NCBI GenBank assembly: GCA_965203325.1
Contig: OZ241875.1
Location: forward strand, 2,242,702 to 2,306,701
Source: a bacterium
GTDB lineage: Bacteria > UBA8248
Reading direction: 5' to 3'
Length of the DNA: 64,000 bases
Shown here: positions 1 through 64,000 of the stretch, one piece after another
Layout: every line of letters starts with the position of its first letter
How positions within the stretch are numbered: the first letter of the stretch is position 1
Program-made: the position numbers and the translations under genes
Notes under the pieces: generated by a model
Databases searched by the model: none
What the model was told of the DNA's origin: nothing
The model's input: the letters and a program-made list of their open reading frames with translations, nothing else

Positions 1-637
1 TCATGCAAAATTCAGAGCGGCTGAAAAAGGGCGTGCGCTCCACACCGGCGTGCGGGCCTTTTCTTGTCGTATCGTCTACGCCTTCGGGGGTCTCTTTCTT
101 CCGGGGACCATGCACCCGCCAATCGCGTACATGGCATGCGGCGCAGGCCAGTCCACTCATCTCCAGTTCAGTATTGTGGACCGGATTTTTCCGCCAGTTC
201 GCCAGAGGGCCAGCGCCAAACTTCGCGCGTTTTTGCTGTTCCGCCAAGGGCGCGTGGCACTCGTTGCAGTTTTGCGCTCCCCCGGGATTCGTCTTCCACA
301 TATCGACGAGTTGCCCATATATGCCCGGACTCATCGCCTTGGCGTGAAGCGTGGTTCTCCACTGTTTGTACTGCTCGGGATGACAACTGCCGCAACGCTC
401 CGGCGAAAGAGAGCGTTCAGCGCCTCTGTATGATTTCGGCGCCTCGCCCATGGGAGGCAATGGATAGCGGAAGTATTCTTTCGCGAAATCCCGCCAGCGC
501 TTCCATTCTTTGGGAATCCCTTTTTTTTCCGATGCTTGCACGGAGGGAAAGATGAAGTTTTTTGATATCTTCCGGGAAAACGCCGGGAGAGCGAGAAAAA
601 CAACGGAAACGATACAGATCCCGAGTTTCAAGCGCAT
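1..637 (-). CDS. Multihaem c-type cytochrome. The N-terminus lies in the window and the C-terminus runs off the left edge.
   Basis: Manual minus-strand translation from ATG at 637-635 gives MRLKLGICIVSVVFLALPAFS (signal peptide) followed by three CxxCH haem motifs (CGSCH, CNECH, CAACH). An AGGAAG SD lies 6 nt upstream of the ATG. It is absent from the ORF track because no in-window stop exists. Confidence 0.72.
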   Translation of the reverse strand, partial: MRLKLGICIVSVVFLALPAFSRKISKNFIFPSVQASEKKGIPKEWKRWRDFAKEYFRYPLPPMGEAPKSYRGAERSLSPERCGSCHPEQYKQWRTTLHAKAMSPGIYGQLVDMWKTNPGGAQNCNECHAPLAEQQKRAKFGAGPLANWRKNPVHNTELEMSGLACAACHVRDWRVHGPRKKETPEGVDDTTRKGPHAGVERTPFFSRSEFCM

Positions 638-919
638 TCCATGCTTCCTGTTACGGCGGCCCGCCTGCCTGACCAGTTTCATTTCACCTGACGACACCCG
701 TGTAAACAAGTTCCTGAGAAAACCCGAGAAATCGTAGTGCTGCTCCACGCCCGAATCTATTGTGGGCTGAAAGCCCTTTTTTTCTCAACAGGCGTATTCC
801 ACACAAAGTTCATGGCTGAAACCCTGGGAAACGATATCACCCGGTACAGGTTTTACTTGATGAATCGAATTGGATAGGGTCTGTCAGAACAATCGAACCA
901 GACCCGACAATTCGGAGGC

Positions 920-1375
920 ATGATGAATTTCGAGATACGTCCGGCCACTATCGAGGACACGGAAACTATTGTCCAATTCAACATCGAGATGGCCCTGGAG
1001 AGTGAAAACCTTCGTCTGGAGCCCGAAAAAGTCCGCCGGGGCGTGGAAAAATCCCTCGCCGACCCTTCGCTGGGACAATACTATCTCGCGCACCGGGGCG
1101 ACGAGATTCTGGGGCAAATCCGGGTCACCCTGGAGTGGAGCGACTGGAACAACGGCCAATACTGGTGGATTCAGAACGTGTATGTCGTTCCGTCTGAGAG
1201 AAACCAGGGCATTTACAAAGCCTTGCACCATCACGTCAAAAATCTCGCCGAACAAGCGGGCGCCTGCGGCCTGCAGCTATACGTCGACGCGCAAAACGCG
1301 GCGGCCCAGGCGGTTTACAAGAACCTGAACATGGAGGAAAGCCACTATCTGATTTTCGAGCAAAGAGGAGATTAA
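920..1375 (+). CDS. GNAT family N-acetyltransferase
   Basis: 151 aa; acetyltransferase fold motifs (QYWWIQNVYVVPSERNQGIYKAL...). Confidence 0.75.
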   Translation: MMNFEIRPATIEDTETIVQFNIEMALESENLRLEPEKVRRGVEKSLADPSLGQYYLAHRGDEILGQIRVTLEWSDWNNGQYWWIQNVYVVPSERNQGIYKALHHHVKNLAEQAGACGLQLYVDAQNAAAQAVYKNLNMEESHYLIFEQRGD

Positions 1376-1860
1376 CGACCCTCTTGATTCCTCTTGAGGG
1401 GGATGACATCCGCAGGCTTTTGCGCGTCATCCCGGCGGCGCCCCCGCCAGGAAGAGGGCCAGACATACCGCACACGCCACAGGGTTCGGGCCGCACCGCC
1501 TACCGCCCACGTGAGCGTGCTGCCCGCGTTTCGCGTTCTTTTGCCGAGCGAGCGAAACGCTTTTTTACCGCCTTCCTCGCCGATGGAGACGAGGCGCGAG
1601 GTCGCCTCTTTCGCCGCGCCGATGGGGCGGAGGGCCTGTGCGATCGCCTGTCGCAAGACCCATTTCAGCATCAGGCAAAACACGACGGAGAGAGCGAAAA
1701 AGACGCCCAGCACCTTGAGGCCCCGCGCGGGCTCGTCCACTATCATCACGCTCGTCTGCGCGATGCCGTAGAACGCCAGGGCCACGATCCCCAGACAGAC
1801 GGCCACGGCGCCCCCTGAACGCACTATCAACCGCATGATGCCGAACATGTTCGTCTCCAT
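1372..1860 (-). CDS. Hypothetical small membrane protein. The Arg-rich C-terminal half is doubtful.
   Basis: The N-terminal ~80 aa contain two hydrophobic helices. The remainder is low-complexity and may be a read-through artefact. Confidence 0.3.
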   Translation of the reverse strand: METNMFGIMRLIVRSGGAVAVCLGIVALAFYGIAQTSVMIVDEPARGLKVLGVFFALSVVFCLMLKWVLRQAIAQALRPIGAAKEATSRLVSIGEEGGKKAFRSLGKRTRNAGSTLTWAVGGAARTLWRVRYVWPSSWRGRRRDDAQKPADVIPLKRNQEGR

Positions 1861-1993
1861 CCCCTGTCGTTGCCGGAAAACGCATCCGATCCATCAAGAA
1901 TACCCATTTGCGAAGCCAAAATCCAGCGCGGTTATTTCACCTCCGGGAGATATTTCCGTTGACGCGCGAAACCTCTCGTTCTATGTTCACTAG

Positions 1994-3322
<1,329 letters not shown>

Positions 3323-3866
3323 AACCCATATAACGCTTTAAAAACCAACCGTTTGCATTTTCAGTTTCATCCCGGCCGAAAAATCCGGGGTTCCACCCCC
3401 GCCGCTCCCGTCCGGCAATTCCCGAAGGGCGCACGGAGCGGAAACCTTTGCAGAATCTTTACCCACCGCCGCCGCCTTCGCTGATACCATTCAAGCCGTT
3501 TGAGCAGCCTCGAAGGGTGTTTGGAGAGGCGACGGATGAATCCGGCGGGGGACGCCGAGTTGCTTCGCCCTCATGGACGAGTCGTCGGCGGGCCGGATAC
3601 GCCGCGCGGGGGTCAAAGGCCCCGCACAAGGGTCTTCCCGCCCCGGAGACGGGAGCGCGGTCCAGTCGCGCGGATGCGCACCCGGATTCCGGCCGGTTGT
3701 CCGCCTTGTTGGCTCGGGCGGCTTCGGTCGATTCCTCCCGAAGCGGAAAGCCCGAACGCGGGGTCTCCCCGCGCGGCCCACCCCACGCCCCGAACACGGC
3801 AATCGCTCACTCTTCAATCGCGATTGACCCCGACACGGCTCATCGCGCCCTGAAGGCCCGCAACTC

Positions 3867-4207
3867 CCCGCATTGCATTTCCCCGCATTTGCTGTCATGG
3901 CGGGACCGGCCGGTCGTGGCAGAATCCTCCTGCGTCGCGGCCTGGCGGCGTCATTTCCCAGGAAATTTAATTTTCAGAAATACCCCGTCAATTTATCGAT
4001 ATTTATCGAATTTTACGGGAATTTTCAGGAATTCCATTTTCTCGAACGAAACCGCCCGGCTTCGCCATCATACGCGCCCGCGCCCCGAGCAGCGCGACGG
4101 CAATTGCGGGCAAATGCGGGTCGTTTCGAACGGGATGCGGAGAATTTCGTCCGGACGCCGGGCGGGAGCGGTGAGCGCTTCGCCGCAAATGCGGGCAAAT
4201 GCGCCCC
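3867..4207. repeat. Six copies of CCCGCATTTGC-like motif in both orientations, bracketing an AT-rich ~100-bp segment (3952-4050) that contains ATTTATCGA x2
   Basis: Direct reading: ccccgcattgc / ccccgcatttgc at 3867-3892, and the reverse-complement pairs at 4101-4120 and 4185-4207. Confidence 0.5.
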
Positions 4208-4311
4208 GGCGCGCGAGGGATGGAGACCCGGACGGAGGATGCGGAATCCGACCCGGCCGTCGCGGGTCAATCGCGACCGAAGAGGGGCCGGTGAAAAAGT
4301 CTGGCATGCGA

Positions 4312-4500
4312 CCCCTACGAAGATCGCTCTCCACCGAGGAAAATTTCAAATCAACTCCCCCCTTGAGGGGGAGTCGAAGAGGCCGAGCCTTGGCGAAGGC
4401 CGATTCGGTGGGGGGAGGTTTTTATCTGTGGCTTGTCCCCCCACCGATTCGGTTTCGGGTTTACACCCTCACCTCATCGACTCCCCCTCAAGGGGGGAGT
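4312..4500. repeat. Family-A complex palindromic element (REP/MITE-like), copy 1
   Basis: Nested inverted repeats: outer AACTCCCCCCTTGAGGGGGAGTCG / CGACTCCCCCTCAAGGGGGGAGT and inner CCGATTCGGTGGGGGGAG / CTCCCCCCACCGATTCGG. The same architecture recurs at 13364, 19011 and 40236. Confidence 0.8.
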
Positions 4501-4687
4501 GAAATTTAGCGCTCTCCTTCTGGGACTTTTCACCAGCCCCCTCCTCAGGGGGCATCGTTTTTACCCCCCTGACAAGGGGGGGTAGGGGGGGGTGGTTTTC
4601 CAGTCGAGAGGGGCGCCGCCTCTCCCCGCTCGGGATTGATTAAAAACCCCATCTCGCCATGCTAGAATAATGGGAGCGGCTCTCGCG

Positions 4688-4774
4688 CGGAGGGATGGCC
4701 GAGCGGCCGAAGGCGGTGGTCTTGAAAACCACTGAGCGAAAGCTCCGGGGGTTCGAATCCCTCTCCCTCCGCCA
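4688..4774 (+). tRNA. tRNA-Ser (anticodon UGA)
   Basis: Acceptor stem GGAGGGA/TCCCTCC, anticodon loop CTTGAAA, long variable arm, GGTTCGAATCC T-loop, encoded CCA. Confidence 0.9.
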
Positions 4775-4876
4775 GTTCATACGGGCGGGCCTGGAGAAAG
4801 CCTGAGTTTCTCGTAGCCGTTCCATGCGGGCATCGCCGCTCAGCCATTGCCATTCACCGACCCCTTTGCACCGTCC

Positions 4877-4998
4877 GCACGGCACCCCGACCCGCCGCTA
4901 TACTTGCCCGGAACATTTCTGCAAAATAAGACCATGGCATGCAGTCCACCGGAACGGCGACCGATAAGGGCGGTCGAGGAGACCGGATAGCGACATGG
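4877..4998. repeat. Left 122-bp direct repeat (DR-L) bounding the low-GC island
   Basis: ~93% identical to 10759-10880 (gcacggcaccccgacccgccgctatacttgcccggaacatttctgca...gcgacatgg). Confidence 0.85.
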
Positions 4999-5192
4999 GG
5001 ACTCCCAAGTTAGGCAAAGGTGATGACAGGACCATAGTGAACGGCTGGTGCGAGGGCGGGCGCACCGTCCATCAAGTAAGCATTTGATATGGGGGAAACA
5101 CTCCGCCACTACATGAAGACTTCTCGATCAGCCAAGCCAAACAGCTATGTAGGAGATACCTGCTACTTGAAAACTCACACGTCGGAGCGCTT

Positions 5193-6419
5193 ATGATTAG
5201 ACCCCCAGATATAAAGGGACTGGCGCGGCGTTGGCGTCGTGCGCCGCGACGATGGGGCCACCCTCTACACTCTTTGTGCTCGTACTTCGCCATGTTTCCG
5301 CCACAGGTTCCGTACGTATTCATTCGATGGCTTACTAAGCCTGGTGATGTCGTCTATGATCCGTTTGCCGGACGCGGCACTACACCTATGGAGGCATGCC
5401 GGATGGGACGCGTTGGCATGGGTTCGGATGCTAATCCCCTGGCGCACCTCCTTACCGCAGGCAAAGTAGACGCTCCAACCACTGATGAGGCACATACTCG
5501 CTTGAGAGTCTTGCGTGAGAATTGTGTCCCGGAGTGCCCGAGTTCAGCCCCTGCTGACATCCAGATGCTCTACTCAGGCCGAGTCCTCGGGCAGCTCATA
5601 TGGTTGCGAAATGCACTTAAAGTTAGCCAGCGTGATGACCGATTCCTAATGGCACTTCTCTTAGGGGTGATGCATGCCAACTATAGGCCCGGTGGACCGG
5701 TACACGGCTTGTCGATCAGTATGCCGAACACATTTTCGATGTCGGCGGGATATGTCCGGCGATATATTGAGGAGCATAGGCTCGTACCACCCGATGTTGA
5801 CGTCTTCGATCTTCTCGATTGGAAGCTGGGCAGGATGAGCTTGCCTGAGGCTACGGCAACGCGAGGCACCGCTTGGCAGCAGGACGCACGCAACCCCATG
5901 GCCACGACAATTTGCGACCGGCCTGCGAAGCTCGTGTTCACATCTCCCCCTTACCTTAGCGTCATCAAGTATGGGAAATACAACTGGGTGCGACTCTGGA
6001 TGCTCAAGCAAGAACCGGAAGTGGTTGATCGAGCACTCGTCGCGACTGGGTCTCTGCCGAAATACCTGCAGTTCATCAGTGCCGTCTTGACGCAGATGGC
6101 CTCAGCGATTCGGGAGGATGGATACCTCTGTCTGATGATCGGCGACGTTTATGATCGTTGCAAGGGAAAAACTACGAACCTCGCTGCCCAGGTCTGGGAG
6201 GAAGCTGCGCAACCACTTGGTTGGCGCCTTCATGGCATTGTTACTGACCGACTTCCAACTAAACACAAAGTCAGTCGAATTTGGAAGCAAAGGCGTGGGG
6301 AAGCGACGAAGACGGACCGTGTACTTATATTATCCCGCCCTGGAAACAACCTTACTCAGCTGCCTCCTCTTAGCCCTATACGGTGGGAGCCAGCTTCCGA
6401 GTGGGCTGCAGGAGGATAG
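5193..6419 (+). CDS. DNA methyltransferase (N6-adenine/N4-cytosine, PF01555-like, motif I then IV order)
   Basis: Motif I/X context FPPQVPYVFIRWLTKPGDVVYDPFAGRGTT, and motif IV TSPPY further C-terminal. Confidence 0.85.
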   Translation: MIRPPDIKGLARRWRRAPRRWGHPLHSLCSYFAMFPPQVPYVFIRWLTKPGDVVYDPFAGRGTTPMEACRMGRVGMGSDANPLAHLLTAGKVDAPTTDEAHTRLRVLRENCVPECPSSAPADIQMLYSGRVLGQLIWLRNALKVSQRDDRFLMALLLGVMHANYRPGGPVHGLSISMPNTFSMSAGYVRRYIEEHRLVPPDVDVFDLLDWKLGRMSLPEATATRGTAWQQDARNPMATTICDRPAKLVFTSPPYLSVIKYGKYNWVRLWMLKQEPEVVDRALVATGSLPKYLQFISAVLTQMASAIREDGYLCLMIGDVYDRCKGKTTNLAAQVWEEAAQPLGWRLHGIVTDRLPTKHKVSRIWKQRRGEATKTDRVLILSRPGNNLTQLPPLSPIRWEPASEWAAGG

Positions 6420-6424
6420 AAGTA

Positions 6425-8383
6425 ATGTTGATCAACGAGAGACTTAGGAACTTGGCGACAATAAATGTCTTCGAGGATGTCGCGATTGAGAACTCGTTTA
6501 TCGGGCGACCATTCTACTTCGACTTTAACAAGATGAAGATCTTGTCGAACGACCACTGGAAGGAAATGGTGGGTGGGGTCCCGGCTGGGGCTTTTCTTGC
6601 TGCACTATTCGACAACGACACGGAACATCCAGAGGTCGTACTTCTTCGTGTCCTTGGGCCAACTGCGCTTCCAACTGATTCAGATGTCGTCGCTGCAATG
6701 GTGGATCACTACAAGGAGAGTGAAGGAACGGAGACGGACTCGGGAACGCTCGACAGCTATACTAGGTACGAGTTTCAGTTCTCAGGCCTAGAGTGTAGAG
6801 TGCTCGGTTCTTTTTATCAGAATGCACAAGGCAATACATGCTTCGGGGCTGATGTCGACAACTTCTACGGCCCCAACAACTACTCGGTCTACAAACCTTC
6901 CGGTAACGTTTTGGAGTACCTAGTGAATTTCCGTGAAGGCGACGGACTTCCCGGAGGACCTGGAGATCAAAGAATCGGTGAAATCCGCTACTCGTCAAGC
7001 CAGCGGCACACTCAGGATGCTTCTGTCCCTCTGTATGTGTCGGCCCTTGACTACTTAGGAAAACGCACAGCGCTCTTCGGAATGAAGCGTACAGGAAAAT
7101 CCAATACCGTCAAAAAGATCATTCAGGCAACTGTAAACTTGGGATCAGCGGGAATTGAGCATGAGGGTGAGCAGCTTGTCCCAATAGGGCAGATCATTTT
7201 CGATGTAGACGGTGAATATGCCAATGCGAATCTACAAGACGAAGGAACCGCGGTTTTTGAGCTTTTTGAGAACGAGACCATCCGATACTCCACCCACCCA
7301 AAAGAAGGCTTCCGTGTGCTCAAGGTGAACTTCTACAACGAGGTTGATCTGGGATTCGAGCTCATATCCAGTGATCCGAGAGTCGCGGACGACACAACGA
7401 GATTTGTGTCGAACTTTAGAAGCGTAGAACTGACGCAGCCTGACCAAGAGAACGTGTCTGAGATAAGGCGCTGGGAGCGACGTAGGGCTGTGTATTTTTG
7501 CATTCTGCACGAGGCAGGTTTCGCTGCGCCTCAGACTTTCCAGGTTCGCTTTTCGGCTAATGCTGAAGTTCGAAACGCTGTGGCTCTTAACTTCGAGGCA
7601 GACCGTAGGGGATATATGCGCCTCACTCTGCAGCAAGCCTCCGCATGGTGGCAACGTTTTTGGGAAGTGTATGCCGCCGACCCCAACGGTTGCTTTGCAC
7701 AATACAAACGCGACCACGATAGCCGACCTTGGGCTGAAGATGATCTTGAGGCCCTGCTCACAATGCTCACAAGACGGCGCACGTCCGGAGGGGCAGTCGA
7801 CTGCAGCGGTTTTCGTGTCTTGCGGGAGATCGCCGAAAAACACACATCGACACTACAGACTTCATTTGAGGATGACATCCTTCAGCAGTTACGTGAGGGG
7901 AGAATCGTAATTGTTGATCTCTCGCTCGGAGATGACATCACGAAGCGTTTCTTCTCCGAGAGAGTATGCCGTCGTATATTCGATGATGCAATGCTCCGCT
8001 TCACTCAGATGCAGACACAAAACTTCATTCAGATGTATTTTGAAGAAGCGCACAATTTATTTCCGAGGAAAGAATCTGCCGACCTAACCCAGATCTACAA
8101 TCGTATTGCAAAGGAGGGTGCGAAGCTCCGACTTGGACTCGTCTACGCCACCCAGGAAGTTAGCTCGATATCAGCGAACGTTCTCAAAAACACACAGAAC
8201 TGGTTCGTGTCGCACCTTAACAATCAAGATGAGCTTCGCGAGATAGCTAAATATTACGACTTCGAGGACTTCGTGGATAGCCTTCGACGAACGACCGACA
8301 AAGGGTTCATTCGAATGAAGACGTACTCCAACGCGTTCATTGTACCCGTGCAGATCGACCGGTTCACAGTGGCGGAGACATAA
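6425..8383 (+). CDS. HerA/DUF87-like P-loop ATPase (FtsK-HerA superfamily) with a ~200-aa N-terminal domain of unknown function
   Basis: Walker A GMKRTGKSNT, Walker B-like IVIVDLS plus EEAHNLFP (DEAH-like), and the HerA C-terminal motif KLRLGLVYATQEVSS...NTQNWFVSHLNNQDE. The start is probably ATG 6425 after GGAGGA; the track starts at 6383. Confidence 0.65.
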   Translation: MLINERLRNLATINVFEDVAIENSFIGRPFYFDFNKMKILSNDHWKEMVGGVPAGAFLAALFDNDTEHPEVVLLRVLGPTALPTDSDVVAAMVDHYKESEGTETDSGTLDSYTRYEFQFSGLECRVLGSFYQNAQGNTCFGADVDNFYGPNNYSVYKPSGNVLEYLVNFREGDGLPGGPGDQRIGEIRYSSSQRHTQDASVPLYVSALDYLGKRTALFGMKRTGKSNTVKKIIQATVNLGSAGIEHEGEQLVPIGQIIFDVDGEYANANLQDEGTAVFELFENETIRYSTHPKEGFRVLKVNFYNEVDLGFELISSDPRVADDTTRFVSNFRSVELTQPDQENVSEIRRWERRRAVYFCILHEAGFAAPQTFQVRFSANAEVRNAVALNFEADRRGYMRLTLQQASAWWQRFWEVYAADPNGCFAQYKRDHDSRPWAEDDLEALLTMLTRRRTSGGAVDCSGFRVLREIAEKHTSTLQTSFEDDILQQLREGRIVIVDLSLGDDITKRFFSERVCRRIFDDAMLRFTQMQTQNFIQMYFEEAHNLFPRKESADLTQIYNRIAKEGAKLRLGLVYATQEVSSISANVLKNTQNWFVSHLNNQDELREIAKYYDFEDFVDSLRRTTDKGFIRMKTYSNAFIVPVQIDRFTVAET

Positions 8384-8386
8384 CTT

Positions 8387-9733
8387 ATGGGATATGGCTC
8401 CAAGGGACGAAAGCCTATAGAGCGCGCCAGTAAGATTGCGCACGCAGAGATTATCAAAAACCCGGAAGTCCAAGCTTATATGAGAGAATGTATAGTCCCA
8501 TCTGCGCCTGGCGTGGAGTCACTCGACTCTATGATTGAGACGCTCGGCGAAGTGGATACCTCAGAAGTGACTGCGGTCGTCGCTGTGGATGGTGGCTACA
8601 CAGAGACCTATGTGCGTGAGGAGTATCCTTCGGCCTCCATTACGTTTTTCACATTCGGTCCCCTATTGTTTGAACTTGCTGACCTCCGCGCATTGGACAA
8701 AAAGAGGTTCATTGCGCCAGAAGAGCTCGCTCGCCTTAAGAGAATCGAGCGCTACACCCTTGTGTTGCCGACGAAGGGTATTCGGCGTCAGGACCAACAG
8801 TCCCTGTCAGCCACGATCCGGCGCACTGTATACGAGTTCTTCACAAAGCCACGTGGGGAAGACGATAATCTCATGGTCAGCCTCAAGTGGTTTCTATTCA
8901 GGCGTTGGAAGCGGAATCCAGACAATGGTCTAGTTCAGATTGTTGAGCACTGTCCATCAGATTGCGGTCACGGAGCAACGAGTTTCCTTTTTGAGGAGCA
9001 GACTGAGAAAAGCTGTCCTAAGTGCGGGCGACCAGTTTATCTTACGGATGTCTTCCGGCTGCAAGAGCGGATCGATGAGGAGCTAGGTGCGGGAGGAATC
9101 AGTGCCTATGTAATGACAATGCTGGAACAACTAGTTCTCATACACCTGTTCTACAACATAATAGAGCGCCTCAAGCCCAGCCTGATGCGGAGCATCTTAT
9201 TCATCAAGGATGGACCATTGGCCTTTTTCGGTCTGGTTGCTCCGCTGTGTCGGCCCATGCGGGAGCTCGTGCAGCACCTACTCAGCGAGCCCGGAGGACA
9301 AATGGGGCCAACGCTCAGGCTCGCCGGATTAGAGAAGAGTGGAGCATTTGTCGAACACGCTGCAGCGATCCAGGACCTTATGGAGCCTAACTCCTACATG
9401 ATTGTTAATGATGGCTATATCCGGCGACATATCGTGCCAGGAGAGGTCGGCGTGGTGTATGGACAAAACACATACTACGGCCAAAAAGTGTTGTTCCGGG
9501 CACCGGGTGGGGAGATGCACGTCGTGACGATCCCGGCCCAAAGCTATATGGCAGATCCGAATCCCTCGGAAATGCCCCACCTCGAAGATGTGCTGACACT
9601 CATCGCCGAGCTTCGATGCAGTATGCACGATAATTCGTTGATTCCTGTTGCATTGGCAAACAAACTCGTCTCGCTTTCTGACTTCCCGAGCCAGCGCATC
9701 CTAACGACTTTCGCGAGAGAGAACATCCAGTGA
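8387..9733 (+). CDS. NurA-like / RNase H-fold putative nuclease with internal zinc ribbon (partner of the upstream ATPase)
   Basis: AVDGG near the N-terminus (NurA motif I is xDGS), a CPSDC...CPKCG zinc ribbon, and acidic motifs IKDGPL and IVNDGY. It is translationally coupled to the upstream gene (4-nt gap). Confidence 0.4.
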   Translation: MGYGSKGRKPIERASKIAHAEIIKNPEVQAYMRECIVPSAPGVESLDSMIETLGEVDTSEVTAVVAVDGGYTETYVREEYPSASITFFTFGPLLFELADLRALDKKRFIAPEELARLKRIERYTLVLPTKGIRRQDQQSLSATIRRTVYEFFTKPRGEDDNLMVSLKWFLFRRWKRNPDNGLVQIVEHCPSDCGHGATSFLFEEQTEKSCPKCGRPVYLTDVFRLQERIDEELGAGGISAYVMTMLEQLVLIHLFYNIIERLKPSLMRSILFIKDGPLAFFGLVAPLCRPMRELVQHLLSEPGGQMGPTLRLAGLEKSGAFVEHAAAIQDLMEPNSYMIVNDGYIRRHIVPGEVGVVYGQNTYYGQKVLFRAPGGEMHVVTIPAQSYMADPNPSEMPHLEDVLTLIAELRCSMHDNSLIPVALANKLVSLSDFPSQRILTTFARENIQ

Positions 9734-9848
9734 ACTAGCCCTGCACTTTCCAACTTCTAGAGTTCTATGGGTCTTGTTTCTTTAATGCAATGGATATTTA
9801 GACTATTGAGTTTGAAAGAGTTTCCGGGACGGAGACAAATTTCGCGAT

Positions 9849-10451
9849 TTGATCGAGGTAGAAAGTGTGGCTAAAAAAAATACTACTGGGCTTGACAAGG
9901 TTCCAAAGCGTTTGTTTTTAGACTCTTCTGTTTTGCAAGTACTTCTAACCTATGGTGAGTTCATCTACGATGGAGGAACAATACCTTCTCAAGCTCGCAT
10001 CTGGTCGATTCCCAAAGGGCTAGAGAATTTAGATGCTCTTAAACAGATCATGTTTGTAGGTAACCGTGCTTTGTTTGAGTTTGCACTGTCCTCTCAAAGT
10101 CTAGAAGAAGTAGCGCAACGGAAGGATGCAAAATATATGGACTGGGCAAGAGATGTCCTCGTGTATTGGAGAAATAAATTGGCTAGTTACGATGAGGTTG
10201 GTATTCCAGCGTTTAGTGGGTATGGCAGCAAAGTTGCCACGAAGCTTGAATCTAAAAAATTCGGTTACCTGAGCAATAAAGATAAGGCATTGTTGGTAGA
10301 TGCCCTGAAGCTAGAATGTGAGGCCTTCATCACGATGGACCGTAGACTTGTCCGGAACACATTCCACCTAGAAGCCCATGTTGCGATTAAAGTTTTAGAG
10401 CCAATAAAATTCTGGGGCCTTTTGCAACCTTGGGCGCCGCTATTTGTTTAA
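9849..10451 (+). CDS. PIN-like domain protein (putative)
   Basis: RLFLDSSVLQVLL (β1 Asp), a conserved Glu, and EAFITMDRRL (T-x-D). This is the lowest-GC gene of the island. Confidence 0.35.
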   Translation: MIEVESVAKKNTTGLDKVPKRLFLDSSVLQVLLTYGEFIYDGGTIPSQARIWSIPKGLENLDALKQIMFVGNRALFEFALSSQSLEEVAQRKDAKYMDWARDVLVYWRNKLASYDEVGIPAFSGYGSKVATKLESKKFGYLSNKDKALLVDALKLECEAFITMDRRLVRNTFHLEAHVAIKVLEPIKFWGLLQPWAPLFV

Positions 10452-10758
10452 ATTGCTGAAGCGAATCACGCTAAACTGTGGGAAAAGAGCCCTGTATGGC
10501 AGCGCACTATGGGCTGAGGAACATCCAAACTTTCAGATTTATCAGCAAGGAGGCCAAGAGAGCGGACACGGGCACCGGATACCGATACTCAAATCGGGAG
10601 CGAGCGATTAGATATCCATCGAACTCTCTTCAATCAACGTAGTGGAAAACAAGCCCTCGTAACGAGAGATTAGGGAACGGATCACAGGAATCTCTAAAGC
10701 CTTTGACCTGAACGATTCTCCATATCCCCTCATCGACACCATCAATACCGATCCATCA

Positions 10759-10880
10759 GCACGGCACCCCGACCCGCCGCTATACTTGCCCGGAACATTT
10801 CTGCACAATAAGACCATGGCATGCAGTCCACCGGGACGGCGACCGACGGGTGCGGTCGAGGGGACCGGAAAGCGACATGG
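10759..10880. repeat. Right 122-bp direct repeat (DR-R) of the island
   Basis: Matches 4877-4998. Confidence 0.85.
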
Positions 10881-13306
10881 CGATTGCCGGACGGGAAAAG
10901 GAACGCGGGGCGAAGGGCCAATGCGAGGGCGCGAACGGCGTTCATCCGCGCCGCCGCCTCGTGAATGGGGGGCGCGGCGGCGGCGCCTTCACGCTGAGCC
11001 GGGCCTCCGCTTGCGCCGTCCTCCTTTGCGCGATGCTCATTCTCACGAACTGCGGCGGGGGCGGCTCGGGAGCGCGCCCCCAAGCCGCGGTGACGCCCGA
11101 AACCCCGCAGCCGCAACCACCCCCGCCAGAGCCAGTGCAGCCGCCGCAACAACCGCAGCCGTCGCCGCAACAACCGCAGCCGCAGGAATGCGTTCCGCTC
11201 CAAGACGGGACCTGCCCCTCGGTCGACGATTTCAACAGCCGGGCGCGGCGGCTCGCCGGCACATACGCCGTACACCGGAATTTCAGGAACCAGCCGAGTC
11301 TCGCGGCAATCGGCGCAGACCGAGCCTACGCCCACGTCCACCTGCTCGAGGGCGCGGGCGCCGCGCCGGGCGAGGGCGTGACCATCGGCTTCATCGACAG
11401 CGGCATCGATACCGCACACCGGATGTTCGCGGGAAAGTCGGTTGACGAGGTGTTCATCAGCGGCGCCTCGAACGAGACGGGCGCCAGGTTCTCCCACGGC
11501 ACGGCCGTCGCGAGCGTCGCCGCCGGAATCCGGGATCACACCATCGCCCGCGGCCCGCACGGCGTCGCCTGGGGCGCCGACATCGCCATGTTCGCCATTC
11601 CCTTACAAAGCCCGGACGGCCCCTACAACCCCGTCTCTCTCACCAGTTCGGGAGGCGCAGACGACTCGTGGGCGTCGCGGCTCGACCGGGTCCTGGCGTG
11701 GCGAAACGGCCCGAGGCGCGCCGACATCCTGAACCTGAGCATCGGCTATCAGGGCATCATCGACGACTACGACGAGGACGACCTCCGCGCCAGCTTCGAG
11801 CGGACGATCGCCGCGATGGCGCAGGCGGGAGCCATTGATAAGGCGGTTTTCGTCTGGGCGGCCGGCAACGCCCACGGAAGGGAATGCGCTTCGTCGGTGG
11901 CCCACTGCGAGAACGGAAAAATCAACGCCGTTTCGCCCGAGGTGCTGGCGGGCCTCGCCGCGCGGGTCGAGGAACTCCGGGGACATACGGTCACCGTCGC
12001 GGCGCTGGGGCCGGGCGGAACCATCGCGGACTTCTCCAACCGCTGCGGCATCGCGGCGGACTATTGCATCGCGGCGCCCGGAGAAGACGTCCGGGTCGCC
12101 TGGTTCGGACCCCATCCCGACACGTCCGCGCCCATCCGGGGCGTCGGGAGGAGCAGCGGAACATCCGTCGCCGCGCCGATGGTGTCCGGCGGGCTCGCCA
12201 TCATGAAGCAACTCTTCCGGGACCAGCTCTCGAACACCGAACTGGTGACGCGCCTCTTCGAGACCGCCGACGACACCGGCGCCTACGCGAACAGGGCCGT
12301 TTACGGCCGGGGAAAACTCGACTTGGCCGCCGCCACGCACCCCGTGGGCGTCCCGGCGGTCCCCGTCGCCGGGAACGCGAACGGGGCCGGGAGCAATCTG
12401 CGCGCCACGAGCCTGCGTCTCGGGGCGCCGTTCGGGAACGGCCTCACGCGGTCGGTCGGGGACCACGAAATCATGGCGCTCGACGATCTGGGCGCGCCGT
12501 TCTGGTACCGGCTGGGCGATTTCGTGACGACGGCGAAGGTCCCGGCGATGGACGCAAGGGTCAGGCGCTTTCTGGCGGGCGGGACGCTAGGGGTCAGCGC
12601 GCAGGAGACCACGGCGGAAGCCGGCGGCGGCCACCTCTCGCTCGCCGAGGGGGGGATGACGGCGACGTTCACCGGCCGGGCGGGCCTTTCCGCCTCGGTG
12701 TTCGGGACGAACCACGAGCACGACGTGGCGGGCGGGACACTCGGCTGGCGGCCGGAAGGCGCCCCGCTCGGCCTGCGCGTCGGGTGGATAAGCGAGGGCG
12801 GAACCATCCTCGGCGGCGAGGGCCGGGGGGCCTTCGGGTCGCTGGCGGCGGACACCGCCTTCATCCGCCTCGAGGGAGACGTGAGGCTCGGCGCGTGGCG
12901 TCTCGGAGCGGATGCGGAATGGGGGAGCGCGCGCGCCCGGGCCCGGGGCGGGCTCATCGAGGAGGTATCGCCGATCTCGACCAGCGCGTTCGCGCTGCAC
13001 GCACGCGCCGCCGTGACGGATACGGACACCGTGCGGCTCGCCCTCTCACAGCCCCTGCGCGTCGAGGACGGCCAAGCGTCGCTGACTCTCCCTGCTGCGC
13101 GGACCAAATTGGGGCGGGTGCTGCGCACGTCCCTCACCTCGCCGCTCGCGCCCGAGGCGCGCCAGATCGACCTGGCCGCCACCTGGGAGAGGCCGCTGGC
13201 GGAGGGGCGGCTGCGCCTCGGCGTCGTCTGGAGCCAAAACCCCGGCCACAGCGCCTCCGCCAAGCCCCGGCTCACGTTTCTCGCCGGCTGGCAAAGGGCG
13301 TTCTGA
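10877..13306 (+). CDS. S8 subtilisin-family serine protease, lipoprotein with C-terminal beta-barrel (NalP/SphB1-like autotransporter)
   Basis: Catalytic triad motifs DSGID, HGTAV, GTSVAAP; lipobox LILTNC; Pro/Gln-rich linker; C-terminal ...AGWQRAF. The start is uncertain: ATG 10877 (inside DR-R) or GTG 10961. Confidence 0.85.
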   Translation: MAIAGREKERGAKGQCEGANGVHPRRRLVNGGRGGGAFTLSRASACAVLLCAMLILTNCGGGGSGARPQAAVTPETPQPQPPPPEPVQPPQQPQPSPQQPQPQECVPLQDGTCPSVDDFNSRARRLAGTYAVHRNFRNQPSLAAIGADRAYAHVHLLEGAGAAPGEGVTIGFIDSGIDTAHRMFAGKSVDEVFISGASNETGARFSHGTAVASVAAGIRDHTIARGPHGVAWGADIAMFAIPLQSPDGPYNPVSLTSSGGADDSWASRLDRVLAWRNGPRRADILNLSIGYQGIIDDYDEDDLRASFERTIAAMAQAGAIDKAVFVWAAGNAHGRECASSVAHCENGKINAVSPEVLAGLAARVEELRGHTVTVAALGPGGTIADFSNRCGIAADYCIAAPGEDVRVAWFGPHPDTSAPIRGVGRSSGTSVAAPMVSGGLAIMKQLFRDQLSNTELVTRLFETADDTGAYANRAVYGRGKLDLAAATHPVGVPAVPVAGNANGAGSNLRATSLRLGAPFGNGLTRSVGDHEIMALDDLGAPFWYRLGDFVTTAKVPAMDARVRRFLAGGTLGVSAQETTAEAGGGHLSLAEGGMTATFTGRAGLSASVFGTNHEHDVAGGTLGWRPEGAPLGLRVGWISEGGTILGGEGRGAFGSLAADTAFIRLEGDVRLGAWRLGADAEWGSARARARGGLIEEVSPISTSAFALHARAAVTDTDTVRLALSQPLRVEDGQASLTLPAARTKLGRVLRTSLTSPLAPEARQIDLAATWERPLAEGRLRLGVVWSQNPGHSASAKPRLTFLAGWQRAF

Positions 13307-13363
13307 GCCGCCGGGCGGCGCTTCCCCGGTCGGTTCGATTGTCCTCTCACCTGTTGAAACCAA

Positions 13364-13538
13364 CCCCCCCTACCCCCCCTTGAGGGGGTCGGGCTTCCCG
13401 AGGGGAAAGCCCGACAGAGGCCGAGTCCTTTGGACGAAGGCCGATGTGGTGGGGGGACATGCCACAGAAAAACTCCCCCCACCGAATCGCTTTCGGGCTT
13501 ACGCCCTTAGCTCTTCGACTCCCCCTCAAGGGGGGAGT
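13364..13538. repeat. Family-A palindromic element copy 2 (its left end is a family-B arm CCCCCCCTACCCCCCCC)
   Basis: Same nested inverted-repeat architecture as 4312-4500. Confidence 0.75.
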
Positions 13539-13675
13539 TTATTCATAATCTTATGTCGATTGGGAAATCCATTCTCTGTTTGTGGCAGGGCTTCTCCAAC
13601 AACCCCTCGCGGGGCCGATTTCTCCTGCGCAGGATAGCCGCCGCCCCGTCTTATGATATAGAATGGCGGCCCTCG

Positions 13676-13767
13676 CGGAGAGATGGCCGAGTGGCTGAAG
13701 GCGCTCGCCTGCTAAGCGAGTAGGCTGGGAAACCGGCCTCGAGGGTTCGAATCCCTCTCTCTCCGCC
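13676..13767 (+). tRNA. tRNA-Ser (anticodon GCU)
   Basis: Acceptor stem GGAGAGA/TCTCTCC, anticodon loop CTGCTAA, long variable arm, GGTTCGAATCC, CCA. Confidence 0.9.
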
Positions 13768-13885
13768 ACGCGCAAACCCGCCTTGTGTTACATTAACTCC
13801 CGGCACATCACCGGCGCCGCCTCGTTCCTCCCGGTGGTTCGGATGAAGACGACCCTTGCCCGGAACCGGCAGGAGGGAGAATACG

Positions 13886-14356
13886 ATGCGGCGCAACTTC
13901 TTTCGCCTGGACGCGACCCAGCAGCTTCCCATCGAACTCGACGCCGCCTGGGCGTTTTTCTCGAACCCGCAGAACCTCGCGGAGATCACGCCGCCCGAGC
14001 TTCACCTGGTCGTCGAGAACGAACTGCCTGAAAGGATGCACCCCGGCGTCCTCATCTGCTACCGGGTGAAGCCCCTTCTCGGGATTCCGGTGCACTGGGT
14101 CACGGAGATCACCCACGTGGAGGAAGGCCGCCTCTTCGTGGACGAGCAGCGCTTCGGCCCCTATCGATTCTGGCACCACCAGCACCATTTTCTGCCGATC
14201 GAGGGAGGCGTGGAGATGCGCGACATCATCCACTACAAGCTGCCGCTGGGGCCCCTCTCGTTCCTGGCCGACAGCTTCGTGGTGAGCCGCCAACTGCGCC
14301 GCATCTTCTCCTACCGCGAAGAGGCGCTCACGCAGCGCTTCGGGCGGATGAATTGA
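13886..14356 (+). CDS. SRPBCC (polyketide cyclase/START-like) family protein
   Basis: The GPYRFWHHQHHF motif typical of the family; the start is probably ATG 13886. Confidence 0.65.
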   Translation: MRRNFFRLDATQQLPIELDAAWAFFSNPQNLAEITPPELHLVVENELPERMHPGVLICYRVKPLLGIPVHWVTEITHVEEGRLFVDEQRFGPYRFWHHQHHFLPIEGGVEMRDIIHYKLPLGPLSFLADSFVVSRQLRRIFSYREEALTQRFGRMN

Positions 14357-14488
14357 ATATGCTCCCCTCTATGGACTTGGAGCACGACACGCTATAGAAC
14401 ATGAGACACCCGGCGGGACTCGCATCACCCGAGCCGCCCGGGCGGATGGGACACCACACCTCTTCACGCAAGCACCCGGAGACACGCA

Positions 14489-15319
14489 ATGAAAATCATA
14501 CTCGCAACCGCTCTCTCGCTCCTCGTGGCCTCGGCCTCTTTCGCGCAGGAGATCGCAAAGGAAAAACCCACCAACCCGGTTCTCTTGATGAAGACGAATT
14601 TCGGCGACGTCTACATCGAGTTGTTCCCCGAAGAAGCGCCCAAGACGGTGGCGAACTTCATGGGCCTCGCCACGGGGGAGCGCGTCTTCACGGACCACAA
14701 GACCAGCAAGAAGGTGAAGCGCCCCTTTTACGACGGGCTCAAGTTTCACCGCGTCATCAAGGAGTTCATGATCCAGGGAGGCGACCCCAAGGGAAACGGA
14801 ACCGGAGGGCCGGGCTATAAGTTCGAGGACGAGATCAACGCCGACGCCCTGGGCCTGCACAAAATGAAGGCCGTGAAGGACGGGCGTCCCCACGCCTTCC
14901 TGCCCATCAGGAACCAGAGCGATTTCCAGCGCACCCTGGTGAATCCCCTGTTCCAGAAGATGGGCATCCGCTCCCAGGCCGACCTCGACAAGCGCAGGGA
15001 AGAGGTGAAGAAGCGCATCAACGATCTCACGCTCAAGGACGCGTACGAGAACATGGGCTACCGCTTCAACGGGAAGCTCAAATCGCGCGCGCCCGTGAAG
15101 GGCGTGCTCGCGATGGCGAACTCCGGCCCCGACACGAACGGCTCGCAGTTTTTCATCAACCTGATCGACACCCCCTGGCTCACGGGCAAGCACACCGTCT
15201 TCGGAAAAGTGGTCAAAGGAATGGACATCGTGGAGAAAATCGGCGCAACCCCCGTGGGATCGGGGAGCATGCCCCAGAAAGAGGTGCAGATCATCTCGAT
15301 CCGCCTTTATTCGCCCTGA
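14489..15319 (+). CDS. Secreted cyclophilin-type peptidyl-prolyl cis-trans isomerase
   Basis: Signal peptide; FHRVIKEFMIQGGDP and ANSGPDTNGSQFFI motifs. Confidence 0.9.
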   Translation: MKIILATALSLLVASASFAQEIAKEKPTNPVLLMKTNFGDVYIELFPEEAPKTVANFMGLATGERVFTDHKTSKKVKRPFYDGLKFHRVIKEFMIQGGDPKGNGTGGPGYKFEDEINADALGLHKMKAVKDGRPHAFLPIRNQSDFQRTLVNPLFQKMGIRSQADLDKRREEVKKRINDLTLKDAYENMGYRFNGKLKSRAPVKGVLAMANSGPDTNGSQFFINLIDTPWLTGKHTVFGKVVKGMDIVEKIGATPVGSGSMPQKEVQIISIRLYSP

Positions 15320-15386
15320 ACCGGGGTTTTTGGGAAAGGCCCGATTCCGTAATTCGGCGTATGGAACCAACCGGGAATGGGGTACT

Positions 15387-15414
15387 GTAGGGACAGGTCG
15401 CGACCTGTCCCTAC
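15387..15414. repeat. Perfect 28-bp palindrome GTAGGGACAGGTCGCGACCTGTCCCTAC (family E; second copy 19217-19248)
   Basis: Direct reading. Confidence 0.8.
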
Positions 15415-15433
15415 GAGACGGTGCGGCTTTGTT

Positions 15434-15459
15434 CGTCATTCCGGCGAAAGCCGGAATCC
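15434..15459. repeat. Family-D hairpin CGTCATTCCGGCGAAAGCCGGAATCC (GAAA tetraloop). Other copies at 15623-15648 (rc), 23103-23128 and 23205-23237.
   Basis: Direct reading. Confidence 0.8.
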
Positions 15460-15837
15460 ATTTTGACTTTTCACCGGACGGGGCGGCCACGACCTTGTTG
15501 TTGCGCGGCGGACAGATGCGGAATCCAGAGAATTCGCCTTTCGTTTTTGTGTTCGATTCCGATCCGCCCCGCCCGGGAATAAAGACGTCCGAACGAGGAA
15601 GCGAAAAGGCAAAGGCGAAAATGGATTCCGGCTTTCGCCGGAATGACGGGTGTTGTGATCTCTACGGAAGGGTGTCGTAGGGGCGCTTCGCGAAGCGCCC
15701 GTTTCTCCGACAAGGGCCGTTCGCGTGAACGGCCCACTACGGAACAAACTCCTCCTTCATCAAGACTTCTTCAACAACCCCGATTTCCGGGAGACAGTTC
15801 GGTGGGACGCGCTCATGGATAACGCCCACGCGCAAGA

Positions 15838-16446
15838 CTACATCTCGCGGCGGCCTTCGAGGGAGCGGGTGAGCGTCATCTCGTCCGCGTATTCGAGATG
15901 GCTGCCCATGGGAAGGCCGTGCGCCAGCTGGGTGACGCGCACGCCGAGCGGCTTGAGCACCTGTGCGAGATAAAGGGAAGTCCCCTCGCCCGCCATGTTG
16001 GGGTTCAGGGCCAGGATCACCTCTTTCACTTCGCCCGCCTTCACGCGCTCGATGAGCCCGGCTATGGTGAGGTCTTCGGGCTCCACGCCGTCCAGGGGGG
16101 AGATGACGCCCATCAGCACGTGGTAGCGTCCCTTCACGCCCCCCGCGCGCTCCACGGCGAACACGTCGGCGGGTTCTTCCACCACGCAGATGACGCTCGG
16201 GTCGCGCGCGCCGCACACCGAGCAGTCGGCGCCTCCCGCCTCACCCTCCACGAGCATGGAACACGTGCCGCACAGGCCCACCTTTTCATGCAGCGCCTCG
16301 CAGGAGGCGGCGATTTTCCCGGCGGCCTCGGGATCCTTGCCCAGTAGATGGAAGACGATTCGCTGCGCGCTCTTCGGCCCCACCCCCGGAAGACGGCGGA
16401 ACGCCTCAATGCACTCTTCGATGGCGGGAAAGCGGCTCAACTGCAT
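15838..16446 (-). CDS. recR: Recombination protein RecR
   Basis: Full-length homology: HhH (PGVGPKSAQR), C4 zinc finger, Toprim. Confidence 0.95.
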   Translation of the reverse strand: MQLSRFPAIEECIEAFRRLPGVGPKSAQRIVFHLLGKDPEAAGKIAASCEALHEKVGLCGTCSMLVEGEAGGADCSVCGARDPSVICVVEEPADVFAVERAGGVKGRYHVLMGVISPLDGVEPEDLTIAGLIERVKAGEVKEVILALNPNMAGEGTSLYLAQVLKPLGVRVTQLAHGLPMGSHLEYADEMTLTRSLEGRREM

Positions 16447-16537
16447 GGCGTTTTCTCACTCGGGTCTCAGGCGGCGGCCCGGAAGCGACGATAATGACGA
16501 TATAAAACGACGCGCGGCGCGGAGGCCGCGCACCTGC

Positions 16538-16855
16538 TCAGAACATGCCGGGAATGGGCAGGCCGCCGGTGAGTTTCTTCATCTCCTCGGACATCATGTC
16601 CTTGCCTTTGCGGGACGCCTCGTTGCACGCGGCGCGCACCAGATCCTCGAGCATCTCCACGTCGTCGGGGTCGACCACCTGCGGGTCTATCTTCACCGAG
16701 ACTACCTCGCCCGCCCCGTTGGCGACCACGTTCACCATCCCCCCGCCGGCGGAGGCCTCCACCGTCTTCGCCGCCATCTCCTCCTGAAGCTTGGCCATCT
16801 TGTCCTGGATCTGGCGCGCCTGTTTCATCAGATTGCCGATGCCGCCTTTTAACAT
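16538..16855 (-). CDS. ybaB: YbaB/EbfC nucleoid-associated protein
   Basis: 105 aa family signature; the conserved dnaX-ybaB-recR arrangement. Confidence 0.9.
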   Translation of the reverse strand: MLKGGIGNLMKQARQIQDKMAKLQEEMAAKTVEASAGGGMVNVVANGAGEVVSVKIDPQVVDPDDVEMLEDLVRAACNEASRKGKDMMSEEMKKLTGGLPIPGMF

Positions 16856-16886
16856 GAGAATCTCCCCGAGGTAGTTCCCTCACCAC

Positions 16887-18617
16887 TCAAGCGAATGTAT
16901 TTCCACCCGATTTTCGCATCCGCCCCTGGCGAATGTCGACTATCTTTCCGTTGAACAAATCCACGATCTCCTGGATCACGGCCTCTTCACTCTCATCCCG
17001 TTTCCGGCCATGCGCATTGCTCTTCTCTCCGGCCCCCTGCCCGGTTTGCGAACGCGCGCCGTTTTCCGCGCCCGCTATCTCGACCCTGGCGCTCCAGGGG
17101 GAATGCTCCCGGAAAAACTTCTCGATTTCGGGCCGCACCTCCTCCGCCATGTGCAGGCCCTGCGCGTTTCGGTTCTCCCGGGCAAGCACCACGCGGACGG
17201 TTCCTTCCGTTTCCAGATCGAGCTCCACGCCGTGAAAGAGCGGGCGCCTCATCGGGCGCAAGGCCTTCACCGCTCCGGCCCACACGCGCCGCGCCTCTAC
17301 GGAGTTCCACTCCTGCGCTTCGGCTTGGGCGACGGGAGAACCCCCCGAAGCAGGTTCACCCGCAGGCGGCGCAGGCTCGGGCGCCGCGGTTTCCCGGGCA
17401 GCCGGAGGCGGCGCGGCGGCGGGAACCTCCCCTCCCGGCGAGGGGGCGCGCGGGGGATTCGGCGCCGCTCCCCCGCTCATGGATTCGAGCCGTTCCATCA
17501 ACGCGCCCAAATCCGTAATCGGCTCAATCTGGCACATGCGGAGAATCGCGACCTCGAGCGTCATGCGGGGATGATCCGATGTCCTGAGTTCGAACTCCGC
17601 ACCCTGCAGAATGGAATACGCCTGATGCGCCTCGGCGAAACTCATCTTCGCGGCTACCTGCCTGCGCTCTTCGATCTCGGAAGCCGCCACGTCGAAGAGC
17701 GCCTCATCGTCGCCTGCGGAGAGGAGCACCATGCAGTCGCGCAGATACTCGAGCAGGTTCGAGGAGAAGAGCTTGAGGTCGTGGCCCGCGTCGAAGAGGT
17801 TCTTGAGCTCGGTGAGCGCCTTGTTGCCGTCGCGCGCGACCACCGCCTCGACCAGGGCTTTATAGATGCTGCCCGACGGCACACCGAGCACCTTTTCCAC
17901 TTCTGCGCTCGAAACCGGATCCTCGGCGGCGAAAGCGAGCACCTGATCCAGCAGGGATTGCGCATCGCGGATGCTGCCCTCCCCCATCCGCGCCAGCAGC
18001 TTGACGGCCGCATCGTCCATCTTCCGCTCCTGCGCCTCGACGATCCTCAAAAGATGTTCCGCGATGACAGAAGTCGTGATCCGCCGGAACTCGAACACCT
18101 GGCAGCGGCTCAAAATGGTGTCGGGGACGTTCTTGATCTCCGTGGTGGCCAGAATGAAGACGACGTGGGGCGGGGGTTCCTCGAGCGTCTTGAGCAGCGC
18201 GTTGAACGAGCTTTTGGAGAGCATGTGCACTTCATCGAAAATCACCGTCTTGTAGCGCCCGCGCGCGGGCTGGTAGCGCAGCCCCTCGCGCAACTCGCGC
18301 ACGTTGTCCACCCCCGTATAGGTGGCGGCATCGATTTCGAGAATATCGGGATGGCTTCCTGCGGTGATCTCCTCGCACGACGAGCACGCGTTGCACGGTT
18401 CGGGCAGCGGCCCATCCCCCGATTCGCAGTTGAGCGCCTTGGCGAGAATGCGCGCGGTGGTCGTCTTGCCGACCCCGCGCGTCCCGCTGAACAGATAGGC
18501 GGAGGCGACGCGCCCCGAGGCGAGCGCGTTCGATAGCGTTCGCCGGATATGCTCCTGGCCGATGAGTTCCCCGAAGCGCTGCGGACGCCATTTCCTGGCG
18601 CTGCCGATGAAGGACAT
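16887..18617 (-). CDS. dnaX: DNA polymerase III subunit gamma/tau
   Basis: ARKWRPQRF...GTRGVGKTT Walker A, zinc module CNACSSC. The start is probably M15 of the track ORF. Confidence 0.95.
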   Translation of the reverse strand: MSFIGSARKWRPQRFGELIGQEHIRRTLSNALASGRVASAYLFSGTRGVGKTTTARILAKALNCESGDGPLPEPCNACSSCEEITAGSHPDILEIDAATYTGVDNVRELREGLRYQPARGRYKTVIFDEVHMLSKSSFNALLKTLEEPPPHVVFILATTEIKNVPDTILSRCQVFEFRRITTSVIAEHLLRIVEAQERKMDDAAVKLLARMGEGSIRDAQSLLDQVLAFAAEDPVSSAEVEKVLGVPSGSIYKALVEAVVARDGNKALTELKNLFDAGHDLKLFSSNLLEYLRDCMVLLSAGDDEALFDVAASEIEERRQVAAKMSFAEAHQAYSILQGAEFELRTSDHPRMTLEVAILRMCQIEPITDLGALMERLESMSGGAAPNPPRAPSPGGEVPAAAPPPAARETAAPEPAPPAGEPASGGSPVAQAEAQEWNSVEARRVWAGAVKALRPMRRPLFHGVELDLETEGTVRVVLARENRNAQGLHMAEEVRPEIEKFFREHSPWSARVEIAGAENGARSQTGQGAGEKSNAHGRKRDESEEAVIQEIVDLFNGKIVDIRQGRMRKSGGNTFA

Positions 18618-18680
18618 CAAGAATCCATCCCAAGGATTTCCGCCGTTGAAGGGCCCCATACCCCGTGAGCGGCGCGCAGA

Positions 18681-18815
18681 CCCTGCGATGGAGTCGACCG
18701 GTCAGGCGCCCTCGTGGCACCCGGGAGTGTCCACTTACCGCTGCTTCCTTCCGGACCTGACGGGGTTCGCGGGCTCCCGCCGCACGAGACCCAACCGGCC
18801 GAATCCATCGCAGGC
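18681..18815 (-). ncRNA. ffs: Signal recognition particle RNA (4.5S/ffs)
   Basis: The minus strand reads ...CCCCGUCAGGUCCGGAAGGAAGCAGCGG... (the conserved domain IV motif) inside a long hairpin whose ends CCUGCGAUGGA/UCCAUCGCAGG pair. It lies upstream of dnaX as in many bacteria. Confidence 0.8.
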
Positions 18816-19010
18816 TCTTCCATAAATCCTACCCCGTCCCCCGGCCTTTGGGAAGCGGATGCGCCGCCATTTTGGCGACGGCGAACCATGCGGCGGATAA
18901 CCATCCATATAACATGGCGTTAGGGGATTGGGGGCGGTTCGCGAACCGCCCCTACGGGATTGTTGAAAAAGTTCCCTGCAAGGGGGTTGGGGGGTTCGAA
19001 GGGAGTCACG

Positions 19011-19162
19011 CTTCACTCCCCCTTTGAGGGGGAGTCGATGAAGCCGAGCGATTTGTGCGAAGGCTGAATCGGTGGGGGGACGATTCTAAAATAAAAGCTC
19101 CCCCCACCGACTCGCTTGCGGGCTTCGCCCTTACCTCGTCGACTCCCCCTCAAGGGGGGAGT
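19011..19162. repeat. Family-A palindromic element copy 3
   Basis: CACTCCCCCTTTGAGGGGGAGTCG ... CGACTCCCCCTCAAGGGGGGAGT with inner CGGTGGGGGG/CCCCCCACCG. Confidence 0.75.
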
Positions 19163-19417
19163 TGATTCGTTTTTTGTGGGCTTTTTCAACAACCCCCTTC
19201 AACAAGGGATTCTCCCGTAGTAGGACAGGTCGCGACCTGTCCCTCTACACAACCGCAATCGCTCCCTCATCGTCCAGAATCGGTTCTAAAGAGAAATGCT
19301 GCGGGCATCGCCAATTCACGCGGAATGGGGTTACAATGGATTTTTAGTCATCTGGTCGCAAATTCCCCCGGCGCAAGTCTTCTGTTCGTCGCCGAACAAG
19401 GAAAGGCCGCCGTACGC

Positions 19418-20281
19418 ATGTCGTATTCCGGGATTGCCGAACTCGCGGAGGGAAAAGTCTACGCCCTCCACAACACGTTCCCGCTGGACGGGCGGATCAG
19501 CGCATACCCCATCAGCGCGCGCGGGCACAGCGTCTCGAACTGCTATCTCCTGAAAGAAGACGCGGGCGCGCTCCTGCTCGATACGGGCTACGCCGCCCAC
19601 GAAGAAGAAATCCTGGCGCAGCTGGAATCCCTCATCGCGCCGGATACGCCGCTGCACCTGCTCCCGCTGCGCATCAACGAATTCATGTCGGTGGGAAACG
19701 CCATGGCGGTCGCCAAGCGCTTCAACGTGGTGGAGTGCCTCGCCCCCGTGCCGGAAATCAACGAGTGGCTCGAGTTCGAAGCGATCGAGCCGAACGAAGC
19801 GAACAACGGCAACCCCATCCTGCCCACCACGATACTGAAGCCGCTCCACCCGCTTGAAATCGGCGATAGATACATCGAGGTGATGAACGCGCCGATCCGC
19901 CTCATCAGCACCCGCTGGATTTACGATGCGGCCACGCGTATCCTGTTCACCTCGGACATGTTCAGCCACCTCTGGGCGGAGGGGGCGGAAGGCCCCTGGC
20001 TGCTGGATGAAGACAACGCCACGACGACTTCCTTCGTCCGCTCGTTCCTGCTGAACACGCGCTACTGGTGGCTCGAGGGCGCGAGGACGGACTCCATCCG
20101 AAAAGGCATCACGGAAGTATTCGAGCGCTACGACATCGAGACCATCGCTCCGGGATACGGCGCGGTTCTGCGCGGGCGCCGTCTGGTCGAGCAACAATTC
20201 GCCGTGCTGGATGAAGTTCTGGCGGGTCTCGACCGGGGCGTCGTCAAACCCCAATACGTCGCGCTGGGTCTGGAAAGATAG
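19418..20281 (+). CDS. MBL-fold ODP-like (oxygen-binding di-iron protein / flavodiiron N-domain-like) paralog 1, metal ligands degenerate
   Basis: Colinear with the downstream paralog, but the His motifs are replaced (LLLDTGYAAHEEE). Start ATG 19418 after AGGAAAGG. Confidence 0.55.
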   Translation: MSYSGIAELAEGKVYALHNTFPLDGRISAYPISARGHSVSNCYLLKEDAGALLLDTGYAAHEEEILAQLESLIAPDTPLHLLPLRINEFMSVGNAMAVAKRFNVVECLAPVPEINEWLEFEAIEPNEANNGNPILPTTILKPLHPLEIGDRYIEVMNAPIRLISTRWIYDAATRILFTSDMFSHLWAEGAEGPWLLDEDNATTTSFVRSFLLNTRYWWLEGARTDSIRKGITEVFERYDIETIAPGYGAVLRGRRLVEQQFAVLDEVLAGLDRGVVKPQYVALGLER

Positions 20282-20289
20282 GAGCACAC

Positions 20290-21051
20290 ATGAGTCATCC
20301 CCTGCCCCGAGAAATATCGCCCGGCGTCTTCTGGCTCGGCGACTGCCTGGTCCAGCACTCCCAGGGCAAGATATATCACTCCTACAACGCGGCCTTCCTC
20401 GTCATCGGATCAGTTGCCTCCATGCTGATAGAGACGGGACATCCCAAGGATTTCCCGATCATCGAACGCCAGATGAGGGACATCCTGACCCGAGGCGGAG
20501 GCCCGCTCAAACACCTGTTCCTGACCCATCAGGAGACGCCCCACTCGGGCGGTCTGGGCCGCGTGCTCGATAGATACCCCGACCTCACCATCCACGGGGA
20601 CATGTGCGACTACCACCTGGCGTTTCCCCAGCACGAGGGCCGCTTCCGGGAGATGCGCGTGGGAGACGCCATCGACCTGGGCGATACGAAGTTCATGGCC
20701 GTGGAGCCGGTGATCCGGGACTTGCGGAGTTCTCTCTGGGGATTCGAGACCAAAGGGCGCGTGCTGTTTCCGGGAGACGGCTTCGCCTACAGCCACTACC
20801 ACACGGACGGCCACTGCGGGATGTTCGCCGAAGAGGCGACCTCGCTCGATCTCGTCGACGTGCTGGGCGTATTCGCCGAACGCGCCCTGTACTGGACCAC
20901 CTTCACTGACATGAACGTCTACGCCGACAAGCTCGAAGAGTTGATGGATGAACTGGACGTCGAAGTCGTCGCGCCGACGCACGGCCTGCCCATACGCGAC
21001 ATCGCGCAAACAATGCCGAAAGTGAGAGAAGGCCTCGTACGGGGCGACTGA
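20290..21051 (+). CDS. MBL-fold ODP-like di-iron protein paralog 2
   Basis: THQETPH (HxExxH-type), HTDGHCG and GDGFAYSHYH motifs. Confidence 0.6.
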   Translation: MSHPLPREISPGVFWLGDCLVQHSQGKIYHSYNAAFLVIGSVASMLIETGHPKDFPIIERQMRDILTRGGGPLKHLFLTHQETPHSGGLGRVLDRYPDLTIHGDMCDYHLAFPQHEGRFREMRVGDAIDLGDTKFMAVEPVIRDLRSSLWGFETKGRVLFPGDGFAYSHYHTDGHCGMFAEEATSLDLVDVLGVFAERALYWTTFTDMNVYADKLEELMDELDVEVVAPTHGLPIRDIAQTMPKVREGLVRGD

Positions 21052-21131
21052 GGCGCGAACCCCACGGAGAAGAATTCCAACCGGTGAATGAAGAATCGCA
21101 GGGACAGGGCCTCCTCGGGGTATAAAGGCAA

Positions 21132-21271
21132 CCCCCCCTACCCCCCCTTGTCAGGGGTCAAACGCGAGTGATGAACGAGCGTTTGCATAAGCCATTGACG
21201 AGAAACACATCGTCTTGCAAAACCTCCCTCTTCGGTCGGTTTTGACCCCTGACAAGGGGGGGTAGGGGGGG
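21132..21271. repeat. Family-B MITE-like element: terminal inverted repeats CCCCCCCTACCCCCCCTTGTCAGGGG / CCCCTGACAAGGGGGGGTAGGGGGGG around an 88-bp core with an internal hairpin
   Basis: Direct reading; related arms occur at 4565-4592, 26953-27117 and 37459-37482. Confidence 0.8.
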
Positions 21272-21320
21272 TTGGTTCTCAAGGCGAGAGCCTGCGCCGC
21301 CGCCCGGTTTCGGGTTTGAC

Positions 21321-21719
21321 TTAAACGTCCTCCACCAGCTCCCACAGCGTTCCCATCGTGCTCTTGGGCTTGATGAAGGCGATGAGGTGTCCGCCGAAGC
21401 CGGGCCTCGACTTCTCATCAATCAACTCGAAGCCCTGCGCTTTCATCTCGGCCAGCACGCCGTCGATGTTCTTCACGTCGAAGGCCACGTGGTGGAGGCC
21501 CTCGCCGCGCTCCTCGATGAACTTGGCGAGAGGCGAATCCTGCTGGATGGGCGAGATGGGCTCGATGAGGTCGCCGCCCAGGTCCAGCATGGCCAGATCG
21601 GTCGCGCCGTCGGCGGAAGTCTCCCGCGCGAGCAGCTTCGCGCCCATGCCCTCGTACAGGGCGATGGCGGCGTCCATGTCCTTCACCGCGACGCCGATGT
21701 GATGAAATTTGTTGAACAT
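21321..21719 (-). CDS. mce: Methylmalonyl-CoA epimerase (VOC family)
   Basis: MFNKFHHIGVAVKD...GLHHVAF motifs. Confidence 0.8.
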   Translation of the reverse strand: MFNKFHHIGVAVKDMDAAIALYEGMGAKLLARETSADGATDLAMLDLGGDLIEPISPIQQDSPLAKFIEERGEGLHHVAFDVKNIDGVLAEMKAQGFELIDEKSRPGFGGHLIAFIKPKSTMGTLWELVEDV

Positions 21720-21937
21720 ATCCGCATTCCCCCCGACCGGGCGCGGCGGCGGAACGCGGTCCCTTCGCCGCACCGGCCATTCATAGATTTGGTGACCACC
21801 TGTTTAGCAGGCTCGCCGGAATTCCTCAATCAGGCCCGCCGGTTCCAGTCTCCGGAAACTATACTTGGCGAAGCGTTTGTCGTATCCTGCGCGCATCAAC
21901 GAAATCATGCGAACCATATATTCATGAGGAGAAATCC

Positions 21938-22498
21938 ATGACAGGTCCTGTAGATGGACACAGCACCTCCACCGTGCCGGGCGAGCGCGTCATCGACAAG
22001 CCCGAACTCCCCAAAGGGGGGCTGTATACCGACAACACCGTCCACACCGAGATGCACGAAGGCTCCCTGCAGCTCAAGCGCGGAACGGCGGGCAAGTTCG
22101 AGATTTTCTGCGACGAGGGCGCGAACATCGGCGGCACGGCGCAATACCCCACGCCGATGGCCTATCTCGCCATGGCGACGGGGTTCTGACTGCTCACCCA
22201 GGTGTCGCGGTACGCGCACATGATGAAAATGGAGATCAAGGGAGCGAGCGTCTCCGTCCGGTTCCGAAAGCTGCTGGGCGGCTCGGTGCTCAAAGGCACC
22301 GTGTTCAACAAGTGGGAGGCCGTGGACACACATCTCAAAGTCGAATCGGACGAACCCGCCGAAAAGCTCGCCCACCTCATCAAGAACGCCAAGAACGGCT
22401 GTTTCGCCGAGGCCCTGATCACCGAGCCGGTGCCGCTCCACTCCACCGTGGAGGTGAACGGCGAACCGTTCGAGATAGAGGGAATCACGGCGGATTAA
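21938..22498 (+). CDS. OsmC/Ohr-family peroxiredoxin-like protein with an in-frame TGA (22187-22189) at the peroxidatic Cys position. It is a candidate selenoprotein, or otherwise a pseudogene.
   Basis: Both track ORFs (21938-22189 and 22202-22498) are in the same frame. GGTAQYPTPMAYLAMATGF-TGA-LLT aligns with OsmC GG..P.P.ELLLAALAGC. The second conserved Cys (NGCF) is present. A GAGGAG SD precedes the ATG. Confidence 0.55.
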
Positions 22499-22520
22499 CC
22501 CCCATACCTGGAGTTTTTTC

Positions 22521-22973
22521 ATGGAATACTTCCACGCATCTGAGGATATCGCCTTCGGCTCGCAGCCCGAGCCCGCGGATCTGGAGTCCCTCGCCGCAAG
22601 AGGGGTCAAGACCATCATCAACACGCGCTTTCCTGAAGAAGACCAGGGCGACCTCCCGCCCGAGCGCGCAAAGGCCCAAGCCGAGGCGCTGGGAATGCGC
22701 TACGTGAACGTCCCCGTCTCGCCCGCCGAGTTCAGCCCCGCCTCGCTGGCCGAGGTGAGCCGCGCTCTCTCAGAAGCCAAGGCCCACGGAACGACCTTCG
22801 TCCACTGAAAGGCCACGGGGCGGGCCGGGATTTGCTCGCTGAACCATCTGGCGGATGAGAACGACTGGAGCGCGCGGGAGATGGAGGGGGCCGCCGACGC
22901 CACCGGCTTCGACTGGCGCGACGCGCCGTTAGCACCCAAATACCGCGAGTTCTTCGCAAGGAGGCCCGGGTAG
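22521..22973 (+). CDS. DUF442/TIGR01244-like (rhodanese/phosphatase-like) protein with an in-frame TGA (22806-22808) replacing the CX4R catalytic Cys. It is a candidate selenoprotein.
   Basis: ...AHGTTFVH-TGA-KATGRAG... matches the family motif VLaHC(R/K)SGtRs. The frame continues to TAG at 22971. Confidence 0.5.
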
Positions 22974-23404
22974 GCGCAAAAGGGCCGTCGTATCCCCATC
23001 CATCAAGGGCTTAATCTTTCCTGCGCCCTGAACGCCATTCGGCGGGGATGCGCGCCGCGCTTCAGAGGTTGTTGAAAAAGCCCCTCGATATGGGAAAACC
23101 ACCGTCATTCCGGCGAAAGCCGGAATCCAGAGCCAACGAGGAGAGCAACACCGCCGAACGGCTGGCAAAACCGACAAAGCAAAAAAACCAAAAACAAATT
23201 CACTGGATTCCGGCTTAAAAACATGCCGGAATGACGGTCGGGTCGGGCGGACACACAGGTCCGCCCCTACACCCCATTGCGTTTTTGCGTAGGGGCGGAC
23301 CTGTGTGTCCGCCCGATCTCGAAACGGTTTTTTTCACCAGACCCTTGTCAGGGGGGAGTCAACAGCCGCTTCAGTAGGCCGTCTTTCCCGACCCCCCGGT
23401 CCGC

Positions 23405-24184
23405 CTAGCCGGAACCGCGCTTGAGGACGCCGCCGGCGTCGAAGCCGCCGTCCACGGGCAGCGTCACGCCGTTGATGTAGCCCGATTGCGGCAGCGCCAG
23501 ATAGAGGGCCGCGGCCGCCACCTCCTCCGGCGCCCCGTAGCGGTTCATCGGAACGCTCTGGAGATAGGCCCGGCGGGTCTCCTCGTCGTGCATTTCCCTC
23601 ACCAACGGGGTTTCGACGGGTCCCGGCGCCAGGGTGTTGACCGTCACGCCGGACTCCGCCCACTCGGTCGCCAACACCCTCGTCAACGCCGCGACGCCGC
23701 CCTTGGACGCGCCGTAGGCCGCGCGACCCGTCCCGCCCCGCAAGCCCGCGACCGAGGACATCGACACGATCCGCCCGTATCCCGCCTCGACCATGACGGC
23801 GCCGGCGGCCTGCATCATCAGGAAACTGCCCGTGAGATTGACGGCGATGATGCGGTTCCAATCCTCGAGCGCGGTTTCCAGGGCGAGTATCTCCTGACCT
23901 ATGCCCGCGAAGTGCATCAGGATTTCCAGCGAGCCGAACCGCTCCGTCACCGCCTCGATGAGCGCTTCGACGTCACGCGCCTCGGCCACGTCGGTCCTGA
24001 CGAATAGCGCTTCGGCGCCCCCCGCTTTCAACTCTTCCGCTGCCGCAGCACCCGCCTCTTCGTTCAGGTCGGCGATGACGACGGCCGCACCCGCATCCGC
24101 CAGCGTCTGCGCGGTGGCGCGTCCGATGCCGCTCGCACCGCCGGTGACGACCGCCGCCTGTCCTTCAAGTGTGAGCATGCTCAT
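23405..24184 (-). CDS. SDR family oxidoreductase
   Basis: TGGASGIGRA Rossmann motif, and YGASKGGV catalytic YxxxK. Confidence 0.9.
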   Translation of the reverse strand: MSMLTLEGQAAVVTGGASGIGRATAQTLADAGAAVVIADLNEEAGAAAAEELKAGGAEALFVRTDVAEARDVEALIEAVTERFGSLEILMHFAGIGQEILALETALEDWNRIIAVNLTGSFLMMQAAGAVMVEAGYGRIVSMSSVAGLRGGTGRAAYGASKGGVAALTRVLATEWAESGVTVNTLAPGPVETPLVREMHDEETRRAYLQSVPMNRYGAPEEVAAAALYLALPQSGYINGVTLPVDGGFDAGGVLKRGSG

Positions 24185-24194
24185 CTCCCGTGTG

Positions 24195-25385
24195 CTAGGT
24201 GATTACCCCGAGTTTGCGGCCCACCTCGGCGAATGCGCCGATGGCGCGGTCGAGGTCTCCCGTATCGTGGGCCGCCGACATCTGCGTGCGGATCCGGTCC
24301 TGCCCGCGCGGGACGACGGGAAACGAGAACGCGGTGACCAGTACGCCCTCCTCGCGAAGCCCGGCGGCGAAGTTCTGCGCCAGTTTCGGGTCTCGCAGCA
24401 TCAGGGGGATGATGGGGTGCTCGCCCGGCAGCAGTTCGAACCCCAGGGCGGTCATTTCGGCGCGGAAGCGCCTCGTATTGCGCCAGAGCCGATCCCGCAG
24501 CTCCGCCGAGCCGGCGAGAAGGTCCAGCGCCGCCAGGCCGGTCTGGGCGATGACGGGCGCCGGCGTGTTGGAGAAGATGTAGGGGCGCGCGCTCTGGCGC
24601 AGCCACTCCACGATGACGCGCCGGGCCGAGACGTAACCCCCCGCAGCACCTCCCAGCGCCTTGCCGAGCGTCCCCGTCAGGATATCGACCCGCCCTGCGA
24701 CGCCGAAGCGCTCCGGCGTCCCCCGCCCGCTTTTGCCGACGAAGCCGACGGCATGGCTGTCGTCCACCATCACGAGGGCGTCGTGTCTTTCCGCCAGGTC
24801 GCAGATGGCCGGCAGATCGGCCATATAGCCGTCCATCGAAAAGACCCCGTCCGTGGCGATCAGGCGGTAGCGCGCACCGGCCGCTTCTTTCAGTCTGGCC
24901 TCCAGGTCCTTCATGTCGTTGTTGGCGTAACGGAAGCGCTTCGCGCGGCAAAGGCGCACGCCGTCGATGATAGAGGCGTGGTTCAGCGCGTCGGATATGA
25001 TCGCGTCTTCCTCGCCCAGAAGGCTCTCGAACAGCCCCGCGTTGGCGTCGAAACAACTGGGGAAGAGGATCGTGCCCTCGGTTCCCAGAAACGCGCTCAG
25101 GCGCTCCTCCAACTGCTTGTGGGGAACCTGGGTGCCGCAGATGAACCGGACCGACGACATGCCGAAACCGTAGCGGGACAACGCGGCCCTGGCCGCCTCG
25201 ACGAGGCGTGGGTGGTTGGAGAGGCCCAGGTAGTTGTTGGCGCACAGATTGATGCAGGCCGCACCCGTCTCGAGGGTGACCTCGCCCTGCTGCGGCGAGG
25301 AGATGACCTGCTCCTGTTTGAACAGGCCGTCGGCCTTGAGCGTTTCGATCCGGCCGGCTAAATCGGCGAGGAATTCCTGGGTCAT
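24195..25385 (-). CDS. kbl: Glycine C-acetyltransferase (2-amino-3-ketobutyrate CoA ligase)
   Basis: Near colinear identity in motifs to E. coli Kbl ([27 protein letters not shown]). Confidence 0.93.
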
Positions 25386-25725
25386 TGGTCGGCCCTCTAG
25401 GTGCGAACACCGGCCGGGGCGGCGCGGGAGTCGGCGAGATACGGCCCATACCGGGATTCACTCCGATGATCTTCCGATTATGCCGCATCACGGCGAAGTC
25501 CACCAGACGCCGCGGGACGGCCCCCGGGGGGAGAGTCGCCGGAAAGCGTTTCAGGCGCGGGTCGGCGCGGGGAAATTTCTTGACATCGATCCGGCGATTC
25601 GTAGGATGAAACAGGCGAATTCCATGCGGCGGCGCGAGCGCCCGGCTGCCGCGCAGCGCCTTATTCATCACCTCCGCGCACGTATCCACTCACGGCCGCG
25701 TCACCGGAGAAAAGGATATACGGGC

Positions 25726-26865
25726 ATGATTGAGCTGCTCGGCATCGGTCACCTCTTCGAGCTTTCCCGGGCGGAAGCGGTTGCGGGGTTTTTCACCCCG
25801 CTCGTGGTCTTCGCCGCCTTTTTCGTGGCGCAACTCGCCTTGCCGGGCAGGTGGGTTCCCGGCTACGTCATCGACTCCGAGACGGGCGAGCCCCGCAAAT
25901 ACCGGCTGAACGGCCTCCTGGTTTTCGTGGTCGCGCAGATCGTGTGGGCTTTCGAGCTCACCGGGATGCCGCGCGAGTGGTTCTACCGCTCCACGGTCTA
26001 CGCCGTAGCCGGCGGAACGGTCTTCACCACCATCTTCGCCGTCATCGCGGTGTACAGCCGGCCGCCGGGGGAGGAAAAGAATCCGCTCCTGGCGCTGTGG
26101 GACGGGCGGGCGCAGGAGATATCGTTCTTCAAGAGCCGCTTCGACGTGAAGATGTATTTCTACGTCGTCGGCGGGACGATGCTCTCGCTGAACGCCCTCT
26201 CGGGCGCCGCGTACCACTGGGAGCACTTCGGCGCAGACTTCAACCCGGGCGTTTTCCTGTATGCGGCGTTCTTCACGTTCTACGTACTGGACTACTTCAT
26301 CTTCGAGCGCGTCCAGCTCTATACCTACGATCTGATCCACGAGAACGTCGGCTTCAAGCTGTTCTGGGGCGGCCTCGTGGTCTACGGGTGGATGTTCATC
26401 CTCCCGCTGTGGGGCATGGCCGCCTACCCCGACCCCCGATTCTCGCCGGGGTGGAAGAAGGTATGGCTCATCGGAACGGCCGCGCTGTTCCTGTTCGGGT
26501 GGGGCATCGGGCGCGGCGCCAACCTGCAGAAATACACGTTCAAAAGGTGGCCCGAGCGCAAGTTTCTGGGCCTCATCGAGCCCGTCTACATCGAGGCGGG
26601 TGAGCGCAAGATACTTTGCAGCGGCCTGTGGGGCGTCGCCCGTCACTTCAACTACATGGGCGAGGGGTTCCTGGCCCTCTCCATCGCCCTGGTGTTCGGC
26701 TACTTCACGAATCCCTGGGCCTGGACCTATTTCGTCTTCATCGTCTCGTTCTTCACCTGCCGTCAGCGTTACGACGACGCCTACTGCGCCGAGAAATACG
26801 GCGCGGAGAAGTGGGCGGAGTATCAGGCGCGGGTGAAGTACCGGATATTCCCCGGCGTTTATTGA
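25726..26865 (+). CDS. ERG4/ERG24-like sterol reductase family membrane protein
   Basis: Multi-TM; C-terminal signature GLWGVARHFNYMGEGF ... YCAEKYGAEKWAEYQARVKYRIFPGVY. The true start is ATG 25726 (GGAG SD). The track ORF starts at 25234, antisense to kbl. Confidence 0.75.
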   Translation: MIELLGIGHLFELSRAEAVAGFFTPLVVFAAFFVAQLALPGRWVPGYVIDSETGEPRKYRLNGLLVFVVAQIVWAFELTGMPREWFYRSTVYAVAGGTVFTTIFAVIAVYSRPPGEEKNPLLALWDGRAQEISFFKSRFDVKMYFYVVGGTMLSLNALSGAAYHWEHFGADFNPGVFLYAAFFTFYVLDYFIFERVQLYTYDLIHENVGFKLFWGGLVVYGWMFILPLWGMAAYPDPRFSPGWKKVWLIGTAALFLFGWGIGRGANLQKYTFKRWPERKFLGLIEPVYIEAGERKILCSGLWGVARHFNYMGEGFLALSIALVFGYFTNPWAWTYFVFIVSFFTCRQRYDDAYCAEKYGAEKWAEYQARVKYRIFPGVY

Positions 26866-26952
26866 TGGCGCTCCTTCGACAGGCTCCGGACAGGCCCTTC
26901 GATACAAACGCTCCTTTATCGGGGCCGCCCAAAAAGTCCTGCGGGGCAGTAA

Positions 26953-27117
26953 CCCCCCTACCCCCCCTTGTCAGGGGGGTATAAAAAGGCGATGCGCCCC
27001 ACCGGTCTGAGGGGGCTTTGATTTTCTTGCCCCCTGACAATAAGGGGACAGAGGTCGCCGGGTGGAGCAGCTGAGGGGGTTTTGATCTTGCCCCCCTGAC
27101 AAGGGGGGTAGGGGGGG
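26953..27117. repeat. Family-B MITE-like element with TIRs and two internal direct repeats GAGGGGG(C)TTTGAT(T)TTCTTGCCCCCTGACAA
   Basis: Direct reading. Confidence 0.8.
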
Positions 27118-27270
27118 TTGCCTTTATGGGATTTCCCTTTCAAGGGGGTTGCCATTACCCTCTCAGGGGCTTCTTCAACAGCTCCCAAGGGGGGAATGAT
27201 TTTCGGGCGCTCGCCACTTCATTCGAAAAACTGGTTGGTGAGGTGTCCAAACCCACCGATAGCCTTCCCC

Positions 27271-28143
27271 TCACTCTCCGATCTTCCAGACGCCCTTCTC
27301 CCGGAAAGCGGGGATGGTCTGGCGGCGGGCGGCGTTGGTCGTGGCGGGGGCCGAGAGGCCTCTCTTCCTGATGTAGTCGGAGAGCCGCACGACCGATTCG
27401 CCCCTGAGGTAGGTCACCCGTTTGTGCAGCGATTCCAGAAGCGCGAGCGAGAAGATGTTCTCCATCGTCCGGGCCGTCCGGCGGTCGCGATAGTCGCCAA
27501 ACGCCTGGTAGTAGCGCTCCCTCTCCGAGTATCGGATGATGAGGCGCGGCAGGCCGAGTTGTAGAAGCTGGAAGTTGATGATCACACGACCGATCCGTCC
27601 GTTGCCGTCGCAGAAGGGATGAATCGTCTCGAAATCCAGATGGAACCGGGCGATCTTGTCGAGGCAGTAGGAATCCAGATCGCTCGAATATGTGATGAGG
27701 ATGTTCTCCATCATGCGCTCCACGTGCTCGGGCGCGGGCGCGATATGCGTACCCACGCGCACGTACTCTCCCTGTCCCCGAAACCGGCCCGCGATGGCGT
27801 CGTCGATGCCGCCGATGAGCATCTGGTGCAAGAGCAGTATCAACTCCTCATCCAGTTCGCTATCTTCCGCCCGCGCGCGCTTGTATTCGGTGACGCGGGC
27901 CAGATTCCTGGCTTCAAAAACCTCCCGCACCGACACCTCGCGCGCGAGGGATTGCTCCAGCAGGATTCTTTCGGTTTCATCGAGTGTGAGGGTGGAGTTT
28001 TCAATCGCGTTCGAGTTGTAGACGCTCTCGGGGATTTCGACCTCGTCGATCATTGCCAGAAGCGATTCCCTGCCCCGGCGCAAGGCGTCGTATTCCCGCT
28101 TGAGAGCCCCGATGCGATCTTTTATCGGCCCCGGAGTAGTCAT
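27271..28143 (-). CDS. Fic family protein (class II, intramolecular inhibitory helix)
   Basis: FIC motif HPFCDGNGRIGR, and N-terminal inhibitory motif SNAIEN ((S/T)xxxE(G/N)). Confidence 0.85.
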   Translation of the reverse strand: MTTPGPIKDRIGALKREYDALRRGRESLLAMIDEVEIPESVYNSNAIENSTLTLDETERILLEQSLAREVSVREVFEARNLARVTEYKRARAEDSELDEELILLLHQMLIGGIDDAIAGRFRGQGEYVRVGTHIAPAPEHVERMMENILITYSSDLDSYCLDKIARFHLDFETIHPFCDGNGRIGRVIINFQLLQLGLPRLIIRYSERERYYQAFGDYRDRRTARTMENIFSLALLESLHKRVTYLRGESVVRLSDYIRKRGLSAPATTNAARRQTIPAFREKGVWKIGE

Positions 28144-28149
28144 GCCGTT

Positions 28150-28260
28150 ACTATAATATATTCACGCTAAAGCATCAATGTCCCGTGAATGAACCTCATA
28201 AAACGCCCTTTATTCACGCTAAATCGCTTAAATAACGTGAATCACTCTTCAGGCCTTTTG
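28150..28260 (-). promoter_or_regulatory. AT-rich leader of fic with four TTCACG/CGTGAA half-sites and a duplicated ATTCACGCTAAA
   Basis: Direct reading of 28150-28250. Confidence 0.3.
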
Positions 28261-28373
28261 CCCGCATCGGGCCGCCCGGATAGTTTTCCTTGACACTCAT
28301 CCTGCCCCTCGCTAGGTTGGTTGGAGACTCCGACACGTCCTCCATAGCACGTCGCTGGTCCGGGAGAGGATTC

Positions 28374-30056
28374 ATGGCCATCGCATCGGATGTGGAAATC
28401 GCGCAAGCCGCGAAGCTCAAACCCATCACGGAAATCGCCGAAGAACTGGGCCTGGGGCCGGAGGAGATAGAACTCTACGGCGCGCACAAGGCCAAGGTGA
28501 GCCTCGATGCGCTCGAACGCCGCAAGGACGCGCCGGACGGAAAACTCATCCTCGTCACCGCCATGACACCCACCCCGCTGGGCGAGGGCAAGACGCTCAC
28601 CACGGTGGGGCTCGGCCAGGCGCTGGCGCGGCTCGGCAAGAAAAGCGTCATCTGCGTGCGCGAACCCTCCCTCGGCCCCGTGTTCGGCATCAAGGGGGGC
28701 GCGGCCGGCGGCGGCATGTCCCAGGTGCTGCCGATGGAGGACATCAATCTCCACTTCACGGGCGACATCCACGCCGTCACCTCCGCGCACAACCTGCTCT
28801 CCACCCTGCTGGACGCGCACATATTCCACGGAAACGATCTCAGCCTGGACGTGAACCGCGTCACCTGGAAGCGCGTGCTGGACATGAACGACCGCGCGCT
28901 GCGCCACGTGCTCGTGGGTCTCGGCGGCAGGACGCACGGCGTGCCCAGGGAGGAGGGCTTCATGATCACGGCGGCGTCCGAAGTCATGGCCGTGCTGTGC
29001 CTCGCGCGCGACCCGCAGGACATGAAAGAGCGCATCGCGCGGGTCGTCGTCGGCTACACGCGGAAGGGCGCGCCCATCACCGCGGGCGATCTGAACGCCG
29101 CGGGCGCGATGGCCCTGCTCTTAAAAGACGCCATCAAGCCCAATCTGGTGCAGACGCTGGAGGGCTCGCCCGCCTTCGTCCACGGGGGGCCGTTCGGGAA
29201 CATCGCCCACGGCACGAACTCGCTCATCGCGGACAAGCTGGCGTTAAAGCTGGGCGACGTGATGGTGGTGGAGGCGGGATTCGGCTCCGACCTGGGTGCG
29301 GAGAAATTCTTCGACATCACCGCGCGCACGGGAGGCCTGAGCGTGGACGCGGTGGTGCTCGTCGCCACCGTCCGCGCGCTCAAGCTCCACGGGGGCGTTC
29401 CCTTCGACAAGGACGCGCTGGCGGAGGAGAACGTGGACGCCCTCGCGGAAGGCTTCGCGAATCTAAAGGTCCACATCGAGAACATCCAGAGCTTCGGCGC
29501 GCCCGTGGTGGTGGCCGTGAACCGCTTCGCTTCGGATACCGACGCCGAGATAGCGCGCGTGAAAGAGCTTTGCGCCGAGGCGGGAGCGCCGTGCCACGCG
29601 CATGAGCTTCACGCCAAAGGTGGCGAGGGGGGCGTAGAACTCGCCGGGACGGCTTTCGATCTCGCCGCCGCGAACGATTCACCCTACACCCCGCTTTATC
29701 CCCTCGATATGCCGCTCAAGGAAAAAATCGAGGCCATCGCGACGCGCATCTACCGCGCGGGTGCGGTGCGCTTCGAGCCGGGAGCGGCGCGCAGCCTGCG
29801 CTCCCTGACGAGGCTGGGCTACGGCGAGCTTCCGGTCTGCATCGCGAAGACGCAGGCTTCCCTCTCCGACGACCCCAAGCAGCCGGGCGCGCCCGAGGGC
29901 TTCATCCTGAACGTGCGCGAGGCCTACGTGTCCGCAGGGGCGGGGTTCGTCGTCGCCATCGCCGGGAACATCATGCAGATGCCCGGCCTCGCCAAAGTCC
30001 CCGCTTCGGCGGGAATGGACATCACGGCTGAGGGGAAGATTACGGGGCTGTTTTAG
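28374..30056 (+). CDS. fhs: Formate--tetrahydrofolate ligase
   Basis: Full-length FTHFS homology (PTPLGEGKTTT...). The start is probably ATG 28374 (MAIASDVEIAQ). Confidence 0.95.
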   Translation: MAIASDVEIAQAAKLKPITEIAEELGLGPEEIELYGAHKAKVSLDALERRKDAPDGKLILVTAMTPTPLGEGKTLTTVGLGQALARLGKKSVICVREPSLGPVFGIKGGAAGGGMSQVLPMEDINLHFTGDIHAVTSAHNLLSTLLDAHIFHGNDLSLDVNRVTWKRVLDMNDRALRHVLVGLGGRTHGVPREEGFMITAASEVMAVLCLARDPQDMKERIARVVVGYTRKGAPITAGDLNAAGAMALLLKDAIKPNLVQTLEGSPAFVHGGPFGNIAHGTNSLIADKLALKLGDVMVVEAGFGSDLGAEKFFDITARTGGLSVDAVVLVATVRALKLHGGVPFDKDALAEENVDALAEGFANLKVHIENIQSFGAPVVVAVNRFASDTDAEIARVKELCAEAGAPCHAHELHAKGGEGGVELAGTAFDLAAANDSPYTPLYPLDMPLKEKIEAIATRIYRAGAVRFEPGAARSLRSLTRLGYGELPVCIAKTQASLSDDPKQPGAPEGFILNVREAYVSAGAGFVVAIAGNIMQMPGLAKVPASAGMDITAEGKITGLF

Positions 30057-30108
30057 GGGGCACTCGTGACGCCCGGCGCGTGGAGCCGCAACCGGCAACG
30101 GCCTGGAA

Positions 30109-30522
30109 TTACCCCTCCCCGCTCAGCTCGTCCAGTTTGCTCTCGAGCCGGTCGATGACCTCGGCGGCGTCGGATGCCGCGTTGTAGTCCTGCGCGAGGT
30201 CGCCGTCGCCGCAGGGACTTTTCACGACGAAGAACACGGACTTCTCACCGATGGTGCGCCCGCCGTGGCGCGTGTTCCGGGGGATGTGGACGAGGTCGCC
30301 CGGCTCGACAACCCGCTCCTCATCGCCCACGATCACGAAGCGCTTCCCCTCCAGGACGAGGTAGAACTGCTCCTCGTTGGGGTGGTAGTGCGGCGTCGCG
30401 CCCTCGCCTTTCAGGTACGTCACAATACCCACCTTCATCAGTTCGCCGGGCACCGTCTTGGCGGTCGCGGGCGATATCGCGGCGCGGACCTCTTCCATCT
30501 CGGAAATCTTGTAGAACGGCAT
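30109..30522 (-). CDS. Cupin domain protein (paralog 1)
   Basis: HYHPNEEQFYLVLEG...GDLVHIP. Confidence 0.75.
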   Translation of the reverse strand: MPFYKISEMEEVRAAISPATAKTVPGELMKVGIVTYLKGEGATPHYHPNEEQFYLVLEGKRFVIVGDEERVVEPGDLVHIPRNTRHGGRTIGEKSVFFVVKSPCGDGDLAQDYNAASDAAEVIDRLESKLDELSGEG

Positions 30523-30533
30523 GATTTTCTCCT

Positions 30534-30938
30534 TTAGGTGTATTCGCTGAGTTTTTCTTGCAGGCGGCGGACGATCTCCTCGGCGTCCTCCGCGTCGTGG
30601 TGATCCTGATCGAGCCGTCCGTCGCCGGCGGGACTCTTGGCGGTGAACATGCGCACCTCGTCGATGATGACGCCGCCGTGCTTCGCCCCCCGCGGGATGT
30701 GGACGAGGTCGCCCGCGACGATCAGTCCCTCCTCATCGCCCACGATCATCCACTGCCTGCCTTCGAGGATGAAGAGGAACTGCTCCTCGTTCGGGTGGTA
30801 GTGGGGTCTCGACATCTTGCCCTTGGGATAGGTGACGAAGCCCACCTTCACCAACTCCCCCGCCAGCCCCTTGAAGCGGCCCATGGGCTGTGCGGCCACA
30901 TGCGATTCAACCATCTCGGATGCTCTGTAAAACGGCAT
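30534..30938 (-). CDS. Cupin domain protein (paralog 2)
   Basis: HYHPNEEQFLFILEG...GDLVHIP; tandem duplicate of the neighbour. Confidence 0.75.
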   Translation of the reverse strand: MPFYRASEMVESHVAAQPMGRFKGLAGELVKVGFVTYPKGKMSRPHYHPNEEQFLFILEGRQWMIVGDEEGLIVAGDLVHIPRGAKHGGVIIDEVRMFTAKSPAGDGRLDQDHHDAEDAEEIVRRLQEKLSEYT

Positions 30939-31195
30939 TTTAATACGTCTCCTCCTGTCTATTGCTCCCCATATTTCGTAGAGAGTACACGCCAGAACCC
31001 CTTGCCGGTTGGAGCAATCGGGCGCTCGGAAACCCTTTCATCTGCAACACCGGGTTCGCTCATTCTATAGAATCCGTCCGTTATACGCACGAGAACCACG
31101 TGGTGCGCTTGCGGGCAATTCGGGGATTCAAGAATGTGGTAATATCTCATTCGCAAGCCGCCGTTTCACGCAAGAACTCCCGGAGGAAGTTCCGC

Positions 31196-31765
31196 ATGCC
31201 CCGCCTTAACGCCCAAGGGCTCAAATGCTCCGCCGCCATTGCATTCGTCTTGTTTCTCTCCGGCTGCGCGGTCCAGACGTTCCCCACCATGGGCGTGCTG
31301 CGGGAGGGGCTGGCTTCCATGGTGGGCGCTCCCGTCGAGAGCCTCGTCCAGCAAATAGGGTATCCGGACAGCGACGTCAGCGTCGGCGGCCGGAAAGTCT
31401 ACACCTGGGACCACAGAAAAGCCTTCACCTACCTCGCGCCGGAGACCATCTGCCGGGATGAGATCGTGTTCCACCCCCGGGGCCGCCGCGAAGTGAGGAG
31501 AGTGTGTGAAACGCATCAGGTGGAGAAAACGGTGCTCCACCACTGCACGATCAAGGTGGAAGCCGACGAAGCGGAGAATATCATAGGGTTCAGCTTCGAC
31601 GGGAACGCGGACGGATGCGAACGCTTCGCCGTGGCCTTCCGAAACCTCCCCTACGAGGCGTGCATCCAGAAGCTCTCGGGGCTCAAGTTCGCGGTGAACA
31701 TCGGGACGGAACCGCAGGAGAAGCTGACCGCCGCCATCGCCCGGTGCGAGAGGCTGCACCGCTAG
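31196..31765 (+). CDS. Hypothetical lipoprotein
   Basis: Start ATG 31196 after GGAGGAAG; signal peptide and lipobox LSGC. Confidence 0.5.
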   Translation: MPRLNAQGLKCSAAIAFVLFLSGCAVQTFPTMGVLREGLASMVGAPVESLVQQIGYPDSDVSVGGRKVYTWDHRKAFTYLAPETICRDEIVFHPRGRREVRRVCETHQVEKTVLHHCTIKVEADEAENIIGFSFDGNADGCERFAVAFRNLPYEACIQKLSGLKFAVNIGTEPQEKLTAAIARCERLHR

Positions 31766-31795
31766 GCATCGCTCGTTACGAAGACTCCCGAATTC

Positions 31796-33190
31796 TCACG
31801 CCGTCTGACCCGCCGTCTCCTCCCGCGCGCCCGCGCCGCCTAAAAGACGCATCAGGGAATCGATCTCGGGTTCCGCTTCCAGCGATTCCAGACGCGAGAG
31901 AACCTCTTCGTACTCCTCTGCTTCAAGAGCGGATTTCGCGCAATCGCGGAATTTGGAGCGTATCTTCTCATTCTCCATCGGCCAGAGCGCACAGCCGCGT
32001 GAGACGTCCGTTCTCTTTTTGAGGGTGCGTCCATCGTTCAGAAAAACGCGCACCTCGCTCGGCTTGCGCATGCCGGGCCGCCAGCCCATATCGTCTGTGC
32101 TCACGTGAACTCGCCCCATCCACTCCTGGAGCAAGGGTTTTTGCACCGCTTCGTCCGTGAAGGTCTCCAGGCGCAAGTCCCTATCCAGCAACATGCGCGC
32201 AAGGCAATACTCGATGGAGAACTTGCCCTCCAGCCCCGTCTGGGGCGCGTGATAGCGAAGCACCTGCGTGGCGATCTCGACCAAGGAGACTTCGATGCGC
32301 GCGACGTCCGCCGCCGAAACGCCCGCCTCCTCCACCAGGTCGTAGAGCGCATCCACCGCCGGGTGGGTCGAGAGGCAGCACGGGTAGGGCTTCATGTTCA
32401 TGCCCGGCTCCGCCAGGGCGTAGGGTCGCCCGAGGCTCTCGATGATCGCCTCGCCATCAGGGGAGCCGCCGCCCGCGTATACGTCGAAAAATCCGCGCGG
32501 GGCTTCGAGAATCGTCGTGCTCGCCGTGAGGCCCGCCGCCGCGAGTTCCGCCGCGCGAAGGCCGGCCTCGGGCGCAAGCCCTGCGTGGAGCGGCTTCGTC
32601 ATGGTGCCGAAGTTCGCGTGAACGCCCGAGGCGTGAGAGGCCGCGATGCCGAGCGCGTGGCGCGTCGTCTCGGCGTCGAACCCGCGCAGGTGGGCGGTCG
32701 CCGCCGCCGCGCCCATCGTGCCGAGCGTGCAGGTGGAATGCCAGCCCGCTCCGTAGTGTTCGGGATTCATGCCCTCGCCCAGCTTCGTCGAAATCTCGTA
32801 GCCGATGATGAAGGCCTCCAGAACTTCGCGGCCGGACGCTCCCTGCACTTCCCCTTGCGCCAGGACGGCGGGCAACAAGACCACGCTGGGGTGGCCGTTC
32901 AGCAGGTAGCTCGAATCGTCGAAATCGAGCGCGTGGCCCAATGCCCCGTTGACGAGGGCGGCCATCGGCGCTGCGGCGCGGGCGTTCATCCCGATAATGC
33001 TCGCCTCGGGCGCGCCGCCCATTTTCCGCGCGAAATCGGCCACGATGCGCCCGACGGGCTCATCCACACCCGCCAGCGTCACGCCCACGGTGTCGACCAC
33101 CGCCTTTTTCGCGCGCTCGACCACCAGTGCTGGAAAATCCGACCACTTCGTCTCGACGATGAATTCCGCCATCCGTTCGGTAACGCTCAT
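31796..33190 (-). CDS. MmgE/PrpD family protein
   Basis: Family-wide similarity; the start is probably MSVTERMAEF. Confidence 0.8.
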   Translation of the reverse strand: MSVTERMAEFIVETKWSDFPALVVERAKKAVVDTVGVTLAGVDEPVGRIVADFARKMGGAPEASIIGMNARAAAPMAALVNGALGHALDFDDSSYLLNGHPSVVLLPAVLAQGEVQGASGREVLEAFIIGYEISTKLGEGMNPEHYGAGWHSTCTLGTMGAAAATAHLRGFDAETTRHALGIAASHASGVHANFGTMTKPLHAGLAPEAGLRAAELAAAGLTASTTILEAPRGFFDVYAGGGSPDGEAIIESLGRPYALAEPGMNMKPYPCCLSTHPAVDALYDLVEEAGVSAADVARIEVSLVEIATQVLRYHAPQTGLEGKFSIEYCLARMLLDRDLRLETFTDEAVQKPLLQEWMGRVHVSTDDMGWRPGMRKPSEVRVFLNDGRTLKKRTDVSRGCALWPMENEKIRSKFRDCAKSALEAEEYEEVLSRLESLEAEPEIDSLMRLLGGAGAREETAGQTA

Positions 33191-33254
33191 GTACGCCTCC
33201 TCGTTCAGGCGCCTCGGGGCGCCGCTCAACCCTGCGATAGTTCTCCCGGCATCC

Positions 33255-34350
33255 TTATCTCAAAGACCCGCCTTTGATCGCGTTGATCGAGGCGGGGTCG
33301 ATGGAAACGTGAATCGTGGCCCCCGATTCGAGTATCGGCAACCGGTGCCCGTGGACGCGGATTTTCTGGCCGGAGGCAGACAGCCAAAGCTCCAGCACGC
33401 CGCCCATGTACACCGCCTTGTCGACGCTGCACTCGATGACGTTCGGGGTCCCCTCGGGAGGTGCCTCCGTGCTTGCGACGCAATCCTCGGGCCGGATGGA
33501 AAGCATAACTTTCTCACCTTCCGACACGCCGGCGGTTCTGCACAGCAGCGTCACCTCGCCGACCTTCACCGCCGTCTGCGCTTCGCCCACGCCTGCGGCG
33601 ACGACTTCGCCTTCCAGGAAGTTCGAGATGCCGACGAAACCGGCGACGAACTGGTTGGCGGGGTTCTGGTAGACGTCGCTCGGCGAGCCCATCTGCTCGA
33701 TGCGCCCCTCGTTCATGACCACGATGATGTCGCTCATGACCATGGCCTCGACCTGGTCGTGGGTGACGAATATGGTGGTGATGCCGGATTCGGTTTGCAG
33801 TTCCTTGAGTTCCAGGCGCATCTCCTCGCGCAGCGCCGCGTCGAGGTTCGAGAGGGGTTCGTCGAGGAGCAGCACGTCGGGCTCGTACACCAGCGCGCGG
33901 GCGAAGGCGACGCGCTGCTGCTGGCCGCCCGAGAGCTGCGATGGGTAGCGCTCCCCCAGGCCCTCGAGCCGCACGAGGCCCAGGGCGCGCTCCACGGCGC
34001 CCGCGATTTCGCTTTTCGGCGTCTTGCGCATCTGCAGGCCGAAGGCGACGTTGTCACGCACCCGCAAGTGCGGCCACAGCCCGTAGGACTGAAACACCAT
34101 GCCGAGGTTTCGCTTGTGCGCCGGCACCAGCACGTTCTCGGACGCGCTCGATATGAGCCTCTCGCCGACGTGGACGTCGCCGTCATCAGGGGTCTCGAAA
34201 CCGGCGATGATGTTCAGGGTGGTCGTCTTGCCGCAGCCGCTCGGCCCCAGCAGGGTCAGCAGCTTGCCCTTGGGCACCTCGAAGGAAATCCCGCCGACGG
34301 CGACCACGTCGCCGAATCTCTTGACCAGTTTCTCGACCCGTACGTTTTGC
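33255..34350 (-). CDS. ABC transporter ATP-binding protein (PotA/FbpC-like)
   Basis: Walker A GPSGCGKTT, signature LSGGQQQRV, Walker B LLLDEP, and a C-terminal TOBE domain. Confidence 0.9.
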
Positions 34351-34351
34351 A

Positions 34352-36076
34352 TCAGGTGAGGCCCTCCACGTCCGTTTGTTTCGTGAGCCAGCGCACCAGC
34401 GCAACAGAACCCAGCGACAGGATAACAATGATGAGCGAGAGAATGCACACGTGCGAGAAGAGTCCTTCGTCGTAGAGCTGGATGAGAATTGTGCTGATCA
34501 CCTCCTTGTTCGAGCTGAACAGCATGATCGAGGCGGACAGTTCGCGCATCATCGATACGAACAGGATGATCCAGCCGGCGACGATGCCCGGCATGGCCAG
34601 GGGCACGAGGATCTTCCAGAAGACGACGCCCCAGTTCGCGCCGCTCACCGCGGCGGCGCGTTCCAGCTCCTCATGGATTTGCGTGATGGAATTCGAAACC
34701 GCCCGAACGCCGAACGGCAGGAAGCGCGTGATGTAGGCGATGAGGATGATCCACAGCGTGTGATACAGGTTGAACGGCTCGCGGATGTAGGCCCAGAGCA
34801 TGGCGATGGCGATGACCGCGCCCGGAATGGCCACCGGGATGAGGGCGAGGAAATCGAGCGTTCCCCGGCCCTTCCAGGTGCTGCGGACCACGAAGTAGGC
34901 GACCACGGCGGAGAGCGCGATGCCGATAGTAGCGCCCATGAAACTGAGAAGCAGACTGTTCTGGATGGACCGGAGGATGACCGCGCCCCCGTCTCCGGTG
35001 ATGATCTCCACCAGATGGCCCAGCGTGAGGTATTCCAGGGTCGGGGGGCGTCCGCGGTTGGAGATGAACGTGCCGTAGATGAGCGTCAGCACCGGCAGGA
35101 TCGCCGACACCAGAAGGTAGAAGGCGGCGAAGCTCAGTGAGACGTATTTCCACGGGCCCAGCTCCACGAGCCTCGGCCGGAAGCTCTTGCCCGCGACCGT
35201 GGTGTACCTGGCGCTTCGCCCCAGCGCCCGGGTCTGCCCCCAGAGCGCCAGCCCGCAAACCAGCAGGATGGGGATCGACAGGGCGGCGGCGTGCGAGAAG
35301 TTCGGCGGGATGCCGAGCATCATGCGCCAGAGCTGGGTTGAGAACACGTATATGCCGCCCGAGACGCCGATGGTCGCCGGTATGGCGAAAACCTCCAGCG
35401 ACTGGATGAACGTGAGCAGCGCGCCGGAGAGTATGGCCGGCGCCGCCATGGGCAGCGTGATCCAAATCGTCGTTTGCCACTGGTTCGCGCCGCTGACGTG
35501 GGCGGCGTTCTCGAGCGTCGGGTCCATGTTCTTGAACGCCGTGACCGTGAAGATGAACACGTAGGGCGCCAGCGAGAGCGCCATCACGAAGATGAGCCCG
35601 CCCATGGTGAAGATGTCGAACAGCGGCTCTTTGGTGCCGACCAGCCACTTCCAGAACAGGTTCACGAAGCCCACGCGCGGCGTGCCGAGATAGGCCCAGG
35701 CCACCGCCACCACCACGGGCGGCATGATGAAGGGCAGAATCGCTATCATGTTGATGTAGTTCTTGAGCGGCGTGTCGGTGCGCCCGACGATCCAGGCGAG
35801 GGGAACGCCGATCAGGACGGAGAGGCTCGTGACCCCGACCGACATGACGGCGGTGTTCCACAACACCTCGCCCATGTACTCTTCTTCGAAGATGGCGAAG
35901 TAGGCGTCGAGGGTGAAGTCCGTGCTTATCGGGTCGGGCCGGAAGCTGCCCAGTACCAGCCAGAACAGCGGGTACAGCACGATGAAGCCGATGACGAGAA
36001 GACATCCCCATTCGAGTACCCGTACGGTGCCTGGAAGCCTGAACATGGCAAACGAACGGGGACGCATCTCTGTCAT
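34352..36076 (-). CDS. ABC transporter permease (fused two-domain, FbpB-like)
   Basis: 574 aa, ~12 TM, two EAA-like loops; its stop overlaps the ATPase start. Confidence 0.85.
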   Translation of the reverse strand: MTEMRPRSFAMFRLPGTVRVLEWGCLLVIGFIVLYPLFWLVLGSFRPDPISTDFTLDAYFAIFEEEYMGEVLWNTAVMSVGVTSLSVLIGVPLAWIVGRTDTPLKNYINMIAILPFIMPPVVVAVAWAYLGTPRVGFVNLFWKWLVGTKEPLFDIFTMGGLIFVMALSLAPYVFIFTVTAFKNMDPTLENAAHVSGANQWQTTIWITLPMAAPAILSGALLTFIQSLEVFAIPATIGVSGGIYVFSTQLWRMMLGIPPNFSHAAALSIPILLVCGLALWGQTRALGRSARYTTVAGKSFRPRLVELGPWKYVSLSFAAFYLLVSAILPVLTLIYGTFISNRGRPPTLEYLTLGHLVEIITGDGGAVILRSIQNSLLLSFMGATIGIALSAVVAYFVVRSTWKGRGTLDFLALIPVAIPGAVIAIAMLWAYIREPFNLYHTLWIILIAYITRFLPFGVRAVSNSITQIHEELERAAAVSGANWGVVFWKILVPLAMPGIVAGWIILFVSMMRELSASIMLFSSNKEVISTILIQLYDEGLFSHVCILSLIIVILSLGSVALVRWLTKQTDVEGLT

Positions 36077-36094
36077 CGACCGGTCCGAAGCCGG

Positions 36095-37105
36095 TTATTT
36101 CTTTCTCTTCGCTTCACGAATGTGCTTGGTCATGAAGGCGCGGTATTTCTTCTGATCCTTGAACACCTTCTCCCAGTTCGCATACAGCGGCTTGAAGGGG
36201 TAAGGGATGCCCTTCACGTGCGGCACGTCCGAACGCGCGGAGTTGATCTTCACGTCCTGGGTGATGACCGTCTGGCCTTCCTTGGAGAGGATCCAGCGGT
36301 ATACGCGCTCCGCGTTCTTGGGGTTCGGGCCGTCCTTGATCATCCCGAACGAAGCGGGGATGACCGGCGTACCCTCGGCCATCTTGGCGATCTTGATCTT
36401 CGCACCCTTGTTGATGCGCCGGATGGCGATGTATTCGAACACCATCGTCACGTCGCGCTCGCCGGTGGCGACGCGCTCGGTGGAGGCGCCCATGCGCGAT
36501 TGCACCAGCGCGCCGTTATAGAGCAGGCCCTTGATGTATTCTTCGCCGAAACCATCCGCGCCGTAGAAGAAATCCCACAGGCCTGCGGACTGGAACGGGT
36601 CGACGAGCACGAGACGGTTCTTCCACTTGGGCTTCGTCAGTTCCGCGAAACTCTTCGGCGCCTCGCCGGGCTTCACGTTGTCGGTGTTGTAGATGACCTG
36701 CAGCGTCGGCGCGCGCAGCCCCACCCACTGGGCCTTTTCGTCCTTGCCCCATGCCGGGAATTTCTTGGCCTCGGGGAACTGCGTCACGTTCTTCACGTAG
36801 CCTCTCTTGGCGAGGTCGTACCAGCCCGGCGTGTAGCTGAAGTGCAGCAGGTCGATCTTGCCCTTGCCCACGCTGCGCTCGGCCACGAAACGCTGATAGA
36901 GGCTGACGCCGCCCGCGGTGATGGACTGCACCTTGATGTCCGGGAATTTCTTCTCGATGCCCTTCACCAGAGTGGCCTGTGCGGCGGTGGTGAGCGAGGA
37001 GTAGAAGATGAGGTTGGCTTTTTGCGCCACGGCTGCGTGGGATGTGAACGCCACGAACCCGGCAATCAGCAAAATCACGAGAATCGACTTGATGGAACGT
37101 TTCAT
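36095..37105 (-). CDS. ABC transporter substrate-binding protein (iron(III)/polyamine-type SBP)
   Basis: Signal peptide; SBP_bac_1-like fold. Confidence 0.8.
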   Translation of the reverse strand: MKRSIKSILVILLIAGFVAFTSHAAVAQKANLIFYSSLTTAAQATLVKGIEKKFPDIKVQSITAGGVSLYQRFVAERSVGKGKIDLLHFSYTPGWYDLAKRGYVKNVTQFPEAKKFPAWGKDEKAQWVGLRAPTLQVIYNTDNVKPGEAPKSFAELTKPKWKNRLVLVDPFQSAGLWDFFYGADGFGEEYIKGLLYNGALVQSRMGASTERVATGERDVTMVFEYIAIRRINKGAKIKIAKMAEGTPVIPASFGMIKDGPNPKNAERVYRWILSKEGQTVITQDVKINSARSDVPHVKGIPYPFKPLYANWEKVFKDQKKYRAFMTKHIREAKRKK

Positions 37106-37371
37106 ATTTGCTTCTCCTTTTACGGTGAAACGGATTTCCCAAGAACAAGTCTGACGAGAACTCGTTCGCTGCGAGTTTTTCCGACGCGGTTACGCTGCTC
37201 CCCAAATTTTGCGATTGGATTCATTAGAGCAGGTTCGAAGGGTCGGGTCAAACCATCTGACGGCAGGGCGAAGCAGTCTCCCGAAGGAGCCGTTGAAAAC
37301 CCGGTGAGCCGCCCCTGCCAGGATCGCTCCCCATCCAGGAGAATTCCAAATCCGCTTCCCTCTTGGAAGGC

Positions 37372-37499
37372 TTGTTGAAAAAGTCCCCGTCGGGGGACAT
37401 TGTCTTTAGAGGGAAGGCCGCTTTCGCGCGAACCCCCGACTTCCCTCTTTGAAAGCAACCCCCCTACCCCCCCTTGTCAGGGACTTTTTCAACAACCCC
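37372..37499. repeat. Composite repeat: family-C inverted arms TTGTTGAAAAAGTCCCC ... GGGACTTTTTCAACAACCCC enclosing a family-B arm
   Basis: Direct reading. Confidence 0.7.
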
Positions 37500-37596
37500 G
37501 TTTCGGGGCGCGAGTTGACCTGAGCGATCGCGTGCTCTAGTTTCCTCGCCATTACCCGTGGATCCGCGATCAAGGGATAAAACGAAGGAATGGAAG

Positions 37597-38547
37597 ATGA
37601 AAACGAAATTCGGCGTTAGCTTCACCATGCACCCCGAGCGCATCTTCACGCCCGAGGAAATGTATGCGTTCGCAGAATCCGCCGAAACGCTCGGTTATGA
37701 CGCCTTGTGGATTGGGGATCACATCTCCTTTTACGGCCACTACACCGAGAGCCTCACCACGCTGGCCGCCTTCGCGGCCCGCACCAGCCGCATCACGCTG
37801 GGCGTAGGCGTATATCTCCTGCCGCTGAGACGTCCCGCCATCGCCGCCAAGACCGCGGCCACGGTGGACTACCTGACGGGCGGAGGGCGCTTCATCTTCG
37901 GCGTCGGCGTAGGTGGTGAGGGAAAAACCGAGTTCGAGCTTTGCGGCGTGAACGTCAAAGAGCGCGGCGCGAGAACGAACGAGTCCATCGAAATCGTGCG
38001 AAAGCTCTGGAGCGGCGAGGCGGTGAGCCACGAGGGACGCTTCTGGCGTTTTCAGGATGCGCGCCAGACGCCCGCCCCGCTCACGCCCGGCGGGCCTCCC
38101 ATCTGGGTGGGCGGCCGCAGCGACGCCGCCCGCAGAAGAGCCGCGCTCATGGGCGAGGGCTATGTCTCCTACATGTTCTCGGCGCCGCGCTTCGCCAAAG
38201 GGCTGGAAGACATGAAGCGATGGGCGGAAGAAGCGGGCAAGCCCCTCGACATCGAAGGAGGCGCGTGGACGCCGGCGCACCATGCATTCATATACGTTCA
38301 TGAGGACGCGGAGCACGCCCTGCGCGAGGGCATCCGGAATCTGTCGAGGCGCTACAACATGGATTTTGACGGCATCGCCCAAAAGTATTTATTCTATGGG
38401 CCGCGCGAGCGTTGCCTGGAGCAGATAGCGGAATTCCAGCAGGCGGGTGCGAGACACTTCATCTTCAAGCACGCGGGTCCCGCGGATGAGGAGATGGATC
38501 AGATGGCGCTATTGGCGGAAGAGGTGATCCCGGAGGCGAGAGATTGA
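37597..38547 (+). CDS. LLM-class flavin/F420-dependent oxidoreductase
   Basis: Luciferase-like TIM-barrel signature; start ATG 37597 after AAGGAA. Confidence 0.85.
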   Translation: MKTKFGVSFTMHPERIFTPEEMYAFAESAETLGYDALWIGDHISFYGHYTESLTTLAAFAARTSRITLGVGVYLLPLRRPAIAAKTAATVDYLTGGGRFIFGVGVGGEGKTEFELCGVNVKERGARTNESIEIVRKLWSGEAVSHEGRFWRFQDARQTPAPLTPGGPPIWVGGRSDAARRRAALMGEGYVSYMFSAPRFAKGLEDMKRWAEEAGKPLDIEGGAWTPAHHAFIYVHEDAEHALREGIRNLSRRYNMDFDGIAQKYLFYGPRERCLEQIAEFQQAGARHFIFKHAGPADEEMDQMALLAEEVIPEARD

Positions 38548-38909
38548 GCGAGGCGAAAAAAACAGGCCTCAAATGGCCCGTATGCACCGTCCTGATTCTC
38601 GCGCTCCTGGGCGGGATGATCTACTGGGGCTACACGGCCTTCCAGGCCGAACAGGCCATCACGCAGGCGCGGGTGGTCCCGCTCGCGCCGAAAGCGCCCG
38701 GAGCCGCGCCGGGCGCGAACGCTCCGCCCGTCGCCTACCGTTCCTTGCCCCCGTATTTCGTGGAGGGTTTCGCCCTCGTCATGGCGGCCATCATGGGCGC
38801 CATCATCTACTTCTGGTGGTCGCTCAAGGATCTGGAGGGCGGCAAACGCTACGGCGAGGAAGAAGCCGAGGAACCGGCCCCTGATTCGGATAAAGTCTCC
38901 ACGCCGTAA
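38544..38909 (+). CDS. Small membrane protein, coupled to the LLM gene
   Basis: Two TM helices; the TTG start overlaps the upstream stop. Confidence 0.35.
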   Translation: MSEAKKTGLKWPVCTVLILALLGGMIYWGYTAFQAEQAITQARVVPLAPKAPGAAPGANAPPVAYRSLPPYFVEGFALVMAAIMGAIIYFWWSLKDLEGGKRYGEEEAEEPAPDSDKVSTP

Positions 38910-38931
38910 GAATTTTTAAGTCTTATAAACC

Positions 38932-40044
38932 TCACGCCTGCTCGATGGCGGAGAGGAACCACTGGTTCGGCCCCTCGGGCCGCGCCCACGTCCAGTGCTC
39001 GGCGAAACTCACGCGCTGCGTACGGCTGCCCTCGACCAGATCCCCGCTTCTCTCGTCCACCACGTAGTCGCATAGGCTCGCCTCGTAGCGCACGGTGATG
39101 AATTCGAAGCCCTCCTCGCTCCAGGCCTCGACGATCTCTGCTTTCTGAACCTCCACGTCGTCGAGCTTGTTGATCTTTCCCTCGCTCTTGAGACCCTCGA
39201 CGTCGCGCTGGACTTCCCCGTAAATCTCCTTGTCCATCAGGTCGCGCACGGGGGAGAGATCACGCGCTGTCCAGGCTTTCTGGAAGCGGATGAAGTTCTC
39301 CTTCGCCAGACCGACGAAGGCCTGTTCCGAGAAAGATGCGTCGTTCTCACTCATACTCTTGAGCGCCGCATCGCTCGCCGAATCACGGCGCGGGCCTGCG
39401 CTATGGCCTCCCGCCGAGCGGGTTGCGCCGCCGGCGGCGCCGATGTCGGGGCCGCGATAGACGCCGCCCGACCTCTCGTGCCTGCCGGGCGCTTCGTACC
39501 TCCCGCGCGGCTCCTCCTCGTAACCCCCCACACCGTAGGGGTCGGCCTCGGCGTAGCGGTCCCCCGAATAGCGGGGTTCCTGGTAGGAGGCGGAGGCGCG
39601 GTTGCGCATCATCCGGAAGACGAAGAAGATGACCCCGCCGATCAGGAGAATTTCCAGCAGACCGAAACCGCCTCCCATTCCCATGCCGCCCATTCCGCCG
39701 AAGAGCATGCGCCCCAGCATTCCGCCGAGCAAAAACCCGCCGATGCCAGCGAACAGGCCCGAGCCCAAACCACCGCCCAGGAACGAGGACCTCTGGAGCG
39801 GCCTTCGCGAGAAGCTGCGCGCCCCGGAGCGCGAGCCGAACGAGCGCCTCGAGAAGCCCCTGCGCCCGAAACTGCCGAACCCGCGCGAGCCTCGGAACCC
39901 GAAGGAGCGGAAGCCGCCGAAGCGCCTCGCCTCGGCGTCCTGGGTCACCAGAACCAGGCCGTCCGGGGTGCGCGCGGGCGCGCCGAGATGCGCGGGGGCC
40001 AGAAACAGAAATGTGAACAGTGCGGCGATGAGAATAGACTTCAT
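38932..40044 (-). CDS. Tim44-like domain protein with signal peptide and RGG/FG-rich region
   Basis: C-terminal Tim44-like fold motifs (AFVGLAKENFIRFQKAW...). Confidence 0.75.
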   Translation of the reverse strand: MKSILIAALFTFLFLAPAHLGAPARTPDGLVLVTQDAEARRFGGFRSFGFRGSRGFGSFGRRGFSRRSFGSRSGARSFSRRPLQRSSFLGGGLGSGLFAGIGGFLLGGMLGRMLFGGMGGMGMGGGFGLLEILLIGGVIFFVFRMMRNRASASYQEPRYSGDRYAEADPYGVGGYEEEPRGRYEAPGRHERSGGVYRGPDIGAAGGATRSAGGHSAGPRRDSASDAALKSMSENDASFSEQAFVGLAKENFIRFQKAWTARDLSPVRDLMDKEIYGEVQRDVEGLKSEGKINKLDDVEVQKAEIVEAWSEEGFEFITVRYEASLCDYVVDERSGDLVEGSRTQRVSFAEHWTWARPEGPNQWFLSAIEQA

Positions 40045-40235
40045 GCGATACCTCCGAATGCGGCCAGGCCCGAAAGACGAGCGTCTCTACTGCTCTGATT
40101 ATCCCAATATCGGGAGTCCAAGTCCATTGCGAGGCAGGGATGGCGGATGGCGTGCGCATCCAAGGGTCCGGCGGTTTCTGTACGCAGCCCCTGAATTCCC
40201 TCATTGCGGGGTTGTTGAATAAGCCGGTATACGGC

Positions 40236-40446
40236 CCCTACGAAGATCGCTCTTCACTAATGAGAATATCAAATCAACTCCCCCCTTGAGGGGGAGTCGA
40301 GGAAGCCGAGCGGTTTGTGCGAAGGCTGACTCGGTGGGGGGAGCTTTACTCTGTGGCATGTCCCCCCACCGATTCGGTTTCGGGTTGACACCCTCACCTC
40401 ATCGTCTGGCTTTCCCCTCGGGAAGCCAGACCCTCAAGGGGGGAGT
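40236..40446. repeat. Family-A palindromic element copy 4 (with an extra nested hairpin TCTGGCTTTCCCCTCGGGAAGCCAGA)
   Basis: Same outer and inner inverted repeats as copy 1; the shared 5' extension CCCCTACGAAGATCGCTC. Confidence 0.8.
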
Positions 40447-40529
40447 GTATCTTTCTTTTTCATCGGTCGCGTTAAATCCTCGTTTATCGGAGGTTATTCA
40501 ACAGCCCCATTACGCGCAGGCCTGCTCTC

Positions 40530-40625
40530 CTCATCCTGAGTAGGCGCGAATGCGCCGTATCGAAGGATGTCCCTCCTCGACCTCCATGATATGCGCCCTT
40601 CGATACGCGGCTTCGCCGCTACTCA
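40530..40625. other. ~95-nt long imperfect hairpin (outer CCTGAGTAG/CTACTCAGG, inner GTATCGAAGG/CCTTCGATAC) upstream of the CoA-transferase gene
   Basis: Direct reading; a third CTACTCAGG copy at 40668. Confidence 0.3.
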
Positions 40626-40881
40626 GGGGGAGGGGGAGGGAAAAGTTCGCGCCGGTCAAGATGAGGGCTACTCAGGATTTGGGTGGGGGATTAAATCGAC
40701 CCACTCGCCGGGCGAGGCCCCCGGCTCGCGGGAAGCGGAGGCCAGGGCGGCGAAAACTCCGCAAATCGTTGCCGGGGCATCCGCCCTCTGCTACCATCGG
40801 GGCGTCCCGCGAAACGTAATTCTTCGAACTTGTCCCGGGCCGTGAGGCGTCGGCCCCTGAACCTGAGGAAGCGCCGATTCC

Positions 40882-42081
40882 ATGAACGAACACAAAAAAA
40901 TGCCGCTCGAGGGCGTCCGGGTCATCGACATCGGGACCCTGTTCGCCGGCCCCTGGATAGCTACCTACATGGCGGATTTCGGCGCCGAGGTGATCAAGAT
41001 CGAGCACCCGCGCGGCGATTCCCTGAGAAACTTCGCCTCCCAGAAAGACGGCGTCTCGCTGTGGTGGAAACTCGCGAGCCGCAACAAGAAATCCATCACC
41101 TGCAACATCTCCTCGCCCGAGGGCCAGGAGATCCTCCGCAAGCTGTGCGAGAGCGCGGACGTCCTGGTGGAGAACTTCCGCCCTGGCACGATGGAGAGGT
41201 GGGGCTTCTCCTGGGAGAGCCTCCACGCCCTGAACCCCAAGCTCATCCTCGCGCGGACGAGCGGCTTCGGGCAGAAGGGCCCCTACGCGCAAAGGCCCGG
41301 CTTCGGCACGCTGGCGGAAGCCATGAGCGGCTTCGCGCACATCACGGGCTTTCCCGACGGGCCGCCCACATTGCCGCCCTTCGCCCTGGCCGACGGCATC
41401 AGCGCGCTTTGCGGCACCTACGCCGTGATGATGGCGCTCTACCACCGCGACGTGCACGACGCGCCGGGGCAGGAGATCGACATCGCCATCTACGAGCCCA
41501 TCACCATGGTGCTCGGCCCCCAGCCACTCGAATACGACCAGCTAGGCTACGTCCAGATGCGCACCGGAAACGCGATTCCCTTCGCCGCGCCCAGAAACGC
41601 CTACCGCTGCAAGGACGGGCGCTACGTCGTGATATCGGCGAGTGCGGAGAACATCTTCAAGCGCGTCATGCGCGCCGTGGGGCGCGAGGACCTGGGCGAT
41701 GACCCGAGAATGGTCACACAGGCGGGCCGGGTGGAGAACATGGCCGAACTCGATGGCGCCATCCAGGCGTGGATAGCCGAGCACACGCTCGATGAGACGA
41801 TTGCCCATTTCGAAAAACACGAATGCGCCCTGGGGCCCATCTACGACGTGGCCCAGTTCATGGCCGACCCCCACGTGCAGGCGCGCGAGACCATCACCAC
41901 CGTGGAGGATGAGGAATTAGGCCCCATCAAGATGCAAAACGTGATCCCGAGGCTGAAGGGCTCGCCGGGCACCATCCGCTGGGCGGGGCCTCCGATGGGC
42001 AAGCATACCGACGAGGTGCTGGAAGGAATCGGCTACGACGCCTCGGCCATTTCCTTGCTCAGGGACAAGGGCGTCATCTAG
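40882..42081 (+). CDS. CaiB/BaiF family (class III) CoA-transferase
   Basis: Family-wide similarity (GVRVIDIGT...). Confidence 0.9.
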   Translation: MNEHKKMPLEGVRVIDIGTLFAGPWIATYMADFGAEVIKIEHPRGDSLRNFASQKDGVSLWWKLASRNKKSITCNISSPEGQEILRKLCESADVLVENFRPGTMERWGFSWESLHALNPKLILARTSGFGQKGPYAQRPGFGTLAEAMSGFAHITGFPDGPPTLPPFALADGISALCGTYAVMMALYHRDVHDAPGQEIDIAIYEPITMVLGPQPLEYDQLGYVQMRTGNAIPFAAPRNAYRCKDGRYVVISASAENIFKRVMRAVGREDLGDDPRMVTQAGRVENMAELDGAIQAWIAEHTLDETIAHFEKHECALGPIYDVAQFMADPHVQARETITTVEDEELGPIKMQNVIPRLKGSPGTIRWAGPPMGKHTDEVLEGIGYDASAISLLRDKGVI

Positions 42082-42089
42082 CCTTCGCG

Positions 42090-42992
42090 ATGAGAGCGCC
42101 GCCCGAGCACTGCGTTTTCATCTTTCACGAAGGTTATTACGCCTACATCGGCCAGCACGTCCTGCAAGCCGAGAAATACCAGAAGACCCACGCCAGACTG
42201 AGAGAGGCAGGGCTGCCCGATAGCGCCTTTCTGGCGCCCTCCACCGCGACGGAAGAAGAACTGGCCCTCGTCCATACGCAGGAGTATCTGGCGGATCTGC
42301 GCTCGGGCGTGCACACAGCGCGCACGGCGCCGAGCGAGCTCCCCATCAGCAAGCAGATCGTGGACGCGAGCTTTCTCGCGACGGGCGGCACGATCCTCGC
42401 CGCGCGCGAGGCGCTCGCAAGGGGCCGCGCCGTCAACCTGACCGGGGGCTTCCACCACGCCTTCGCCGATCAGGCGGAAGGTTTTTGTTATATCAACGAT
42501 TTGGCGGTCGCCGTGCGCGTCCTCATGAAAGAGGGCTCCGTCGAAAGAGCCGCCGTGATCGACTGCGACCTGCACCAGGGAAACGGCACCGCCGTCATCT
42601 TCCGCCGCGAAGAGGCGGTGTTCACCTTTTCCATCCACCAGGAGAACATCTACCCGCAAAAGAAAAGAAGCGATTTGGACGTCGGCCTTTACGACCTCGC
42701 GACGGAAGACGAATACCTCCCGCATCTCGAAAAACACATCCCGAAGATTCTCGATGAGCACAGGCCCGACCTGGTGATGTACCAGGCGGGGGCGGACCCG
42801 TATTCGGGGGATCAGCTCGGAACACTCAAGCTCTCGAAAGAGGGCTTGAGGCGGCGCGATGCGTACATGCTCACTGAGTGCCACGCGCGCGGGATTCCCG
42901 TGGCGGGCACCCTGGGAGGGGGATACGCCCTCAATCCTGCGGACACGGTGGACATCCACCTTCAGACGGCGACCTGTTTTTGGGAGGTCTGA
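42090..42992 (+). CDS. Histone deacetylase-family (AcuC/AphA-like) protein
   Basis: GGFHHA, DCDLHQGNGT, and YQAGADP motifs. Confidence 0.85.
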   Translation: MRAPPEHCVFIFHEGYYAYIGQHVLQAEKYQKTHARLREAGLPDSAFLAPSTATEEELALVHTQEYLADLRSGVHTARTAPSELPISKQIVDASFLATGGTILAAREALARGRAVNLTGGFHHAFADQAEGFCYINDLAVAVRVLMKEGSVERAAVIDCDLHQGNGTAVIFRREEAVFTFSIHQENIYPQKKRSDLDVGLYDLATEDEYLPHLEKHIPKILDEHRPDLVMYQAGADPYSGDQLGTLKLSKEGLRRRDAYMLTECHARGIPVAGTLGGGYALNPADTVDIHLQTATCFWEV

Positions 42993-43068
42993 TTTCTCGC
43001 TTCTCCCGAAGCGGGGGCTGTGTGTATACTCCCCTGAAATTCCGTGGCTCACCTGAACAAGGAAGCGA

Positions 43069-44376
43069 ATGACTACGTTCCCGCAAAGCGGCCCCGCCAA
43101 AAAACCGAAATTCTACTACGGCTGGCTCATCGTCTGGCTCTCTTTCTTCACGCTGGGCTTCCACGTCGTCACGCGGTTTTCCTTCGGCATCTTCCAGGTT
43201 CCCCTGCTCGAGGAATTCGGCTGGAGCCGGGGTCTCCTGAGCGGGGCGTTCTCGCTCTCGATGGCCACCTACGCCTTGGGCGCGCCGTTCGCCGGCTCGC
43301 TACTTGAGAAAAAAGGCCCGCGCGCCATCATGCCGTGGGGTTCGGTGATACTGGGCCTCACGTTCATCTCGTGCTACTTCGTCTCCTCGCTCTGGCACCT
43401 CTACATCCTCTTCGGGCTCTTCGCCGGCTACGGCCTCTCGTTGAGCGGCTTCTCCACGCACAGCGCCATCATGCCCCGCTGGTTCGTGAAGAAAAGAGGC
43501 CGCGCCACGGGAATCGCGCTATCGGGCATCGGAATCGGCATCCTCGTCCTGGCGCCTCTCATCGAGCGCCTCATCGCGTCCGTCGGCTGGCGCTACACGT
43601 ATGTGATCTTCGGCCTGATCATTCTGTGCGTCGTCTCTCCCGCGAGCTTTCTCCTGCTGCGCGACGTGCCGGAAGACGTCGGGCAGGGGCCGGACGGCGG
43701 CCCGCCGCGCACCCCCGAGGAGCTGACGAGAGCCGGCGTCGGCCACGGCGGCGAGGGCAAGGGCGTGTGGGAGGTCTTCTCGGCCGTGAGGCGCGACATC
43801 CGGTTTTGGTGCCTCATCCTGATGGTCTTCGCCATCGGGCTCAACAACAACACCATCATGAGCCAGTTGCAGCTCTATCTCGTCGACGTGGGATACGGCA
43901 CCGCCCTTGCGGCCCTCATCTTCGGCTCCGTCGGCTTCATCCGGACGTTCGGCAGCATCGGCGGCGGATGGGTGGGCGACCTCATCGGGCGGGGGCGCGG
44001 CGTGGCGCTCGCGGCCGTGGTGGTGGCGGCGGGCCTGACGCTGCTCATCCTCATCCCCCATTTCGGCGGGGGCATCCTGCCGGGCTACGCCTTTGCACTC
44101 GTGTACGGAATCGGCATCGGCGCCATGAGCGCGTGCTATTCCGCCCTGGCGGGGGATTGCTTCGGGGGCCGCACATACGGCGTCATCATCGGCTTCATGG
44201 AGATCTGCTACGGGCTGGGAGGCGTCGTCGGCGCGCCATTCGCGGGGTTCATGTTCGATTACACGAAAAGCTACTTCATTCCCTTCCTGACGATCATCTT
44301 CTTCATGTTCGTCTCGTTAACCCTCGCGCTCTGGCTGCAGGCCTACATGAAAAAACACGGCCTCGAACCAAGGTAG
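43069..44376 (+). CDS. MFS transporter
   Basis: 12 TM, MFS loop motifs; the 3' end is duplicated at 46418-46473. Confidence 0.85.
   Translation: MTTFPQSGPAKKPKFYYGWLIVWLSFFTLGFHVVTRFSFGIFQVPLLEEFGWSRGLLSGAFSLSMATYALGAPFAGSLLEKKGPRAIMPWGSVILGLTFISCYFVSSLWHLYILFGLFAGYGLSLSGFSTHSAIMPRWFVKKRGRATGIALSGIGIGILVLAPLIERLIASVGWRYTYVIFGLIILCVVSPASFLLLRDVPEDVGQGPDGGPPRTPEELTRAGVGHGGEGKGVWEVFSAVRRDIRFWCLILMVFAIGLNNNTIMSQLQLYLVDVGYGTALAALIFGSVGFIRTFGSIGGGWVGDLIGRGRGVALAAVVVAAGLTLLILIPHFGGGILPGYAFALVYGIGIGAMSACYSALAGDCFGGRTYGVIIGFMEICYGLGGVVGAPFAGFMFDYTKSYFIPFLTIIFFMFVSLTLALWLQAYMKKHGLEPR
44321..44376. repeat. Left 56-bp direct repeat (native 3' end of the MFS gene)
   Basis: 52/56 identical to 46418-46473. 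Confidence 0.85.
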
Positions 44377-44466
44377 TAATTGCCATCTTTTGCTGGCCGT
44401 ATCAGATATATTATTGCTTTGTCGCTATTCACTAATTCACAGCATATAAAACTTGACATATATAAT

Positions 44467-44505
44467 AACCTTATGTATACGTCCTTAGGACGTATACATA
44501 AGGTT
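44467..44505 (+). promoter_or_regulatory. 39-bp palindrome AACCTTATGTATACGTCCT-T-AGGACGTATACATAAGGTT (putative AbiEi operator 1)
   Basis: Direct reading; shares the core ACGTCCTNAGGACGT with 44565-44599. Confidence 0.5.
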
Positions 44506-44564
44506 ATATTTTATTTTCGAAAATGGCTTTTTTAGTTGCGGAGTGCCGTGACTTTAATATATTT

Positions 44565-44599
44565 AACATGATAAACGTCCTAAGGACGTTTATCATGTT
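44565..44599 (+). promoter_or_regulatory. 35-bp palindrome AACATGATAAACGTCCT-A-AGGACGTTTATCATGTT (putative operator 2)
   Basis: Direct reading; lies 33 bp upstream of the abiEi ATG. Confidence 0.5.
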
Positions 44600-44631
44600 A
44601 AATTTTCTAATTCTATATAAGACATGAGATA

Positions 44632-45540
44632 ATGGCGGTATACTCTCCGGGAGCATATAAAGGAAAACCGACCCGAGCCACCAGCTACCTGGCAGGCTTG
44701 CTCGAAGAAAACGACAAGCCGGTTCTGACCCAGCTCGATTTTTTGCAAATCATTCGCCAAATGTACCGAGAATCACCCGACAAGAAACTATATCTGCGCC
44801 ACGATACTCCTGGCCGGGCAGACTGCTTTCGTCTCAGGTCAAACTTGAATAGGCAAGGCGTAATCGGGCCCGATCGGGATTATGGCGCGCGCATCATCAG
44901 GGTGTTGGCCGTTTCGGACCTTCCGGCTGAAGGCATCGTCTGCCTCGTCGATCCGACATGCTACATTTCCCACCTCTCCGCTATGCAGCGGTGGGGACTC
45001 ACCGACCGAAGACCGGATGCCCTGATGCTGACGCGCCCGGATCGCAAGACCGCCATGATCCACTTAAAAGCACACACGTCGAAAATTCTGGGAACAGGAG
45101 AAACCAATCTCTTCCCGCTGAAGATCGTCGGTCATCCCGCTCGTGTCCGAAGGCGGGCCGTCCACGTTCATGAAAGCAAAACCGCAGGGGCGTTTTTGAA
45201 GAACCGGGGGGATGGAGTGTCTCTCTCGACTATCGGACAAACTTTCCTCGACATGCTTCAAAGGCCCGATCTTTGCGGGGGGATGTCTCATGTTCTCGAT
45301 ATTTGGGAAGAACACGCTAAAACCTATTTCAGCGAAATTGTCACATCGGTCGGGACCGCCAAAATCGGGATCGTCAAAAGCCGGGCCGGCTACATCCTTG
45401 AAGAACGGTTAGGGTTGCATCACCGCGAAATAGAGCGCTGGCAATCATGCGCTCAGCGCGGCGGTAGTCGCAAGCTCGATCCGGCCAAGGCCTTTGCGCC
45501 GACCTATTCAGAAAAATGGATGATTTCCCTCAATGCCTGA
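44632..45540 (+). CDS. AbiEi-family antitoxin / transcriptional regulator (type IV TA)
   Basis: CYISHLSAMQRWGLTD resembles the AbiEi/COG5340 YhSxxSAL..hGL core; it overlaps the downstream gene by 8 nt. Confidence 0.65.
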   Translation: MAVYSPGAYKGKPTRATSYLAGLLEENDKPVLTQLDFLQIIRQMYRESPDKKLYLRHDTPGRADCFRLRSNLNRQGVIGPDRDYGARIIRVLAVSDLPAEGIVCLVDPTCYISHLSAMQRWGLTDRRPDALMLTRPDRKTAMIHLKAHTSKILGTGETNLFPLKIVGHPARVRRRAVHVHESKTAGAFLKNRGDGVSLSTIGQTFLDMLQRPDLCGGMSHVLDIWEEHAKTYFSEIVTSVGTAKIGIVKSRAGYILEERLGLHHREIERWQSCAQRGGSRKLDPAKAFAPTYSEKWMISLNA

Positions 45541-46414
45541 ACCCAATCTTAAAATTGACGTTGCCAGGTGGGTCGAAAATGCGAAGGCCGACCCGGTCGC
45601 CTACCAGCAACGCCAGACGGTGGAAATAGTCCTCAACGCCATAGCGATGACGGTCCCCCTTAACGCAAAGATGTTCCTGAAAGGCGGCATTCTCATGGGT
45701 CTCGCCTATGACAGCCCAAGGCAAACGACCGACATCGATATGTCGACAAACCTTATGGCCCGAAGCGAAACCGCAGACAGGGTCAAAACGCTACTGGATT
45801 CAGCTTTCCCTCGCGCGGCCGCAGCGCTGGGTTATGCCGACCTCGTCCTTAAAACTCACTCGGCAAAAAAGATGCCTAAGAAAACAATCTTTGAAACAGC
45901 GGATTTCCCCGCCCTAAAACTCAAAATCGCTTATGCGCGCCGAAGGACAAAACAAGAAATGAGGCTTTTGGAGGGCAAAGTTTCTGAGGTGATTGACCTA
46001 GATATTTCATTCAACGAAACCTTGCAACATATCCAAGTATTAGAACTAACCGGTGGACAGGAGCTGCAAGCTTATGGCCTCGTCGATCTCATCGCCGAAA
46101 AATATCGCGCTATGCTTCAACAAGTGCCACGAAGGCGTAACCGGCGACAAGATGTCTACGATCTCGATTTGCTGCTTAGAATGCATCGGATCGATGACAT
46201 TCTCCGCACGCAAATCCTGGATGTTTTCATTGCGAAATGCCGGTCGCGCCGTATAGAGCCGACACGTTCGTCCCTAGACGACCCCGAGGTCAAAACAAGG
46301 TCTCGCGCAGAGTGGCAAACGATGAAATTGGAGTTAGGCGAAGTGCCGGATTTTGAGCGCTGTTTCGCCCGCATCTCGGAATTTTATCGGAACCTGCCTT
46401 GGAAACCAGAATGA
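45533..46414 (+). CDS. AbiEii/AbiGii-family nucleotidyltransferase toxin (DUF1814)
   Basis: FLKGGILMGLAYDSPRQTTDIDMS matches lKGGtAL...R.S.DIDf. Confidence 0.7.
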   Translation: MPEPNLKIDVARWVENAKADPVAYQQRQTVEIVLNAIAMTVPLNAKMFLKGGILMGLAYDSPRQTTDIDMSTNLMARSETADRVKTLLDSAFPRAAAALGYADLVLKTHSAKKMPKKTIFETADFPALKLKIAYARRRTKQEMRLLEGKVSEVIDLDISFNETLQHIQVLELTGGQELQAYGLVDLIAEKYRAMLQQVPRRRNRRQDVYDLDLLLRMHRIDDILRTQILDVFIAKCRSRRIEPTRSSLDDPEVKTRSRAEWQTMKLELGEVPDFERCFARISEFYRNLPWKPE

Positions 46415-46479
46415 TAGCCCTCGCGCACTGGCTGCAGGCCTACATGAAAAAACACGGCCTGGAGCCGAGGTAGGGGCCG

Positions 46480-47349
46480 TTATTTCAGGTTTTCGAGATA
46501 CCGCTTCACCTCGTAGCGTTCGGTGAGTTCGATAAACTTCTGCCGCATCGCCTCCTGCCTGTTGCGCTCGCCCATCTCCTTGGTGATTTTCTCCGCCACT
46601 TCCGAGAAATCGAGTTGCTTGGCCCCCTCCTTCTTGGAGGTTTTCACGACGTGCCAGCCGTAGATGCTCTGCACGACACCACTGTGCGCGCCCGGATCGA
46701 GAGAAAACGCCGTCTGCTCGATTATCCCGGGCAGGCCCGTCCTCTTGCTGTGGCCCCGGCTCATCTCGCCCAGGCTCCCGCCGAGCGCGCGCTCGGGCGC
46801 CAGGGAATACTTCTTCGCCAGTTCGGCGAAATCCTCTCCCCCGGCGATCTTCGCCAGCAGATCCTTCGCCTCTTTCTCGGACGAGACCATGATGTGGGCC
46901 GCGGTGACCTTGCCCCCCTCCGTGTATTTCACCTTGTTGCGCTCATACTCCGCGCGAATATCGGACGCCTTGGGCCGCGCGCCCTCCTCGATCCTGCGGA
47001 GCGCCTCGCCGATCAATATCTCGCGCCGCGCGCGCTCGATCTGCATCTTCACCCGCTCGGTGCCCAGAAAATTACTCTCATCCGCATGCCGAAGCATGAG
47101 TCTGCGCTGAATGAGGGCTTCCAGGAACGCCGCCTTGTTCGCATCCGCCTGGGCCTGCATGTTGGCGGGCAACTGGTGGATGAAGGCGTTGAATGCCCCG
47201 AGCGTTATCGGCATTCCTCCGACGTGCGCGACGATGCTCTCCTCAGCCGCCTTCGAGCCGCTCTTGGGCGCGGCGAACGCTGAGACGCCGAGAGCGAGAA
47301 AGGCCGCAAGGGTGAGCGCTGCAATTTTTGTGACGTGTGGACGCGTCAT
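46480..47349 (-). CDS. PpiC-type (parvulin) peptidyl-prolyl isomerase, SurA/PrsA-like
   Basis: Signal peptide plus a parvulin domain (GGSLGEMSRG...GWHVVK). Confidence 0.8.
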   Translation of the reverse strand: MTRPHVTKIAALTLAAFLALGVSAFAAPKSGSKAAEESIVAHVGGMPITLGAFNAFIHQLPANMQAQADANKAAFLEALIQRRLMLRHADESNFLGTERVKMQIERARREILIGEALRRIEEGARPKASDIRAEYERNKVKYTEGGKVTAAHIMVSSEKEAKDLLAKIAGGEDFAELAKKYSLAPERALGGSLGEMSRGHSKRTGLPGIIEQTAFSLDPGAHSGVVQSIYGWHVVKTSKKEGAKQLDFSEVAEKITKEMGERNRQEAMRQKFIELTERYEVKRYLENLK

Positions 47350-47428
47350 GACGTGTCTCCTGAAAATATGGCAGGCAAATGAGGAAAGGGAGATCATACA
47401 ACAAATCGCTCGGGGCTGCCTTGCGCCC

Positions 47429-48142
47429 TCAATCGTCTGCTTTCTCCATGCGCTTCGGCCCGATGAGGAGGACGCACTCGCCCCTGATTTTCTTGTCCTC
47501 GAGTTTCTCGGCCAGTTCGCGCGCTGTATCCCTCAAAATTTCCTCGTGGAGTTTCGTGATCTCCCGCGCAAGGGCCAAGGGCCGCGCCGGCGCGATGGCG
47601 GCGATCTCGCTCACGAGCCTTGGCGTTCTGTGGGGGGATTCGAAGAGGACGACCGTGCGCTCCTCATCGAGCAGCGCCTCGATTTTTTGAAGTCTCTTCC
47701 GGCCCTTGGAGGGAAGAAACCCCTCGAAGACGAAGCTGTCGGTGGGAAGCCCCGAGGCGGTGAGCGCGGCGAGAACGGAAGATGCGCCGGGTACGGGGAC
47801 AACCTGGACGCCTGCTTCTATCGCGGCGCGCACCACCCGGTAGGCGGGATCGGACACGCCCGGCGTGCCCGCGTCTGACACCACGGCGACGCACTCGCCG
47901 CTCAGCGCGCGTTCTGCCAACTCGCCCGCGCGCCTCGCCTCGTTGTGTTCGTGATAGCTTACGAGCGGTTTCTTGATTCCGAGCCTGGAGAGCAGCCTGC
48001 CCGTGTGGCGGGTGTCCTCGCACGCGATGAGGTCGCACTCGCGCAAGACCCTTAAGGCGCGTTCGGTGATGTCTTCGAGATTTCCAATCGGTGTGGCGAC
48101 GAGATAGACGCCGGGAGAGAGGGGCGGCGGCGGTTTGGCCAT
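47429..48142 (-). CDS. rsmI: 16S rRNA (cytidine1402-2'-O)-methyltransferase
   Basis: YLVATPIGNLEDIT...CEDTR signature. Confidence 0.9.
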   Translation of the reverse strand: MAKPPPPLSPGVYLVATPIGNLEDITERALRVLRECDLIACEDTRHTGRLLSRLGIKKPLVSYHEHNEARRAGELAERALSGECVAVVSDAGTPGVSDPAYRVVRAAIEAGVQVVPVPGASSVLAALTASGLPTDSFVFEGFLPSKGRKRLQKIEALLDEERTVVLFESPHRTPRLVSEIAAIAPARPLALAREITKLHEEILRDTARELAEKLEDKKIRGECVLLIGPKRMEKADD

Positions 48143-48146
48143 GCGC

Positions 48147-49349
48147 TCAGGCCACGACGCCCGCTTCTCGCAGGTTTGCTATTTCATCCTCGCTCGTTCC
48201 GAACTCGCGGAGCACCTCGTCTGTGTGCTCTCCCAACAGGGGCGCGGGCGTCCTCACGCCGACGCGCGTCTCGGACAGCTTGGGCGGGAAACCCAGAACC
48301 CGGATCCGGCCCGCCGCGGGGTGTTCCATCTCGACGCTCATCTCTCTGGCCTGAATCTGGGGATGCGCAAAGGTCTCCGCCATGTTCAGGATCGGCCCGC
48401 AGGGGATTCCGCCCGAATCGAGAAGCGCCACCCATTCGTCGCGCGTCTTTTCGATGAACACCGTTTCGAGTTCGCTCGCGAGTGCGAGATAGTTCTCGCG
48501 CCTCAAGCCGTCGGTGGCGTATTCTGGGCGCTCCAGGAGGTCTTCGCGCCCGATGGTCCCGCAGAAAAGCTCCCAGTTCCTCTGGTTGGCGGCGCCCAGG
48601 GCCAGATAGCCGTCTTTGCACTGAAAGGCCTGGTAGGGCGCCGTCATCTCGTGGGCTGAGCCGAGCGGCTCGGGCGGCTCGCCTGAGGGGAAGAACTGGG
48701 ACGCCTGCCAGAAGGTGTAGCCGAGGCCTGCGTCGGTCAGCGCCATGTCGATGCGCTGGCCCTCGCCGGTGCGCTGTTTGTGGATGTATGCGGAGAGGAT
48801 GGAGAGCGCCGTGTACATGCCTGCGTTCAGGTCGCAAATCGGCACGGGTATCTTCGCGGGCGCGCCGCCCGGCTCTCCCGTGAAGCTCATGAGGCTCGAA
48901 AGACCCTGCGAGACAAGATCGAACCCGCCCTTGCCCGCGAAAGGCCCCGTATCGCCGTAACCGGAGATGGAGGCGTAGATGAGGCCCGGGTTTATTTCTT
49001 TCAGGTCCTCATACCCAAGGCCGAGCCTGGTCATGATGCCGGGCCGTATGTTCTCGACGAACACGTCGACTTTTCGGGCGAGTTCTTTCATGAGCGCGAC
49101 GCCTGCCGCCGTCTTCATGTCCACCGCCAGGCTGCGCTTGTTGCGGTTCAGGTTCATGAAGCCGTGCGCTTCGCCGCCGTCGTAGTAGCGGCCCAGCCGG
49201 CGCGCGCTGTCGCCACCCTCAGGGTTTTCGATCTTGATGACGTCTGCGCCCATATCCGCCAGCAGGCACCCGCAGAACGGACCGGCCATCACCTGGCAGA
49301 CCTCCAGCACGCGAACGCCCTCGAGGGGTCCGCCCGTTTCTCGGCTCAT
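48147..49349 (-). CDS. CaiB/BaiF family CoA-transferase
   Basis: Family-wide similarity. Confidence 0.9.
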   Translation of the reverse strand: MSRETGGPLEGVRVLEVCQVMAGPFCGCLLADMGADVIKIENPEGGDSARRLGRYYDGGEAHGFMNLNRNKRSLAVDMKTAAGVALMKELARKVDVFVENIRPGIMTRLGLGYEDLKEINPGLIYASISGYGDTGPFAGKGGFDLVSQGLSSLMSFTGEPGGAPAKIPVPICDLNAGMYTALSILSAYIHKQRTGEGQRIDMALTDAGLGYTFWQASQFFPSGEPPEPLGSAHEMTAPYQAFQCKDGYLALGAANQRNWELFCGTIGREDLLERPEYATDGLRRENYLALASELETVFIEKTRDEWVALLDSGGIPCGPILNMAETFAHPQIQAREMSVEMEHPAAGRIRVLGFPPKLSETRVGVRTPAPLLGEHTDEVLREFGTSEDEIANLREAGVVA

Positions 49350-49353
49350 CCGT

Positions 49354-50163
49354 TTATTTTCCCCGGAATTCAGGCGCGCGCTTGCCCAGAAAAGCCTCCA
49401 CGCCCTCTCGGAAATCTTCGGTGTCGAAGCAGGCGACCTCGCGCGATTTTTCTTCTTCGGTGAGAGTGGAGAGGCCCGGGTCCAGCAACACTTTCTTCAC
49501 AAAGCTCTTGTGCCACTTGTGAACGAGGGGCGCCAGGGAAACGATGCGCTCCGCCATCCCGTACGCCGCGGCCTCCACCTCTTCGTCCGGCACGACGCGC
49601 GCCAGAAATCCCGCGTCGAGCATCTCCTGCGCCGTGAAGAGCTTGGCTGTCAGCAGCATGTCCAGCGTGCGCGCGGGGCCGATGGAGTATACGAAGCGCC
49701 TGAGTTCGGAATAGCCCGCCACGAGGCCGAGTTTGGCGACCGGTATGCCGAAGCGCGAGCTCTCGCCGGCGACCCGCAGGTCCGTGGCGGCGGCGAGCTC
49801 CACGCCACCGCCCACGCAGGCGCCGCGAATGAGACAGATGACGGGTTTCGAGAAGGCGTCCACGGCGTCCAGGCCGCGCAAGAATCCCGTTTCCGAGAAG
49901 TGTTTGGCTTGCGCGGAACTGTAGCGCTCCTGCTTGAAGCGCGAGATATCCGCCCCGGCGGAGAAGGCGCGCTCGCCGGCGCCCCGGAACACGACGGCGC
50001 GCACCGAATCGTCCGCATCGAGTTCGGGCATGAGGCTGCTGATTTCCACCCACATCTCATACTCGATGGCGTTCAGCCGCTCGGGCGCGTTGAAGGTGAT
50101 CGTCGCCACCGCGTCCTTGCGGGAGAGCAGTATTTTTCCGTCCGCGCGCTGTTCTTCGCTCAC
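49354..50163 (-). CDS. Enoyl-CoA hydratase/isomerase
   Basis: Crotonase fold motifs (FSAGADI, GACVGGG). Confidence 0.9.
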   Translation of the reverse strand: MSEEQRADGKILLSRKDAVATITFNAPERLNAIEYEMWVEISSLMPELDADDSVRAVVFRGAGERAFSAGADISRFKQERYSSAQAKHFSETGFLRGLDAVDAFSKPVICLIRGACVGGGVELAAATDLRVAGESSRFGIPVAKLGLVAGYSELRRFVYSIGPARTLDMLLTAKLFTAQEMLDAGFLARVVPDEEVEAAAYGMAERIVSLAPLVHKWHKSFVKKVLLDPGLSTLTEEEKSREVACFDTEDFREGVEAFLGKRAPEFRGK

Positions 50164-50253
50164 GTCAATCGCCTCGAATCAATCTCTGCTGCGTATGAGC
50201 CGTTAGAAGGTCTAGCCGGAAGGCCGCGCCCTCATCAAACGAGAAGGGAAAAA

Positions 50254-50472
50254 CTAATCTCCCTGCGCATCCTTGTATTCTTCGAGCCACGCCATCTGGA
50301 TGGCTTCGAGCTTGCCCTCCGTCGAGGACATCGGCTCGTCGTCGAACTCCTCGAGCTCGCACACCCACTCGTGCAGATCCGTGAAACGCACGGAAAGCGG
50401 GTCTATCTTCGGAAATTTCTCGTACAGCGCGATGCCGATGTCCTCGGCGTCTTCCCAGCCGAACGTGTCCAC
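50254..50472 (-). CDS. iscX: Fe-S assembly protein IscX
   Basis: 72 aa; VRFTDLHEWVCELEEFDDEP matches IscX. Confidence 0.85.
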   Translation of the reverse strand: MDTFGWEDAEDIGIALYEKFPKIDPLSVRFTDLHEWVCELEEFDDEPMSSTEGKLEAIQMAWLEEYKDAQGD

Positions 50473-50497
50473 CAGTTTCTCTCCTGAACCGAATTTT

Positions 50498-50854
50498 CTA
50501 ATGGGCGTGTTGCTCGCGGGCCGCGTCCGGGCCTTCCTGCACGAGGTTCACGTTCCAGAACGGCACCTCGATCTCGATGACCTCGTCCGTGTCGGACTCC
50601 AGAGTCGCCTGGCAGGCCAGCCGGCTGTCGAGGTCAACGTCGCGCGCATCGTCGAGCTGGTCTTCCTCATCCTCGGTGGATTCGTTGAACGAATCCGCGC
50701 CCGTGCGGATCTTCACGTGGCACGTCGAGCATGCGCACACGCCGCCGCAGGCATGATCCAGGTCGAAGCCGTTTTCGAGCGCCACTTCGAGAATGTTCTC
50801 GCCCACGTGGATCTCTAACGTCTGTTTCTCTTCCGTGAAATGTAGTTTCGCCAT
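50498..50854 (-). CDS. fdx: ISC-type [2Fe-2S] ferredoxin
   Basis: CGGVCACSTC ... LACQ cysteine pattern. Confidence 0.9.
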   Translation of the reverse strand: MAKLHFTEEKQTLEIHVGENILEVALENGFDLDHACGGVCACSTCHVKIRTGADSFNESTEDEEDQLDDARDVDLDSRLACQATLESDTDEVIEIEVPFWNVNLVQEGPDAAREQHAH

Positions 50855-50893
50855 TTTCTTCCCCTGCGCCCCGCTGGAATCTCCCCGCGGTTA

Positions 50894-52729
50894 CTAGTCT
50901 TTGAGGGCTTCGCTCACCCTCTTGTTCTCCAAGGCAGATTTCAAAACGTTATCCATCATCCGCTCTGCGAGCGGCATCGTCACTTCGTTGAGGGCGTCGA
51001 CCATATCGCGAATTAGGCCCGCGTCCTCTCCCCGGCAGGCTTCTTCGAGCGCGCTCACGGCTTCTTGAATCTTCGCGCGCTCCTCGGGAGAGACGGCATC
51101 CTCTTCATAATCGTTCATCGCACGGGCCGCCGCCATGAGGATCGTCTCCGCCTCGGTTCTGGCGTCCAGAACCTGGCGGGAGCGGATGTCCTGCTCGGCG
51201 TGCTCGAAAGATTCGATGAGCATGCGCTCGACCTGCTCATCCGTCAGCCCATAAGAAGGCTGCACCTCCACCGAGGCCGCCTTGCCGCTCTTGAGATCCC
51301 GGGCCGTCACGTTCAGGATGCCGTTCGCGTCGAGCAGAAACGTCACCTCTACCCGGGCGAGGCCGGCGGGTGCCGGGTCGACCGCGAGGCGGAAACGCGC
51401 GAGCGAGCGGTTGTCCTTCACCAGTTCGCGCTCGCCCTGGAGCACGTGGATGTCCACGCCCGTCTGGTTGTCCTTGAAGGTGGTGTAGGTCTCCCTCGCG
51501 CTCGTGGGGATGGTGGTGTTGCGCGGAATGATCCACCCCATCACGCCGCCCATCGTCTCGATGCCCAAAGAAAGCGGCGTCACGTCGAGGAGCAACATGT
51601 CTTTTCTGCCGCCTCCCAGGATGTCCGCCTGCACCGCCGCGCCCAGGGCCACCACCTCGTCGGGGTCCAGGTCCGCATGCGGGCGCTTTTCGAACAACTC
51701 CTCCACCATACGGCGTATGAGGGGCATGCGGGTGGACCCGCCCACCAGAACGACCTCGTCCACCTCCCCGGGCGAGAGGCCCGCGTCCTGGAGCGCACGC
51801 CTGCAAGGCGCCAGCGTGCGCTGGGCGATGGGCCAGAGGAGCGCTTCCATCTCCTCCCGGGTGAGGCTCCCCTTGTGAGCGAGCGGGACGCCGCCGGGGT
51901 TTTCGATGACGTACTCCGTGGAATCGCCCTCCGAGAGCGTCATCTTGACGTTTTCGGCCAGAAGCGTCAGTTCGGCCAGCGCCTCGGGCGTCTCGCTCAA
52001 ATCCACGCCGTGCTGTTCAAGGATTTCCTCCTGAATGCGGCGGGAGATCGCCAGATCGAAATCGTCTCCGCCCAGGTGGGTGTCGCCGCCGGTGGCGAGC
52101 ACCTCGAACACGCCGTCCTTGATCCTCAAGAGCGAGATGTCGAACGTGCCGCCGCCCAGGTCGTAGACCGCGACGACGCCCCGGTTCCGCTCGTGAAGAC
52201 CATAGGCGAGAGAGGCCGCCGTGGGCTCGTTGATGATGCGGAGCACTTCGAGGCCCGCGAGTTTGCCCGCGTCTTTCGTCGCCTGACGCTGCGCGTCGTT
52301 GAAATACGCGGGCACCGTGACCACCGCCCGAAGGACGGGCCGGCCGAGCGTTTTCTCCGCTCGGGATTTCAGGCGCCTCAGCACCAGGGCGCTGATTTCG
52401 GGCGCACTGTAGGAGCGCCCCTGCGCCAGCACATGGACGACGTCTCGCTCATCGGGGTCGGCATCGAAGGGCAGGTGGCGCATATCGTCCTTCACGTCCT
52501 CATAGCCCCTGCCCATGAACCGCTTGATGGAAAAGATGGTGTTCCGGCTGTTGGAGACGCGCTCATCGTGCGCCTCATCGCCGGTGAAAACGCGGTCGGA
52601 GCGAAAGCTCACCACGGAAGGCACGATGCCGCGCTCGCCCTCGGGCGCGAGTATCGCCGGCTCTCCTCCCGACACGGAAGCGACCAGGCTGTTCGTCGTG
52701 CCCAGGTCGATTCCGACGATCTCGCTCAT
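50894..52729 (-). CDS. hscA: Fe-S cluster assembly chaperone HscA (Hsp70)
   Basis: [10 protein letters not shown]..., full Hsp70 architecture. Confidence 0.95.
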
Positions 52730-53367
52730 TCACTCTCCTCCAGGGCGCGCTTGAGGCTCGTGAGGGTGTTCTCGATGTAGTTCCTCAGCCCGAGAATGGA
52801 GCGCATCCTCCTGATCACTTCAGATGGGGCAGGTTCGTCTTTTTCGAGCGCCTCGTCCCAGTCGGCGCCCAGCATTTCGAGCGCCATGAGTTGTCCATCA
52901 CGAAGCGTCGAAAAGCACTCCATGGCCGCGTTCAGGCGCTCGCGCAAATTCTCGGCTTCCTCTTCGTCCATGCAGCACTGAAACTCCTCCGCCGCCTCCT
53001 GGGCTTCGAATATCTCCTCGAACAATTCGGGCGGGGGCCTCCTCTCGTTCTCGTCGAGCTTTCCGCTTTCGAGCTGCACGAGGTAGACGACGCGCGCAAT
53101 CGGATCCTTGAGGGTCTGGTACGCGTCGTTGATGCGAGCCGTCGCGTCCAGGCTCCTGATCCGCACCGAGGCGGGCGCACTCATGAAAAAATCGGGATGA
53201 AGCCTGCGGTTCAGTTCATAGAACTTCGATTCGAGCGCGCCGGCGTCGATGCCGAACCTGCGCTCCAGCCCCAGCAGCGCGAAGTGATCCACCCCGGCGG
53301 GAATCGCCTCAATTTCACCCTCTTCGTTGAAAACGGTAAAAGGTTTTTTTTTCGTCGCTTCGCTCAT
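52726..53367 (-). CDS. hscB: Co-chaperone HscB (J-domain)
   Basis: J-domain HPD (RRLHPDFF) plus C-terminal helical domain; the start is probably M8 of the track ORF. Confidence 0.85.
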
Positions 53368-53472
53368 CTCGCGATTCCAGGCCCGCATGAACCGCCGGGC
53401 GATTTGAACCCAAAAGAAAAACGCGTCGCTATCCCATGCGGCATGGGCGCGGCGCGTTTCATCCCGGTTGCG

Positions 53473-53829
53473 TTACGCGGAAAAACTTTCCCCGCAACCA
53501 CAGGACTGGCGTGCGTTGGGGTTCTTGAACACAAACCCCTTGCCCATCAGCCCGTCTTCAAAATCCAGCGTGGTGCCCGCCAGGAAAAAGAGGCTCTTCT
53601 TGTCCACGACCACGCGGACGCCGTCTTTCTCGAACACCTCGTCCATCAGCGGGTTGATGCGTTCCTCGCCCTCGAACTGGAGGACGTAGGAAAGCCCGGA
53701 GCAGCCTCCTCCCTTCACGCCGACGCGGAGAACGTGGCCCTGCGCCCCTTCTTTCTCCATGAAGCGGTTCACGTGCTCCACAGCCTTGTCGGTAATCTCG
53801 ATGCTCAGTCTTTTCGCGGCCGTATCCAT
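53473..53829 (-). CDS. iscA: Fe-S cluster insertion protein IscA/ErpA (A-type carrier)
   Basis: GGGCSG ... CGCGESF motifs. Confidence 0.9.
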   Translation of the reverse strand: MDTAAKRLSIEITDKAVEHVNRFMEKEGAQGHVLRVGVKGGGCSGLSYVLQFEGEERINPLMDEVFEKDGVRVVVDKKSLFFLAGTTLDFEDGLMGKGFVFKNPNARQSCGCGESFSA

Positions 53830-53860
53830 TTCCTGCCCCTTACACGCGAATCGCCCGCTT

Positions 53861-54274
53861 CTAGTGGTGGTGGCCCTTGCGCTCGACGACCGGTATCCCG
53901 TTTTTCTCGCGAAAATCGTTCAGCGCGGTCTTGATGGCGTCTTCGGCCAGCACGGAACAGTGGATCTTCACCGGCGGGAGATTCAACTCCTCGACGATCT
54001 GCGTGTTCTTGATCTCCTCGGCCTCGTCCACCGTCTTGCCCTTGAGCCACTCGGTGGCCAGGGAGCTCGATGCGATGGCGCTTCCGCAGCCGAAGGTCTT
54101 GAACTTCGCATCCTCGATGAGGCCGCCCTCGTCCACCTTGATCTGGAGCTTCATCACGTCGCCGCATTCGGGCGCGCCGACGATGCCCGTGCCCACCGTC
54201 TGGTCGCTCTTGTCGAGCGAGCCGACGTTGCGCGGGTTGTTGTAGTGATCGACCACCTTATCGCTGTAAGCCAT
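53861..54274 (-). CDS. iscU: Fe-S cluster scaffold IscU
   Basis: GAPECGDVMKLQI, LPPVKIHCS. Confidence 0.95.
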   Translation of the reverse strand: MAYSDKVVDHYNNPRNVGSLDKSDQTVGTGIVGAPECGDVMKLQIKVDEGGLIEDAKFKTFGCGSAIASSSLATEWLKGKTVDEAEEIKNTQIVEELNLPPVKIHCSVLAEDAIKTALNDFREKNGIPVVERKGHHH

Positions 54275-54358
54275 TTTCCCGTTCTCCTCTTTCCAGTTGC
54301 TGCGATTCCGGATTTCTGCGAGCCGCAGGCTCTATATCAAAATAAGCTCAACGCTCCT

Positions 54359-55579
54359 TTAATGCGACTGCCATTCCACCTTGGAGAGGTCCACGCCCTC
54401 TTTCACCATCTCATAAAGCGGGCTCATCTCGCGAAGCCGGTTCACGATGTCCGTCGTCTTCTCGGCCACGTAGTCTATCTCCTCCTCGGTGGTGAAGCGG
54501 CCGAAGCCGTAGCGAATCGAGGAATGCGCCAGCTCGTCGCCCCGGCCCATGGACTTGAGCACGTAGCTCGGTTCCAGGCTCGCCGAGGTGCAGGCCGAAC
54601 CCGAGGATACGGCCACGTCGCTCAGCCCCATGATGAGCGATTCGCCCTCCACGTAGGGGAAGCTGAGGTTCAGGTTGCCCGAGAGGCGCTTGGTCTCATG
54701 GCCGTTCACGTATACCTCTTCCAAACTCTCGAACATGGTCGCCTTGAACTTGTCGCGCAGGTTCGTCAGACGGATGTTCTCTTCTTCCATCTCCTCCATG
54801 CACAACTCGGCCGCCTTGCCGAAGCCGACGATGCCCGAGACGTTCAGCGTACCCGAGCGCATTCCCCGCTCGTGGCCGCCGCCGTCGATGATGGCCGACA
54901 GCCTCACGCGCGGCCTGCGCCTGCGGACGTAAATCAACCCCACGCCCTTGGGCCCGTAGACCTTGTGGGCGGTGGCCGAGAGGAGGTCGATGTTCATCTC
55001 GTCCACGTCGATGGGAATCTTGCCGTAGCCCTGCGTGGCGTCGGTGTGGAAGAGGATGCCGCGGCCCCGGCACAGCGCGCCGATCTCGGCGATGGGGTTC
55101 AGCACGCCGACCTCGTTGTTCGCCGCCATGATGGAGACGAGTATGGTGTCGTCGCGCAGGGCGTTCTCGACCATCTCCGCCGTCGTGATGCCGTCCTCGG
55201 GAGGCTCGATGTAGGTGACGTCGAAGCCCCACGTCTCCAGGCGTTTGGCGGAGTCGATGATGGCCTTGTGCTCGATCGCCGAGGTGACGATGTGGTTGCC
55301 CTTTTTCTTGTACATCTCGGCGACGCCCTTGAGCGCCATGTTGTCCGATTCCGTAGCCCCGCTGGTGAAGATGATCTCGCGCGGGTCCGCGCCGATGACG
55401 GCGGCGAGTTTCTCCCGGGCGTCGTCCACGGCCTTTTCCGCCTCCCAGCCGAAGCTGTGGTTGCGGCTCGCGGCGTTTCCGAACTTGTCGTCGAAGTAGG
55501 GATTCATCTCCTCGAGGACGCGCGGGTCCATGGGCGTCGTCGCCTGGTAGTCCATATAGATGGGGAACTTCAAGCTCAT
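54359..55579 (-). CDS. iscS: Cysteine desulfurase IscS
   Basis: PLP-lysine [14 protein letters not shown], active-site SSGSACTS. Confidence 0.95.
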
Positions 55580-56001
55580 CTGATCTCTCCTGCAGGCGTA
55601 CCCACCATGTCCTGAAGGGTCATTCCTTCAAGCACGTCGGTCACCTTTTTCTGGATCCTTTCCATGGGATAAAAAATGGTGCATTTCTCGTATTGTTCAC
55701 AGCCCGTGGCGTCGCCGATCTGGCACGTCGCCATCGCGATGGGCCCCTCAATCGCCCGGATGACTTCGGCCACCGAGATGGTCTCGGGCCTGCGCGAGAG
55801 AACGTAGCCGCCCTTGGGGCCGTTTCTCGACTCCACGAGGTCATTTTTGGCCAGAAGCTGCATCGTCTTCGCGAGCAGCTCGGCGGGAATGCGGAACCGC
55901 TCCGCGATGGCGCGCGAGGTGATGGATCCCTCCTCTTCGCACTCCGCGAGGTAGCAAAGAGCCATCAAGCCGTAATCCGTACGCTTTGCAATTGCGAACA
56001 T
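55576..56001 (-). CDS. iscR: Rrf2-family Fe-S regulator IscR
   Basis: The wHTH start and the Cys ligand cluster (CQ...C...C) typical of IscR. Confidence 0.9.
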
Positions 56002-56083
56002 TCCGCATACCGCCTTGAATTATACAGGATTATCGGTCAAACCCGACCATTTGGAAGCTGACGGCGTCTTACCCCCACTAAAT

Positions 56084-56100
56084 GCGACCCAAATGGTCGC
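56084..56100. promoter_or_regulatory. Palindrome GCGACCCAAATGGTCGC in the iscR upstream region (possible IscR autoregulatory box)
   Basis: Direct reading; its position relative to the iscR start is appropriate. Confidence 0.25.
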
Positions 56101-56229
56101 CGACCCATCCAGTCGCATATATACGCCCCAAACGGGCCAATGTCAAGGGTTTCGAACGTAAAATCAACGATTAAGAGGGGATGGGCAATCGTCGTCGGCC
56201 ATGTGCCTTCCCGCCAAAGGCGCCGCTCC

Positions 56230-57360
56230 CTACCTCCCCTTCACCAACTCCCACTTGCCTTTCACGATGCGCACCAGGGCGAGGGAGTCGATATCCTGGC
56301 CGTTGTGGTCGTTTTTGGAAAAGCCGTAAGTTCCGTTCAGCCCCATGAAATAGCGCGCCCCTTCGACGCCTGCGGGGATTCTCGCCCGGTTGGCGCCCAC
56401 GCCCCGGGCGGACCACGCCAGAATGCGCAGCGCATCGACGGCGGCGGCCGCCGTCTCTCCCGGCGCGCTCCTGTAGGCCTTCAGGAACTCATCCCGAAAC
56501 GCGGCGAGGTCCTTCTTGGCGGGATGCGCTTCTGGCAGAAGATGGGCCGCTGCGATCCACGAGGCCGGGAACACCACGCCCTCGGCGGCCCGGCCCCCGC
56601 TTTTGGAGCCGAACATTCCGGGCGACGCCTGAGAGAGATAGAGCGGCATATCGAGATCGAGCGCCGCGCGGGCGCGCACCAGGTCCACGCGATATCCTCC
56701 TCTGGCCCAGTGCACGAAGGCCCCGACGCCGCGCAGGGAGGCGCGCTTCAGAAAGGGCAGGAAATTGTGCTCGCCCGGCTTGAAGGATTCGTTCAGGAGG
56801 ATGGATACGCCGAAATCGGGCGCGAGCGCGGTGATCTGCTCCCGTCCCTCCGTGCCGTAGCCCACGGAGGAACCCAGCATCGCCGCGCGCTTGATTCCTC
56901 TGCTTTTCAAGTGTCCCAGTATCAAGCGAACGGGCAGCGACGCGGGCCTTGCGGTGGAGAAAACCCACTGACGGACCGGGACGAGAATCTCCTCGGGCGC
57001 GGACAACGTGAAAAGCGGCACCCGTTCTTCCTGCGCCGCTTCGGCGGCGGCGATGGCGGCGTAATGCTCGACGGGCCCGATCACGGCGACGGCCTCATGC
57101 TTTCGGGCCAGTTCGCGAACCGCGGCGGCCGCCCCCTCGGGGCTTCCCCTGGTGTCGAGAGTGAGGAGAAAAATGCGCCCGCCGGCGACGCCCCGGCGGT
57201 TGATTCGCGCCATCTCAAGTAAAAGCGCGTTTCGGGCCTCGCGGCCTCCGGAAGCGCCCGGGCCCGAGAGGTCGAGCGCGAGGCCGACGACGATCCTGTC
57301 GGCCGGTGCCGCATCCCCGGCCCACCCGCAGACGCAAAAGAAGGCTGCGAGCGACGCCAT
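56230..57360 (-). CDS. Periplasmic substrate-binding protein (Peripla_BP_6/LivK-like)
   Basis: Signal peptide plus type I PBP fold. Confidence 0.75.
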   Translation of the reverse strand: MASLAAFFCVCGWAGDAAPADRIVVGLALDLSGPGASGGREARNALLLEMARINRRGVAGGRIFLLTLDTRGSPEGAAAAVRELARKHEAVAVIGPVEHYAAIAAAEAAQEERVPLFTLSAPEEILVPVRQWVFSTARPASLPVRLILGHLKSRGIKRAAMLGSSVGYGTEGREQITALAPDFGVSILLNESFKPGEHNFLPFLKRASLRGVGAFVHWARGGYRVDLVRARAALDLDMPLYLSQASPGMFGSKSGGRAAEGVVFPASWIAAAHLLPEAHPAKKDLAAFRDEFLKAYRSAPGETAAAAVDALRILAWSARGVGANRARIPAGVEGARYFMGLNGTYGFSKNDHNGQDIDSLALVRIVKGKWELVKGR

Positions 57361-57474
57361 CCACCTGATGCGCCATCCGTTTTTGATCGCCACGCTCATG
57401 TTCTATCATTACCCCGAAACTTAGAGCGTCGTCTTTGAAAACCCTAATACGCTTGATAACGGCTGGCCCGACGC

Positions 57475-58626
57475 ATGTCAAACAAAACGAAAAGCAAACC
57501 GGAGAGCCTGCGTTTCACTCCCCCTGAGCGCAGAAAGTTCAGAAAGCGCATCCTGGGGTGGTACGAGCGGGAGAAAAGAGAACTCCCCTGGCGCGGAGAG
57601 AAAGACCCCTACCGGATATGGGTGTCGGAGGCCATGCTCCAGCAGACCCGGGCGGATACCGTCCGGCTGCGTTATCCCGCTTTCATCGAGCGGTTTCCCA
57701 CCCTGGCCGCCCTGGCCGACGCACCCCTGGACGCCGTATTGGCCGAATGGCAGGGACTCGGCTATTACAGCCGCGCGAGGAACCTGCACCGCGCCGCACA
57801 GGAGGTGATGAGCCAAGGCGGGGGCGGGATGCCCGAAACGCGCGATGCGCTTTTGGCCTTGCCAGGGGTCGGCCCCTACATGGCGGGGGCCATCGCCAGC
57901 ATCGCCTTCGGTGAGCGTTGCGCGGCCATCGACGGGAACATCTTTAGAATCATGAGCCGGATTCTCAACATCTCGACACCCATCGACATTCCGCCTGCAC
58001 AAAAAACCATCCATGAAGAAACGCAAGCGCTGGTTCCGCGTGCCAGGCCCGGCGACTTCAACCAGGCGCTGATGGATTTGGGCGCCCGAATCTGCCTTCC
58101 CAAAACCCCTGATTGCGCGCGATGTCCCGTCCGCGCACACTGTGCCGGCCACGATGCCGGAACCCAGAACGCCCTGCCGGTAAAAACCGCCAAAAAACCG
58201 CCCGCGCCGTATACCTTTTTTCAGTTCCGGGCGGAGCGGGACGGATTGGTTCTTCTGGCCCAAAGGGAGAAAACCGGCCTTTTCGGCGGCATGTGGGAGC
58301 TGCCCGGCTTCATGGTGGAGGGCCACCACGAGAAGATGGACCCCCGCCGCCTGAGAACGCAGTGCGCCGAACTTCTCGGGACGGGCTGGCGGCCGGGACG
58401 CGAACTCGCCAGAACCACCCGAACGCTCACCCACAGAAAGATTCTGTTCGTCGTACACCTGGCGGAAAATTTCGAGAAGGGCGCGCCGCAAGCAAACCAG
58501 AACGGATTGCTCTGGGCGTCCGGGGAGGATTTTCGCACGCTGGCCATCTCCACCGCCCAGCGCGCCGCATGGCGCGCCGCTGAAAGCGCGCTCCACAATT
58601 TAGAGGGAAAACAAGGCGAAGGATGA
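57475..58626 (+). CDS. mutY: A/G-specific adenine DNA glycosylase
   Basis: HhH-GPD, Fe-S motif CxxxxxxCxxCxxxxxC, and a C-terminal NUDIX-like domain. Confidence 0.9.
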   Translation: MSNKTKSKPESLRFTPPERRKFRKRILGWYEREKRELPWRGEKDPYRIWVSEAMLQQTRADTVRLRYPAFIERFPTLAALADAPLDAVLAEWQGLGYYSRARNLHRAAQEVMSQGGGGMPETRDALLALPGVGPYMAGAIASIAFGERCAAIDGNIFRIMSRILNISTPIDIPPAQKTIHEETQALVPRARPGDFNQALMDLGARICLPKTPDCARCPVRAHCAGHDAGTQNALPVKTAKKPPAPYTFFQFRAERDGLVLLAQREKTGLFGGMWELPGFMVEGHHEKMDPRRLRTQCAELLGTGWRPGRELARTTRTLTHRKILFVVHLAENFEKGAPQANQNGLLWASGEDFRTLAISTAQRAAWRAAESALHNLEGKQGEG

Positions 58627-58669
58627 GGTCCGGGCGCGCCACCCGCTTTCCGGATCCGTTCCCTGAAGC

Positions 58670-59572
58670 CTACCTGCCGAAGTGATCCGCCAGATAATTC
58701 TCGAGCGTTCTGGGCGTGAGGCCGAAGGCTTCTTTCATGGGCGCCGGGTCGCACACGTTGTCCTCGCCCAGCATCGTTATCTGATCCTCGGTGAAGGGAG
58801 GCTTCATCGGTAGCAGGTTGAACAGTTTGGCCTGCAAGCGCGCAATGGAGACGGGCAGGGGCGCGAGCAGCCTCTTCTTGCCCATCGCCTTCACCAGCAT
58901 GGAGAGAATCTCCCGGACCGGGTACGCGGTGTCTCCGCCCATGTCGTAAGTCTGTCCGATGGTCTCGGGCATACCCAGGCACTGCGCGAAACAACGGCAC
59001 ACGTCCTCCACCCAGATGGGCTGGAGCTTGCCGTTTCCTCCGCCGATGAGGGGAAGGGCGGGCGCCATGCGCGCGATGCCGGCGAAGGTGTTCAGGAACT
59101 CGTCGTTCTCACCGAAGATGATGGAGGGTCTGAAGATCGTCCAGTCCAGATCGCTCTCGCGAACGAACTGCTCGGCGGCGTATTTGGATTTATGGTACCG
59201 GGCGACGGCGTTCTCCCGCGTGCCCAGGGCGCTCATGTGCACGAAACGCTTCACCCCCGCCTGCTCGGCGGCGGCGACCATGCGGCGCGTGCCCTCGGTA
59301 TGAACCGCCTCGAAGCCGGGCGTTCCCTTCTCGATGATGATGCCCACCAGGTGAATCACGGCATCTTGTTTCTTCATCAGCTCGGCGAGTTGGTCGACCG
59401 AATACTCCGTGATGTCGCCCCGCACGGGAAAGGCCCCGCTCATCGAGGTGAGGCGCTGCCTCGCCGGTTCGGGGTCGCGCGAGAGCACCCTCGTCTCATG
59501 GCCCGCCAAAGAGAGAAGCGAAAGGAGCGTGCCGCCGACATATCCAGTTCCGCCCGTCAGAAAAACCTTCAT
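58670..59572 (-). CDS. NAD(P)-binding epimerase/NDUFA9-like SDR-family protein
   Basis: GGTGYVG Rossmann motif. Confidence 0.75.
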   Translation of the reverse strand: MKVFLTGGTGYVGGTLLSLLSLAGHETRVLSRDPEPARQRLTSMSGAFPVRGDITEYSVDQLAELMKKQDAVIHLVGIIIEKGTPGFEAVHTEGTRRMVAAAEQAGVKRFVHMSALGTRENAVARYHKSKYAAEQFVRESDLDWTIFRPSIIFGENDEFLNTFAGIARMAPALPLIGGGNGKLQPIWVEDVCRCFAQCLGMPETIGQTYDMGGDTAYPVREILSMLVKAMGKKRLLAPLPVSIARLQAKLFNLLPMKPPFTEDQITMLGEDNVCDPAPMKEAFGLTPRTLENYLADHFGR

Positions 59573-59575
59573 GAT

Positions 59576-60898
59576 TCACTTCCTCCCCCACGAAGCGGAT
59601 GGTTCCGCTCGGCGATCGCCTCCGATGCGCGTGACAGCGCCCACCGGAGGTTCGTTCTTCGTCAACTCCCGCAATACCTCGCTCGCATAGGACCCCGGCG
59701 GCAAGGTGAACTTGAAGCGCAGGCCCTCCTTTTCCGGCCTCAGGCTCAGTTCCTTTATTTGTACACGATACGGGCGCCTGGAGCCATGAAGATTCAGCTT
59801 CTCAAGCCCGTCGAGCGTTCCCGGGCCTCCGACGCCGAGGGAGTCTAGCACGCTTCGCTCGAGTTTTCCCGCCTCCCCCCGGGCTTCGACGAGTTTCCGG
59901 CCAATCAGCGGTCCCGCCGGGCTCACCTCGAATCGCGCCAGCGAGCGCTCCTCCGCCTCGGGCGCGCCCACCCTCCTGGTCTTGCCCGTTTCGTGGTGAA
60001 AAACCACGTCGCCCGCCCAGAGACGGTCATGCGCGCGCGCTTCGAGCCTTCTCGCGAGACACGAGTTGAACACGGCGGCCTGGAACGCGCCGCCGTACAA
60101 GACCCGCTCTCTGGCGGGAATCGAAGCCGCCGCCTGCCGTGGCGAGCCGCCTTTTTCCAGGCGGGCGAGTGCGCGCCTCTCCGCCTCCCACGAGGGAGGG
60201 TAGAGCTCTCTCGCCCTCTGGAACTCACCCGCCTCATACCTGCGGGCGGCTTCCAGCAAGCGCTCGTCCGCATCGTTCCGCGTGGATGCAAATCTCGCGC
60301 CGCCCAGGAGCGCATCGAGAACGCCTCGCCAGTCTTCCCTCGCGAGCGCGAAGCCGACTCGCGCCGTATGGCCGTGAACCCCGAACCTCTGATCGCCGAA
60401 CGCGTTGGGCAGCCCCCGCGCAACGAGATGATCCAGAATCTCCTGCGCTCTTTCCTCCGCCTCGGGCGCGACGCCTCGAACGAATATCTCGAAGCGGTTG
60501 CCCGAAAGCGCCCCCCGCCTGATGCGGCTCCGGGAGCGCGCCGCCTGAAGAACCAGGATGCCTCTTTGTTCAAGTTTCGATGCGGCGCCCGGAATCCCTC
60601 GCGTTTTCGTCCTGAAGGAAAACCACTGCCTCGTCACCGCATTGGCGTCTTTGAGTCCCGCATAGCCTGCTTCCGCCTCGGATGCGCCCAGCGCGCGGCG
60701 CAAGGCGCGCAGCGCCTCTATGGTCGAGACGCCACGCTTCTCCACCCACAAGTGGAGGTGTTCCCCGTCGCCGCTCGGTGGCGCGAGCGGAACCTCCTCC
60801 ACGCGAAAATCCTCCGGCATCGCGCGCAGGCGTCCGCCTGTGCCGGGCACGGAACCGGTGAGATACGCTCCCGCCAATTTTCCCTCCCTTGAAATCAT
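59576..60898 (-). CDS. truD: tRNA pseudouridine(13) synthase TruD
   Basis: GEHLHLWVEKRG, YAGLKDANAVTRQ motifs. Confidence 0.85.
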   Translation of the reverse strand: MISREGKLAGAYLTGSVPGTGGRLRAMPEDFRVEEVPLAPPSGDGEHLHLWVEKRGVSTIEALRALRRALGASEAEAGYAGLKDANAVTRQWFSFRTKTRGIPGAASKLEQRGILVLQAARSRSRIRRGALSGNRFEIFVRGVAPEAEERAQEILDHLVARGLPNAFGDQRFGVHGHTARVGFALAREDWRGVLDALLGGARFASTRNDADERLLEAARRYEAGEFQRARELYPPSWEAERRALARLEKGGSPRQAAASIPARERVLYGGAFQAAVFNSCLARRLEARAHDRLWAGDVVFHHETGKTRRVGAPEAEERSLARFEVSPAGPLIGRKLVEARGEAGKLERSVLDSLGVGGPGTLDGLEKLNLHGSRRPYRVQIKELSLRPEKEGLRFKFTLPPGSYASEVLRELTKNEPPVGAVTRIGGDRRAEPSASWGRK

Positions 60899-61027
60899 GG
60901 AAAACAGAGGCCTTCGATTCCTCGCCGAGAAGGTTCACTCCGCGCGCCCTTAGGGCTATACTCGCGGTTCCTGCCGAGGGGCTCCTCCCGGCTTCTTGTT
61001 GCAACCCGCTTTCTATGAGGAACGAAC

Positions 61028-61546
61028 ATGTCCGGCATTTTCGACAAGACTTCTCTTTTTCTCGCGGGCATTGCGCTGCTCCTGGCGTTTCTGGCGTATC
61101 AGAAATCCGGCGAGCTGCCCTGGGCTCCCGCGGGCCGCGCGGGAAGCCTCATCGTGAACATTCTTCCCAAGCTCGTGATCGGCATGTTCATCGGCGCGCT
61201 CGTGGCCGACGTCCTGCCGAAGGAGATTCTGCAGAACTGGCTCTCCGATCGCTCCGGCTGGCGCGGCATCTTCGTCGGATGGCTGGCGGGGTTCATGTTC
61301 CCCATGGGCGCGCCCTTCGTACTCTATCCGCTCGTGGCCGGGCTTCTGCAGGGGGGTGCGGGCTTCGGGCCGATGATAACGATGCTCACCTCAGCAGCCC
61401 TGATCGGCCCGGTGCGCGCGTTCGCGTATGAAATCCCCATCCTCGGATCGGAGTTCTTCATGTTCCGCGTAATGGCCGTGTTCTGGATTCCGCCCGTGGC
61501 GGGCCTCGTCGCGCAAACGCTCGCGCGCGTCCTGAAAGGCGGCTAG
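61028..61546 (+). CDS. Hypothetical membrane protein (permease-like)
   Basis: 4-5 TM helices. Confidence 0.5.
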   Translation: MSGIFDKTSLFLAGIALLLAFLAYQKSGELPWAPAGRAGSLIVNILPKLVIGMFIGALVADVLPKEILQNWLSDRSGWRGIFVGWLAGFMFPMGAPFVLYPLVAGLLQGGAGFGPMITMLTSAALIGPVRAFAYEIPILGSEFFMFRVMAVFWIPPVAGLVAQTLARVLKGG

Positions 61547-62442
61547 GCGCTTCTTCGGGGGACTTCGATGGGCAGATCTTCCCTGTCGCCCCACTCCTTC
61601 CAGGAGCCGAGATAGTTTCTGATCCTCGGGTAGCCCAGCAGCCGGTAGACGAGGTAGGCGTGCGCCGAGCGGTAGCCGCCCTGGCAGAGCGGCACCATTT
61701 CCTTATCAGGCGTCAGGCCCCTCGGCTCGAGCAACCCCTCGAGTTCGGAGGCGGGCTTGAGCGATCCGTCCGCCGCGATGGCCTCGCTCCATTCGAGGTG
61801 GACCGAACCCGGAACCGCCCCGCCGCGCGCCGCCCGGACGTTCTCTGCGAAATACTCGCCCTCCGAGCGCGTATCGTGAATCGCAACGTCCGTATCGCCC
61901 AGATGATCCAGTATGTACTCCGCCGTGGCGATGCGCCCTTCTTCATACGGCTTCAAGCGGCTCGCGAACGCGGTTCTTAAAATGCGCTTGTGGCCTTCGA
62001 CACCCGCCTCGTAGGGGCCTCCCGCCATCGGCCATGCGTCGCGCGTGAGGGGCAGCCCTGCGGCCTTCCAGGCGTCAATGCCGCCGTCCAGGACGTGCGC
62101 GTCCTCGTGGCCGAGATATTCCAGGAACCAGAACCCGCGCGCCGAGCGGAAACCCGTGTTCTCCTGATAGAAGACCACCGTCTTGTCGTAGTCGACGCCC
62201 CGTATCTCCATAAGATAGGCGAGCATCCAGGTGAAGGCGGCCAGCGCCTGGGGCCGGGTGTCGTTGAGCGAGATTCCGTAGAGATCCAGGTGCGCGGCGC
62301 CTTCGATGTGGCCCGCGCAAAACTCCGGCGCCTGACGGGTGTCGATGATGACGAGGTCGTCGCCCTTTCGTTCGCCGATGCGCTCTGCGAGTTGCGCGGG
62401 CGTGAGGGCGAGGCCCGGGTTCGCGCAGCCTTTCTCGCTCAC
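61543..62442 (-). CDS. Tandem-rhodanese sulfurtransferase
   Basis: Two rhodanese domains; active loop CQGGYRS. Confidence 0.85.
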   Translation of the reverse strand: MSEKGCANPGLALTPAQLAERIGERKGDDLVIIDTRQAPEFCAGHIEGAAHLDLYGISLNDTRPQALAAFTWMLAYLMEIRGVDYDKTVVFYQENTGFRSARGFWFLEYLGHEDAHVLDGGIDAWKAAGLPLTRDAWPMAGGPYEAGVEGHKRILRTAFASRLKPYEEGRIATAEYILDHLGDTDVAIHDTRSEGEYFAENVRAARGGAVPGSVHLEWSEAIAADGSLKPASELEGLLEPRGLTPDKEMVPLCQGGYRSAHAYLVYRLLGYPRIRNYLGSWKEWGDREDLPIEVPRRSA

Positions 62443-62453
62443 CGGAAAGCTCC

Positions 62454-62996
62454 TTACCGAAACTCGCGGGGGCTTAACGGTTCAAGCTGGTCCGTGAGCT
62501 CTCTCGTCGTGGGCGAGGCCTGCAGCGGACGCACGTACACCTTCGCCTTCCCCTCGGGGGTGACGAAGCGGTAGCTCAGCTTGGCGACCTGGCCGTAGTT
62601 GTACCATACGTGCGTGTTGCGCTCTCCGCCGGTGACCAGGAGCAGATGGATCATCTCGACCGCTCCGTCGGAGCGAGTGATAAGCTCGAGCCGGTCGATC
62701 TCGCGGGCGAAGGTTTCGGATTTTCCCGTCGCCAGCGTGATGGTGACGATGAGGTCCAGGGGACGCTGCGGTTGCGCAGGCGCAAGGGGGGCCTGCGGCG
62801 GCATCGCGGGCGCGGGTGGTGACAGGGCCGGGGCCGCTTGAGGCTGGCCGGGAACAACTCCGGGCGAAGCGGGCTGCGCCTCGGGCGGCGTCAGCGGCGG
62901 CGGCGTCAGGCTCTGCGCCTGGGCGCCCGCCGCCAAAAGAACCACCCCGAGCACGGCGAACAACAATTTCGGGAACCTTGTCTTGATTAAAAACAT
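62454..62996 (-). CDS. Secreted Pro-rich hypothetical protein
   Basis: Signal peptide; the rest is uncharacterised. Confidence 0.4.
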   Translation of the reverse strand: MFLIKTRFPKLLFAVLGVVLLAAGAQAQSLTPPPLTPPEAQPASPGVVPGQPQAAPALSPPAPAMPPQAPLAPAQPQRPLDLIVTITLATGKSETFAREIDRLELITRSDGAVEMIHLLLVTGGERNTHVWYNYGQVAKLSYRFVTPEGKAKVYVRPLQASPTTRELTDQLEPLSPREFR

Positions 62997-63059
62997 GGTC
63001 TCTCCTTTTTCAGGGAGTCGCGCTTTGTATGTGTTCGAATGATGTGCGCCTATTATACC

Positions 63060-63935
63060 TCATTTCGCCGCATCCGCAGCGCACCGAAACCCATACGCCG
63101 GCAATCGGCGCCCGGGAACGTCGCCCGTTCTGTGCGATGAGACTAGCGCCCACCACCCGTTCACCCAGGATCCCCCCTTGAGCGTTCGGAGCGCGCGGCC
63201 GTTCTGCTTGATCGACCGGGCGCCATCGGGCGTATTCCTGAATTCATCCTCCACCCACTCCCAGACGTTTCCGGCCAAATCCTCCACCCCGTGAACGCTG
63301 GCGCCTTCGGGTCGCCTTCCCACGGCCTTGGGCCCTCCGGCGTCCGGGCTCAGGCCGAAAACGGCGTTCCTGTCGCGTTGCGTATTCCCCCACGGATACC
63401 GCCTGCCCTTGCCCGCGCCCTGGGCGGCGTATTCCCATTCGGCCTCCGTGGGCAGCCGTTTCCCGGCCCAGGCGCAGTAGGCGCGCGCCTCCTGCCATGT
63501 AATCCCGACCACGGGCAGATGAGGTCCCGTGAAATGGACCTTGCGCCAAAACGGAGGTTCGGGGGCTTTTGTCGCCCGCACGAAATCCGCGTAAAGCGCG
63601 TTCGTCACCTCGAACTTGTCCAGACGGAAAGGCCCGACTTCGACGGGCCTGCCGCCGGTCGCCCTTGGAGGGGCTCTCCTGCGGCGCGATCTCCTGCGAG
63701 ACCTTTTCGGGTAGGTGAACTCGGCCCCCATCATGAAGCGCCCGCCGGGAATCGGCACCATCCCCTCGAGAGAGGGCTTGCGGACGGGAGGCGGCGCGGC
63801 GTCTTCGGCGGGGCGCGGCAATGGCTTCAACGCCCCGGGGGCTGTTTCGGGGAGCGCGAGTTTTGCGGTTTCGGTTTCCGGTTCGGGCTTTCGCCGCGCT
63901 TCGGGCTCAGGTTTTGACTCCGCTTCCGGCGTCAA
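63060..63935 (-). CDS. FGE-sulfatase (SUMF1/EgtB/PvdO) domain protein with Pro-rich N-terminal region
   Basis: GNVWEWVED, RGGSW motifs. Confidence 0.75.
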   Translation of the reverse strand: MTPEAESKPEPEARRKPEPETETAKLALPETAPGALKPLPRPAEDAAPPPVRKPSLEGMVPIPGGRFMMGAEFTYPKRSRRRSRRRRAPPRATGGRPVEVGPFRLDKFEVTNALYADFVRATKAPEPPFWRKVHFTGPHLPVVGITWQEARAYCAWAGKRLPTEAEWEYAAQGAGKGRRYPWGNTQRDRNAVFGLSPDAGGPKAVGRRPEGASVHGVEDLAGNVWEWVEDEFRNTPDGARSIKQNGRALRTLKGGSWVNGWWALVSSHRTGDVPGRRLPAYGFRCAADAAK

Positions 63936-64000
63936 CCCGGGTTCAGGCGCTGATGATACTTCCGGGACCGCTTCGGTTTCGGGCGAGGGTTCCCCGGCTT

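Follow-up and report, generated by a model that had tools for sequence, protein, structure and literature searches.

A low-GC block lying between tRNA-Ser(UGA) and an S8 (subtilase) protease gene in a 64,000-nucleotide stretch of bacterial DNA (the window) is best explained, with a probability that we put at about 60%, as an integrase-less composite defence islet in a hot spot, acquired without a site-specific recombinase. The block (5007-10758) has a GC content of 0.509, against 0.628 for the remainder of the window and 0.580 for the lowest other 5.75-kb segment. GC at third codon positions (GC3) was 0.56, 0.56, 0.59 and 0.41 for its four genes, versus 0.83-0.89 for the SerRS, S8 protease and ABC genes. 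Together with the empty sites of relatives (L095, L011, L001 and L005/L004), this foreign codon composition indicates that the block was horizontally acquired. A first-pass annotation, made from the sequence alone, had described a low-GC island of horizontal origin beside the tRNA gene, with a PIN-like gene as its most AT-rich member, and these points were all confirmed; the PIN-like gene has a GC content of 0.43 and a GC3 of 0.41.

Direct repeats and the protease gene

The block is bracketed by direct copies at 4877-5006 and 10759-10888, ~91% identical, downstream of tRNA-Ser(UGA) (4689-4774, forward strand; ARAGORN and Rfam). A repeat search of the window paired 4871-5006 with 10753-10888 (136 nt, 90% identity); in the alignment, near-identity begins at 4877/10759, with a single mismatch over the first 76 nt. 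Sub-patterns of 47 nt and 28 nt each occurred exactly twice in the 64-kb window, with an expectation of 0 (100 shuffles). Weaker similarity, past a 9-nt indel, reaches 5073 and 10946 and brings the duplicated unit to ~190-197 bp. The repeats reported at first pass are thus real, but their length of 122 bp was an underestimate, 130 bp being aligned at ~91%.

The repeat corresponds to the 5′ region of the S8 protease gene (10877-13306, forward strand; 809 aa; Pfam PF00082, 2.6e-31): a -10-like box, a leader of ~118 nt, the ATG and codons 1-26. The protease is single-copy in the window, and P0162 is a recorded 809-aa product identical to it. In 13/13 related loci the leader was single-copy and directly 5′ of the protease ATG. 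Searched with a degenerate 26-nt core pattern, metagenome_contigs yielded a single chance match (L092) and viral_contigs nothing. The repeat is not tRNA-derived, as had already been noticed at first pass, nor, across the window, the related loci and these collections, is it the dispersed sequence that had been envisaged there as a possible objection.

The left copy (4877-5073, forward strand) has a TATACT -10-like box, the leader and, from an ATG at 4995, 26 codons of a protease frame that stays open as far as a TGA at 5085-5087. Most changes private to this copy are GC-to-AT, and its CDS remnant is 71% identical to L001 versus 57% to the right copy. It is the decaying pseudo-5′ end of a different (L001-type) protease allele. 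The right copy (10759-10946, forward strand), comprising promoter/leader and first 26 codons, is resident and functional. It is also mosaic: 10759-10779 is identical to the left copy and L001-like, 10780-10805 is a 26-mer invariant in all genomes compared, and the sequence from 10806 onward, including codons 1-26, is L095-like (92-94%). The invariant 26-mer appears to mark a crossover site. The repeats are two alleles of the protease 5′ region and implausible as att sites, and the protease is the target gene whose 5′ region was duplicated.

Immediately ahead of the right copy lies a pseudogene relic (10550-10662, forward strand) of the last ~31 codons of an ABC-transporter ATPase gene (tblastn, 23/31 identical, E 3e-10), interrupted by an in-frame stop but with the gene's original stop codon still present. 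It is followed by a spacer (10663-10758, forward strand) whose orthologue in L006, L007 and L017 separates the ATPase and protease genes; together they form the 'U' region. The relic is nearest to L006 (81%), with 68% identity to the 3′ end of the window's own ATPase, which belongs to an intact ABC operon on the minus strand (33273-37272). In more distant relatives the ABC-ATPase gene adjoins the protease, and the relic was kept in no sampled Clade-1 relative. The final ~200 bp of an island drawn to 10758 are consequently not cargo, although the block itself stands.

Could the 122-130-bp repeats nevertheless be attL and attR sites of an integrative element that is degraded or mobilised by a helper, as the first-pass annotation thought possible, with a recombinase that was lost or acts in trans? 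We regard this as quite unlikely. Like classical tyrosine-integrase tRNA islands and prophages, whose attL and attR derive from the tRNA 3′ end, the block is tRNA-adjacent, foreign in composition, flanked by direct repeats and matched by empty sites. Relatives bear real integrase-type scars at this tRNA, and related cassette contigs carry a faint Phage_integrase gene 2 kb off in one case and a serine recombinase 5 kb off in another. However, none of the four island ORFs matched integrase, transposase or resolvase families (Pfam, PADLOC, NCBIfam), in agreement with the lack of a recombinase remarked on at first pass, and no recombinase was present within ~10 kb either side in the gene table of the syntenic L095. 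Searches for inverted repeats pairing the island ends, for terminal inverted repeats or defined element ends, and for viral relatives all returned nothing. Unlike those of classical tRNA islands, the repeats begin 102 nt past the tRNA and are unrelated to it; they are the target's leader and 5′ CDS, with graded decay and no sharp core, and the right one runs directly on from an ancestral gene relic. The ends are not element-specific. Seven other contexts of the cassette differ in their flanks and have no ends in common, and across L079-L091 the flanks are wholly unlike those in the window. True tRNA-3′-end att scars, with 16-nt repeats, do exist at this tRNA in L095 and L003, but they look different and are not used by the island, so that the 'classic tRNA-island signature' fails as a mechanism here.

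A variable locus and probable import by homologous recombination

The interval from tRNA-Ser(UGA) to the S8 protease is a variable hot spot. Four tRNA-to-protease empty sites were found, in L095, L011, L001 and L005 (L004 being likewise empty, with L005), the kind of site that the first-pass annotation had suggested looking for. Both flanks of L095 are 95.5-96.7% identical to the window, and it has one leader copy. By tblastn, the island genes were absent from 78 protease loci, except for a 30% MTase in L002, which has a different islet at this locus (380 aa, 333 aa, MTase and TIR) and an IS. The other objection envisaged at first pass, that relatives might have the four genes here with host-like composition, found no support, as the relatives lack them at this locus. 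On the right, tRNA-Ser(GCU) (13677-13768, forward strand) is a landmark kept in all relatives.

The flanks of the window are L095/L011-like, and the affinity turns L001-like across the tRNA-Ser(UGA) gene, which is identical (86/86) in the window, L095, L011 and L001. The 'T' spacer between tRNA and repeat (4775-4876, forward strand) is of L001-like ancestry, being 88% identical to L001 versus 80% to L095 and L011, a likeness owed partly to private changes in L011 and L095, the latter with an att scar of its own in T. Window and L001 have a 17-nt deletion in T in common. The first 21 nt of both repeat copies are identical and 90% similar to L001, versus 67-71% to L095 and L011. The incongruence is carried chiefly by the 17-nt indel, the repeat's first 21 nt and the second half of T. 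These switches of affinity, at the tRNA gene and at the invariant 26-mer, point to an L001-like lineage as the source and to homologous recombination as the means of import, with tRNA-Ser(UGA) as the presumable left anchor.

The block from the tRNA gene to 10780-10805 would thus have entered by double-crossover homologous recombination, its donor being an L001-like relative that already carried it, and the two most conserved sequence blocks would have acted as recombination anchors. The structure itself may first have arisen in the L001-like lineage. There, a linear fragment containing cassette, PIN gene, ATPase relic, spacer, leader and protease would have recombined homologously inside the protease gene, while its other end would have been attached to codon 26 of the resident protease by an illegitimate join, as in the process described as homology-facilitated illegitimate recombination. 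Such a join would leave the resident promoter, leader and 26 codons behind as the 'left repeat'. Partial gene conversion could later have homogenised the first ~76 nt of both copies. No step would need a site-specific recombinase, and illegitimate joins were probably involved in the original assembly of the island. The donor arrangement was seen in no genome sampled.

To account for the 76-nt near-identity of the two copies, gene conversion or a crossover at that place has to be assumed in addition.

Integrase-less islets in chromosomal hot spots of horizontal transfer are reportedly exchanged through homologous recombination between conserved flanks. The present case resembles them in having no recombinase, cargo that varies among relatives, conserved core flanks (SerRS, tRNA-Ser, protease, tRNA-Ser) and affinity switches at its borders, one of which looks like an illegitimate join. 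It differs in that ~190 bp of the downstream gene, with promoter, leader and 5′ CDS, stand duplicated on either side of it, and in bearing the relic of an ABC ATPase that is the target's neighbour only in other lineages.

The same gross structure would result from RecA-dependent, Campbell-type integration of a ~6-kb circle by a single crossover at the chromosomal leader, a route that we consider rather unlikely. The circle would have held the cassette, the PIN gene and a ~400-bp fragment of a protease locus, from the ATPase 3′ end to protease codon 26. Integration would yield direct repeats without a dedicated recombinase, and recombination between them could excise the island. Circularly permuted, the island would present relic, spacer, leader and protease remnant as one uninterrupted piece of the arrangement in L006, L007 and L017; the right copy turns resident-type inside the invariant 26-mer, as expected of an attR-like product; and the repeats are direct, with a near-identical stretch of 76 nt in common. 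However, a recipient-type (L095/L011-like) T spacer and left 21 nt are then predicted, whereas both are L001-like and the 21 nt match the right copy. A single source is also not obvious for a protease remnant of L001-3 type and an ATPase relic nearest to L006, L007 and L017, and neither a circular junction nor a second integration was found in any collection searched.

Relic and remnant represent opposite ends of a single ancestral segment, which is what an in-situ tandem duplication from ATPase 3′ end to protease 5′ end would produce, with foreign DNA inserted at the joint and the island lost by repeat-repeat recombination in every other sampled relative. Such a deletion would indeed recreate the tRNA-T-leader-protease structure of L011 and L095. 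We nevertheless find this scenario very unlikely: the island would have had to be lost independently many times, the GC3 of the cargo is unameliorated and speaks for recent arrival, and the copies are not uniformly diverged but differ in allele type after the ATG (57% identity, 9-nt indel), which suggests that they coalesce outside this lineage. Moreover, the 17-nt segment that L011 keeps at the T/leader junction, shorter in L095, is missing from the window's left copy.

That the two copies are different alleles, in an uncultured sponge-symbiont lineage of metagenome-assembled genomes with co-occurring strains, might also suggest a chimeric join of two haplotypes during assembly. Such an artefact is highly improbable, since the left remnant runs seamlessly into junction DNA and cassette, the ATPase relic precedes the right copy, and a chimera would still demand real molecules containing each of these two junctions. 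A 4.39-Mb contig is, moreover, the recorded source of the NurA, PIN-like and protease products.

A composite island

The island is composite, made of a 4.6-kb MTase-HerA-NurA cassette, an independent PIN-like gene and the ~200-bp ATPase relic. The 'four-gene immune operon' of the first-pass annotation therefore holds for three genes, which form a restriction-modification-like immune cassette, but not for the PIN-like gene, which is distributed separately (L083-L085).

Unique junction DNA (5074-5132, no strand assigned) lies between the protease remnant and the conserved cassette; ~120 bp of upstream cassette sequence common to L079, L087 and L091 is missing in the window, truncated at this point. 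The first gene (5193-6419, forward strand) encodes a DNA methyltransferase of the N6/N4 family (Pfam PF01555, 1.6e-14; PADLOC MTase_II, 1.2e-39), with motif I (FAGRGTT) close to the N-terminus and SPPY further on, and 84-87% amino acid identity to the MTases of L079 and L091. The second (6425-8383, forward strand) encodes a TdpA-like HerA/FtsK-type ATPase (DUF87; Pfam PF01935, 3e-12; PADLOC HerA, 1.6e-19) whose best PDB match is TdpA (8wet, 9.6e-17). Five other cassettes carry another allele of its central domain (aa ~260-540; nt 7252-8020), and homology to L079, L087, L088, L091 and L080 is limited to 5133-7251 and 8021-9743.

The third gene (8387-9733, forward strand) encodes a TdpB-like, NurA-like nuclease of RNase H fold, into which a zinc ribbon with four cysteines is inserted; NCBI and JGI list its homologues as 'NurA domain-containing'. 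Residues D68, D275 and C189/C193/C210/C213 are invariant, and the AF2 model, of moderate confidence (pLDDT 63), has 8wfd_G of TdpAB as its top Foldseek match (E 1.1e-6). Cassette homology ends at the NurA stop codon. The MTase-DUF87-NurA gene order also occurs on a Deferribacter megaplasmid.

The PIN-like protein (9849-10451, forward strand; 200 aa) has 41 homologues in other contexts, unlinked to the cassette in other genomes. D25, E87 and D151 are invariant, and the Asp of a TMDR motif is not fully conserved. Its AF2 model (pLDDT 88) has VapC/PRORP as top PDB neighbours, at E values of at least 0.19 only. It is predicted to be a nuclease and an independent add-on to the cassette.

Predicted function of the cassette

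As an island the block is ordinary; its novelty lies in the cargo. By homology, the MTase-HerA-NurA cargo would constitute an ATP-dependent restriction-modification system, in which the methylase would mark self DNA and the HerA-type hexameric translocase would load the NurA-type nuclease onto unmarked DNA. The proposed loading is modelled on TdpAB acting against phosphorothioate-free DNA. Tdp is described as a phosphorothioate-based restriction-modification system whose modification requires no gene but tdpC (PMC12914056); 8wet and 8wfd are TdpAB structures, and TdpABC is credited to An et al. 2025 in PMC12914056 and PMC13223576.

TdpABC restriction is what the cargo most resembles, with a methylase replacing TdpC, making it a moderately novel variant. 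Both are three-gene clusters of a modification enzyme and an ATPase-nuclease pair, and TdpA and TdpB are, respectively, the best PDB sequence match of the island HerA and the best structural match of the NurA-like model. In contrast to TdpABC, the predicted system modifies DNA by an N6/N4 DNA methyltransferase, its HerA has a swappable central domain, and between its NurA-like protein and TdpB no sequence match is detectable.

The two-gene SIR2-HerA and DUF4297-HerA systems, which act against phages, likewise combine a HerA-family ATPase with an effector in a mobile defence context, and the C-terminal ATPase region of the island HerA matches the PADLOC and NCBIfam 'anti-phage HerA' models, though at 43-47 bits, far under the NCBIfam cut-offs of 800-850. 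Unlike in those systems, the effector is a NurA nuclease, and the methylase implies self/non-self marking over abortive infection. Archaeal and bacterial HerA-NurA pairs for DNA-end resection in double-strand-break repair have the same two folds in the same gene order; unlike these, the island cassette is methylase-linked, has no Mre11/Rad50 neighbours, and shows a patchy distribution, horizontal mobility and foreign codon usage.

The island occupies a variable locus

The low-GC block between tRNA-Ser(UGA) (4689-4774) and the S8 protease gene had been put forward in the first-pass annotation as a foreign island. Comparison with relatives, which are sponge-associated MAGs (several labelled Nitrospinota), agreed with this view. 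L095, the syntenic relative whose flanks are 95.5-96.7% identical to the window on both sides, has one leader copy. In L011, L001, L005 and L004 the site is empty, with tRNA-Ser followed by the T spacer (4775-4876 in the window), the leader and then the protease directly. Empty sites of the predicted form (tRNA-Ser, T, a single leader, protease) thus exist in five relatives. None of the 78 related protease loci contained the island genes, and a version of the same genes with host-like composition was accordingly not seen among them.

Other relatives carry other DNA at this position. At 8544-8700, L095 also has a 150-bp insertion flanked by duplicates of 16 nt from the tRNA 3′ end, which look like the scar of a classical integrase-mediated element. 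L003 has just a tRNA-3′-end remnant beside T (∼9764), scar-like as in L095. In L002, a different low-GC islet immediately follows the tRNA (2464-9830) and T contains a Mutator-family IS; the islet encodes 380-aa and 333-aa proteins without Pfam match, an N6_N4 MTase and a TIR-domain protein. In L007 and L009 the interval is occupied by an amidase and an ABC-transporter operon of host-like GC. Shared conserved flanks thus enclose different or no cargo among relatives, as expected of a hot spot.

An intact ABC operon encoding a substrate-binding protein (SBP), a permease and an ATPase is present elsewhere in the window (33273-37272, minus strand). It shares 89.5% nucleotide identity with the L007 operon located between tRNA-Ser(UGA) and protease. 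Since it lies ∼20 kb off and inverted, the locus has been rearranged in this lineage.

The enclosed DNA has a GC content of 0.509, compared with 0.628 for the rest of the window, and in no other 5.75-kb segment does it fall below 0.580. For the four enclosed genes, GC3 is 0.56, 0.56, 0.59 and 0.41, against 0.83-0.89 for the SerRS, protease and ABC-transporter genes; together with the empty sites, this bears out a foreign block. The proposal that the island lacks a recombinase also held, since Pfam, PADLOC and NCBIfam scans found no match to recombinase families among the four island ORFs or the flanking ORFs. The gene table of L095 lists no integrase or recombinase within ±10 kb of the locus. 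A transposon, IS or MITE was considered and rejected: domain scans detected no transposase domain in the island, the repeat search found no inverted repeats pairing its ends, and what is duplicated is ∼190 bp of gene sequence.

A duplicated protease leader brackets the island

A repeat search of the window returned a single long direct pair (4871-5006 and 10753-10888, 90% identity). Pairwise alignment showed that the copies are near-identical from 4877 and 10759, with one mismatch in the first 76 nt, then ∼83% identical to 5006 and 10888. Weaker similarity continues to 5073 and 10946 if a 9-nt indel is allowed. The pair of direct repeats described earlier is therefore real, but its length, given as 122 bp, was understated and is actually ∼190 nt. 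A 47-mer and a 28-mer of the repeat each occur twice in the 64-kb window, where shuffled sequences predict no occurrence.

The repeat starts at 4877, 102 nt past the end of the tRNA gene, to which its sequence bears no relation. It consists of a TATACT box, a ∼118-nt leader, an ATG and the first 26 codons of the S8 protease gene, whose own ATG (10877) lies within the right copy (10759-10946) and for which an identical 809-aa product is on record. The arrangement, without an integrase, is thus not the classic tRNA-island signature it had been taken for, and the repeats are a duplicated protease 5′ region, implausible as att sites. We conclude that the island itself is ordinary recombination-driven hot-spot turnover, with the twist of a duplicated gene leader that mimics att sites. 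Apparent ‘att-like’ repeats can be mere duplicated gene 5′ regions, and island predictors keyed to tRNA-plus-repeat signatures would mis-call this island.

With the protease as query, the repeat was found to be single-copy in 13/13 related loci, each time abutting the protease ATG. A search with a degenerate 26-nt core of this sequence produced a single chance match in metagenome_contigs (the AT-rich L092) and none in viral_contigs. With two copies in 64 kb here and just one at each related 22-kb locus, the repeat is not a dispersed genomic repeat, which removes that objection to the first-pass view. A further paralogue of the protease was rejected as the source of the repeat, since the window has none. 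In the left copy (4877-5073) the ATG is still present (4995), and the frame behind it runs for 30 codons to a stop at 5085-5087. The changes private to this copy are largely GC-to-AT, as expected of a decaying non-functional copy.

The ∼118-nt leader (10759-10876, and 4877-4994 in the left copy) is more conserved than coding sequence in L001-L009, L011, L017, L020 and L044, where it was compared directly upstream of the protease ATG and where the proteases are just 62-87% identical. It contains a hairpin, CGACCG-N7-CGGTCG, with a variable loop. RNAalifold on 15 leaders recovered the hairpin as conserved, with almost no covariation, and Rfam gave no match in repeat or leader at E≤1. The leader may be an uncharacterised cis-regulatory element.

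Close homologues of the protease (45-87% identity; loci L001-L078) are found in sponge-associated MAGs of many phyla, with taxa including Nitrospinota, Binatia, Acidobacteriota, Spirochaetia, Nitrospirales, Gammaproteobacteria and Alphaproteobacteria. Some genomes hold two homologue copies (e.g., L010 and L011), and the window's protease gene has a GC of 0.715, above the window average. Sponge symbionts appear to have exchanged the S8 protease gene itself by horizontal transfer.

The island is assembled from pieces of different ancestry

The MTase-HerA-NurA cassette (5193-9733) has nucleotide homology to seven other metagenomic contigs (L079-L082, L087-L091) at 72-84% identity. This homology spans just 5133-7251 and 8021-9743, covering MTase, HerA, NurA and ∼60 nt upstream, and stops exactly at the NurA stop codon. 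The neighbourhoods of the other cassettes are unrelated (beside a type I R-M system, between housekeeping genes, or between transposases), and no consistent recombinase or common ends were found across these contigs. A further ∼120 nt upstream are common to L079, L087 and L091. Since the window lacks them, the left cassette border (5074-5132) is a truncation and not an element end.

The fourth gene, encoding a PIN-like protein of 200 aa (9849-10451), belongs to a small family of 41 matches. It was rejected as a fourth cassette subunit, as the closest cassettes do without it and its homologues occur in other contexts: after a different MTase and an 890-aa protein in L083, and beside HAD hydrolases in L084 and L085.

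Between this gene and the right copy lies a relic of another locus. The last 31 codons of an ABC-transporter ATPase, with an in-frame stop, are preserved at 10550-10662 (23/31 identical to L007) and are followed by a spacer (10663-10758) that separates ATPase from protease leader in L006, L007 and L017. Both the C-terminal peptide and the spacer are of L006/L007 type. The window's own ABC operon was rejected as the origin of the relic, the two being just 68% identical compared with 76-81% for L006, L007 and L017. Relic and spacer reproduce the arrangement of these three loci, so this end of the island is a remnant of another lineage's protease neighbourhood.

Ancestry also changes along the flanks. 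The window is L095/L011-like left of the tRNA (1-4213, and the 9 nt that immediately precede the gene) and again right of ∼10806, up to 22.5 kb. The tRNA-Ser(UGA) gene is 100% identical in all four genomes compared. Beyond it, T is 88% identical to L001 but 80% to L095 and L011, and a 17-nt deletion in it is common to the window and L001. Over their first 21 nt the two repeat copies are mutually identical, and match L001 at 90% against 67-71% for L095 and L011. The following 26 nt are invariant across all genomes, after which the remainder of the right copy, including codons 1-26, is 92-94% identical to L095. The coding remnant of the left copy is 71% identical to L001 and 57% to the right copy. 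Affinity therefore switches twice, once at the tRNA gene, which does not vary, and once at the invariant 26-mer, the segments compared being short. Since part of the divergence in the first half of T is private to L011 or L095, the second half of T, the indel and the 21-mer carry the case for import.

The simplest reading of these affinities is that an L001-like lineage supplied the stretch that begins at the tRNA gene and ends at the invariant 26-mer (10780-10805). Import would have required two homologous crossovers, located in the two most conserved blocks available. A Campbell-type single crossover that integrated a circle with relic, spacer, leader and 26 codons would yield an identical map. 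It predicts a recipient-type T and recipient-type first 21 nt of the left copy, neither of which is observed, and we regard it as unlikely.

Under import by two crossovers, the left copy and the type-A remnant would be native to the L001-like donor lineage. The right-hand relic, spacer, leader and protease would have arrived there with the cargo, from a lineage that retained the ATPase beside the protease. Homologous recombination inside the protease gene could have brought in a linear fragment made up of cassette, PIN gene, relic, spacer, leader and protease, its free end being joined illegitimately at codon 26. Such homology-facilitated illegitimate recombination is known from natural transformation. 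A join of this kind would account for the type-A remnant, the truncated region upstream of the cassette and the relic.

That the repeats are att sites whose recombinase was lost or supplied by a helper is the worst fit to the identity of the repeat, to the loci of relatives and to the composite make-up of the island, and seems quite improbable. Misassembly would still need both junctions to exist in real DNA, and appears very improbable. Preferring import and illegitimate joining, we see the island as a case of integrase-free spread of defence genes among uncultured sponge symbionts, in which conserved blocks act as recombination anchors, in this instance a tRNA gene and a gene leader.

The cargo is a predicted TdpAB-like restriction system

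The cargo outweighs the island in importance. The MTase-HerA-NurA cassette belongs to a large family, with more than 2,200 NurA-like homologues scored and copies on several unrelated metagenome contigs and a Deferribacter megaplasmid. The gene order MTase-HerA-NurA is conserved in the window, L079, L080-82, L087, L088-90, L091 and Deferribacter pDF308; on the Deferribacter desulfuricans megaplasmid it reads MTase-DUF87-NurA. One Nostoc plasmid has the cassette without the MTase. A NurA profile search of viral_contigs gave no confirmed loci.

The first gene (5193-6419) encodes an N6_N4 DNA methyltransferase, which matches PF01555 and the PADLOC type II MTase model (1.2e-39). The HerA-type ATPase (6425-8383) matches DUF87 and the PADLOC/NCBIfam ‘anti-phage HerA’ models in its ATPase core only, and its best PDB match by phmmer is TdpA (8wet_A, E 9.6e-17, over aa 471-643). 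Its central domain (aa ∼260-540; nt 7252-8020) is 44-46% identical to five other cassettes, which share 72-93% among themselves in this domain, while the HerA termini are 85-100% identical. This pattern suggests that the central domain has been swapped between alleles, as a modular exchange within the defence cassette.

The NurA-like protein (8387-9733) has no Pfam or PADLOC match. Its homologues carry the source-database name NurA, and the profile displays invariant acidic residues and a four-cysteine ribbon. The best Foldseek match of its AF2 model (pLDDT 63, pTM 0.67) is 8wfd_G, the TdpB chain of a TdpAB-DNA complex (E 1.1e-6, prob 1.00, TM 0.42-0.51, identity 13%), followed by the Thermotoga RNase H-like nuclease TM1739. 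Searching the alignment profile against PDB sequences returned no meaningful match.

Two reports (PMC12914056; PMC13223576) describe Tdp as an R-M system based on phosphorothioate, with tdpC sufficing for the modification. The cassette resembles TdpABC in its TdpA-type HerA/FtsK ATPase, and generic R-M systems in the genetic linkage of a DNA methyltransferase to a nuclease. In contrast to TdpABC, the gene upstream of HerA encodes the N6_N4 methyltransferase and not TdpC, and there is no other cassette gene. We predict that the cassette works like Tdp but, as it has no TdpC, is not a Tdp member. The Tdp comparison, the methylase in the TdpC position and the recurrent gene order lead us to predict a methylation-dependent, ATP-driven restriction system acting like TdpAB, its closest characterised relative. 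The expectation of a defence-related cargo was supported. PADLOC matched the cassette to no named system and literature searches found no named MTase-HerA-NurA defence system. We regard the cargo as a variant of HerA-NurA/Tdp-type restriction that is moderately novel. Restriction of unmethylated DNA by this cassette, should it occur, would connect the classical, methylation-based kind of R-M with HerA-NurA translocase-nuclease machinery.

A bolder reading combines island and cargo. The island could be a RecA-dependent circular element without recombinase which uses a homology arm of its own target (ATPase 3′ end, spacer, leader and first 26 protease codons) to hop into protease loci, duplicating the promoter/leader. 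Its cargo would be an unnamed, widespread, methylation-dependent TdpAB counterpart (MTase-HerA-NurA), with the HerA central domain swapped like a specificity or anti-anti-defence module. If so, expression of the protease would be preserved, and a host promoter would become available to the cargo. We hold this reading to be unlikely.

In the 200-aa protein, D25, E87 and D151 are invariant in an alignment of 25 sequences and follow PIN order. The fourth acidic position lies in TMDR, where Asp is not fully conserved (TMER, TMEN and TLDH variants). The AF2 model has a pLDDT of 88, and its top PDB neighbours (PRORP, VapC and FitB; E at least 0.19, TM 0.31-0.55) are not significant. Neither Pfam nor a search of the alignment profile against PDB sequences gave a match. 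As for a VapB-like antitoxin partner, only a 35-aa ORF (9767-9874) is present upstream, overlapping the start of the gene, and the homologues in L083-L085 have no conserved small partner.

A second low-GC patch (44632-46414; GC ∼0.52 compared with 0.63) lies between the MFS transporter and SurA-like PPIase genes. It encodes a 302-aa protein without Pfam match and a 293-aa AbiEii nucleotidyltransferase toxin (PF08843, 2.4e-28), and looks like another small recombinase-free defence or TA islet.

The 353-aa ORF between SerRS and the tRNA (3448-4509) has no Pfam or NCBIfam match. It is 55-63% identical to its counterparts in L001, L002 and L005, and less conserved than its neighbours. It contains short tandem-like GCAAATGCGGGCAAATGCG motifs at 4100-4222, its 3′ end overlaps a REP-like palindrome, and perhaps not all of it is a real gene.

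Finally, two families of dispersed palindromic intergenic repeats (∼100-180 bp, REP/MITE-like, 75-97% identity) occur in the window, one at 4349-4503, 13416-13543, 19012-19167 and 40226-40407, the other at 4544-4644, 21129-21325, 26953-27120 and 37459-37482. tRNA-Ser(GCU) is located at 13677-13768. Copies immediately 5′ of tRNA-Ser(UGA) and immediately 3′ of the protease gene place these repeats on both sides of the variable locus; related copies are present in L001, L011 and L095.

Follow-up and report, generated by a model that had tools for sequence, protein, structure and literature searches.

A mobile methyltransferase, HerA and NurA cassette as a candidate base-methylation counterpart of TdpABC

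The presence of genes for a DNA methyltransferase, a HerA-type ATPase, a NurA-like protein and a PIN-like protein in close succession raises the question of whether they form a single defence operon and, if so, how it would operate. A sequence-only reading of the locus had proposed an uncatalogued four-gene system with restriction-modification-like logic, carried in a mobile island. All coordinates below are positions within the window, which is the whole stretch of 64,000 nt that was analyzed.

The repeat-bounded insert and its genes

The four genes fill a 5.9-kb insert of low GC content that adjoins a tRNA-Ser gene and has 136-nt direct repeats on both sides, which bears out the mobile location first proposed. 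The features are:

4689 to 4774, + strand: tRNA-Ser(TGA) (ARAGORN; Rfam tRNA, 56.4 bits)
4871 to 5006, no strand: direct repeat, left copy, 136 nt (repeat families D1 and D4; pairwise alignment)
5193 to 6419, + strand: PF01555 amino-methyltransferase, modification subunit, 408 aa (Pfam, PADLOC, motifs)
6425 to 8383, + strand: HerA/FtsK-clade ATPase, 652 aa (Pfam, PADLOC, PDB profile match)
8387 to 9733, + strand: NurA-fold (RNase H-like) nuclease with an inserted C4 zinc ribbon, 448 aa (fold, family profile)
9867 to 10451, + strand: PIN/VapC-fold protein, 194 aa from GTG 9867 (200 aa from TTG 9849)
10753 to 10888, no strand: direct repeat, right copy (pairwise alignment, 90% identity to the left copy)

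The flanks hold serS, the tRNA-Ser gene and an S8 peptidase gene. The tRNA-Ser gene lies about 100 nt from the left repeat and marks the insertion site, outside the system. The left repeat has a weaker in-register extension as far as about 5073, and the right copy covers sequence just upstream of the peptidase ORF (10850-13306, with a Peptidase_S8 match) as well as its first codons. No integrase, Type IIG or large RM enzyme, or other transfer gene was found between the repeats. The low GC content and the direct repeats, together with neighbours that differ at every related locus, indicate an insert that is mobile without a dedicated recombinase.

An exact look-up of the deposited gene calls returned proteins of 408, 652, 448 and 194 aa. 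This confirms 6425 as the start of HerA, but the fourth gene more likely begins at GTG 9867 than at TTG 9849, where it had first been placed. The four co-directional ORFs are real. Because they are conserved, with hundreds to thousands of homologues, the four proteins are not chance ORFs. The first three genes form a tight operon. The methyltransferase stop codon (6417-6419) is separated by 5 nt from the HerA ATG, and an AGGAGGA Shine-Dalgarno sequence at 6410-6416 lies within the methyltransferase 3' end, 8 nt ahead of that ATG. Only 3 nt separate the HerA TAA (8381-8383) from the NurA-like ATG at 8387. From the NurA-like TGA (9731-9733) to the fourth gene there are 115 nt (TTG 9849) or 133 nt (GTG 9867).

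The inclusion of this fourth gene in the operon is the part of the original proposal that fails. A four-component system with the PIN protein as an integral second effector could be argued from the gene's strand, its place in the same insert 115-133 nt downstream, and the true PIN fold and conserved acidic residues of its product. Moreover, PIN homologues occur near methyltransferases at two other loci, in one following a methyltransferase and an 890-aa unknown protein (L085) and in the other 1.3 kb away from a PF01555 methyltransferase (L094). However, none of the related loci, 84 of them genomic and 80 metagenomic, contains the PIN gene, and no conserved fourth gene lies downstream of the trio in these loci. 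Its GC content is also distinct (41-44% vs 50-57%), the 115-133-nt gap sets it off from the trio, and its other homologues sit in unrelated contexts rich in toxin-antitoxin genes or IS elements. Comparison of loci therefore largely refutes the four-component reading, to which we give almost no credence; the PIN gene travels in the insert as an independent passenger and does not belong to the conserved system. Its product exceeds VapCs by about 60 residues and has no match in PADLOC-DB v2.0.0, and neither an ORF for a VapB-type small antitoxin nor a partner homologue was found in 9734-9866 or 10452-10752.

Identity of the encoded proteins

The four domain assignments made from the sequence hold by Pfam, PADLOC and fold, and all of the motifs quoted for them are present in the translations. 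The methyltransferase matches Pfam N6_N4_Mtase (PF01555) at 54.9 bits and 1.6e-14 (cut-off 26.7) and generic PADLOC MTase_II models, including PDLC03325 over its full length (1.2e-39). Motif I, DPFxGxGT (DPFAGRGTT), occupies residues 56-63 and motif IV, SPPY, residues 251-254. Motif I thus precedes motif IV by about 190 residues, which is the alpha arrangement, and the region between them is moderately conserved. Among 13 relatives with identities down to 31%, D56, P57, F58, G60, G62 and T63 of motif I and S251, P252, P253 and Y254 of motif IV are invariant. SPPY motifs are associated with N4-cytosine methylation, and on the strength of this motif the target base is probably N4-cytosine. Three of the five PDB matches are N4-cytosine enzymes, matching over motif I only, and the family resembles the 'permuted cytosine-N4 methylases' of PMC10853773.

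The ATPase is of the HerA type and not of the VirB4/TraC type that would have spoken for conjugation. It matches DUF87/HerA (PF01935) at 47.5 bits and 3e-12 (cut-off 23.2), and in PADLOC it matches HerA (1.6e-19), generic HerA models and mad8 (2.9e-11). The NCBIfam 'anti-phage HerA' models score far under their equivalog cut-offs (46.6 vs 800). Its translation contains GMKRTGKSNT, EEAHNLFP and GLVYATQ...FVSHLNNQDE, and both the Walker A (G219-S226) and Walker B (E540-E541) residues are invariant across the family. According to the conservation profile, the sequence varies most in an insert spanning roughly residues 320-480. The family profile matches nine HerA-type PDB chains, at 3e-25 to 5e-9; the best is TdpA (8wet_A, 3.4e-25, vs 1.2e-14 for the next HerA). 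The protein is presumed to be a hexameric DNA translocase.

The 448-aa protein has the RNase H-like NurA fold and contains both AVDGG and CPSDC...CPKC, with C189, C193, C210 and C213 forming the zinc ribbon. The PF09376 NurA profile does not match the window protein's own sequence even at E ≤ 1, but 10 of 16 aligned family members (26-78% identical to it) do match, with a best E of 2.3e-7. A profile built from its close relatives retrieved no NurA or TdpB chain from the PDB, while several homologues bear the PGAP label 'DNA double-strand break repair nuclease NurA'. The structure model is of moderate confidence (pLDDT 63.7). Invariant residues that are candidates for catalysis are D68 (strand 1), E247 (helix), D275 (strand) and E323/H324, which are predicted to lie on the expected secondary-structure elements. 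Overall, the three proteins appear catalytically intact.

Distribution and genomic context of the cassette

In every related locus whose contig extends far enough, the HerA gene immediately precedes the NurA-like gene, in agreement with the tight coupling first inferred from their 3-nt gap. The methyltransferase gene is nearly as constant. Among 70 informative genomic loci, 61 have a methyltransferase gene (24 alpha-type, 37 beta-type) immediately before HerA, and at loci other than that of the window the spacing between the two ranges from -40 nt to about 130 nt. The linkage is also reciprocal: when 67 metagenomic loci were retrieved via the methyltransferase alone, HerA followed directly in 56 and the pair was otherwise arranged in five (61/67). 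This near-obligate, two-way linkage supports the restriction-modification-like logic of the sequence-only reading. Nevertheless, nine of the 70 loci have the pair without an adjacent methyltransferase, notably in a Nostoc group, where an HTH gene is found instead, so HerA and NurA do not always depend on a linked methyltransferase. At one metagenome-assembled locus (L033) the methyltransferase is broken into two ORFs beside apparently intact HerA and NurA genes, which may be an assembly error.

Deep branches of the family keep the trio with altered gene order or methyltransferase family, as on a Deferribacter megaplasmid and a haloarchaeal plasmid (HerA-NurA-methyltransferase), and here the order and strand of the methyltransferase gene vary. 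In Vibrio temperate phages, the trio includes a D12 Dam-like methyltransferase and adjoins an integrase and an excisionase. Three methyltransferase families therefore accompany HerA and NurA: alpha PF01555, beta PF01555 and D12. A search of IMG/VR viral contigs did not recover the cassette. Conversely, the alpha-type family is paired at two loci (L144 and L170) with a module of a PLD/SF2-helicase, an SMC-like ABC ATPase and a small protein, an exchange that shows the modularity typical of restriction-modification systems.

The hosts are very diverse bacteria and archaea, CPR lineages included, but the distribution is patchy, with 146 matches in 185,579 species genomes. Among 140 flanking ORFs of related loci, no family occurs in more than three; there is no recurrent conjugation, secretion or competence family, in line with a role other than transfer, and no Mre11/Rad50 neighbour. 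Defence genes among the neighbours include AbiTii, PDC-S48, PDC-S41, AriA, DrmD and Type III methyltransferases.

These observations bear on whether the pair might be a housekeeping HerA-NurA machine for double-strand-break resection, as in archaea and Deinococcus, that stands beside an orphan methyltransferase by chance. The HerA and NurA folds and the PGAP naming of homologues are consistent with such a role. The patchy distribution, the occurrence on plasmids, in prophage and in a low-GC repeat-bounded insert, the lack of Mre11/Rad50 neighbours and the reciprocity of the methyltransferase linkage all argue against it, as does the clearly worse match of canonical NurA and HerA structures compared with TdpAB. 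Resection is accordingly regarded as highly improbable.

Proposed function and comparison with known systems

Based on the current evidence, the genes at 5193-9733 probably constitute, with a rough probability of 0.6, a self-contained defence system of three genes that resembles restriction-modification and is horizontally mobile. The methyltransferase would mark host DNA at its target sites. The HerA-type ATPase would form a ring translocase onto which the NurA-fold nuclease docks, following the solved structures of TdpAB and HerA-NurA, and the resulting complex would load onto unmarked DNA, such as that of phages or plasmids, and degrade it processively by ATP-driven threading. Methylated self DNA might be spared because the mark blocks loading or translocation, as in the TdpAB mechanism, or because the methyltransferase supplies target recognition. 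Neither HerA nor NurA has an obvious sequence-recognition domain, which weighs against a ring translocase reading base methylation, and a single, fixed way of reading the methyl group does not sit easily with the three methyltransferase families found beside the pair.

The same features invite a Type I/III- or BREX-like alternative, in which the methyltransferase is a physical subunit of HerA/NurA that gives recognition, and methyltransferase-bound unmethylated sites license translocation and degradation. Recognition could then reside in the moderately conserved middle region of the methyltransferase, between motifs I and IV, and the variable HerA insert could serve as an adaptor surface. Methyltransferase and HerA are translationally coupled, and the alpha-type family is near-exclusive to the system (61/67 loci), as expected for a dedicated subunit. 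However, three unrelated methyltransferase families alongside well-conserved HerA and NurA proteins argue against a specific protein-protein interface. The variable order and strand in deep branches, the loci entirely without a methyltransferase and the service of the same family in another restriction module point in the same direction. This alternative is considered unlikely, though it retains some weight beside the preferred reading.

As for novelty, the NurA-like protein has no match in PADLOC-DB v2.0.0, where no single system has models matching all components, and a methyltransferase, HerA and NurA system was not found in the searchable literature. The original claim was still overstated, since TdpAB are the closest solved relatives and a NurA-like/HerA-like/PF01555-methylase operon of ICEth1 has been on record since 2017 (PMC5365140, PMC7767461). 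The latter, TTC1877-1880 of Thermus thermophilus, encodes Tth111II/TthHB27I, a NurA-like protein of 377 aa, the HerA/FtsK-type hexamer TdtA and a PF01555 methylase of 410 aa (PMC5365140, PMC7767461). Matched by family description, it shares with the window three protein families in one operon on a mobile element and a methylase of similar length (410 vs 408 aa). Experiments there assigned a role in DNA donation, for which the NurA-like and HerA-like genes are required while loss of the methylase has minor effects (PMC5365140, PMC7767461).

By extension, the window cassette, likewise in a mobile insert, might be a donation module whose HerA-type motor exports chromosomal DNA after nucleolytic processing, just as TdtA and the NurA-like protein are needed for transjugation. 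However, the gene order differs (NurA-HerA-methyltransferase plus a Type IIG enzyme in ICEth1, methyltransferase-HerA-NurA here), and the insert lacks the integrase of the ICE, the Type IIG enzyme required in the ICEth1 model and any other transfer gene. The absence of recurrent transfer families among the 140 neighbours and the breadth of hosts also speak against export, and the near-obligate methyltransferase linkage would have no role in a process where the methylase is nearly dispensable. Donation is thus judged improbable, and defence remains the preferred function.

Several other systems share parts of this architecture. Canonical HerA-NurA end-resection pairs (S. solfataricus 2ygk/4d2i, D. 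radiodurans 7f6d, Thermococcus 9x1l) have the same folds, adjacent genes and the arrangement of ring translocase and nuclease presumed for the window pair. In Sir2-HerA and DUF4297-HerA (PDB 8j4u, 8xau and others), a HerA-clade ATPase is the platform of an anti-phage effector, and PADLOC and NCBIfam HerA models match the C-terminal ATPase region of the window protein. However, the effector in those systems is a Sir2 NADase or Cap4-like nuclease rather than NurA, and they have no modification gene or self-marking. Type I/III restriction-modification systems also combine a methylation self-mark with an ATP-driven motor coupled to a nuclease, but the window motor is a HerA/FtsK ring ATPase rather than an SF2 helicase, its nuclease is RNase H-like NurA rather than PD-(D/E)xK, and there is no HsdS-type specificity subunit. 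Pbe/DndDE-like systems carry 'circularly permuted cytosine-N4 methylases' (Krishnan et al., NAR 2024, PMC10853773). They have the alpha-type family in common with the window, and the modules at L144 and L170 fit them. While their restriction module is wholly different, lacking HerA and NurA, they present the same evolutionary theme of phosphorothioate (PT) modification exchanged for methylation.

The closest comparison is with TdpABC, a system that thermophiles use for defence and that is based on phosphorothioate modification (An et al., Nat Chem Biol 2025; PDB 8wet, 8wfd, 8y1k). TdpA and TdpB are the best solved matches of the window ATPase and nuclease, although structure-based identity is only about 14%. 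Compared with TdpA, the window ATPase has about 65 additional residues and the variable insert; the nuclease exceeds TdpB by about 90 residues and carries the C4 zinc-ribbon insert. In place of the PT-forming TdpC stands an amino-methyltransferase (PF01555; D12 in phages), so the cassette falls outside TdpABC and is alike in mechanism only. Because its mark would be on the base and not the backbone, the reported ability of TdpA to sense PT hydrophobicity cannot be transferred as such. Nevertheless, since TdpAB, the restriction half of TdpABC, are the closest solved relatives of both restriction-side proteins, the cassette resembles a methylation-based variant of the published architecture, and this widespread three-gene module would be its base-methylation counterpart.

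Gene layout and protein identities

An earlier reading of the sequence alone had placed four co-directional genes in this region. ORF calls and translations recovered all four on the forward strand at the same coordinates, and every motif quoted in that reading is found in the translated proteins.

5193-6419, + strand: methyltransferase (MTase) ORF, 408 aa
6383/6425-8383, + strand: HerA/DUF87 ATPase ORF, 652 aa as deposited
8387-9733, + strand: NurA-like nuclease ORF, 448 aa
9849-10451 (from TTG) or from GTG 9867, + strand: PIN ORF, 200 aa or 194 aa (deposited)

By exact look-up, the deposited products are 408, 652, 448 and 194 aa long, and the lengths of 652 and 194 aa favor ATG 6425 and GTG 9867 as the starts of the HerA gene and the fourth gene, respectively. 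The first three genes are coupled as in an operon. The MTase stop codon lies at 6417-6419 and the HerA ATG at 6425, with a Shine-Dalgarno sequence, AGGAGGA (6410-6416), inside the 3' end of the MTase gene. Similarly, the HerA TAA (8381-8383) is followed by the NurA-like ATG at 8387. The NurA-like gene ends in TGA at 9731-9733, and an AT-rich spacer of 115-133 nt then extends to TTG 9849 or GTG 9867. Scans of the insert, the low-GC stretch that carries these genes, found no more promoters or terminators than the shuffled expectation, and claims about transcription units are therefore limited to gene spacing. The GC content is 54-58% in the MTase gene, about 50% in the HerA and NurA-like genes and 41-44% in the fourth gene, with surroundings of 60-70%.

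Profile, motif and fold evidence confirmed all four domain assignments. The MTase matches the Pfam N6_N4_Mtase family with 54.9 bits (cut-off 26.7) and, over its full length, a PADLOC Type II MTase model (1.2e-39). Relatives with as little as 31% identity retain its motif I (D56, P57, F58, G60, G62, T63) and motif IV (S251, P252, P253, Y254) without change. Because motif I comes first and a long region separates it from motif IV, the earlier label of an alpha-class enzyme is correct. The ATPase scores 47.5 against Pfam DUF87/HerA (cut-off 23.2), also matches the HerA models of PADLOC and NCBIfam, and has Walker A and Walker B motifs that are invariant among relatives. The 448-aa NurA-like and 200-aa PIN proteins have no match in Pfam, PADLOC or NCBIfam. 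Sequence and profile searches of the PDB with the NurA-like protein gave only chance matches, so its assignment rests on its fold and on the Pfam matches of its relatives. The closest relatives found are in metagenome-assembled genomes (MAGs) of Gemmatimonadota and Longimicrobiales.

When the ATPase family profile was compared with the PDB, the best match was TdpA (8wet_A, 3.4e-25), the ATPase of the phosphorothioate (PT) defence system TdpABC, followed by HerA structures at 1e-14 to 5e-9. The single ATPase sequence ranks these structures in the same order. TdpB, the nuclease of that system, is the top fold match of the NurA-like protein. The restriction half of the cassette is therefore most like TdpAB. 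The current gene names "DNA double-strand break repair nuclease NurA", "DUF87" and "hypothetical" are likely misleading.

Conservation of the three-gene linkage

A pattern scan of species genomes (one genome per species) for NurA-like relatives returned 146 loci. The 80 that were fetched, 13 of which are at least 90% identical to another of the set, span many bacterial phyla as well as Methanosarcinales and Methanotrichaceae. The HerA gene is immediately 5' of the NurA-like gene in every NurA-seeded locus with room for it. With custom HMMs, an MTase gene was found immediately 5' of HerA in 61 of the 70 informative loci; 24 of these MTases are of the alpha type, as in the window, and 37 are of a beta type of about 325 aa, in which SPPF lies close to the N-terminus and motif I is C-terminal. 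The linkage also holds in the other direction. A metagenome scan seeded with the alpha-type MTase alone identified at least 491 relatives, of which 80 loci were kept for neighbourhood analysis. HerA directly follows the MTase in 56 of the 67 loci with room, the pair of HerA and NurA-like genes is otherwise arranged in 5 more, and the pair is absent beside 6 of the MTase relatives. A NurA-like gene is present where the sequence is long enough in 40 of 46 cases. The system is thus a three-gene cassette of MTase, HerA and NurA-like genes. The family is present in at least 146 species genomes across many phyla, CPR bacteria and archaea among them, and clustering at 90% identity gives more than 2,200 protein clusters. 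A scan of IMG/VR viral contigs found no relatives, and a search of complete E. coli genomes for the enterobacterial version was likewise negative.

The sequence-only reading had counted the PIN protein as a fourth component. A four-gene system was rejected because the PIN gene occurs in none of the related loci (0 of 84 genomic and 0 of 80 metagenomic) and no gene at all is conserved downstream of the NurA-like gene; the PIN gene is therefore a passenger. Its family is small (41 clusters) and is placed in unrelated contexts. One homologue (L085) comes after a PF01555 MTase and an 890-aa protein without a Pfam match, a second (L094) is 1.3 kb from another PF01555 MTase, and further homologues lie in toxin-antitoxin-rich and IS-rich regions. 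In L093 and L094, an ORF of 98-100 aa, with 94% identity between these loci, lies 3' of the PIN gene; it is absent from the window, where a search revealed no partner gene for the PIN protein.

Divergent relatives retain the trio in shuffled order, and the cassette is mobile. On the Deferribacter megaplasmid pDF308 (L089 3126-6924), the order is MTase, a DUF87 gene split by an IS200/IS605 tnpA-tnpB insertion, and NurA, while a haloarchaeal plasmid carries DUF87, NurA-like and MTase genes. In two Vibrio temperate phages, the pair adjoins an integrase gene, and a D12 (Dam-like) MTase is encoded on the opposite strand beside the excisionase gene. The HerA of the Vibrio phages is annotated as two ORFs (L090 1309-3502), and in the Chloroflexia MAG locus L033 (3954-4981) the MTase is split over two ORFs with HerA and NurA apparently intact. 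The L033, L089 and L090 loci thus show signs of decay or splitting.

No adjacent MTase was found in 9 of the 70 informative loci. A Nostoc/cyanobacterial sub-group (L088, L034, L036, L038, L041, L042) has the pair without one. On the Nostoc plasmid pANSO36C (L088 4658-9466), a small HTH regulator gene takes the place of the MTase and an AbiTii-domain gene lies directly downstream; in the other five loci, an ORF of 82-86 aa fills the slot. In Archangium gephyra CP102578 (L001 1-9350), the pair follows genes for MTaX1, an SF2 helicase, a 64-aa ORF, an AAA_23 (SMC-like) ATPase, a 114-aa ORF and a 334-aa protein. The 334-aa protein occupies the "MTase slot", and its candidacy as an MTase relative was rejected for want of any similarity to the MTase family.

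Insertion site and neighbourhood

The insert lies among housekeeping genes (serS, tRNA-Ser, a peptidase, a second tRNA-Ser, SRP RNA and dnaX).

4689-4774: tRNA-Ser(TGA); the left repeat begins about 100 nt after it
4871-5006 and 10753-10888: 136-nt direct repeat (90% identity between the copies) that continues more weakly in register; the copies enclose exactly these four genes
16887-18659, - strand: dnaX
18697-18796, - strand: bacterial small SRP RNA (Rfam RF00169, 74.8 bits), just upstream of dnaX, an ordinary housekeeping arrangement

The right repeat copy runs from upstream sequence into the first codons of an S8 peptidase ORF (10850-13306), and the left end of the insert carries a duplicate of the first ~40 nt of this subtilase ORF and of the sequence upstream of it. 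The GC content of the subtilase ORF is unusually high, about 70% (11000-13000) against a window mean of about 63%. Within the insert there is no integrase or transposase. The repeat-bounded arrangement resembles the "insertion with long target duplication" reportedly described for mobile restriction-modification (R-M) units by Nobusato and co-workers in 2000 and Furuta and co-workers in 2010. A search of metagenomes for the empty site with the repeat core gave no match.

Among 140 flanking ORFs of about 45 other loci, no family is recurrent (maximum 3 hits). Housekeeping genes occur there alongside IS/Tn genes (IstB, resolvase, TnsD) and defence genes (Type III MTases, PDC-S48, PDC-S41, AriA, DrmD, an SLFN-type helicase and AAA_15/21). 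The sequence-only reading would have been refuted by an ATPase of an unrelated family such as the conjugative VirB4/TraC type, or by homologues consistently embedded in conjugation or secretion loci. Neither refutation came about: a VirB4/TraC-type ATPase was ruled out, as the Pfam, NCBIfam and PDB matches are all HerA-type, and conjugation and secretion families are not recurrent in these flanks. A housekeeping role for the pair in DNA repair is unlikely because its distribution is patchy, its contexts are mobile, it is linked to an MTase and it has no Mre11/Rad50 neighbours.

Two further features of the window were recorded. Upstream of the tRNA-Ser, the region 3800-4510, within ORF 3448-4509, is dense in repeats, with 29-nt inverted arms (4354-4382 and 4472-4500, 97%), a second hairpin at 4400-4452, and direct and inverted copies of GCAAATGCGGGCAAATGC at 3875-3892, 4100-4137 and 4185-4222. 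This ORF has no Pfam match, and no Rfam family was found in its repeat region. A second GC trough (52-55%) at 44632-46414 (+ strand), flanked by genes for an MFS transporter and a SurA-like rotamase, contains a 302-aa ORF without a Pfam match that shares an 8-nt overlap with the gene of a 293-aa AbiEii nucleotidyltransferase toxin (PF08843, 2.4e-28). The two probably form an AbiEi/AbiEii pair of the type IV toxin-antitoxin or abortive-infection kind.

Proposed mechanism and relation to known systems

The most far-reaching reading, held at slightly below even odds (about 0.45), is that a widespread but so far unrecognised class of ATP-dependent R-M systems exists in bacteria and archaea and that the cassette belongs to it. 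A HerA ring translocase and a NurA nuclease would tell unmethylated DNA from DNA with methylated bases, probably N4-methylcytosine. The dedicated "plug-in" MTase family of this class would also be used by Pbe/DndDE-type restriction modules, and the "transjugation" genes of the Thermus thermophilus mobile element ICEth1 would be a co-opted or misread member. In the favored mechanism, the MTase would mark self DNA, with N4-cytosine as the probable target, judging from its SPP(Y/F)-type motifs and from the likeness to systems that carry a "cytosine-N4 methylase". HerA and the NurA-like protein would assemble into a translocase-nuclease complex like their solved relatives, and unmarked DNA would be threaded through it and degraded. 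The analysis establishes what the proteins are, their apparently intact catalytic motifs, the operon coupling, the linkage in both directions, the modularity and the mobility; complex formation, methyl sensing and a defence phenotype are all predictions of this model. In a variant, the MTase may be a physical specificity subunit of the complex; no recognition domain is evident in HerA or the NurA-like protein, conservation within HerA is lowest across an insert at about residues 320-480, and translational coupling links its gene to that of the MTase.

The main rival is a DNA-donation module, as in ICEth1. The operon of that element contains a NurA-like gene (TTC1878), the HerA-type TdtA (TTC1879), a gene for a 410-aa PF01555 methylase (TTC1880) and a Type IIG enzyme, a likeness drawn from the published description. 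DNA donation depends on TdtA and the NurA-like gene but changes little when the methylase is lost, which weakens a strict R-M reading and counts against it. However, the window's insert has no integrase, Type IIG enzyme or transfer genes, the family is spread across very diverse prokaryotes, and donation would give the tightly linked MTase no role.

The R-M reading also draws on the modularity of the cassette. In L144 (202-6158) and L170 (198-6170), a gene of the window's alpha-type MTase family ends a four-gene module of another kind, after a PLD/ResIII/DEAD (SF2) helicase, an AAA_23/SMC-like ABC ATPase and a protein of 131-143 aa. This is the architecture given for Pbe/DndDE-like systems with "circularly permuted cytosine-N4 methylases" and MTaX1 (Krishnan et al., PMC10853773). 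Another locus (L156 30-3380) is similar by gene layout only. One modification module with alternative restriction modules, and one restriction module with alternative MTases, is the pattern expected of R-M-type systems.

The claim that the system was not catalogued stood in part. The searchable full-text literature, outside which most subscription journals lie, contained no description of the trio as a defence system, and PADLOC v2 has no model for the NurA-like protein. However, the cassette is not categorically new, because TdpABC (2025), the ICEth1 operon (2017) and known HerA-scaffolded defences anticipate its architecture. The TdpABC paper may also mention MTase-linked TdpAB homologues. 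The cassette is nonetheless widespread, cleanly delimited, mis-annotated and experimentally tractable. According to An and colleagues in 2025, the TdpA hexamer and TdpB nuclease reportedly translocate on DNA and degrade it unless PT blocks them. TdpABC is PT-based, with the modification made by tdpC alone (PMC12914056). TdpAB reads the backbone sulfur through motor-phosphate contacts, which raises the mechanistic question of how a related motor would sense a base methyl. If confirmed, the cassette would supply methylation-based immunity with a new restriction engine, a ring translocase with a processive RNase H-like nuclease, and one MTase family would prove to be exchanged between two unrelated restriction modules. 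It would then connect three separate lines of work, on TdpABC, on HerA-scaffolded defences and on ICEth1 with its puzzling NurA/TdtA/methylase operon.

Follow-up and report, generated by a model that had tools for sequence, protein, structure and literature searches.

An OsmC-like gene with an in-frame TGA

A family of OsmC-like selenoproteins, with the motif UxxT and a predicted SECIS element, was described from the Sargasso Sea selenoproteome (Zhang, Fomenko & Gladyshev 2005; PMC1088965). The same family appears, as OsmC-like, UxxT, in a 2026 catalogue of 119 selenoprotein families (PMC13188914). OsmC and Ohr proteins, such as OsmC from E. coli or Ohr from Xylella and Pseudomonas, have cysteine at the first of two redox positions.

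We analyzed a gene at 21938-22498 on the forward strand of the window (the whole 64-kb stretch of DNA), which resembles both groups. With the OsmC-like selenoproteins it shares the fold (PF02566/COG1765 type), the UxxT motif (here U-L-L-T), and a SECIS-type element directly downstream, and nothing essential is different. What is specific to its lineage (Nitrospinota/UBA8248 of the sponge or marine type) is a serine codon in the hairpin and a paired gene that contains a TGA as well. With OsmC and Ohr it shares the fold and both redox positions (U84 and Cys155), but the residue at the first position would be selenocysteine (Sec) instead of cysteine, and the protein has an N-terminal extension with a conserved motif, GERVIDKPELP (homolog alignment A1). 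The closest solved structures (3cje, 2opl, and 2onf) are of uncharacterized OsmC-like proteins, not of assayed peroxidases.

The gene has 186 codons, including one UGA, and ends with TAA. Reading the sequence, we see a ribosome-binding site, GAGGAG, at 21926-21931, which is 6 nt 5' of the ATG. The in-frame TGA is codon 84 (22187-22189) and would encode the first residue of U-L-L-T. A sequence-only reading of this DNA had noted two open reading frames in one frame around a single TGA, and had proposed that they form one selenoprotein gene. The translation agrees: the TGA is the sole internal stop of the 186-codon frame, with GGTAQYPTPMAYLAMATGF before it and LLTQVSRYAHMMK after it.

Two family models recognize the protein. 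Residues 66-167 match the OsmC family in Pfam (PF02566) with 49.1 bits, where the gathering threshold is 27.5 bits. With U entered as C, the protein matches the NCBIfam model NF041052, "OsmC-related (seleno)protein" (OsmC_like_Se), across model positions 3-144 of 144, and the score of 168.2 bits (E = 1e-49) is well above the cutoff of 95 bits.

In alignments to solved structures of the OsmC family (3cje, 2opl, 2onf, 9wo1, and 2pn2), U84 lines up with the first conserved cysteine. The TGA had been placed "at the peroxidatic cysteine"; the position within the OsmC fold is as claimed, while the word "peroxidatic" is deduced from that position in the fold. The downstream cysteine that had been expected from the motif NGCF is also there. 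It is Cys155 (TGT at 22400-22402), a candidate resolving cysteine that is invariant in alignment A1, and it aligns with the second cysteine of 3cje (KKGCF) and of 2onf (KYCF). Together, the sequence matches in Pfam, NCBIfam, and the PDB fix the fold of the protein.

Overall, we are confident that 21938-22498 encodes an intact OsmC-like selenoprotein that belongs to NF041052, or "OsmC-like, UxxT." The same UxxT motif was reported in both of the studies cited above. The sequence-only reading had noted that OsmC-like selenoproteins are reported among bacterial selenoproteomes. The gene belongs to an already catalogued family, and the selenoprotein call is correct but ordinary.

Conservation of the TGA codon and of the hairpin that follows it

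We compared the gene to orthologs from 80 species-level genome loci, which are 63-99% identical to it over residues 1-186. The TGA is at the identical codon in all 80 of these loci and also in a locus from a metagenome (L001). The orthologs with TGA are from Nitrospinota, Betaproteobacteria (Burkholderiales), Acidimicrobiales, and Woeseiaceae, and the closest ones (98-99% identical) are in public metagenome-assembled genomes (L003, CBDBEV010000001.1; L004, JAJEJD010000024.1). Because the TGA is present in every one of these species, from several phyla, it must be ancient and maintained.

The comparative set comprises 81 distinct nucleotide sequences, so the orthologs are not copies of one assembly. 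Each of the 81 has exactly one stop per 155 aligned codons, and none has a frameshift. On the 3' side of the TGA, the median dN/dS is 0.12 (maximum 0.29, across 284 pairs), as compared to 0.19 on the 5' side. All variation at codons +1 to +5 after the TGA (L L T Q V) is synonymous, which implies that translation covers this stretch. Full-length homologs have cysteine where the orthologs have TGA (P0001 and P0002; the sequences read GFCLLTQV or GMCLLTQM). Alignment with cysteine-containing homologs, which had been suggested as a check, gave the expected result.

The sequence-only reading had also described a small hairpin about 15 nt after the UGA, with a perfect stem of 8+8 nt. We find that the hairpin is present and that its loop is GUA, as claimed, but it starts 12 nt downstream of the UGA, and its 7-bp stem is interrupted by a bulged U. 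It extends from 22202 to 22219 on the forward strand and consists of GUG, the bulged U, CGCG, the loop GUA (22210-22212), and then CGCG and CAC. A weak lower stem extends it to 22194-22226.

We compared this hairpin to the consensus model for bacterial SECIS elements (bSECIS) of Zhang & Gladyshev, as summarized in Fig. 2A of PMC13188914. Like the consensus, it is a stem-loop that closely follows the UGA within the coding sequence, with a small apical loop that begins with G-U. It agrees with the published constraints on loop and stem, as the loop has 3 nt and starts with GU, and the stem has 4+3 base pairs (CGCG/CGCG and GUG/CAC). According to a script check, the spacing from the UGA to the apical loop is 20 nt (22190-22209), and the model's range is 16-37. 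The predicted folding energy of the first 48 nt, counted from the UGA, is -9.6 kcal/mol, and that of the 18-nt hairpin alone is -6.7 kcal/mol. The model's limit is -7.5 kcal/mol, so the outcome varies with the stretch that is used; in the 48-nt context, the hairpin agrees with every constraint of the model. The betaproteobacterial form of the minimal hairpin reaches -8.5 kcal/mol, versus -6.7 in the window.

The SECIS of E. coli fdhF has a bulged U at position 17 and G23 and U24 in its loop. If we number from the U of the UGA, then the hairpin in the OsmC-like gene has its bulged U at +19 and the G and U of its loop at +24 and +25. Unlike SECIS elements of the fdhF type, it has a very short loop (3 nt) and a stem of only 4+3 base pairs. 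Most other members of the OsmC-like family have an alanine codon (GCG) in the hairpin, whereas the UBA8248/Nitrospinota lineage has a serine codon (UCG), and the bulge is shifted by one position.

Taken alone, the sequence in the window gives a hairpin that is only weakly better than chance. Compared to dinucleotide shuffles, its folding energy does not stand out (z = 0.24), and among synonymous recodings of the hairpin, 22% fold as well and just 4.8% agree with the bSECIS model. The peptide A-R-Y-A by itself favors a partly palindromic sequence. We also found no SECIS family from Rfam, either in the window at the gathering thresholds or in 21900-23000 when E values up to 10 were allowed. This null is uninformative, since Rfam may lack a model for a SECIS of this type.

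The strong evidence for the hairpin is comparative. At codons +6 to +9, the synonymous entropy is zero across the 81 sequences, while 67 other conserved degenerate codons average 1.15 bits, and their minimum is 0.20 bits. The core of the hairpin is invariant, hence there is no compensatory covariation. Two homologs with cysteine use other synonymous codons in the hairpin region, such as GCA for GCG, CGT for CGG, and TAT for TAC, and have no G at the loop positions, and in one cysteine form (L084) we saw no equivalent stem by eye. Overall, the comparative evidence shows read-through of the UGA and selection on the hairpin as RNA.

Reading of the UGA and proposed chemistry

From family membership and the match to the SECIS model, we infer that Sec is inserted with the help of SelB. 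We propose that, during translation, Sec is incorporated at the UGA (22187-22189), with the hairpin at 22202-22219 acting as a bacterial SECIS that would bring SelB·GTP·Sec-tRNA(Sec) to the ribosome. The chain would then run on as ...U-LLTQVSRYAHMMK... to the TAA that ends at 22498.

We searched for the Sec machinery near the gene. ARAGORN found no tRNA-Sec in the 64-kb window or in 60 related loci. Scans with NCBIfam models found no SelA, SelB, or SelD among 40 proteins from the window, which are about two thirds of the roughly 60 candidate open reading frames; for the genes of the isc region (50-56 kb) and a few more, the check was by eye only. The machinery is present in a relative from the same phylum-level group. 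BSepDB restricted its scan to genomes in which two or more of SelA, SelB, and SelD are present. For FO_M_Nitrospinota_01, which is the source of one of the orthologous loci (L025), it lists 54 selenoprotein genes along with the Sec pathway. More broadly, metagenome-assembled genomes from UBA8248 or "Nitrospinota" rank among the richest in selenoproteins of all known bacteria.

The best of the alternatives, although it is quite unlikely, is that the UGA is read through as tryptophan, cysteine, or glycine, by near-cognate suppression or because of an altered genetic code. The lack of hits to Sec machinery within the window would fit this idea, and so would a homolog from a metagenome (L002) that has TGG at the site of the UGA. 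But TGA ends many ordinary open reading frames of coding-type composition in the window, such as serS at 3322, so the genetic code has not been reassigned. Also, the UGA is at the position of the catalytic cysteine, where Sec is a known substitute, and the conserved SECIS-type hairpin is found only in the forms with TGA. Finally, the family has been curated and published as a selenoprotein, and the source of L025, with about 50 selenoprotein genes, has the pathway for making Sec.

Another explanation is that the gene is split. An N-terminal peptide of 83 residues and a C-terminal peptide that starts at the ATG-ATG pair (22220-22225), or at the GTG at 22202, might assemble non-covalently. Gene callers do produce such fragments (in the database, P0004 starts with MMKM and P0005 ends with ...IGF, near the TGA), and the ATG-ATG pair is invariant. 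But the ten codons from the UGA to the ATG-ATG encode the same amino acids in 100% of the sequences and differ in synonymous codons (leucine as CTG/CTA/CTT, another leucine as CTC/CTT/CTA/TTA/CTG, and valine as GTG/GTT), which is expected only if they are translated in the same frame. These codons are also colinear with the unbroken CLLTQVARYA of the cysteine-containing homologs and of the solved structures, and in OsmC folds this stretch is a helix. By eye, we saw no motif that resembles a Shine-Dalgarno sequence before the ATG-ATG. We consider a split gene to be very unlikely.

By default, a stop within a reading frame points to a pseudogene, which the sequence-only reading had given as the alternative, and L002 is degraded, but the idea that TGC or TGT mutated to TGA and that the gene is dead is extremely unlikely, given the presence of TGA in all 80 species, the stronger purifying selection downstream of it than upstream, the lack of a second stop or a frameshift, and a score for the full protein that far exceeds what a curated selenoprotein model requires. 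The recent nonsense mutation and downstream decay that would have spoken against a selenoprotein were not seen. As for L002, it is a single 1.3-kb contig with a frameshift downstream of its TGG. We considered it as evidence of decay, but it is one contig as compared to 81 intact sequences, and we attribute it to an assembly error or to a pseudogene at that locus alone.

If the OsmC-like protein does contain Sec, then by analogy with the thiol peroxidases OsmC and Ohr, the selenolate of Sec84 would attack a hydroperoxide or another oxidized substrate. Cys155 would then resolve the selenenic acid that is formed, giving a selenenylsulfide, and a cellular thiol reductant would reduce this. Hydroperoxide reductase activity is what the analogy would predict for this subfamily of OsmC-like selenoproteins. 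The catalytic details may differ from those of Ohr and OsmC, given that the glutamate of their P-E-E-L motif is replaced by Met74 (P-M-A-Y), which is invariant in alignment A1 (by eye only). The structure search gave no alignment to an assayed Ohr or OsmC, and 1vla was matched only weakly (E = 0.62).

A neighboring DUF442-like gene with its own in-frame TGA

In the Nitrospinota lineage, the OsmC-like gene is probably co-transcribed with a second apparent selenoprotein gene. Just 22 nt 3' of the OsmC-like gene, at 22521-22973 on the same strand, is a gene of 150 codons that is related to DUF442/BLH-phosphatase and has an in-frame TGA of its own. The protein matches PF04273 with 45.3 bits (the gathering threshold is 26.1) and scores below the cutoff of the TIGR01244 model for sulfur transferases (45.6 vs. 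85.85 bits), so it is a distant relative of that subfamily rather than a member.

Its TGA (22806-22808) is at the catalytic cysteine of a phosphatase-like P-loop and would give FVH-U-KATGRAG. The closest known proteins are those of DUF442/BLH_phosphatase (PF04273), the sulfur transferases of TIGR01244, and the N-terminal domain of Blh. The P-loop is conserved as FVH-[C/U]-KAxGRAG, and Sec would replace the catalytic cysteine in the protein from 22521-22973. P0035 and P0059-P0063, including distant phosphatase-like homologs with HCxxGxxR, have cysteine where U would be. FVH and R101 are invariant in the alignment of DUF442-like proteins.

The DUF442-like gene adjoins the OsmC-like gene in 19 loci from Nitrospinota. 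TGA is present in all 20 sequences of this gene, the codons that follow it change only synonymously, and the dN/dS downstream of it is 0.19. About 50 clusters in the databases are exactly 95 amino acids long, which is the length up to the TGA codon, and NCBI annotates such truncated relatives as "sulfur transferase domain-containing protein."

The DUF442-like gene also has a candidate SECIS hairpin (22819-22840, forward strand), with a stem of 7 base pairs and an 8-nt loop, CGGGAUUU (22826-22833). There are 17 nt from the UGA to the loop, and the second position of the loop is G. This hairpin agrees with the bSECIS criteria, as do 16% of its synonymous recodings. There is no variation at codons +6 to +11 among the 20 sequences, and a change in the hairpin from CGG to CGA turns a G-U pair into A-U.

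On the basis of these sequence comparisons, the DUF442-like gene probably encodes a second selenoprotein in the same operon. A DUF442-like selenoprotein is absent from the 2026 catalogue of 119 families (PMC13188914), and full-text searches of the literature found no match. The family may already be listed by a different name, in publications or supplements that those searches do not reach. That it is an undescribed family, with a PTP fold of the sulfurtransferase type and Sec at the cysteine of the P-loop, which forms a two-selenoprotein operon with the OsmC-like gene in Nitrospinota/UBA8248, strikes us as an evenly balanced proposition.

We also looked for other genes in the window with an in-frame TGA and for other conserved neighbors. 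Two crude scans of the window gave no further TGA candidates, and these scans themselves missed known cases (the first missed both of the genes described here, and the second missed the OsmC-like gene), so the null counts for little. A candidate TGA at 59576 turned out to be two adjacent genes in one frame. Among the neighborhoods of the 80 loci, we found no functional partner that is conserved across phyla. Outside of Nitrospinota, the context of the OsmC-like gene is variable and includes, for example, binding proteins of the Bug/TctC type. One apparently shared neighborhood "cluster" was noise from antisense open reading frames.

The OsmC-like gene that was flagged adds little that is new, as the family has been known since 2005 and has a dedicated model at NCBI. 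Its value is partly in annotation: standard gene callers split the gene in two (P0004 and P0005), and pipelines that are not aware of selenoproteins will mis-annotate it. Also, the comparisons give an unusually clean view of a SECIS that is frozen at synonymous sites over several phyla, and this could be a test case for SECIS predictors. The DUF442-like neighbor is the more useful lead. The pairing of the two genes hints at a shared function in sulfur or selenium redox chemistry. If the DUF442-like family is indeed undescribed, then it adds a family with a phosphatase/sulfurtransferase fold to the selenoproteome, and the pairing would suggest a functional partner for the OsmC-like family.

The OsmC-like gene and its in-frame TGA

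The OsmC-like gene (21938-22498, + strand) is one frame of 186 codons that ends in TAA, with a ribosome-binding site (GAGGAG, 21926-21931) 5' of its ATG. Its sole internal stop is the TGA at 22187-22189: the translation reads ...IGGTAQYPTPMAYLAMATGF before this codon and LLTQVSRYAHMMKMEIKG... after it. An ORF listing cuts the gene into two pieces in the same frame, 21938-22189 (83 aa) and 22202-22498 (98 aa). With Cys substituted for U, the protein matches Pfam's OsmC family (PF02566; residues 66-167, 49.1 bits versus a gathering score of 27.5), which agrees with the sequence-only reading of an OsmC/Ohr-family gene with a single in-frame TGA. It also matches NF041052, a dedicated NCBIfam model for "OsmC_like_Se, OsmC-related (seleno)protein," across the whole model (168.2 bits versus a cutoff of 95, E = 1e-49).

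The sequence-only reading had placed the TGA at the conserved Cys of OsmC, and this holds. Searching the PDB by sequence and by profile gave five solved OsmC-family structures whose first conserved Cys aligns with U84, the residue at the TGA: 3cje (LTGCVMTQ), 2opl (LSGCLTTS), 2onf (LASCLLTT), 9wo1 (LGACTAMT), and 2pn2 (LASCMLTI). The Cys that it had noted downstream, in NGCF, is Cys155 (TGT, 22400-22402); 3cje (KKGCF) and 2onf (KYCF) have their second Cys at this position. In OsmC and Ohr, the first conserved Cys is peroxidatic and the second is resolving. By analogy with these positions, the OsmC-like protein most likely has a selenol-based peroxidase or reductase cycle. In such a cycle, Sec84-Se(-) would be oxidised to Se-OH, Cys155 would resolve the Se-OH to give a Se-S bond, and a thiol reductant would reduce that bond. 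The nearest solved relatives are uncharacterised "OsmC-like" proteins, and, judged by eye, our protein has Met where the P-E-E-L motif of Ohr/OsmC has its acidic residue.

A protein-database search found two full-length homologues, P0001 and P0002, at 49-53% identity; alignment with these Cys-containing proteins puts their Cys at the TGA (GFCLLTQV and GMCLLTQM). The search also found two fragments, P0005, which ends in ...IGF, and P0004, which begins with MMKM. This mix of Cys forms and fragments is exactly the pattern that would be expected for a selenoprotein family that is mis-called by gene callers. In the DNA that encodes P0005 (L001), a TGA at the U84 codon is followed by an open and conserved frame.

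Next, one GTDB genome per species was scanned, which yielded 148 relatives; 80 of these were retained, and all 80 loci have TGA at exactly the U84 codon. (The scan patterns sit beside this codon, not on it, so the scan is not biased towards TGA or TGC.) The loci are from Nitrospinota (L003-L029, 69-99% identity), many Betaproteobacteria/Burkholderiales, an Acidimicrobiales MAG, a Woeseiaceae MAG, and others. L003 and L004, from public MAGs, are orthologues at 98-99% identity. The 80 include L063, in which the TGA was confirmed and which has MMR rather than MMK. Separately, a homologue on a metagenome contig (L002, JX_forest_Scaff09342910) has TGG (Trp) at the Sec codon (472-474), with the SECIS hairpin sequence kept, and a frameshift at about 590-600, about 40 codons past the TGG; either this copy is decaying or the contig is misassembled.

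As the sequence-only reading said, OsmC-like selenoproteins have been reported before. In 2005, the Sargasso Sea selenoproteome (PMC1088965) introduced a new family, the "OsmC-like protein," with UxxT as its redox motif and with a predicted SECIS, and a 2026 catalogue of 119 prokaryotic selenoprotein families has an OsmC-like entry with PF02566 and UxxT (PMC13188914). Our protein has U-L-L-T, which fits the published motif, so the gene is a regular member of a known family, and this kind of gene is already known.

Read-through of the UGA and the hairpin downstream

If the gene were a pseudogene, as the sequence-only reading had offered as the alternative, we would expect a recent nonsense mutation and decayed sequence downstream. 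Instead, the TGA is shared by every kept locus, and each of the 81 distinct sequences has a single stop in its 155 aligned codons and no frameshift. Within the Nitrospinota clade, the median dN/dS downstream of the TGA is 0.12, with a maximum of 0.29 (codons +15 to +88 after the TGA, 284 pairs), versus a median of 0.19 upstream, so constraint after the TGA is no weaker than before it. At codons +1 to +5, the amino acids are 100% conserved while the codons vary synonymously (for example, Leu as CTG/CTA/CTT, Leu as CTC/CTT/CTA/TTA/CTG, and Val as GTG/GTT), so translation runs straight through the UGA in frame. The purely synonymous changes also exclude re-initiation at the invariant ATG-ATG ten codons past the TGA. 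Reassignment of the genetic code is ruled out because TGA ends many ordinary coding-type ORFs in the window, such as serS.

The hairpin that had been proposed after the UGA, with loop GUA, does exist (22202-22219, + strand), but it starts 12 nt past the UGA instead of ~15, and its stem is 7 pairs with a bulged U (GUG-U-CGCG, loop GUA, CGCG-CAC) rather than two complementary 8-mers. The bSECIS consensus has an apical loop of 3-9 nt with a G within the first two positions, usually followed by G or U; an upper stem of 4-16 bp; 16-37 nt from UGA to loop; and a minimum free energy of -7.5 kcal/mol or lower (PMC13188914). By comparison, our hairpin has loop GUA, a stem of 4+3 bp with the bulged U, a spacing of 20 nt, and an energy of -9.6 kcal/mol in a 48-nt context, or -6.7 as an 18-nt hairpin alone. 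This energy is not unusual (z = 0.24; 22% of synonymous recodings fold equally well), but just 4.8% of the recodings that keep the peptide have all of the structural features of the consensus. Rfam gave no SECIS match.

The hairpin of this sequence alone is weak evidence, while the comparative evidence is strong. Across the 81 sequences, there is zero synonymous variation at codons +6 to +9, which encode [A/S]-R-Y-A (GCG or TCG, CGG, TAC, GCG); the gene's 67 remaining conserved degenerate codons have an average synonymous entropy of 1.15 bits, never below 0.20. Both Cys-form homologues use other codons for R-Y-A (L083, GCA CGT TAT GCG; L084, GTC CGT TAT GCC), and their loop positions lack a G. 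A hairpin in a shifted position still forms in L083; for L084, we looked for an equivalent stem by eye alone and saw none. Because these codons are frozen in the TGA forms and differ in the Cys forms, the constraint acts at the RNA level, and only in the TGA forms. In most lineages, the register is GUU-GCGCG...CGCGC-AC, with a perfect 6-bp stem (-8.5 kcal/mol); in our clade it is GUG-U-CGCG with a Ser codon, and pairing is kept by a shifted bulge. Compensatory covariation is uncountable because the hairpin core is invariant. Together, the NF041052 match, the conserved TGA, the read-through codons, the RNA-level constraint, and the published family bear out the original claim of a likely selenoprotein.

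The lineage and other loci in the window

Within the 64-kb window, ARAGORN found two tRNA-Ser genes and no tRNA-Sec, and NCBIfam models found no SelA, SelB, or SelD among 40 of roughly 60 candidate ORFs. A tRNA scan of the flanking DNA at 60 related loci came back empty. In BSepDB, which scanned only genomes with at least 2 of SelA, SelB, and SelD, three "Nitrospinota"/GTDB-UBA8248 MAGs are among the top ten bacteria by selenoprotein genes, with 48-54 each (PMC13326102). One of these, FO_M_Nitrospinota_01, is the source of an orthologous locus (L025). The lineage of the window thus fits the selenoprotein reading.

A small membrane protein that weakly matches the SaoE efflux transporter is encoded at 61028-61546 (+), convergent with a two-domain rhodanese/3-mercaptopyruvate-sulfurtransferase-like gene (61543-62442, -) that has weak matches to rhodanese-type selenoprotein models; these genes may handle sulfur or selenium. 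Three large ORFs at 5193-9733 (+) have third-position GC of 0.56-0.59 versus about 0.8 elsewhere, adjoin tRNA-Ser (4689-4774), and weakly match anti-phage-associated models (DUF1156 and HerA helicase). The stretch has the look of an island, perhaps a defence system, that was acquired horizontally and inserted next to a tRNA gene. The SRP RNA (18697-18796, -; Rfam), serS (1997-3322, 1.4 kb upstream of a tRNA-Ser gene; NCBIfam), and, by eye, dnaX-ybaB-recR-like ORFs (15838-18659) and isc Fe-S cluster operon-like ORFs (iscR-iscS-iscU-iscA-hscB-hscA-fdx, 50254-56001) are ordinary housekeeping landmarks.

The neighbouring gene

The neighbouring gene (22521-22973, +) begins 22 nt past the OsmC-like gene and has a sole in-frame TGA at 22806-22808, between ...AHGTTFVH and KATGRAGICSL.... 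Its protein matches PF04273 (BLH_phosphatase/DUF442) at 45.3 bits versus a gathering score of 26.1, falls under the cutoff for the TIGR01244 sulfur transferase, and matches the N-terminal domain of Blh. The TGA is at the position of the catalytic P-loop Cys: a Cys-form homologue (P0035) has FVHCKAIGRAG, with a TGC codon, and FVHCxxGxDRTG is found in distant phosphatase-like homologues.

This gene and its TGA directly follow the OsmC-like gene in 19 Nitrospinota loci (L003-L022 without L020). The TGA is present in 20/20 sequences, in which the codons after it change only synonymously and the downstream dN/dS is 0.19, indicating purifying selection. A 7-bp hairpin (22819-22840, +) has loop CGGGAUUU and 17 nt from UGA to loop. 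The codons that form it (+6 to +11) are invariant in the 20 sequences; a CGG to CGA change in the hairpin turns a G-U pair into A-U. The databases hold this family only as 95-aa fragments (one is named "sulfur transferase domain-containing protein" by NCBI), and about 50 clusters are exactly 95 aa, just as long as the part before the TGA.

Just upstream of the two genes are two tandem metallo-beta-lactamase-fold genes (19325-21051, +) with weak matches to ODP/flavodiiron-like MBL domains. Sequence-similarity clustering shows ORFs at the matching positions in 17-19 Nitrospinota-range loci. Blh is a fusion of DUF442 domains with MBL-fold persulfide dioxygenases, so a functional link to the selenoprotein pair is conceivable.

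The neighbouring family is absent from the 2026 catalogue (PMC13188914), and searches of open-access main texts for selenoproteins that are phosphatase-like or named as DUF442 or PF04273 found none. Given this coverage, we consider the chance that the family is novel to be about even. As judged from these sequences, the gene may represent an undescribed selenoprotein family, and the two genes may form a two-selenoprotein operon. It is the neighbouring gene, not the OsmC-like gene, that is the lead worth passing on.

Follow-up and report, generated by a model that had tools for sequence, protein, structure and literature searches.

A gene of the DUF442 family on the forward strand carries an in-frame TGA exactly where its homologues carry their catalytic cysteine. 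This raises the question of whether the triplet ends a short protein, marks a damaged gene or is read as selenocysteine (Sec), and what such an enzyme might do. We analysed the gene together with the window, meaning the whole 64-kb stretch of DNA in which it lies, and compared both with related genomes, metagenome contigs and protein families. The gene is very probably a genuine selenoprotein gene, the Sec form of a DUF442/PTP-fold enzyme with a C-X4-R loop. We infer Sec insertion from sequence comparison and put the probability of this reading at about 0.87.

The interrupted gene, its family and its possible chemistry

The first part of the gene is an ORF at 22521-22808 that opens with ATG and holds 95 sense codons, ending in ...AKAHGTTFVH. 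The TGA is codon 96, and the frame continues past it (KATGRAGICSLNHLADEN...) for 54 sense codons to a TAG at 22971-22973. The full translation between TGA and TAG is KATGRAGICSLNHLADENDWSAREMEGAADATGFDWRDAPLAPKYREFFARRPG. The complete product would thus have 150 amino acids, with 95 residues before Sec96 and 54 after it. The initial annotation had reported the interrupting triplet and the 55 codons, stop included, that lead to the TAG, and its coordinates were right. A six-frame scan found only two ORF-TGA-ORF junctions in the window that have coding-type composition on both sides and are not the shadow of an opposite-strand gene, namely this gene and the neighbouring OsmC-like gene (Table 1). 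A separate ORF downstream of the TGA was rejected, as the first ATG there lies at 22881, well past the conserved KATGRAGICSL. Genome-wide reassignment of UGA was rejected as well because TGA is the commonest real stop in the window, ending 23 of the 52 called genes. A scan for promoters and terminators returned nothing useful.

Table 1. Coordinates of the DUF442-family gene, its OsmC-like neighbour and the features within them
Feature	Position	Strand	Remarks
OsmC-like selenoprotein gene	21938..22498	+	186 aa; NF041052, Pfam OsmC; TGA 22187-22189
Candidate SECIS hairpin, OsmC-like gene	22202..22219	+	7 pairs, bulged U, GUA loop
GGAG, putative ribosome-binding site	22510..22513	+	7 nt before the DUF442 ATG; read from sequence
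DUF442-family gene, very probably encoding a selenoprotein	22521..22973	+	frame conserved; purifying selection on both sides of the TGA
TGA, putative Sec96 codon	22806..22808	+	nucleophile position of the H-U-K-A-T-G-R P-loop (C-X4-R type)
Candidate bacterial SECIS hairpin, DUF442 gene	22819..22840	+	stem 22819-22825 / 22834-22840 (7 bp); loop 22826-22833, CGGGAUUU
Cys105 codon TGC	22833..22835	+	nine residues past Sec96; within the 3' arm of the hairpin

With Cys written for Sec, the product scores 45.3 bits with Pfam PF04273 (BLH_phosphatase, previously called DUF442), for which the cut-off is 26.1. The same model matches all 22 members of a family-only alignment (A5), which includes 17 distant full-length Cys homologues of 26-34% identity. 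In A5, conservation reaches at least 90% at H95, at R101 and at C96, where the window protein would have Sec; the E-loop Glu (E40) is invariant and the loop is free of gaps. The family motif is H-(C/U)-X4-R, with the TGA aligned gap-free to a near-invariant Cys. No gap is needed either to match U96-K-A-T-G-R101 with the loops of the two solved DUF442 structures, CRTGTR in 2F46 and CLANYR in 3GXG, and the TGA falls on C95 of NMA1982. These alignments bear out the earlier proposal that the triplet replaces the catalytic Cys of a CX4R loop. Searched against the PDB, the A5 profile ranks DUF442 structures first (2F46, which is NMA1982, at E = 2e-23; 3GXG at E = 3e-16), and C-X5-R phosphatases such as TpbA align to it only with a one-residue insertion. 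An earlier profile (A1) included C-X5-R phosphatases and so put TpbA first. Profiles were needed for this comparison, as a search with the single sequence gave only marginal matches with E about 1.

The fold was tested on an AlphaFold model of P0029, a Cys homologue 53% identical to the window protein (pLDDT 83, pTM 0.81). The model predicts Cys96 at the end of a strand (91-95), followed by a short loop and a helix (99-114) that holds Cys105. This succession of strand, Cys, loop and helix is the classical P-loop arrangement. Foldseek matched the model in the PDB to TpbA, 2F46, 3GXH, Tk-PTP, Cdc14 and PRL-1 with TM-scores of 0.7-0.8. This predicted structure places the window protein in the DUF442 branch of the PTP/DSP fold. 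The initial annotation had called the gene DUF442/rhodanese-like. The first half of that label stands with the PF04273 match. The second half falls as a statement of homology, since the fold is of PTP/DSP type and the Pfam scan of the product gave no match to rhodanese PF00581 at E <= 0.1, and the likeness comes down to the short C-X4-R loop. More specific models score below their cut-offs, with 45.6 against 85.85 for TIGR01244 (sulfur transferase, NCBIfam) and 52.7 against 625 for the Blh model NF040641, of which only the first 130 positions are covered. The protein also departs from classical Cys-based PTPs, in that its loop is C-X4-R and not C-X5-R and the general-acid Asp is not conserved. 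At the site matching the general acid D71 of NMA1982, the window protein has E and its orthologues have D or N, and S, T, K, Q or A occur elsewhere in the family.

We suggest the following mechanism. The P-loop nucleophile, found as H-C-X4-R in homologues, would be a selenocysteine decoded from the UGA at codon 96. The downstream hairpin would recruit SelB with Sec-tRNA(Sec) to this UGA, and after Sec insertion translation would run on to the TAG. The resulting enzyme, DUF442(U), might cycle through an enzyme Se-S intermediate and might join the OsmC-like seleno-peroxidase in defending the cell against redox or sulfur stress. Cys105 may resolve the Se-S bond, its structural role being equally putative. 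The function we favour, at odds close to even but just short of them, is that of a sulfane-sulfur transferase or a protein handling reactive sulfur through the Se-S intermediate; the initial annotation had likewise proposed a "sulfurtransferase-like" role. Sulfur transfer is preferred because the D71-aligned position is variable, which speaks against classical phosphatase catalysis. The proposal also draws on analogy with Xylella Blh, whose DUF442 domain acts as a sulfur transferase on the pairs thiosulfate:cyanide and thiosulfate:GSH (PMC5823870).

A selenoprotein with another chemistry is a tentative alternative and the less likely one. Candidates are a Sec-dependent phosphatase, a reductase of the arsenate or selenate type and a protein that traffics selenium. 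Sec96 would then form a Se-P or Se-As/Se-Se intermediate that Cys105 might resolve. NMA1982, the closest solved structure by profile, is a proven phosphatase with the same C-X4-R loop; it is a low-turnover tyrosine phosphatase that uses C95-X4-R100, the general acid D71 and the E-loop Glu E53 (PMC10716126). The invariant E40, as the E-loop Glu that positions the Arg, the sub-threshold TIGR01244 score and the presence of Cys105 in every Sec form as well as in P0029, the Cys form, are all compatible with such chemistry. Gene context that is not conserved in distant orthologues tells against the sulfur-transfer role specifically. Against the alternative stands the same unconserved general-acid position, which disfavours classical PTP catalysis. 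The conservation of Cys105 is confounded because its codon sits in the stem of the hairpin, and no arsenic or phosphate genes were found in the gene context.

Conservation of the frame and of the hairpin downstream of the UGA

The TGA at codon 96, the following KATGRAGICSL... and a stop near codon 150 are found in 19 of 19 other species-representative genomes that carry the gene. These are MAGs labelled Nitrospinota, Nitrospinaceae or just "bacterium", and several come from sponges. Beyond the terminal stop, their translations diverge completely. More distant orthologues on metagenome contigs keep the TGA as well, followed by (K/M)xxGRAG(I/V)CSL and a complete C-terminal domain, at identities of 65% (L021), about 71% (L023), 49% (L026) and 45% (L027-29). 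At least 24 lineages share the TGA at the Sec position. The protein search returned one full-length homologue, the Cys form P0029 (= L024), with 162 residues, which has a TGC codon at this position and reads FVH-C-KAIGRAGVCS where the window reads FVH-TGA-KATGRAGICS. The comparison of Cys and Sec orthologues that had been proposed as a check therefore yields a TGA shared by at least 24 lineages and a single Cys form, itself with a degraded hairpin, and the window gene is not a decayed Cys copy.

Codons downstream of the TGA evolve as part of a protein. Entropy there is 0.23, 0.19 and 0.63 for codon positions 1, 2 and 3, and such a concentration of variation at third positions is the signature of a translated region. 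Summed over all pairs by the Nei-Gojobori method, dN/dS is 0.188 for codons 97-147 vs 0.160 for codons 1-95. The stretch after the TGA is under purifying selection.

A hairpin with the sequence GGCGGGC-CGGGAUUU-GCUCGCU lies inside the coding sequence, 17 nt from the UGA. Its 8-nt loop has G at bases 2-4. The published consensus for bacterial SECIS elements (bSECIS) describes a loop of 3-9 nt, an upper stem of 4-16 bp, a G in the first two loop positions, a spacing of 16-37 nt to the UGA and a minimum free energy of -7.5 kcal/mol or lower (PMC13188914). The candidate agrees with this consensus throughout, with 8 nt in the loop, 7 bp in the stem, G at loop position 2, 17 nt of spacing and -9.7 kcal/mol. 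Among 200 dinucleotide shuffles, 8 were equally stable. Folds of 60-85 nt around the UGA gave Z-scores that were not significant in this GC-rich sequence, and the 22-nt core alone stands out.

RNAalifold returned the hairpin as the consensus structure for 16 sequences. In the hairpin alignment 99% of cells are paired, a share that drops to 32-56% once the 3' partner is shifted by 1-3 columns. With so little variation in the stem, the covariation test found no double-sided compensatory change there, and shuffles scored the same as the data. Its only variable position changes from G.U to A-U in 5 of the 16 sequences and preserves the pair. Support at the RNA level therefore comes from conservation at synonymous sites, not from covariation. 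No other 8-codon stretch of the gene has a third-position entropy as low as that of codons 100-107. Across the 24 lineages, four of six fourfold-degenerate sites are invariant in the hairpin vs none of ten elsewhere (Fisher p = 0.008, Mann-Whitney p = 0.004). Several hairpin codons are non-preferred by window codon usage (GGG 20%, CGG 20% and ATT 15% of their families), and for these amino acids and this usage, such a run of codons has a probability of 5e-5. The same hairpin is kept in L021, L023, L026 and L027-29, though flanking codons vary. The Cys form P0029 has TCC TTC in the 3' arm where the window has TCG CTG, which creates a C-C mismatch and leaves a best fold of only -5.1 kcal/mol. 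Part of the hairpin's conservation is at the protein level, as it overlaps GRAGICSL, the important P-loop and start of the helix. A search for a SECIS element had been named as a check, and it has produced a hairpin at the expected distance downstream of the UGA that is conserved at synonymous sites.

The OsmC-like neighbour, selenium background and reading of the UGA

The gene immediately upstream is recognised by the NCBIfam model NF041052, "OsmC-related (seleno)protein", with 168.2 bits (cut-off 95), and also by Pfam OsmC. The initial annotation had described it as peroxiredoxin-like, which holds for function only, the family being OsmC. Its TGA lies within a GF-U-LLT (UxxT) motif and is conserved, together with the full frame, in 19 species. 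The candidate hairpin of this gene follows 20 nt after its UGA, folds at -8.7 kcal/mol (22199-22224), fits the bSECIS criteria (PMC13188914) and has an invariant sequence in 20 of 20 genomes. It had been argued that two neighbouring genes, each with a TGA at the active site, are unlikely to reflect coincidental decay; both TGAs and both frames are conserved in the 19 other species, in agreement with that argument.

Only 22 nt separate the stop of the OsmC-like gene from the DUF442 ATG. This spacing and the GGAG suggest that the two selenoprotein genes are co-transcribed, and they probably form one operon. The order of an MBL-like gene, a methylmalonyl-CoA epimerase gene on the opposite strand, OsmC-like(U) and DUF442(U) is kept in essentially all 19 related genomes. 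Distant orthologues have other neighbours. Two lineages have a Transglut_core2 gene upstream, followed at a greater distance in one of them (L021) by a gene for a DAO-type FAD oxidoreductase. The pairing with OsmC is thus specific to the closer clade. Two MBL-fold genes upstream resemble diiron ODP/flavorubredoxin domains and not ETHE1; a split-Blh system of the ETHE1 type was rejected for this reason.

No tRNA-Sec, selA, selB or selD was found in the window, which is part of a genome of ~4.4 Mb (ARAGORN and Rfam; NCBIfam on the largest ORFs), and ARAGORN found no tRNA-Sec in 23 loci carrying related genes. Indirect support for Sec decoding comes from the UBA8248 lineage, to which the window belongs. 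UBA8248 MAGs labelled Nitrospinota/Nitrospinae, including the sponge bin107, carry 48-54 selenoprotein genes each (BSepDB; PMC13326102) and are among the ten most selenoprotein-rich bacteria (PMC13326102). Sponge symbiont bins are enriched in SelA and SelB (PMC5649159).

Public gene calls treat the TGA as a stop. A protein search recovered ~50 clusters (at 90% identity) of proteins that are each exactly 95 aa long and 65-96% identical to the window protein, under names such as "sulfur transferase domain-containing protein" and "uncharacterized protein (TIGR01244 family)". The UGA could accordingly be a real stop, or a leaky one read by a near-cognate tRNA without selenium, so that the product is a 95-residue fragment or a read-through form with Trp or Cys and the hairpin acts as a read-through or pausing signal. 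The uniform output of all public gene callers and the lack of Sec machinery in the window fit this explanation, which we nevertheless regard as improbable. Judged by the fold modelled for P0029, a 95-aa product would have no P-loop at all and would lack three helices. The 54 downstream codons are under selection as strong as the upstream ones, the TGA falls exactly on the catalytic Cys position, the hairpin fits the SECIS model and the neighbouring gene is a member of a curated selenoprotein family. Another possibility is a pseudogene in which a Cys codon (TGC or TGT) has mutated to TGA, or a misreading of that codon during sequencing or assembly. Either would take a single base from the TGC seen in the Cys homologue, but we discount both almost entirely because an identical TGA recurs across 19 independent species genomes and numerous metagenome assemblies of varied origin, the downstream frame is conserved with no frameshifts, and dN/dS there is 0.19. 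The selenoprotein candidacy first put forward for this gene is upheld by the conserved TGA, the selection downstream of it and the SECIS-like hairpin.

Novelty of the family and comparison with known systems

A catalogue of May 2026 lists 119 prokaryotic selenoprotein families, including OsmC-like (UxxT) and five rhodanese-like forms (PMC13188914). None of its 119 families is entered as PF04273, TIGR01244, DUF442, phosphatase or "sulfur transferase" (PMC13188914). No selenoprotein-specific model of NCBIfam release 20 matches the DUF442 protein. In full-text searches of the open literature, with the BSepDB family table outside their scope, no paper paired a selenoprotein with DUF442, PF04273 or TIGR01244, and COG3453 was absent from the top-ranked matches from 2025 onward. 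The GOS selenoproteome paper mentions neither DUF442 nor COG3453, and its sulfurtransferases are of the rhodanese fold only. The UGA would be recoded in the standard way, and the novelty probably lies in the protein family.

A second, divergent DUF442 lineage (L031, a single contig) also has TGA at the Cys position, reads ...TLTH-U-AGGTR... with a continuing frame and has a hairpin with a GGUC loop 20 nt downstream. We consider the chances somewhat better than even that the DUF442 "U-X4-R" family is the first recognised natural selenoprotein of the PTP/DSP fold. It would be systematically truncated in annotation, would comprise at least two divergent lineages with different SECIS elements (GRAGICSL with CGGGAUUU, and AGGTR with GGUC in L031), and would form with OsmC-like a two-selenoprotein operon handling reactive sulfur, peroxide or selenium. 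If this is true, the PTP/DSP fold with its C-X4-R loop joins the enzymes naturally converted from Cys to Sec. This gene and P0029 would make a natural Sec/Cys pair for testing the benefit of selenium in a P-loop nucleophile, which might be resistance to over-oxidation or faster Se-S turnover. The finding also bears on which of two activities, phosphatase or sulfur transferase, DUF442 proteins have. The dozens of public entries that are 95-residue stubs represent a systematic annotation error. A family model built from these sequences could allow annotation pipelines and selenoproteome surveys to capture the family.

Among DUF442/PF04273 proteins, the N-terminal domain of Blh in Xylella and Agrobacterium, NMA1982 of Neisseria meningitidis (2F46) and the Shewanella structures 3GXG/3GXH share the PTP/DSP fold. 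The window protein has in common with them the H-C-X4-R P-loop, which is one residue shorter than the C-X5-R loop of PTPs, the invariant E-loop Glu and a "Y-x-x-x-P-V" strand. Like NMA1982, it stands alone at about 150 aa; unlike Blh, it has no fused ETHE1/MBL dioxygenase domain. It differs from DUF442 proteins in that the nucleophile would be Sec instead of Cys, in the additional conserved Cys105 and in the general-acid position, which is not conserved.

Among selenoprotein genes, the OsmC-like selenoprotein (UxxT; NF041052) shows the same style of conserved TGA and hairpin as the DUF442 gene. It belongs to a different family, already catalogued and known from the Sargasso Sea and GOS selenoproteomes. 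SECIS elements of the E. coli fdhF type are likewise hairpins within the ORF that directly follow the UGA, and their loops have G residues at about 22-24, counted from the U of that codon. They have a GGUC loop and a bulged U, whereas the DUF442 hairpin has an 8-nt loop, CGGGAUUU, and no bulged U. The rhodanese-like selenoproteins (forms 1-5; PF00581/NF041203/NF045694) also have a loop of sulfur-transferase type, Sec in place of the catalytic Cys and a bSECIS in the coding region, and their hosts are the same kind of selenoprotein-rich marine bacteria. The rhodanese fold is unrelated to the PTP/DSP fold, and the likeness between the two groups is one of convergent loop geometry, not of homology.

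Flanks of the selenoprotein gene pair

Inverted repeats lie on both sides of the two candidate selenoprotein genes, one OsmC-like and one of the DUF442 family. A large one on the upstream side has 59-nt arms with 85% complementarity around a 28-nt spacer. It could be an element of the REP/MITE type, or it could terminate transcription in both directions. It is located between an MBL-like gene and a methylmalonyl-CoA epimerase gene. Further inverted repeats follow the DUF442 gene, and a terminator scan called no T-run terminator in this downstream stretch (23101-23316).

Features of the window around the selenoprotein gene pair and in the low-GC3 blocks
Feature	Position	Remarks
Three large low-GC3 ORFs	5193-9733	adjoin tRNA-Ser 4689-4774
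Two neighbouring MBL-fold genes	19325-21051	weak Pfam Lactamase_B/ODP scores
Large inverted repeat	21129-21274	intergenic; C7TAC7 / G7TAG7 runs inside
Nested inverted repeats (two, 14 nt)	23101-23130 with 23203-23238	3' of DUF442 gene
Inverted repeat, 28 nt, perfect	23243-23270 with 23289-23316	3' of DUF442 gene
ERG4/ERG24-type sterol-reductase-like membrane protein	25234-26865	
Fic-domain protein	27271-28143	
Formate-tetrahydrofolate ligase	28290-30056	
Second low-GC3 gene pair	44632-46414	

The second of the MBL-fold genes upstream also gives a weak score to the diiron domain of the NO reductase flavorubredoxin. Of the 19 related genomes carrying the same DUF442 TGA, 18 have this second gene in synteny with the two selenoprotein genes. 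Among the genes a few kilobases downstream, the ERG4/ERG24-type protein belongs to a kind that is unusual in bacteria.

A candidate defence island

Third-position GC is markedly reduced in the three ORFs next to the tRNA-Ser gene, at 0.56-0.59 compared with about 0.8 in other parts of the window. Two of these ORFs weakly match models of the anti-phage-associated DUF1156 and of HerA helicase, and the third (8387-9733) has no family match. The block is probably a defence island that was horizontally acquired at the tRNA gene.

DUF442 homologues on metagenome contigs

On contig L024 (196-1012), the Cys-containing homologue P0029 is followed directly by a second DUF442 paralogue, incomplete at the contig end. 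Ahead of P0029 lies the C-terminal part of an FAD oxidoreductase of the DAO type. A DAO-type gene is also found on contig L021, two genes upstream of the Sec form encoded there. P0067, a relative of the distant TGA orthologues of the L027 lineage, is a 94-residue gene call in which the N-terminal 55 residues are fused to the C-terminal tail (…AAEENDMGGDEVLL…). This in-frame deletion variant lacks the Sec/P-loop region and could represent a true deletion allele or an assembly artefact.

Contig L031 (3001-3430; JGI 3300044679) encodes a member of a separate DUF442 lineage in which TGA likewise takes the place of the catalytic Cys codon (…KTLTH-U-AGGTRIAV…); a response-regulator gene precedes it. 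The frame continues for about 51 codons past the TGA. A 6-bp hairpin lies 20 nt 3' of the UGA, and its GGUC loop resembles that of fdhF.
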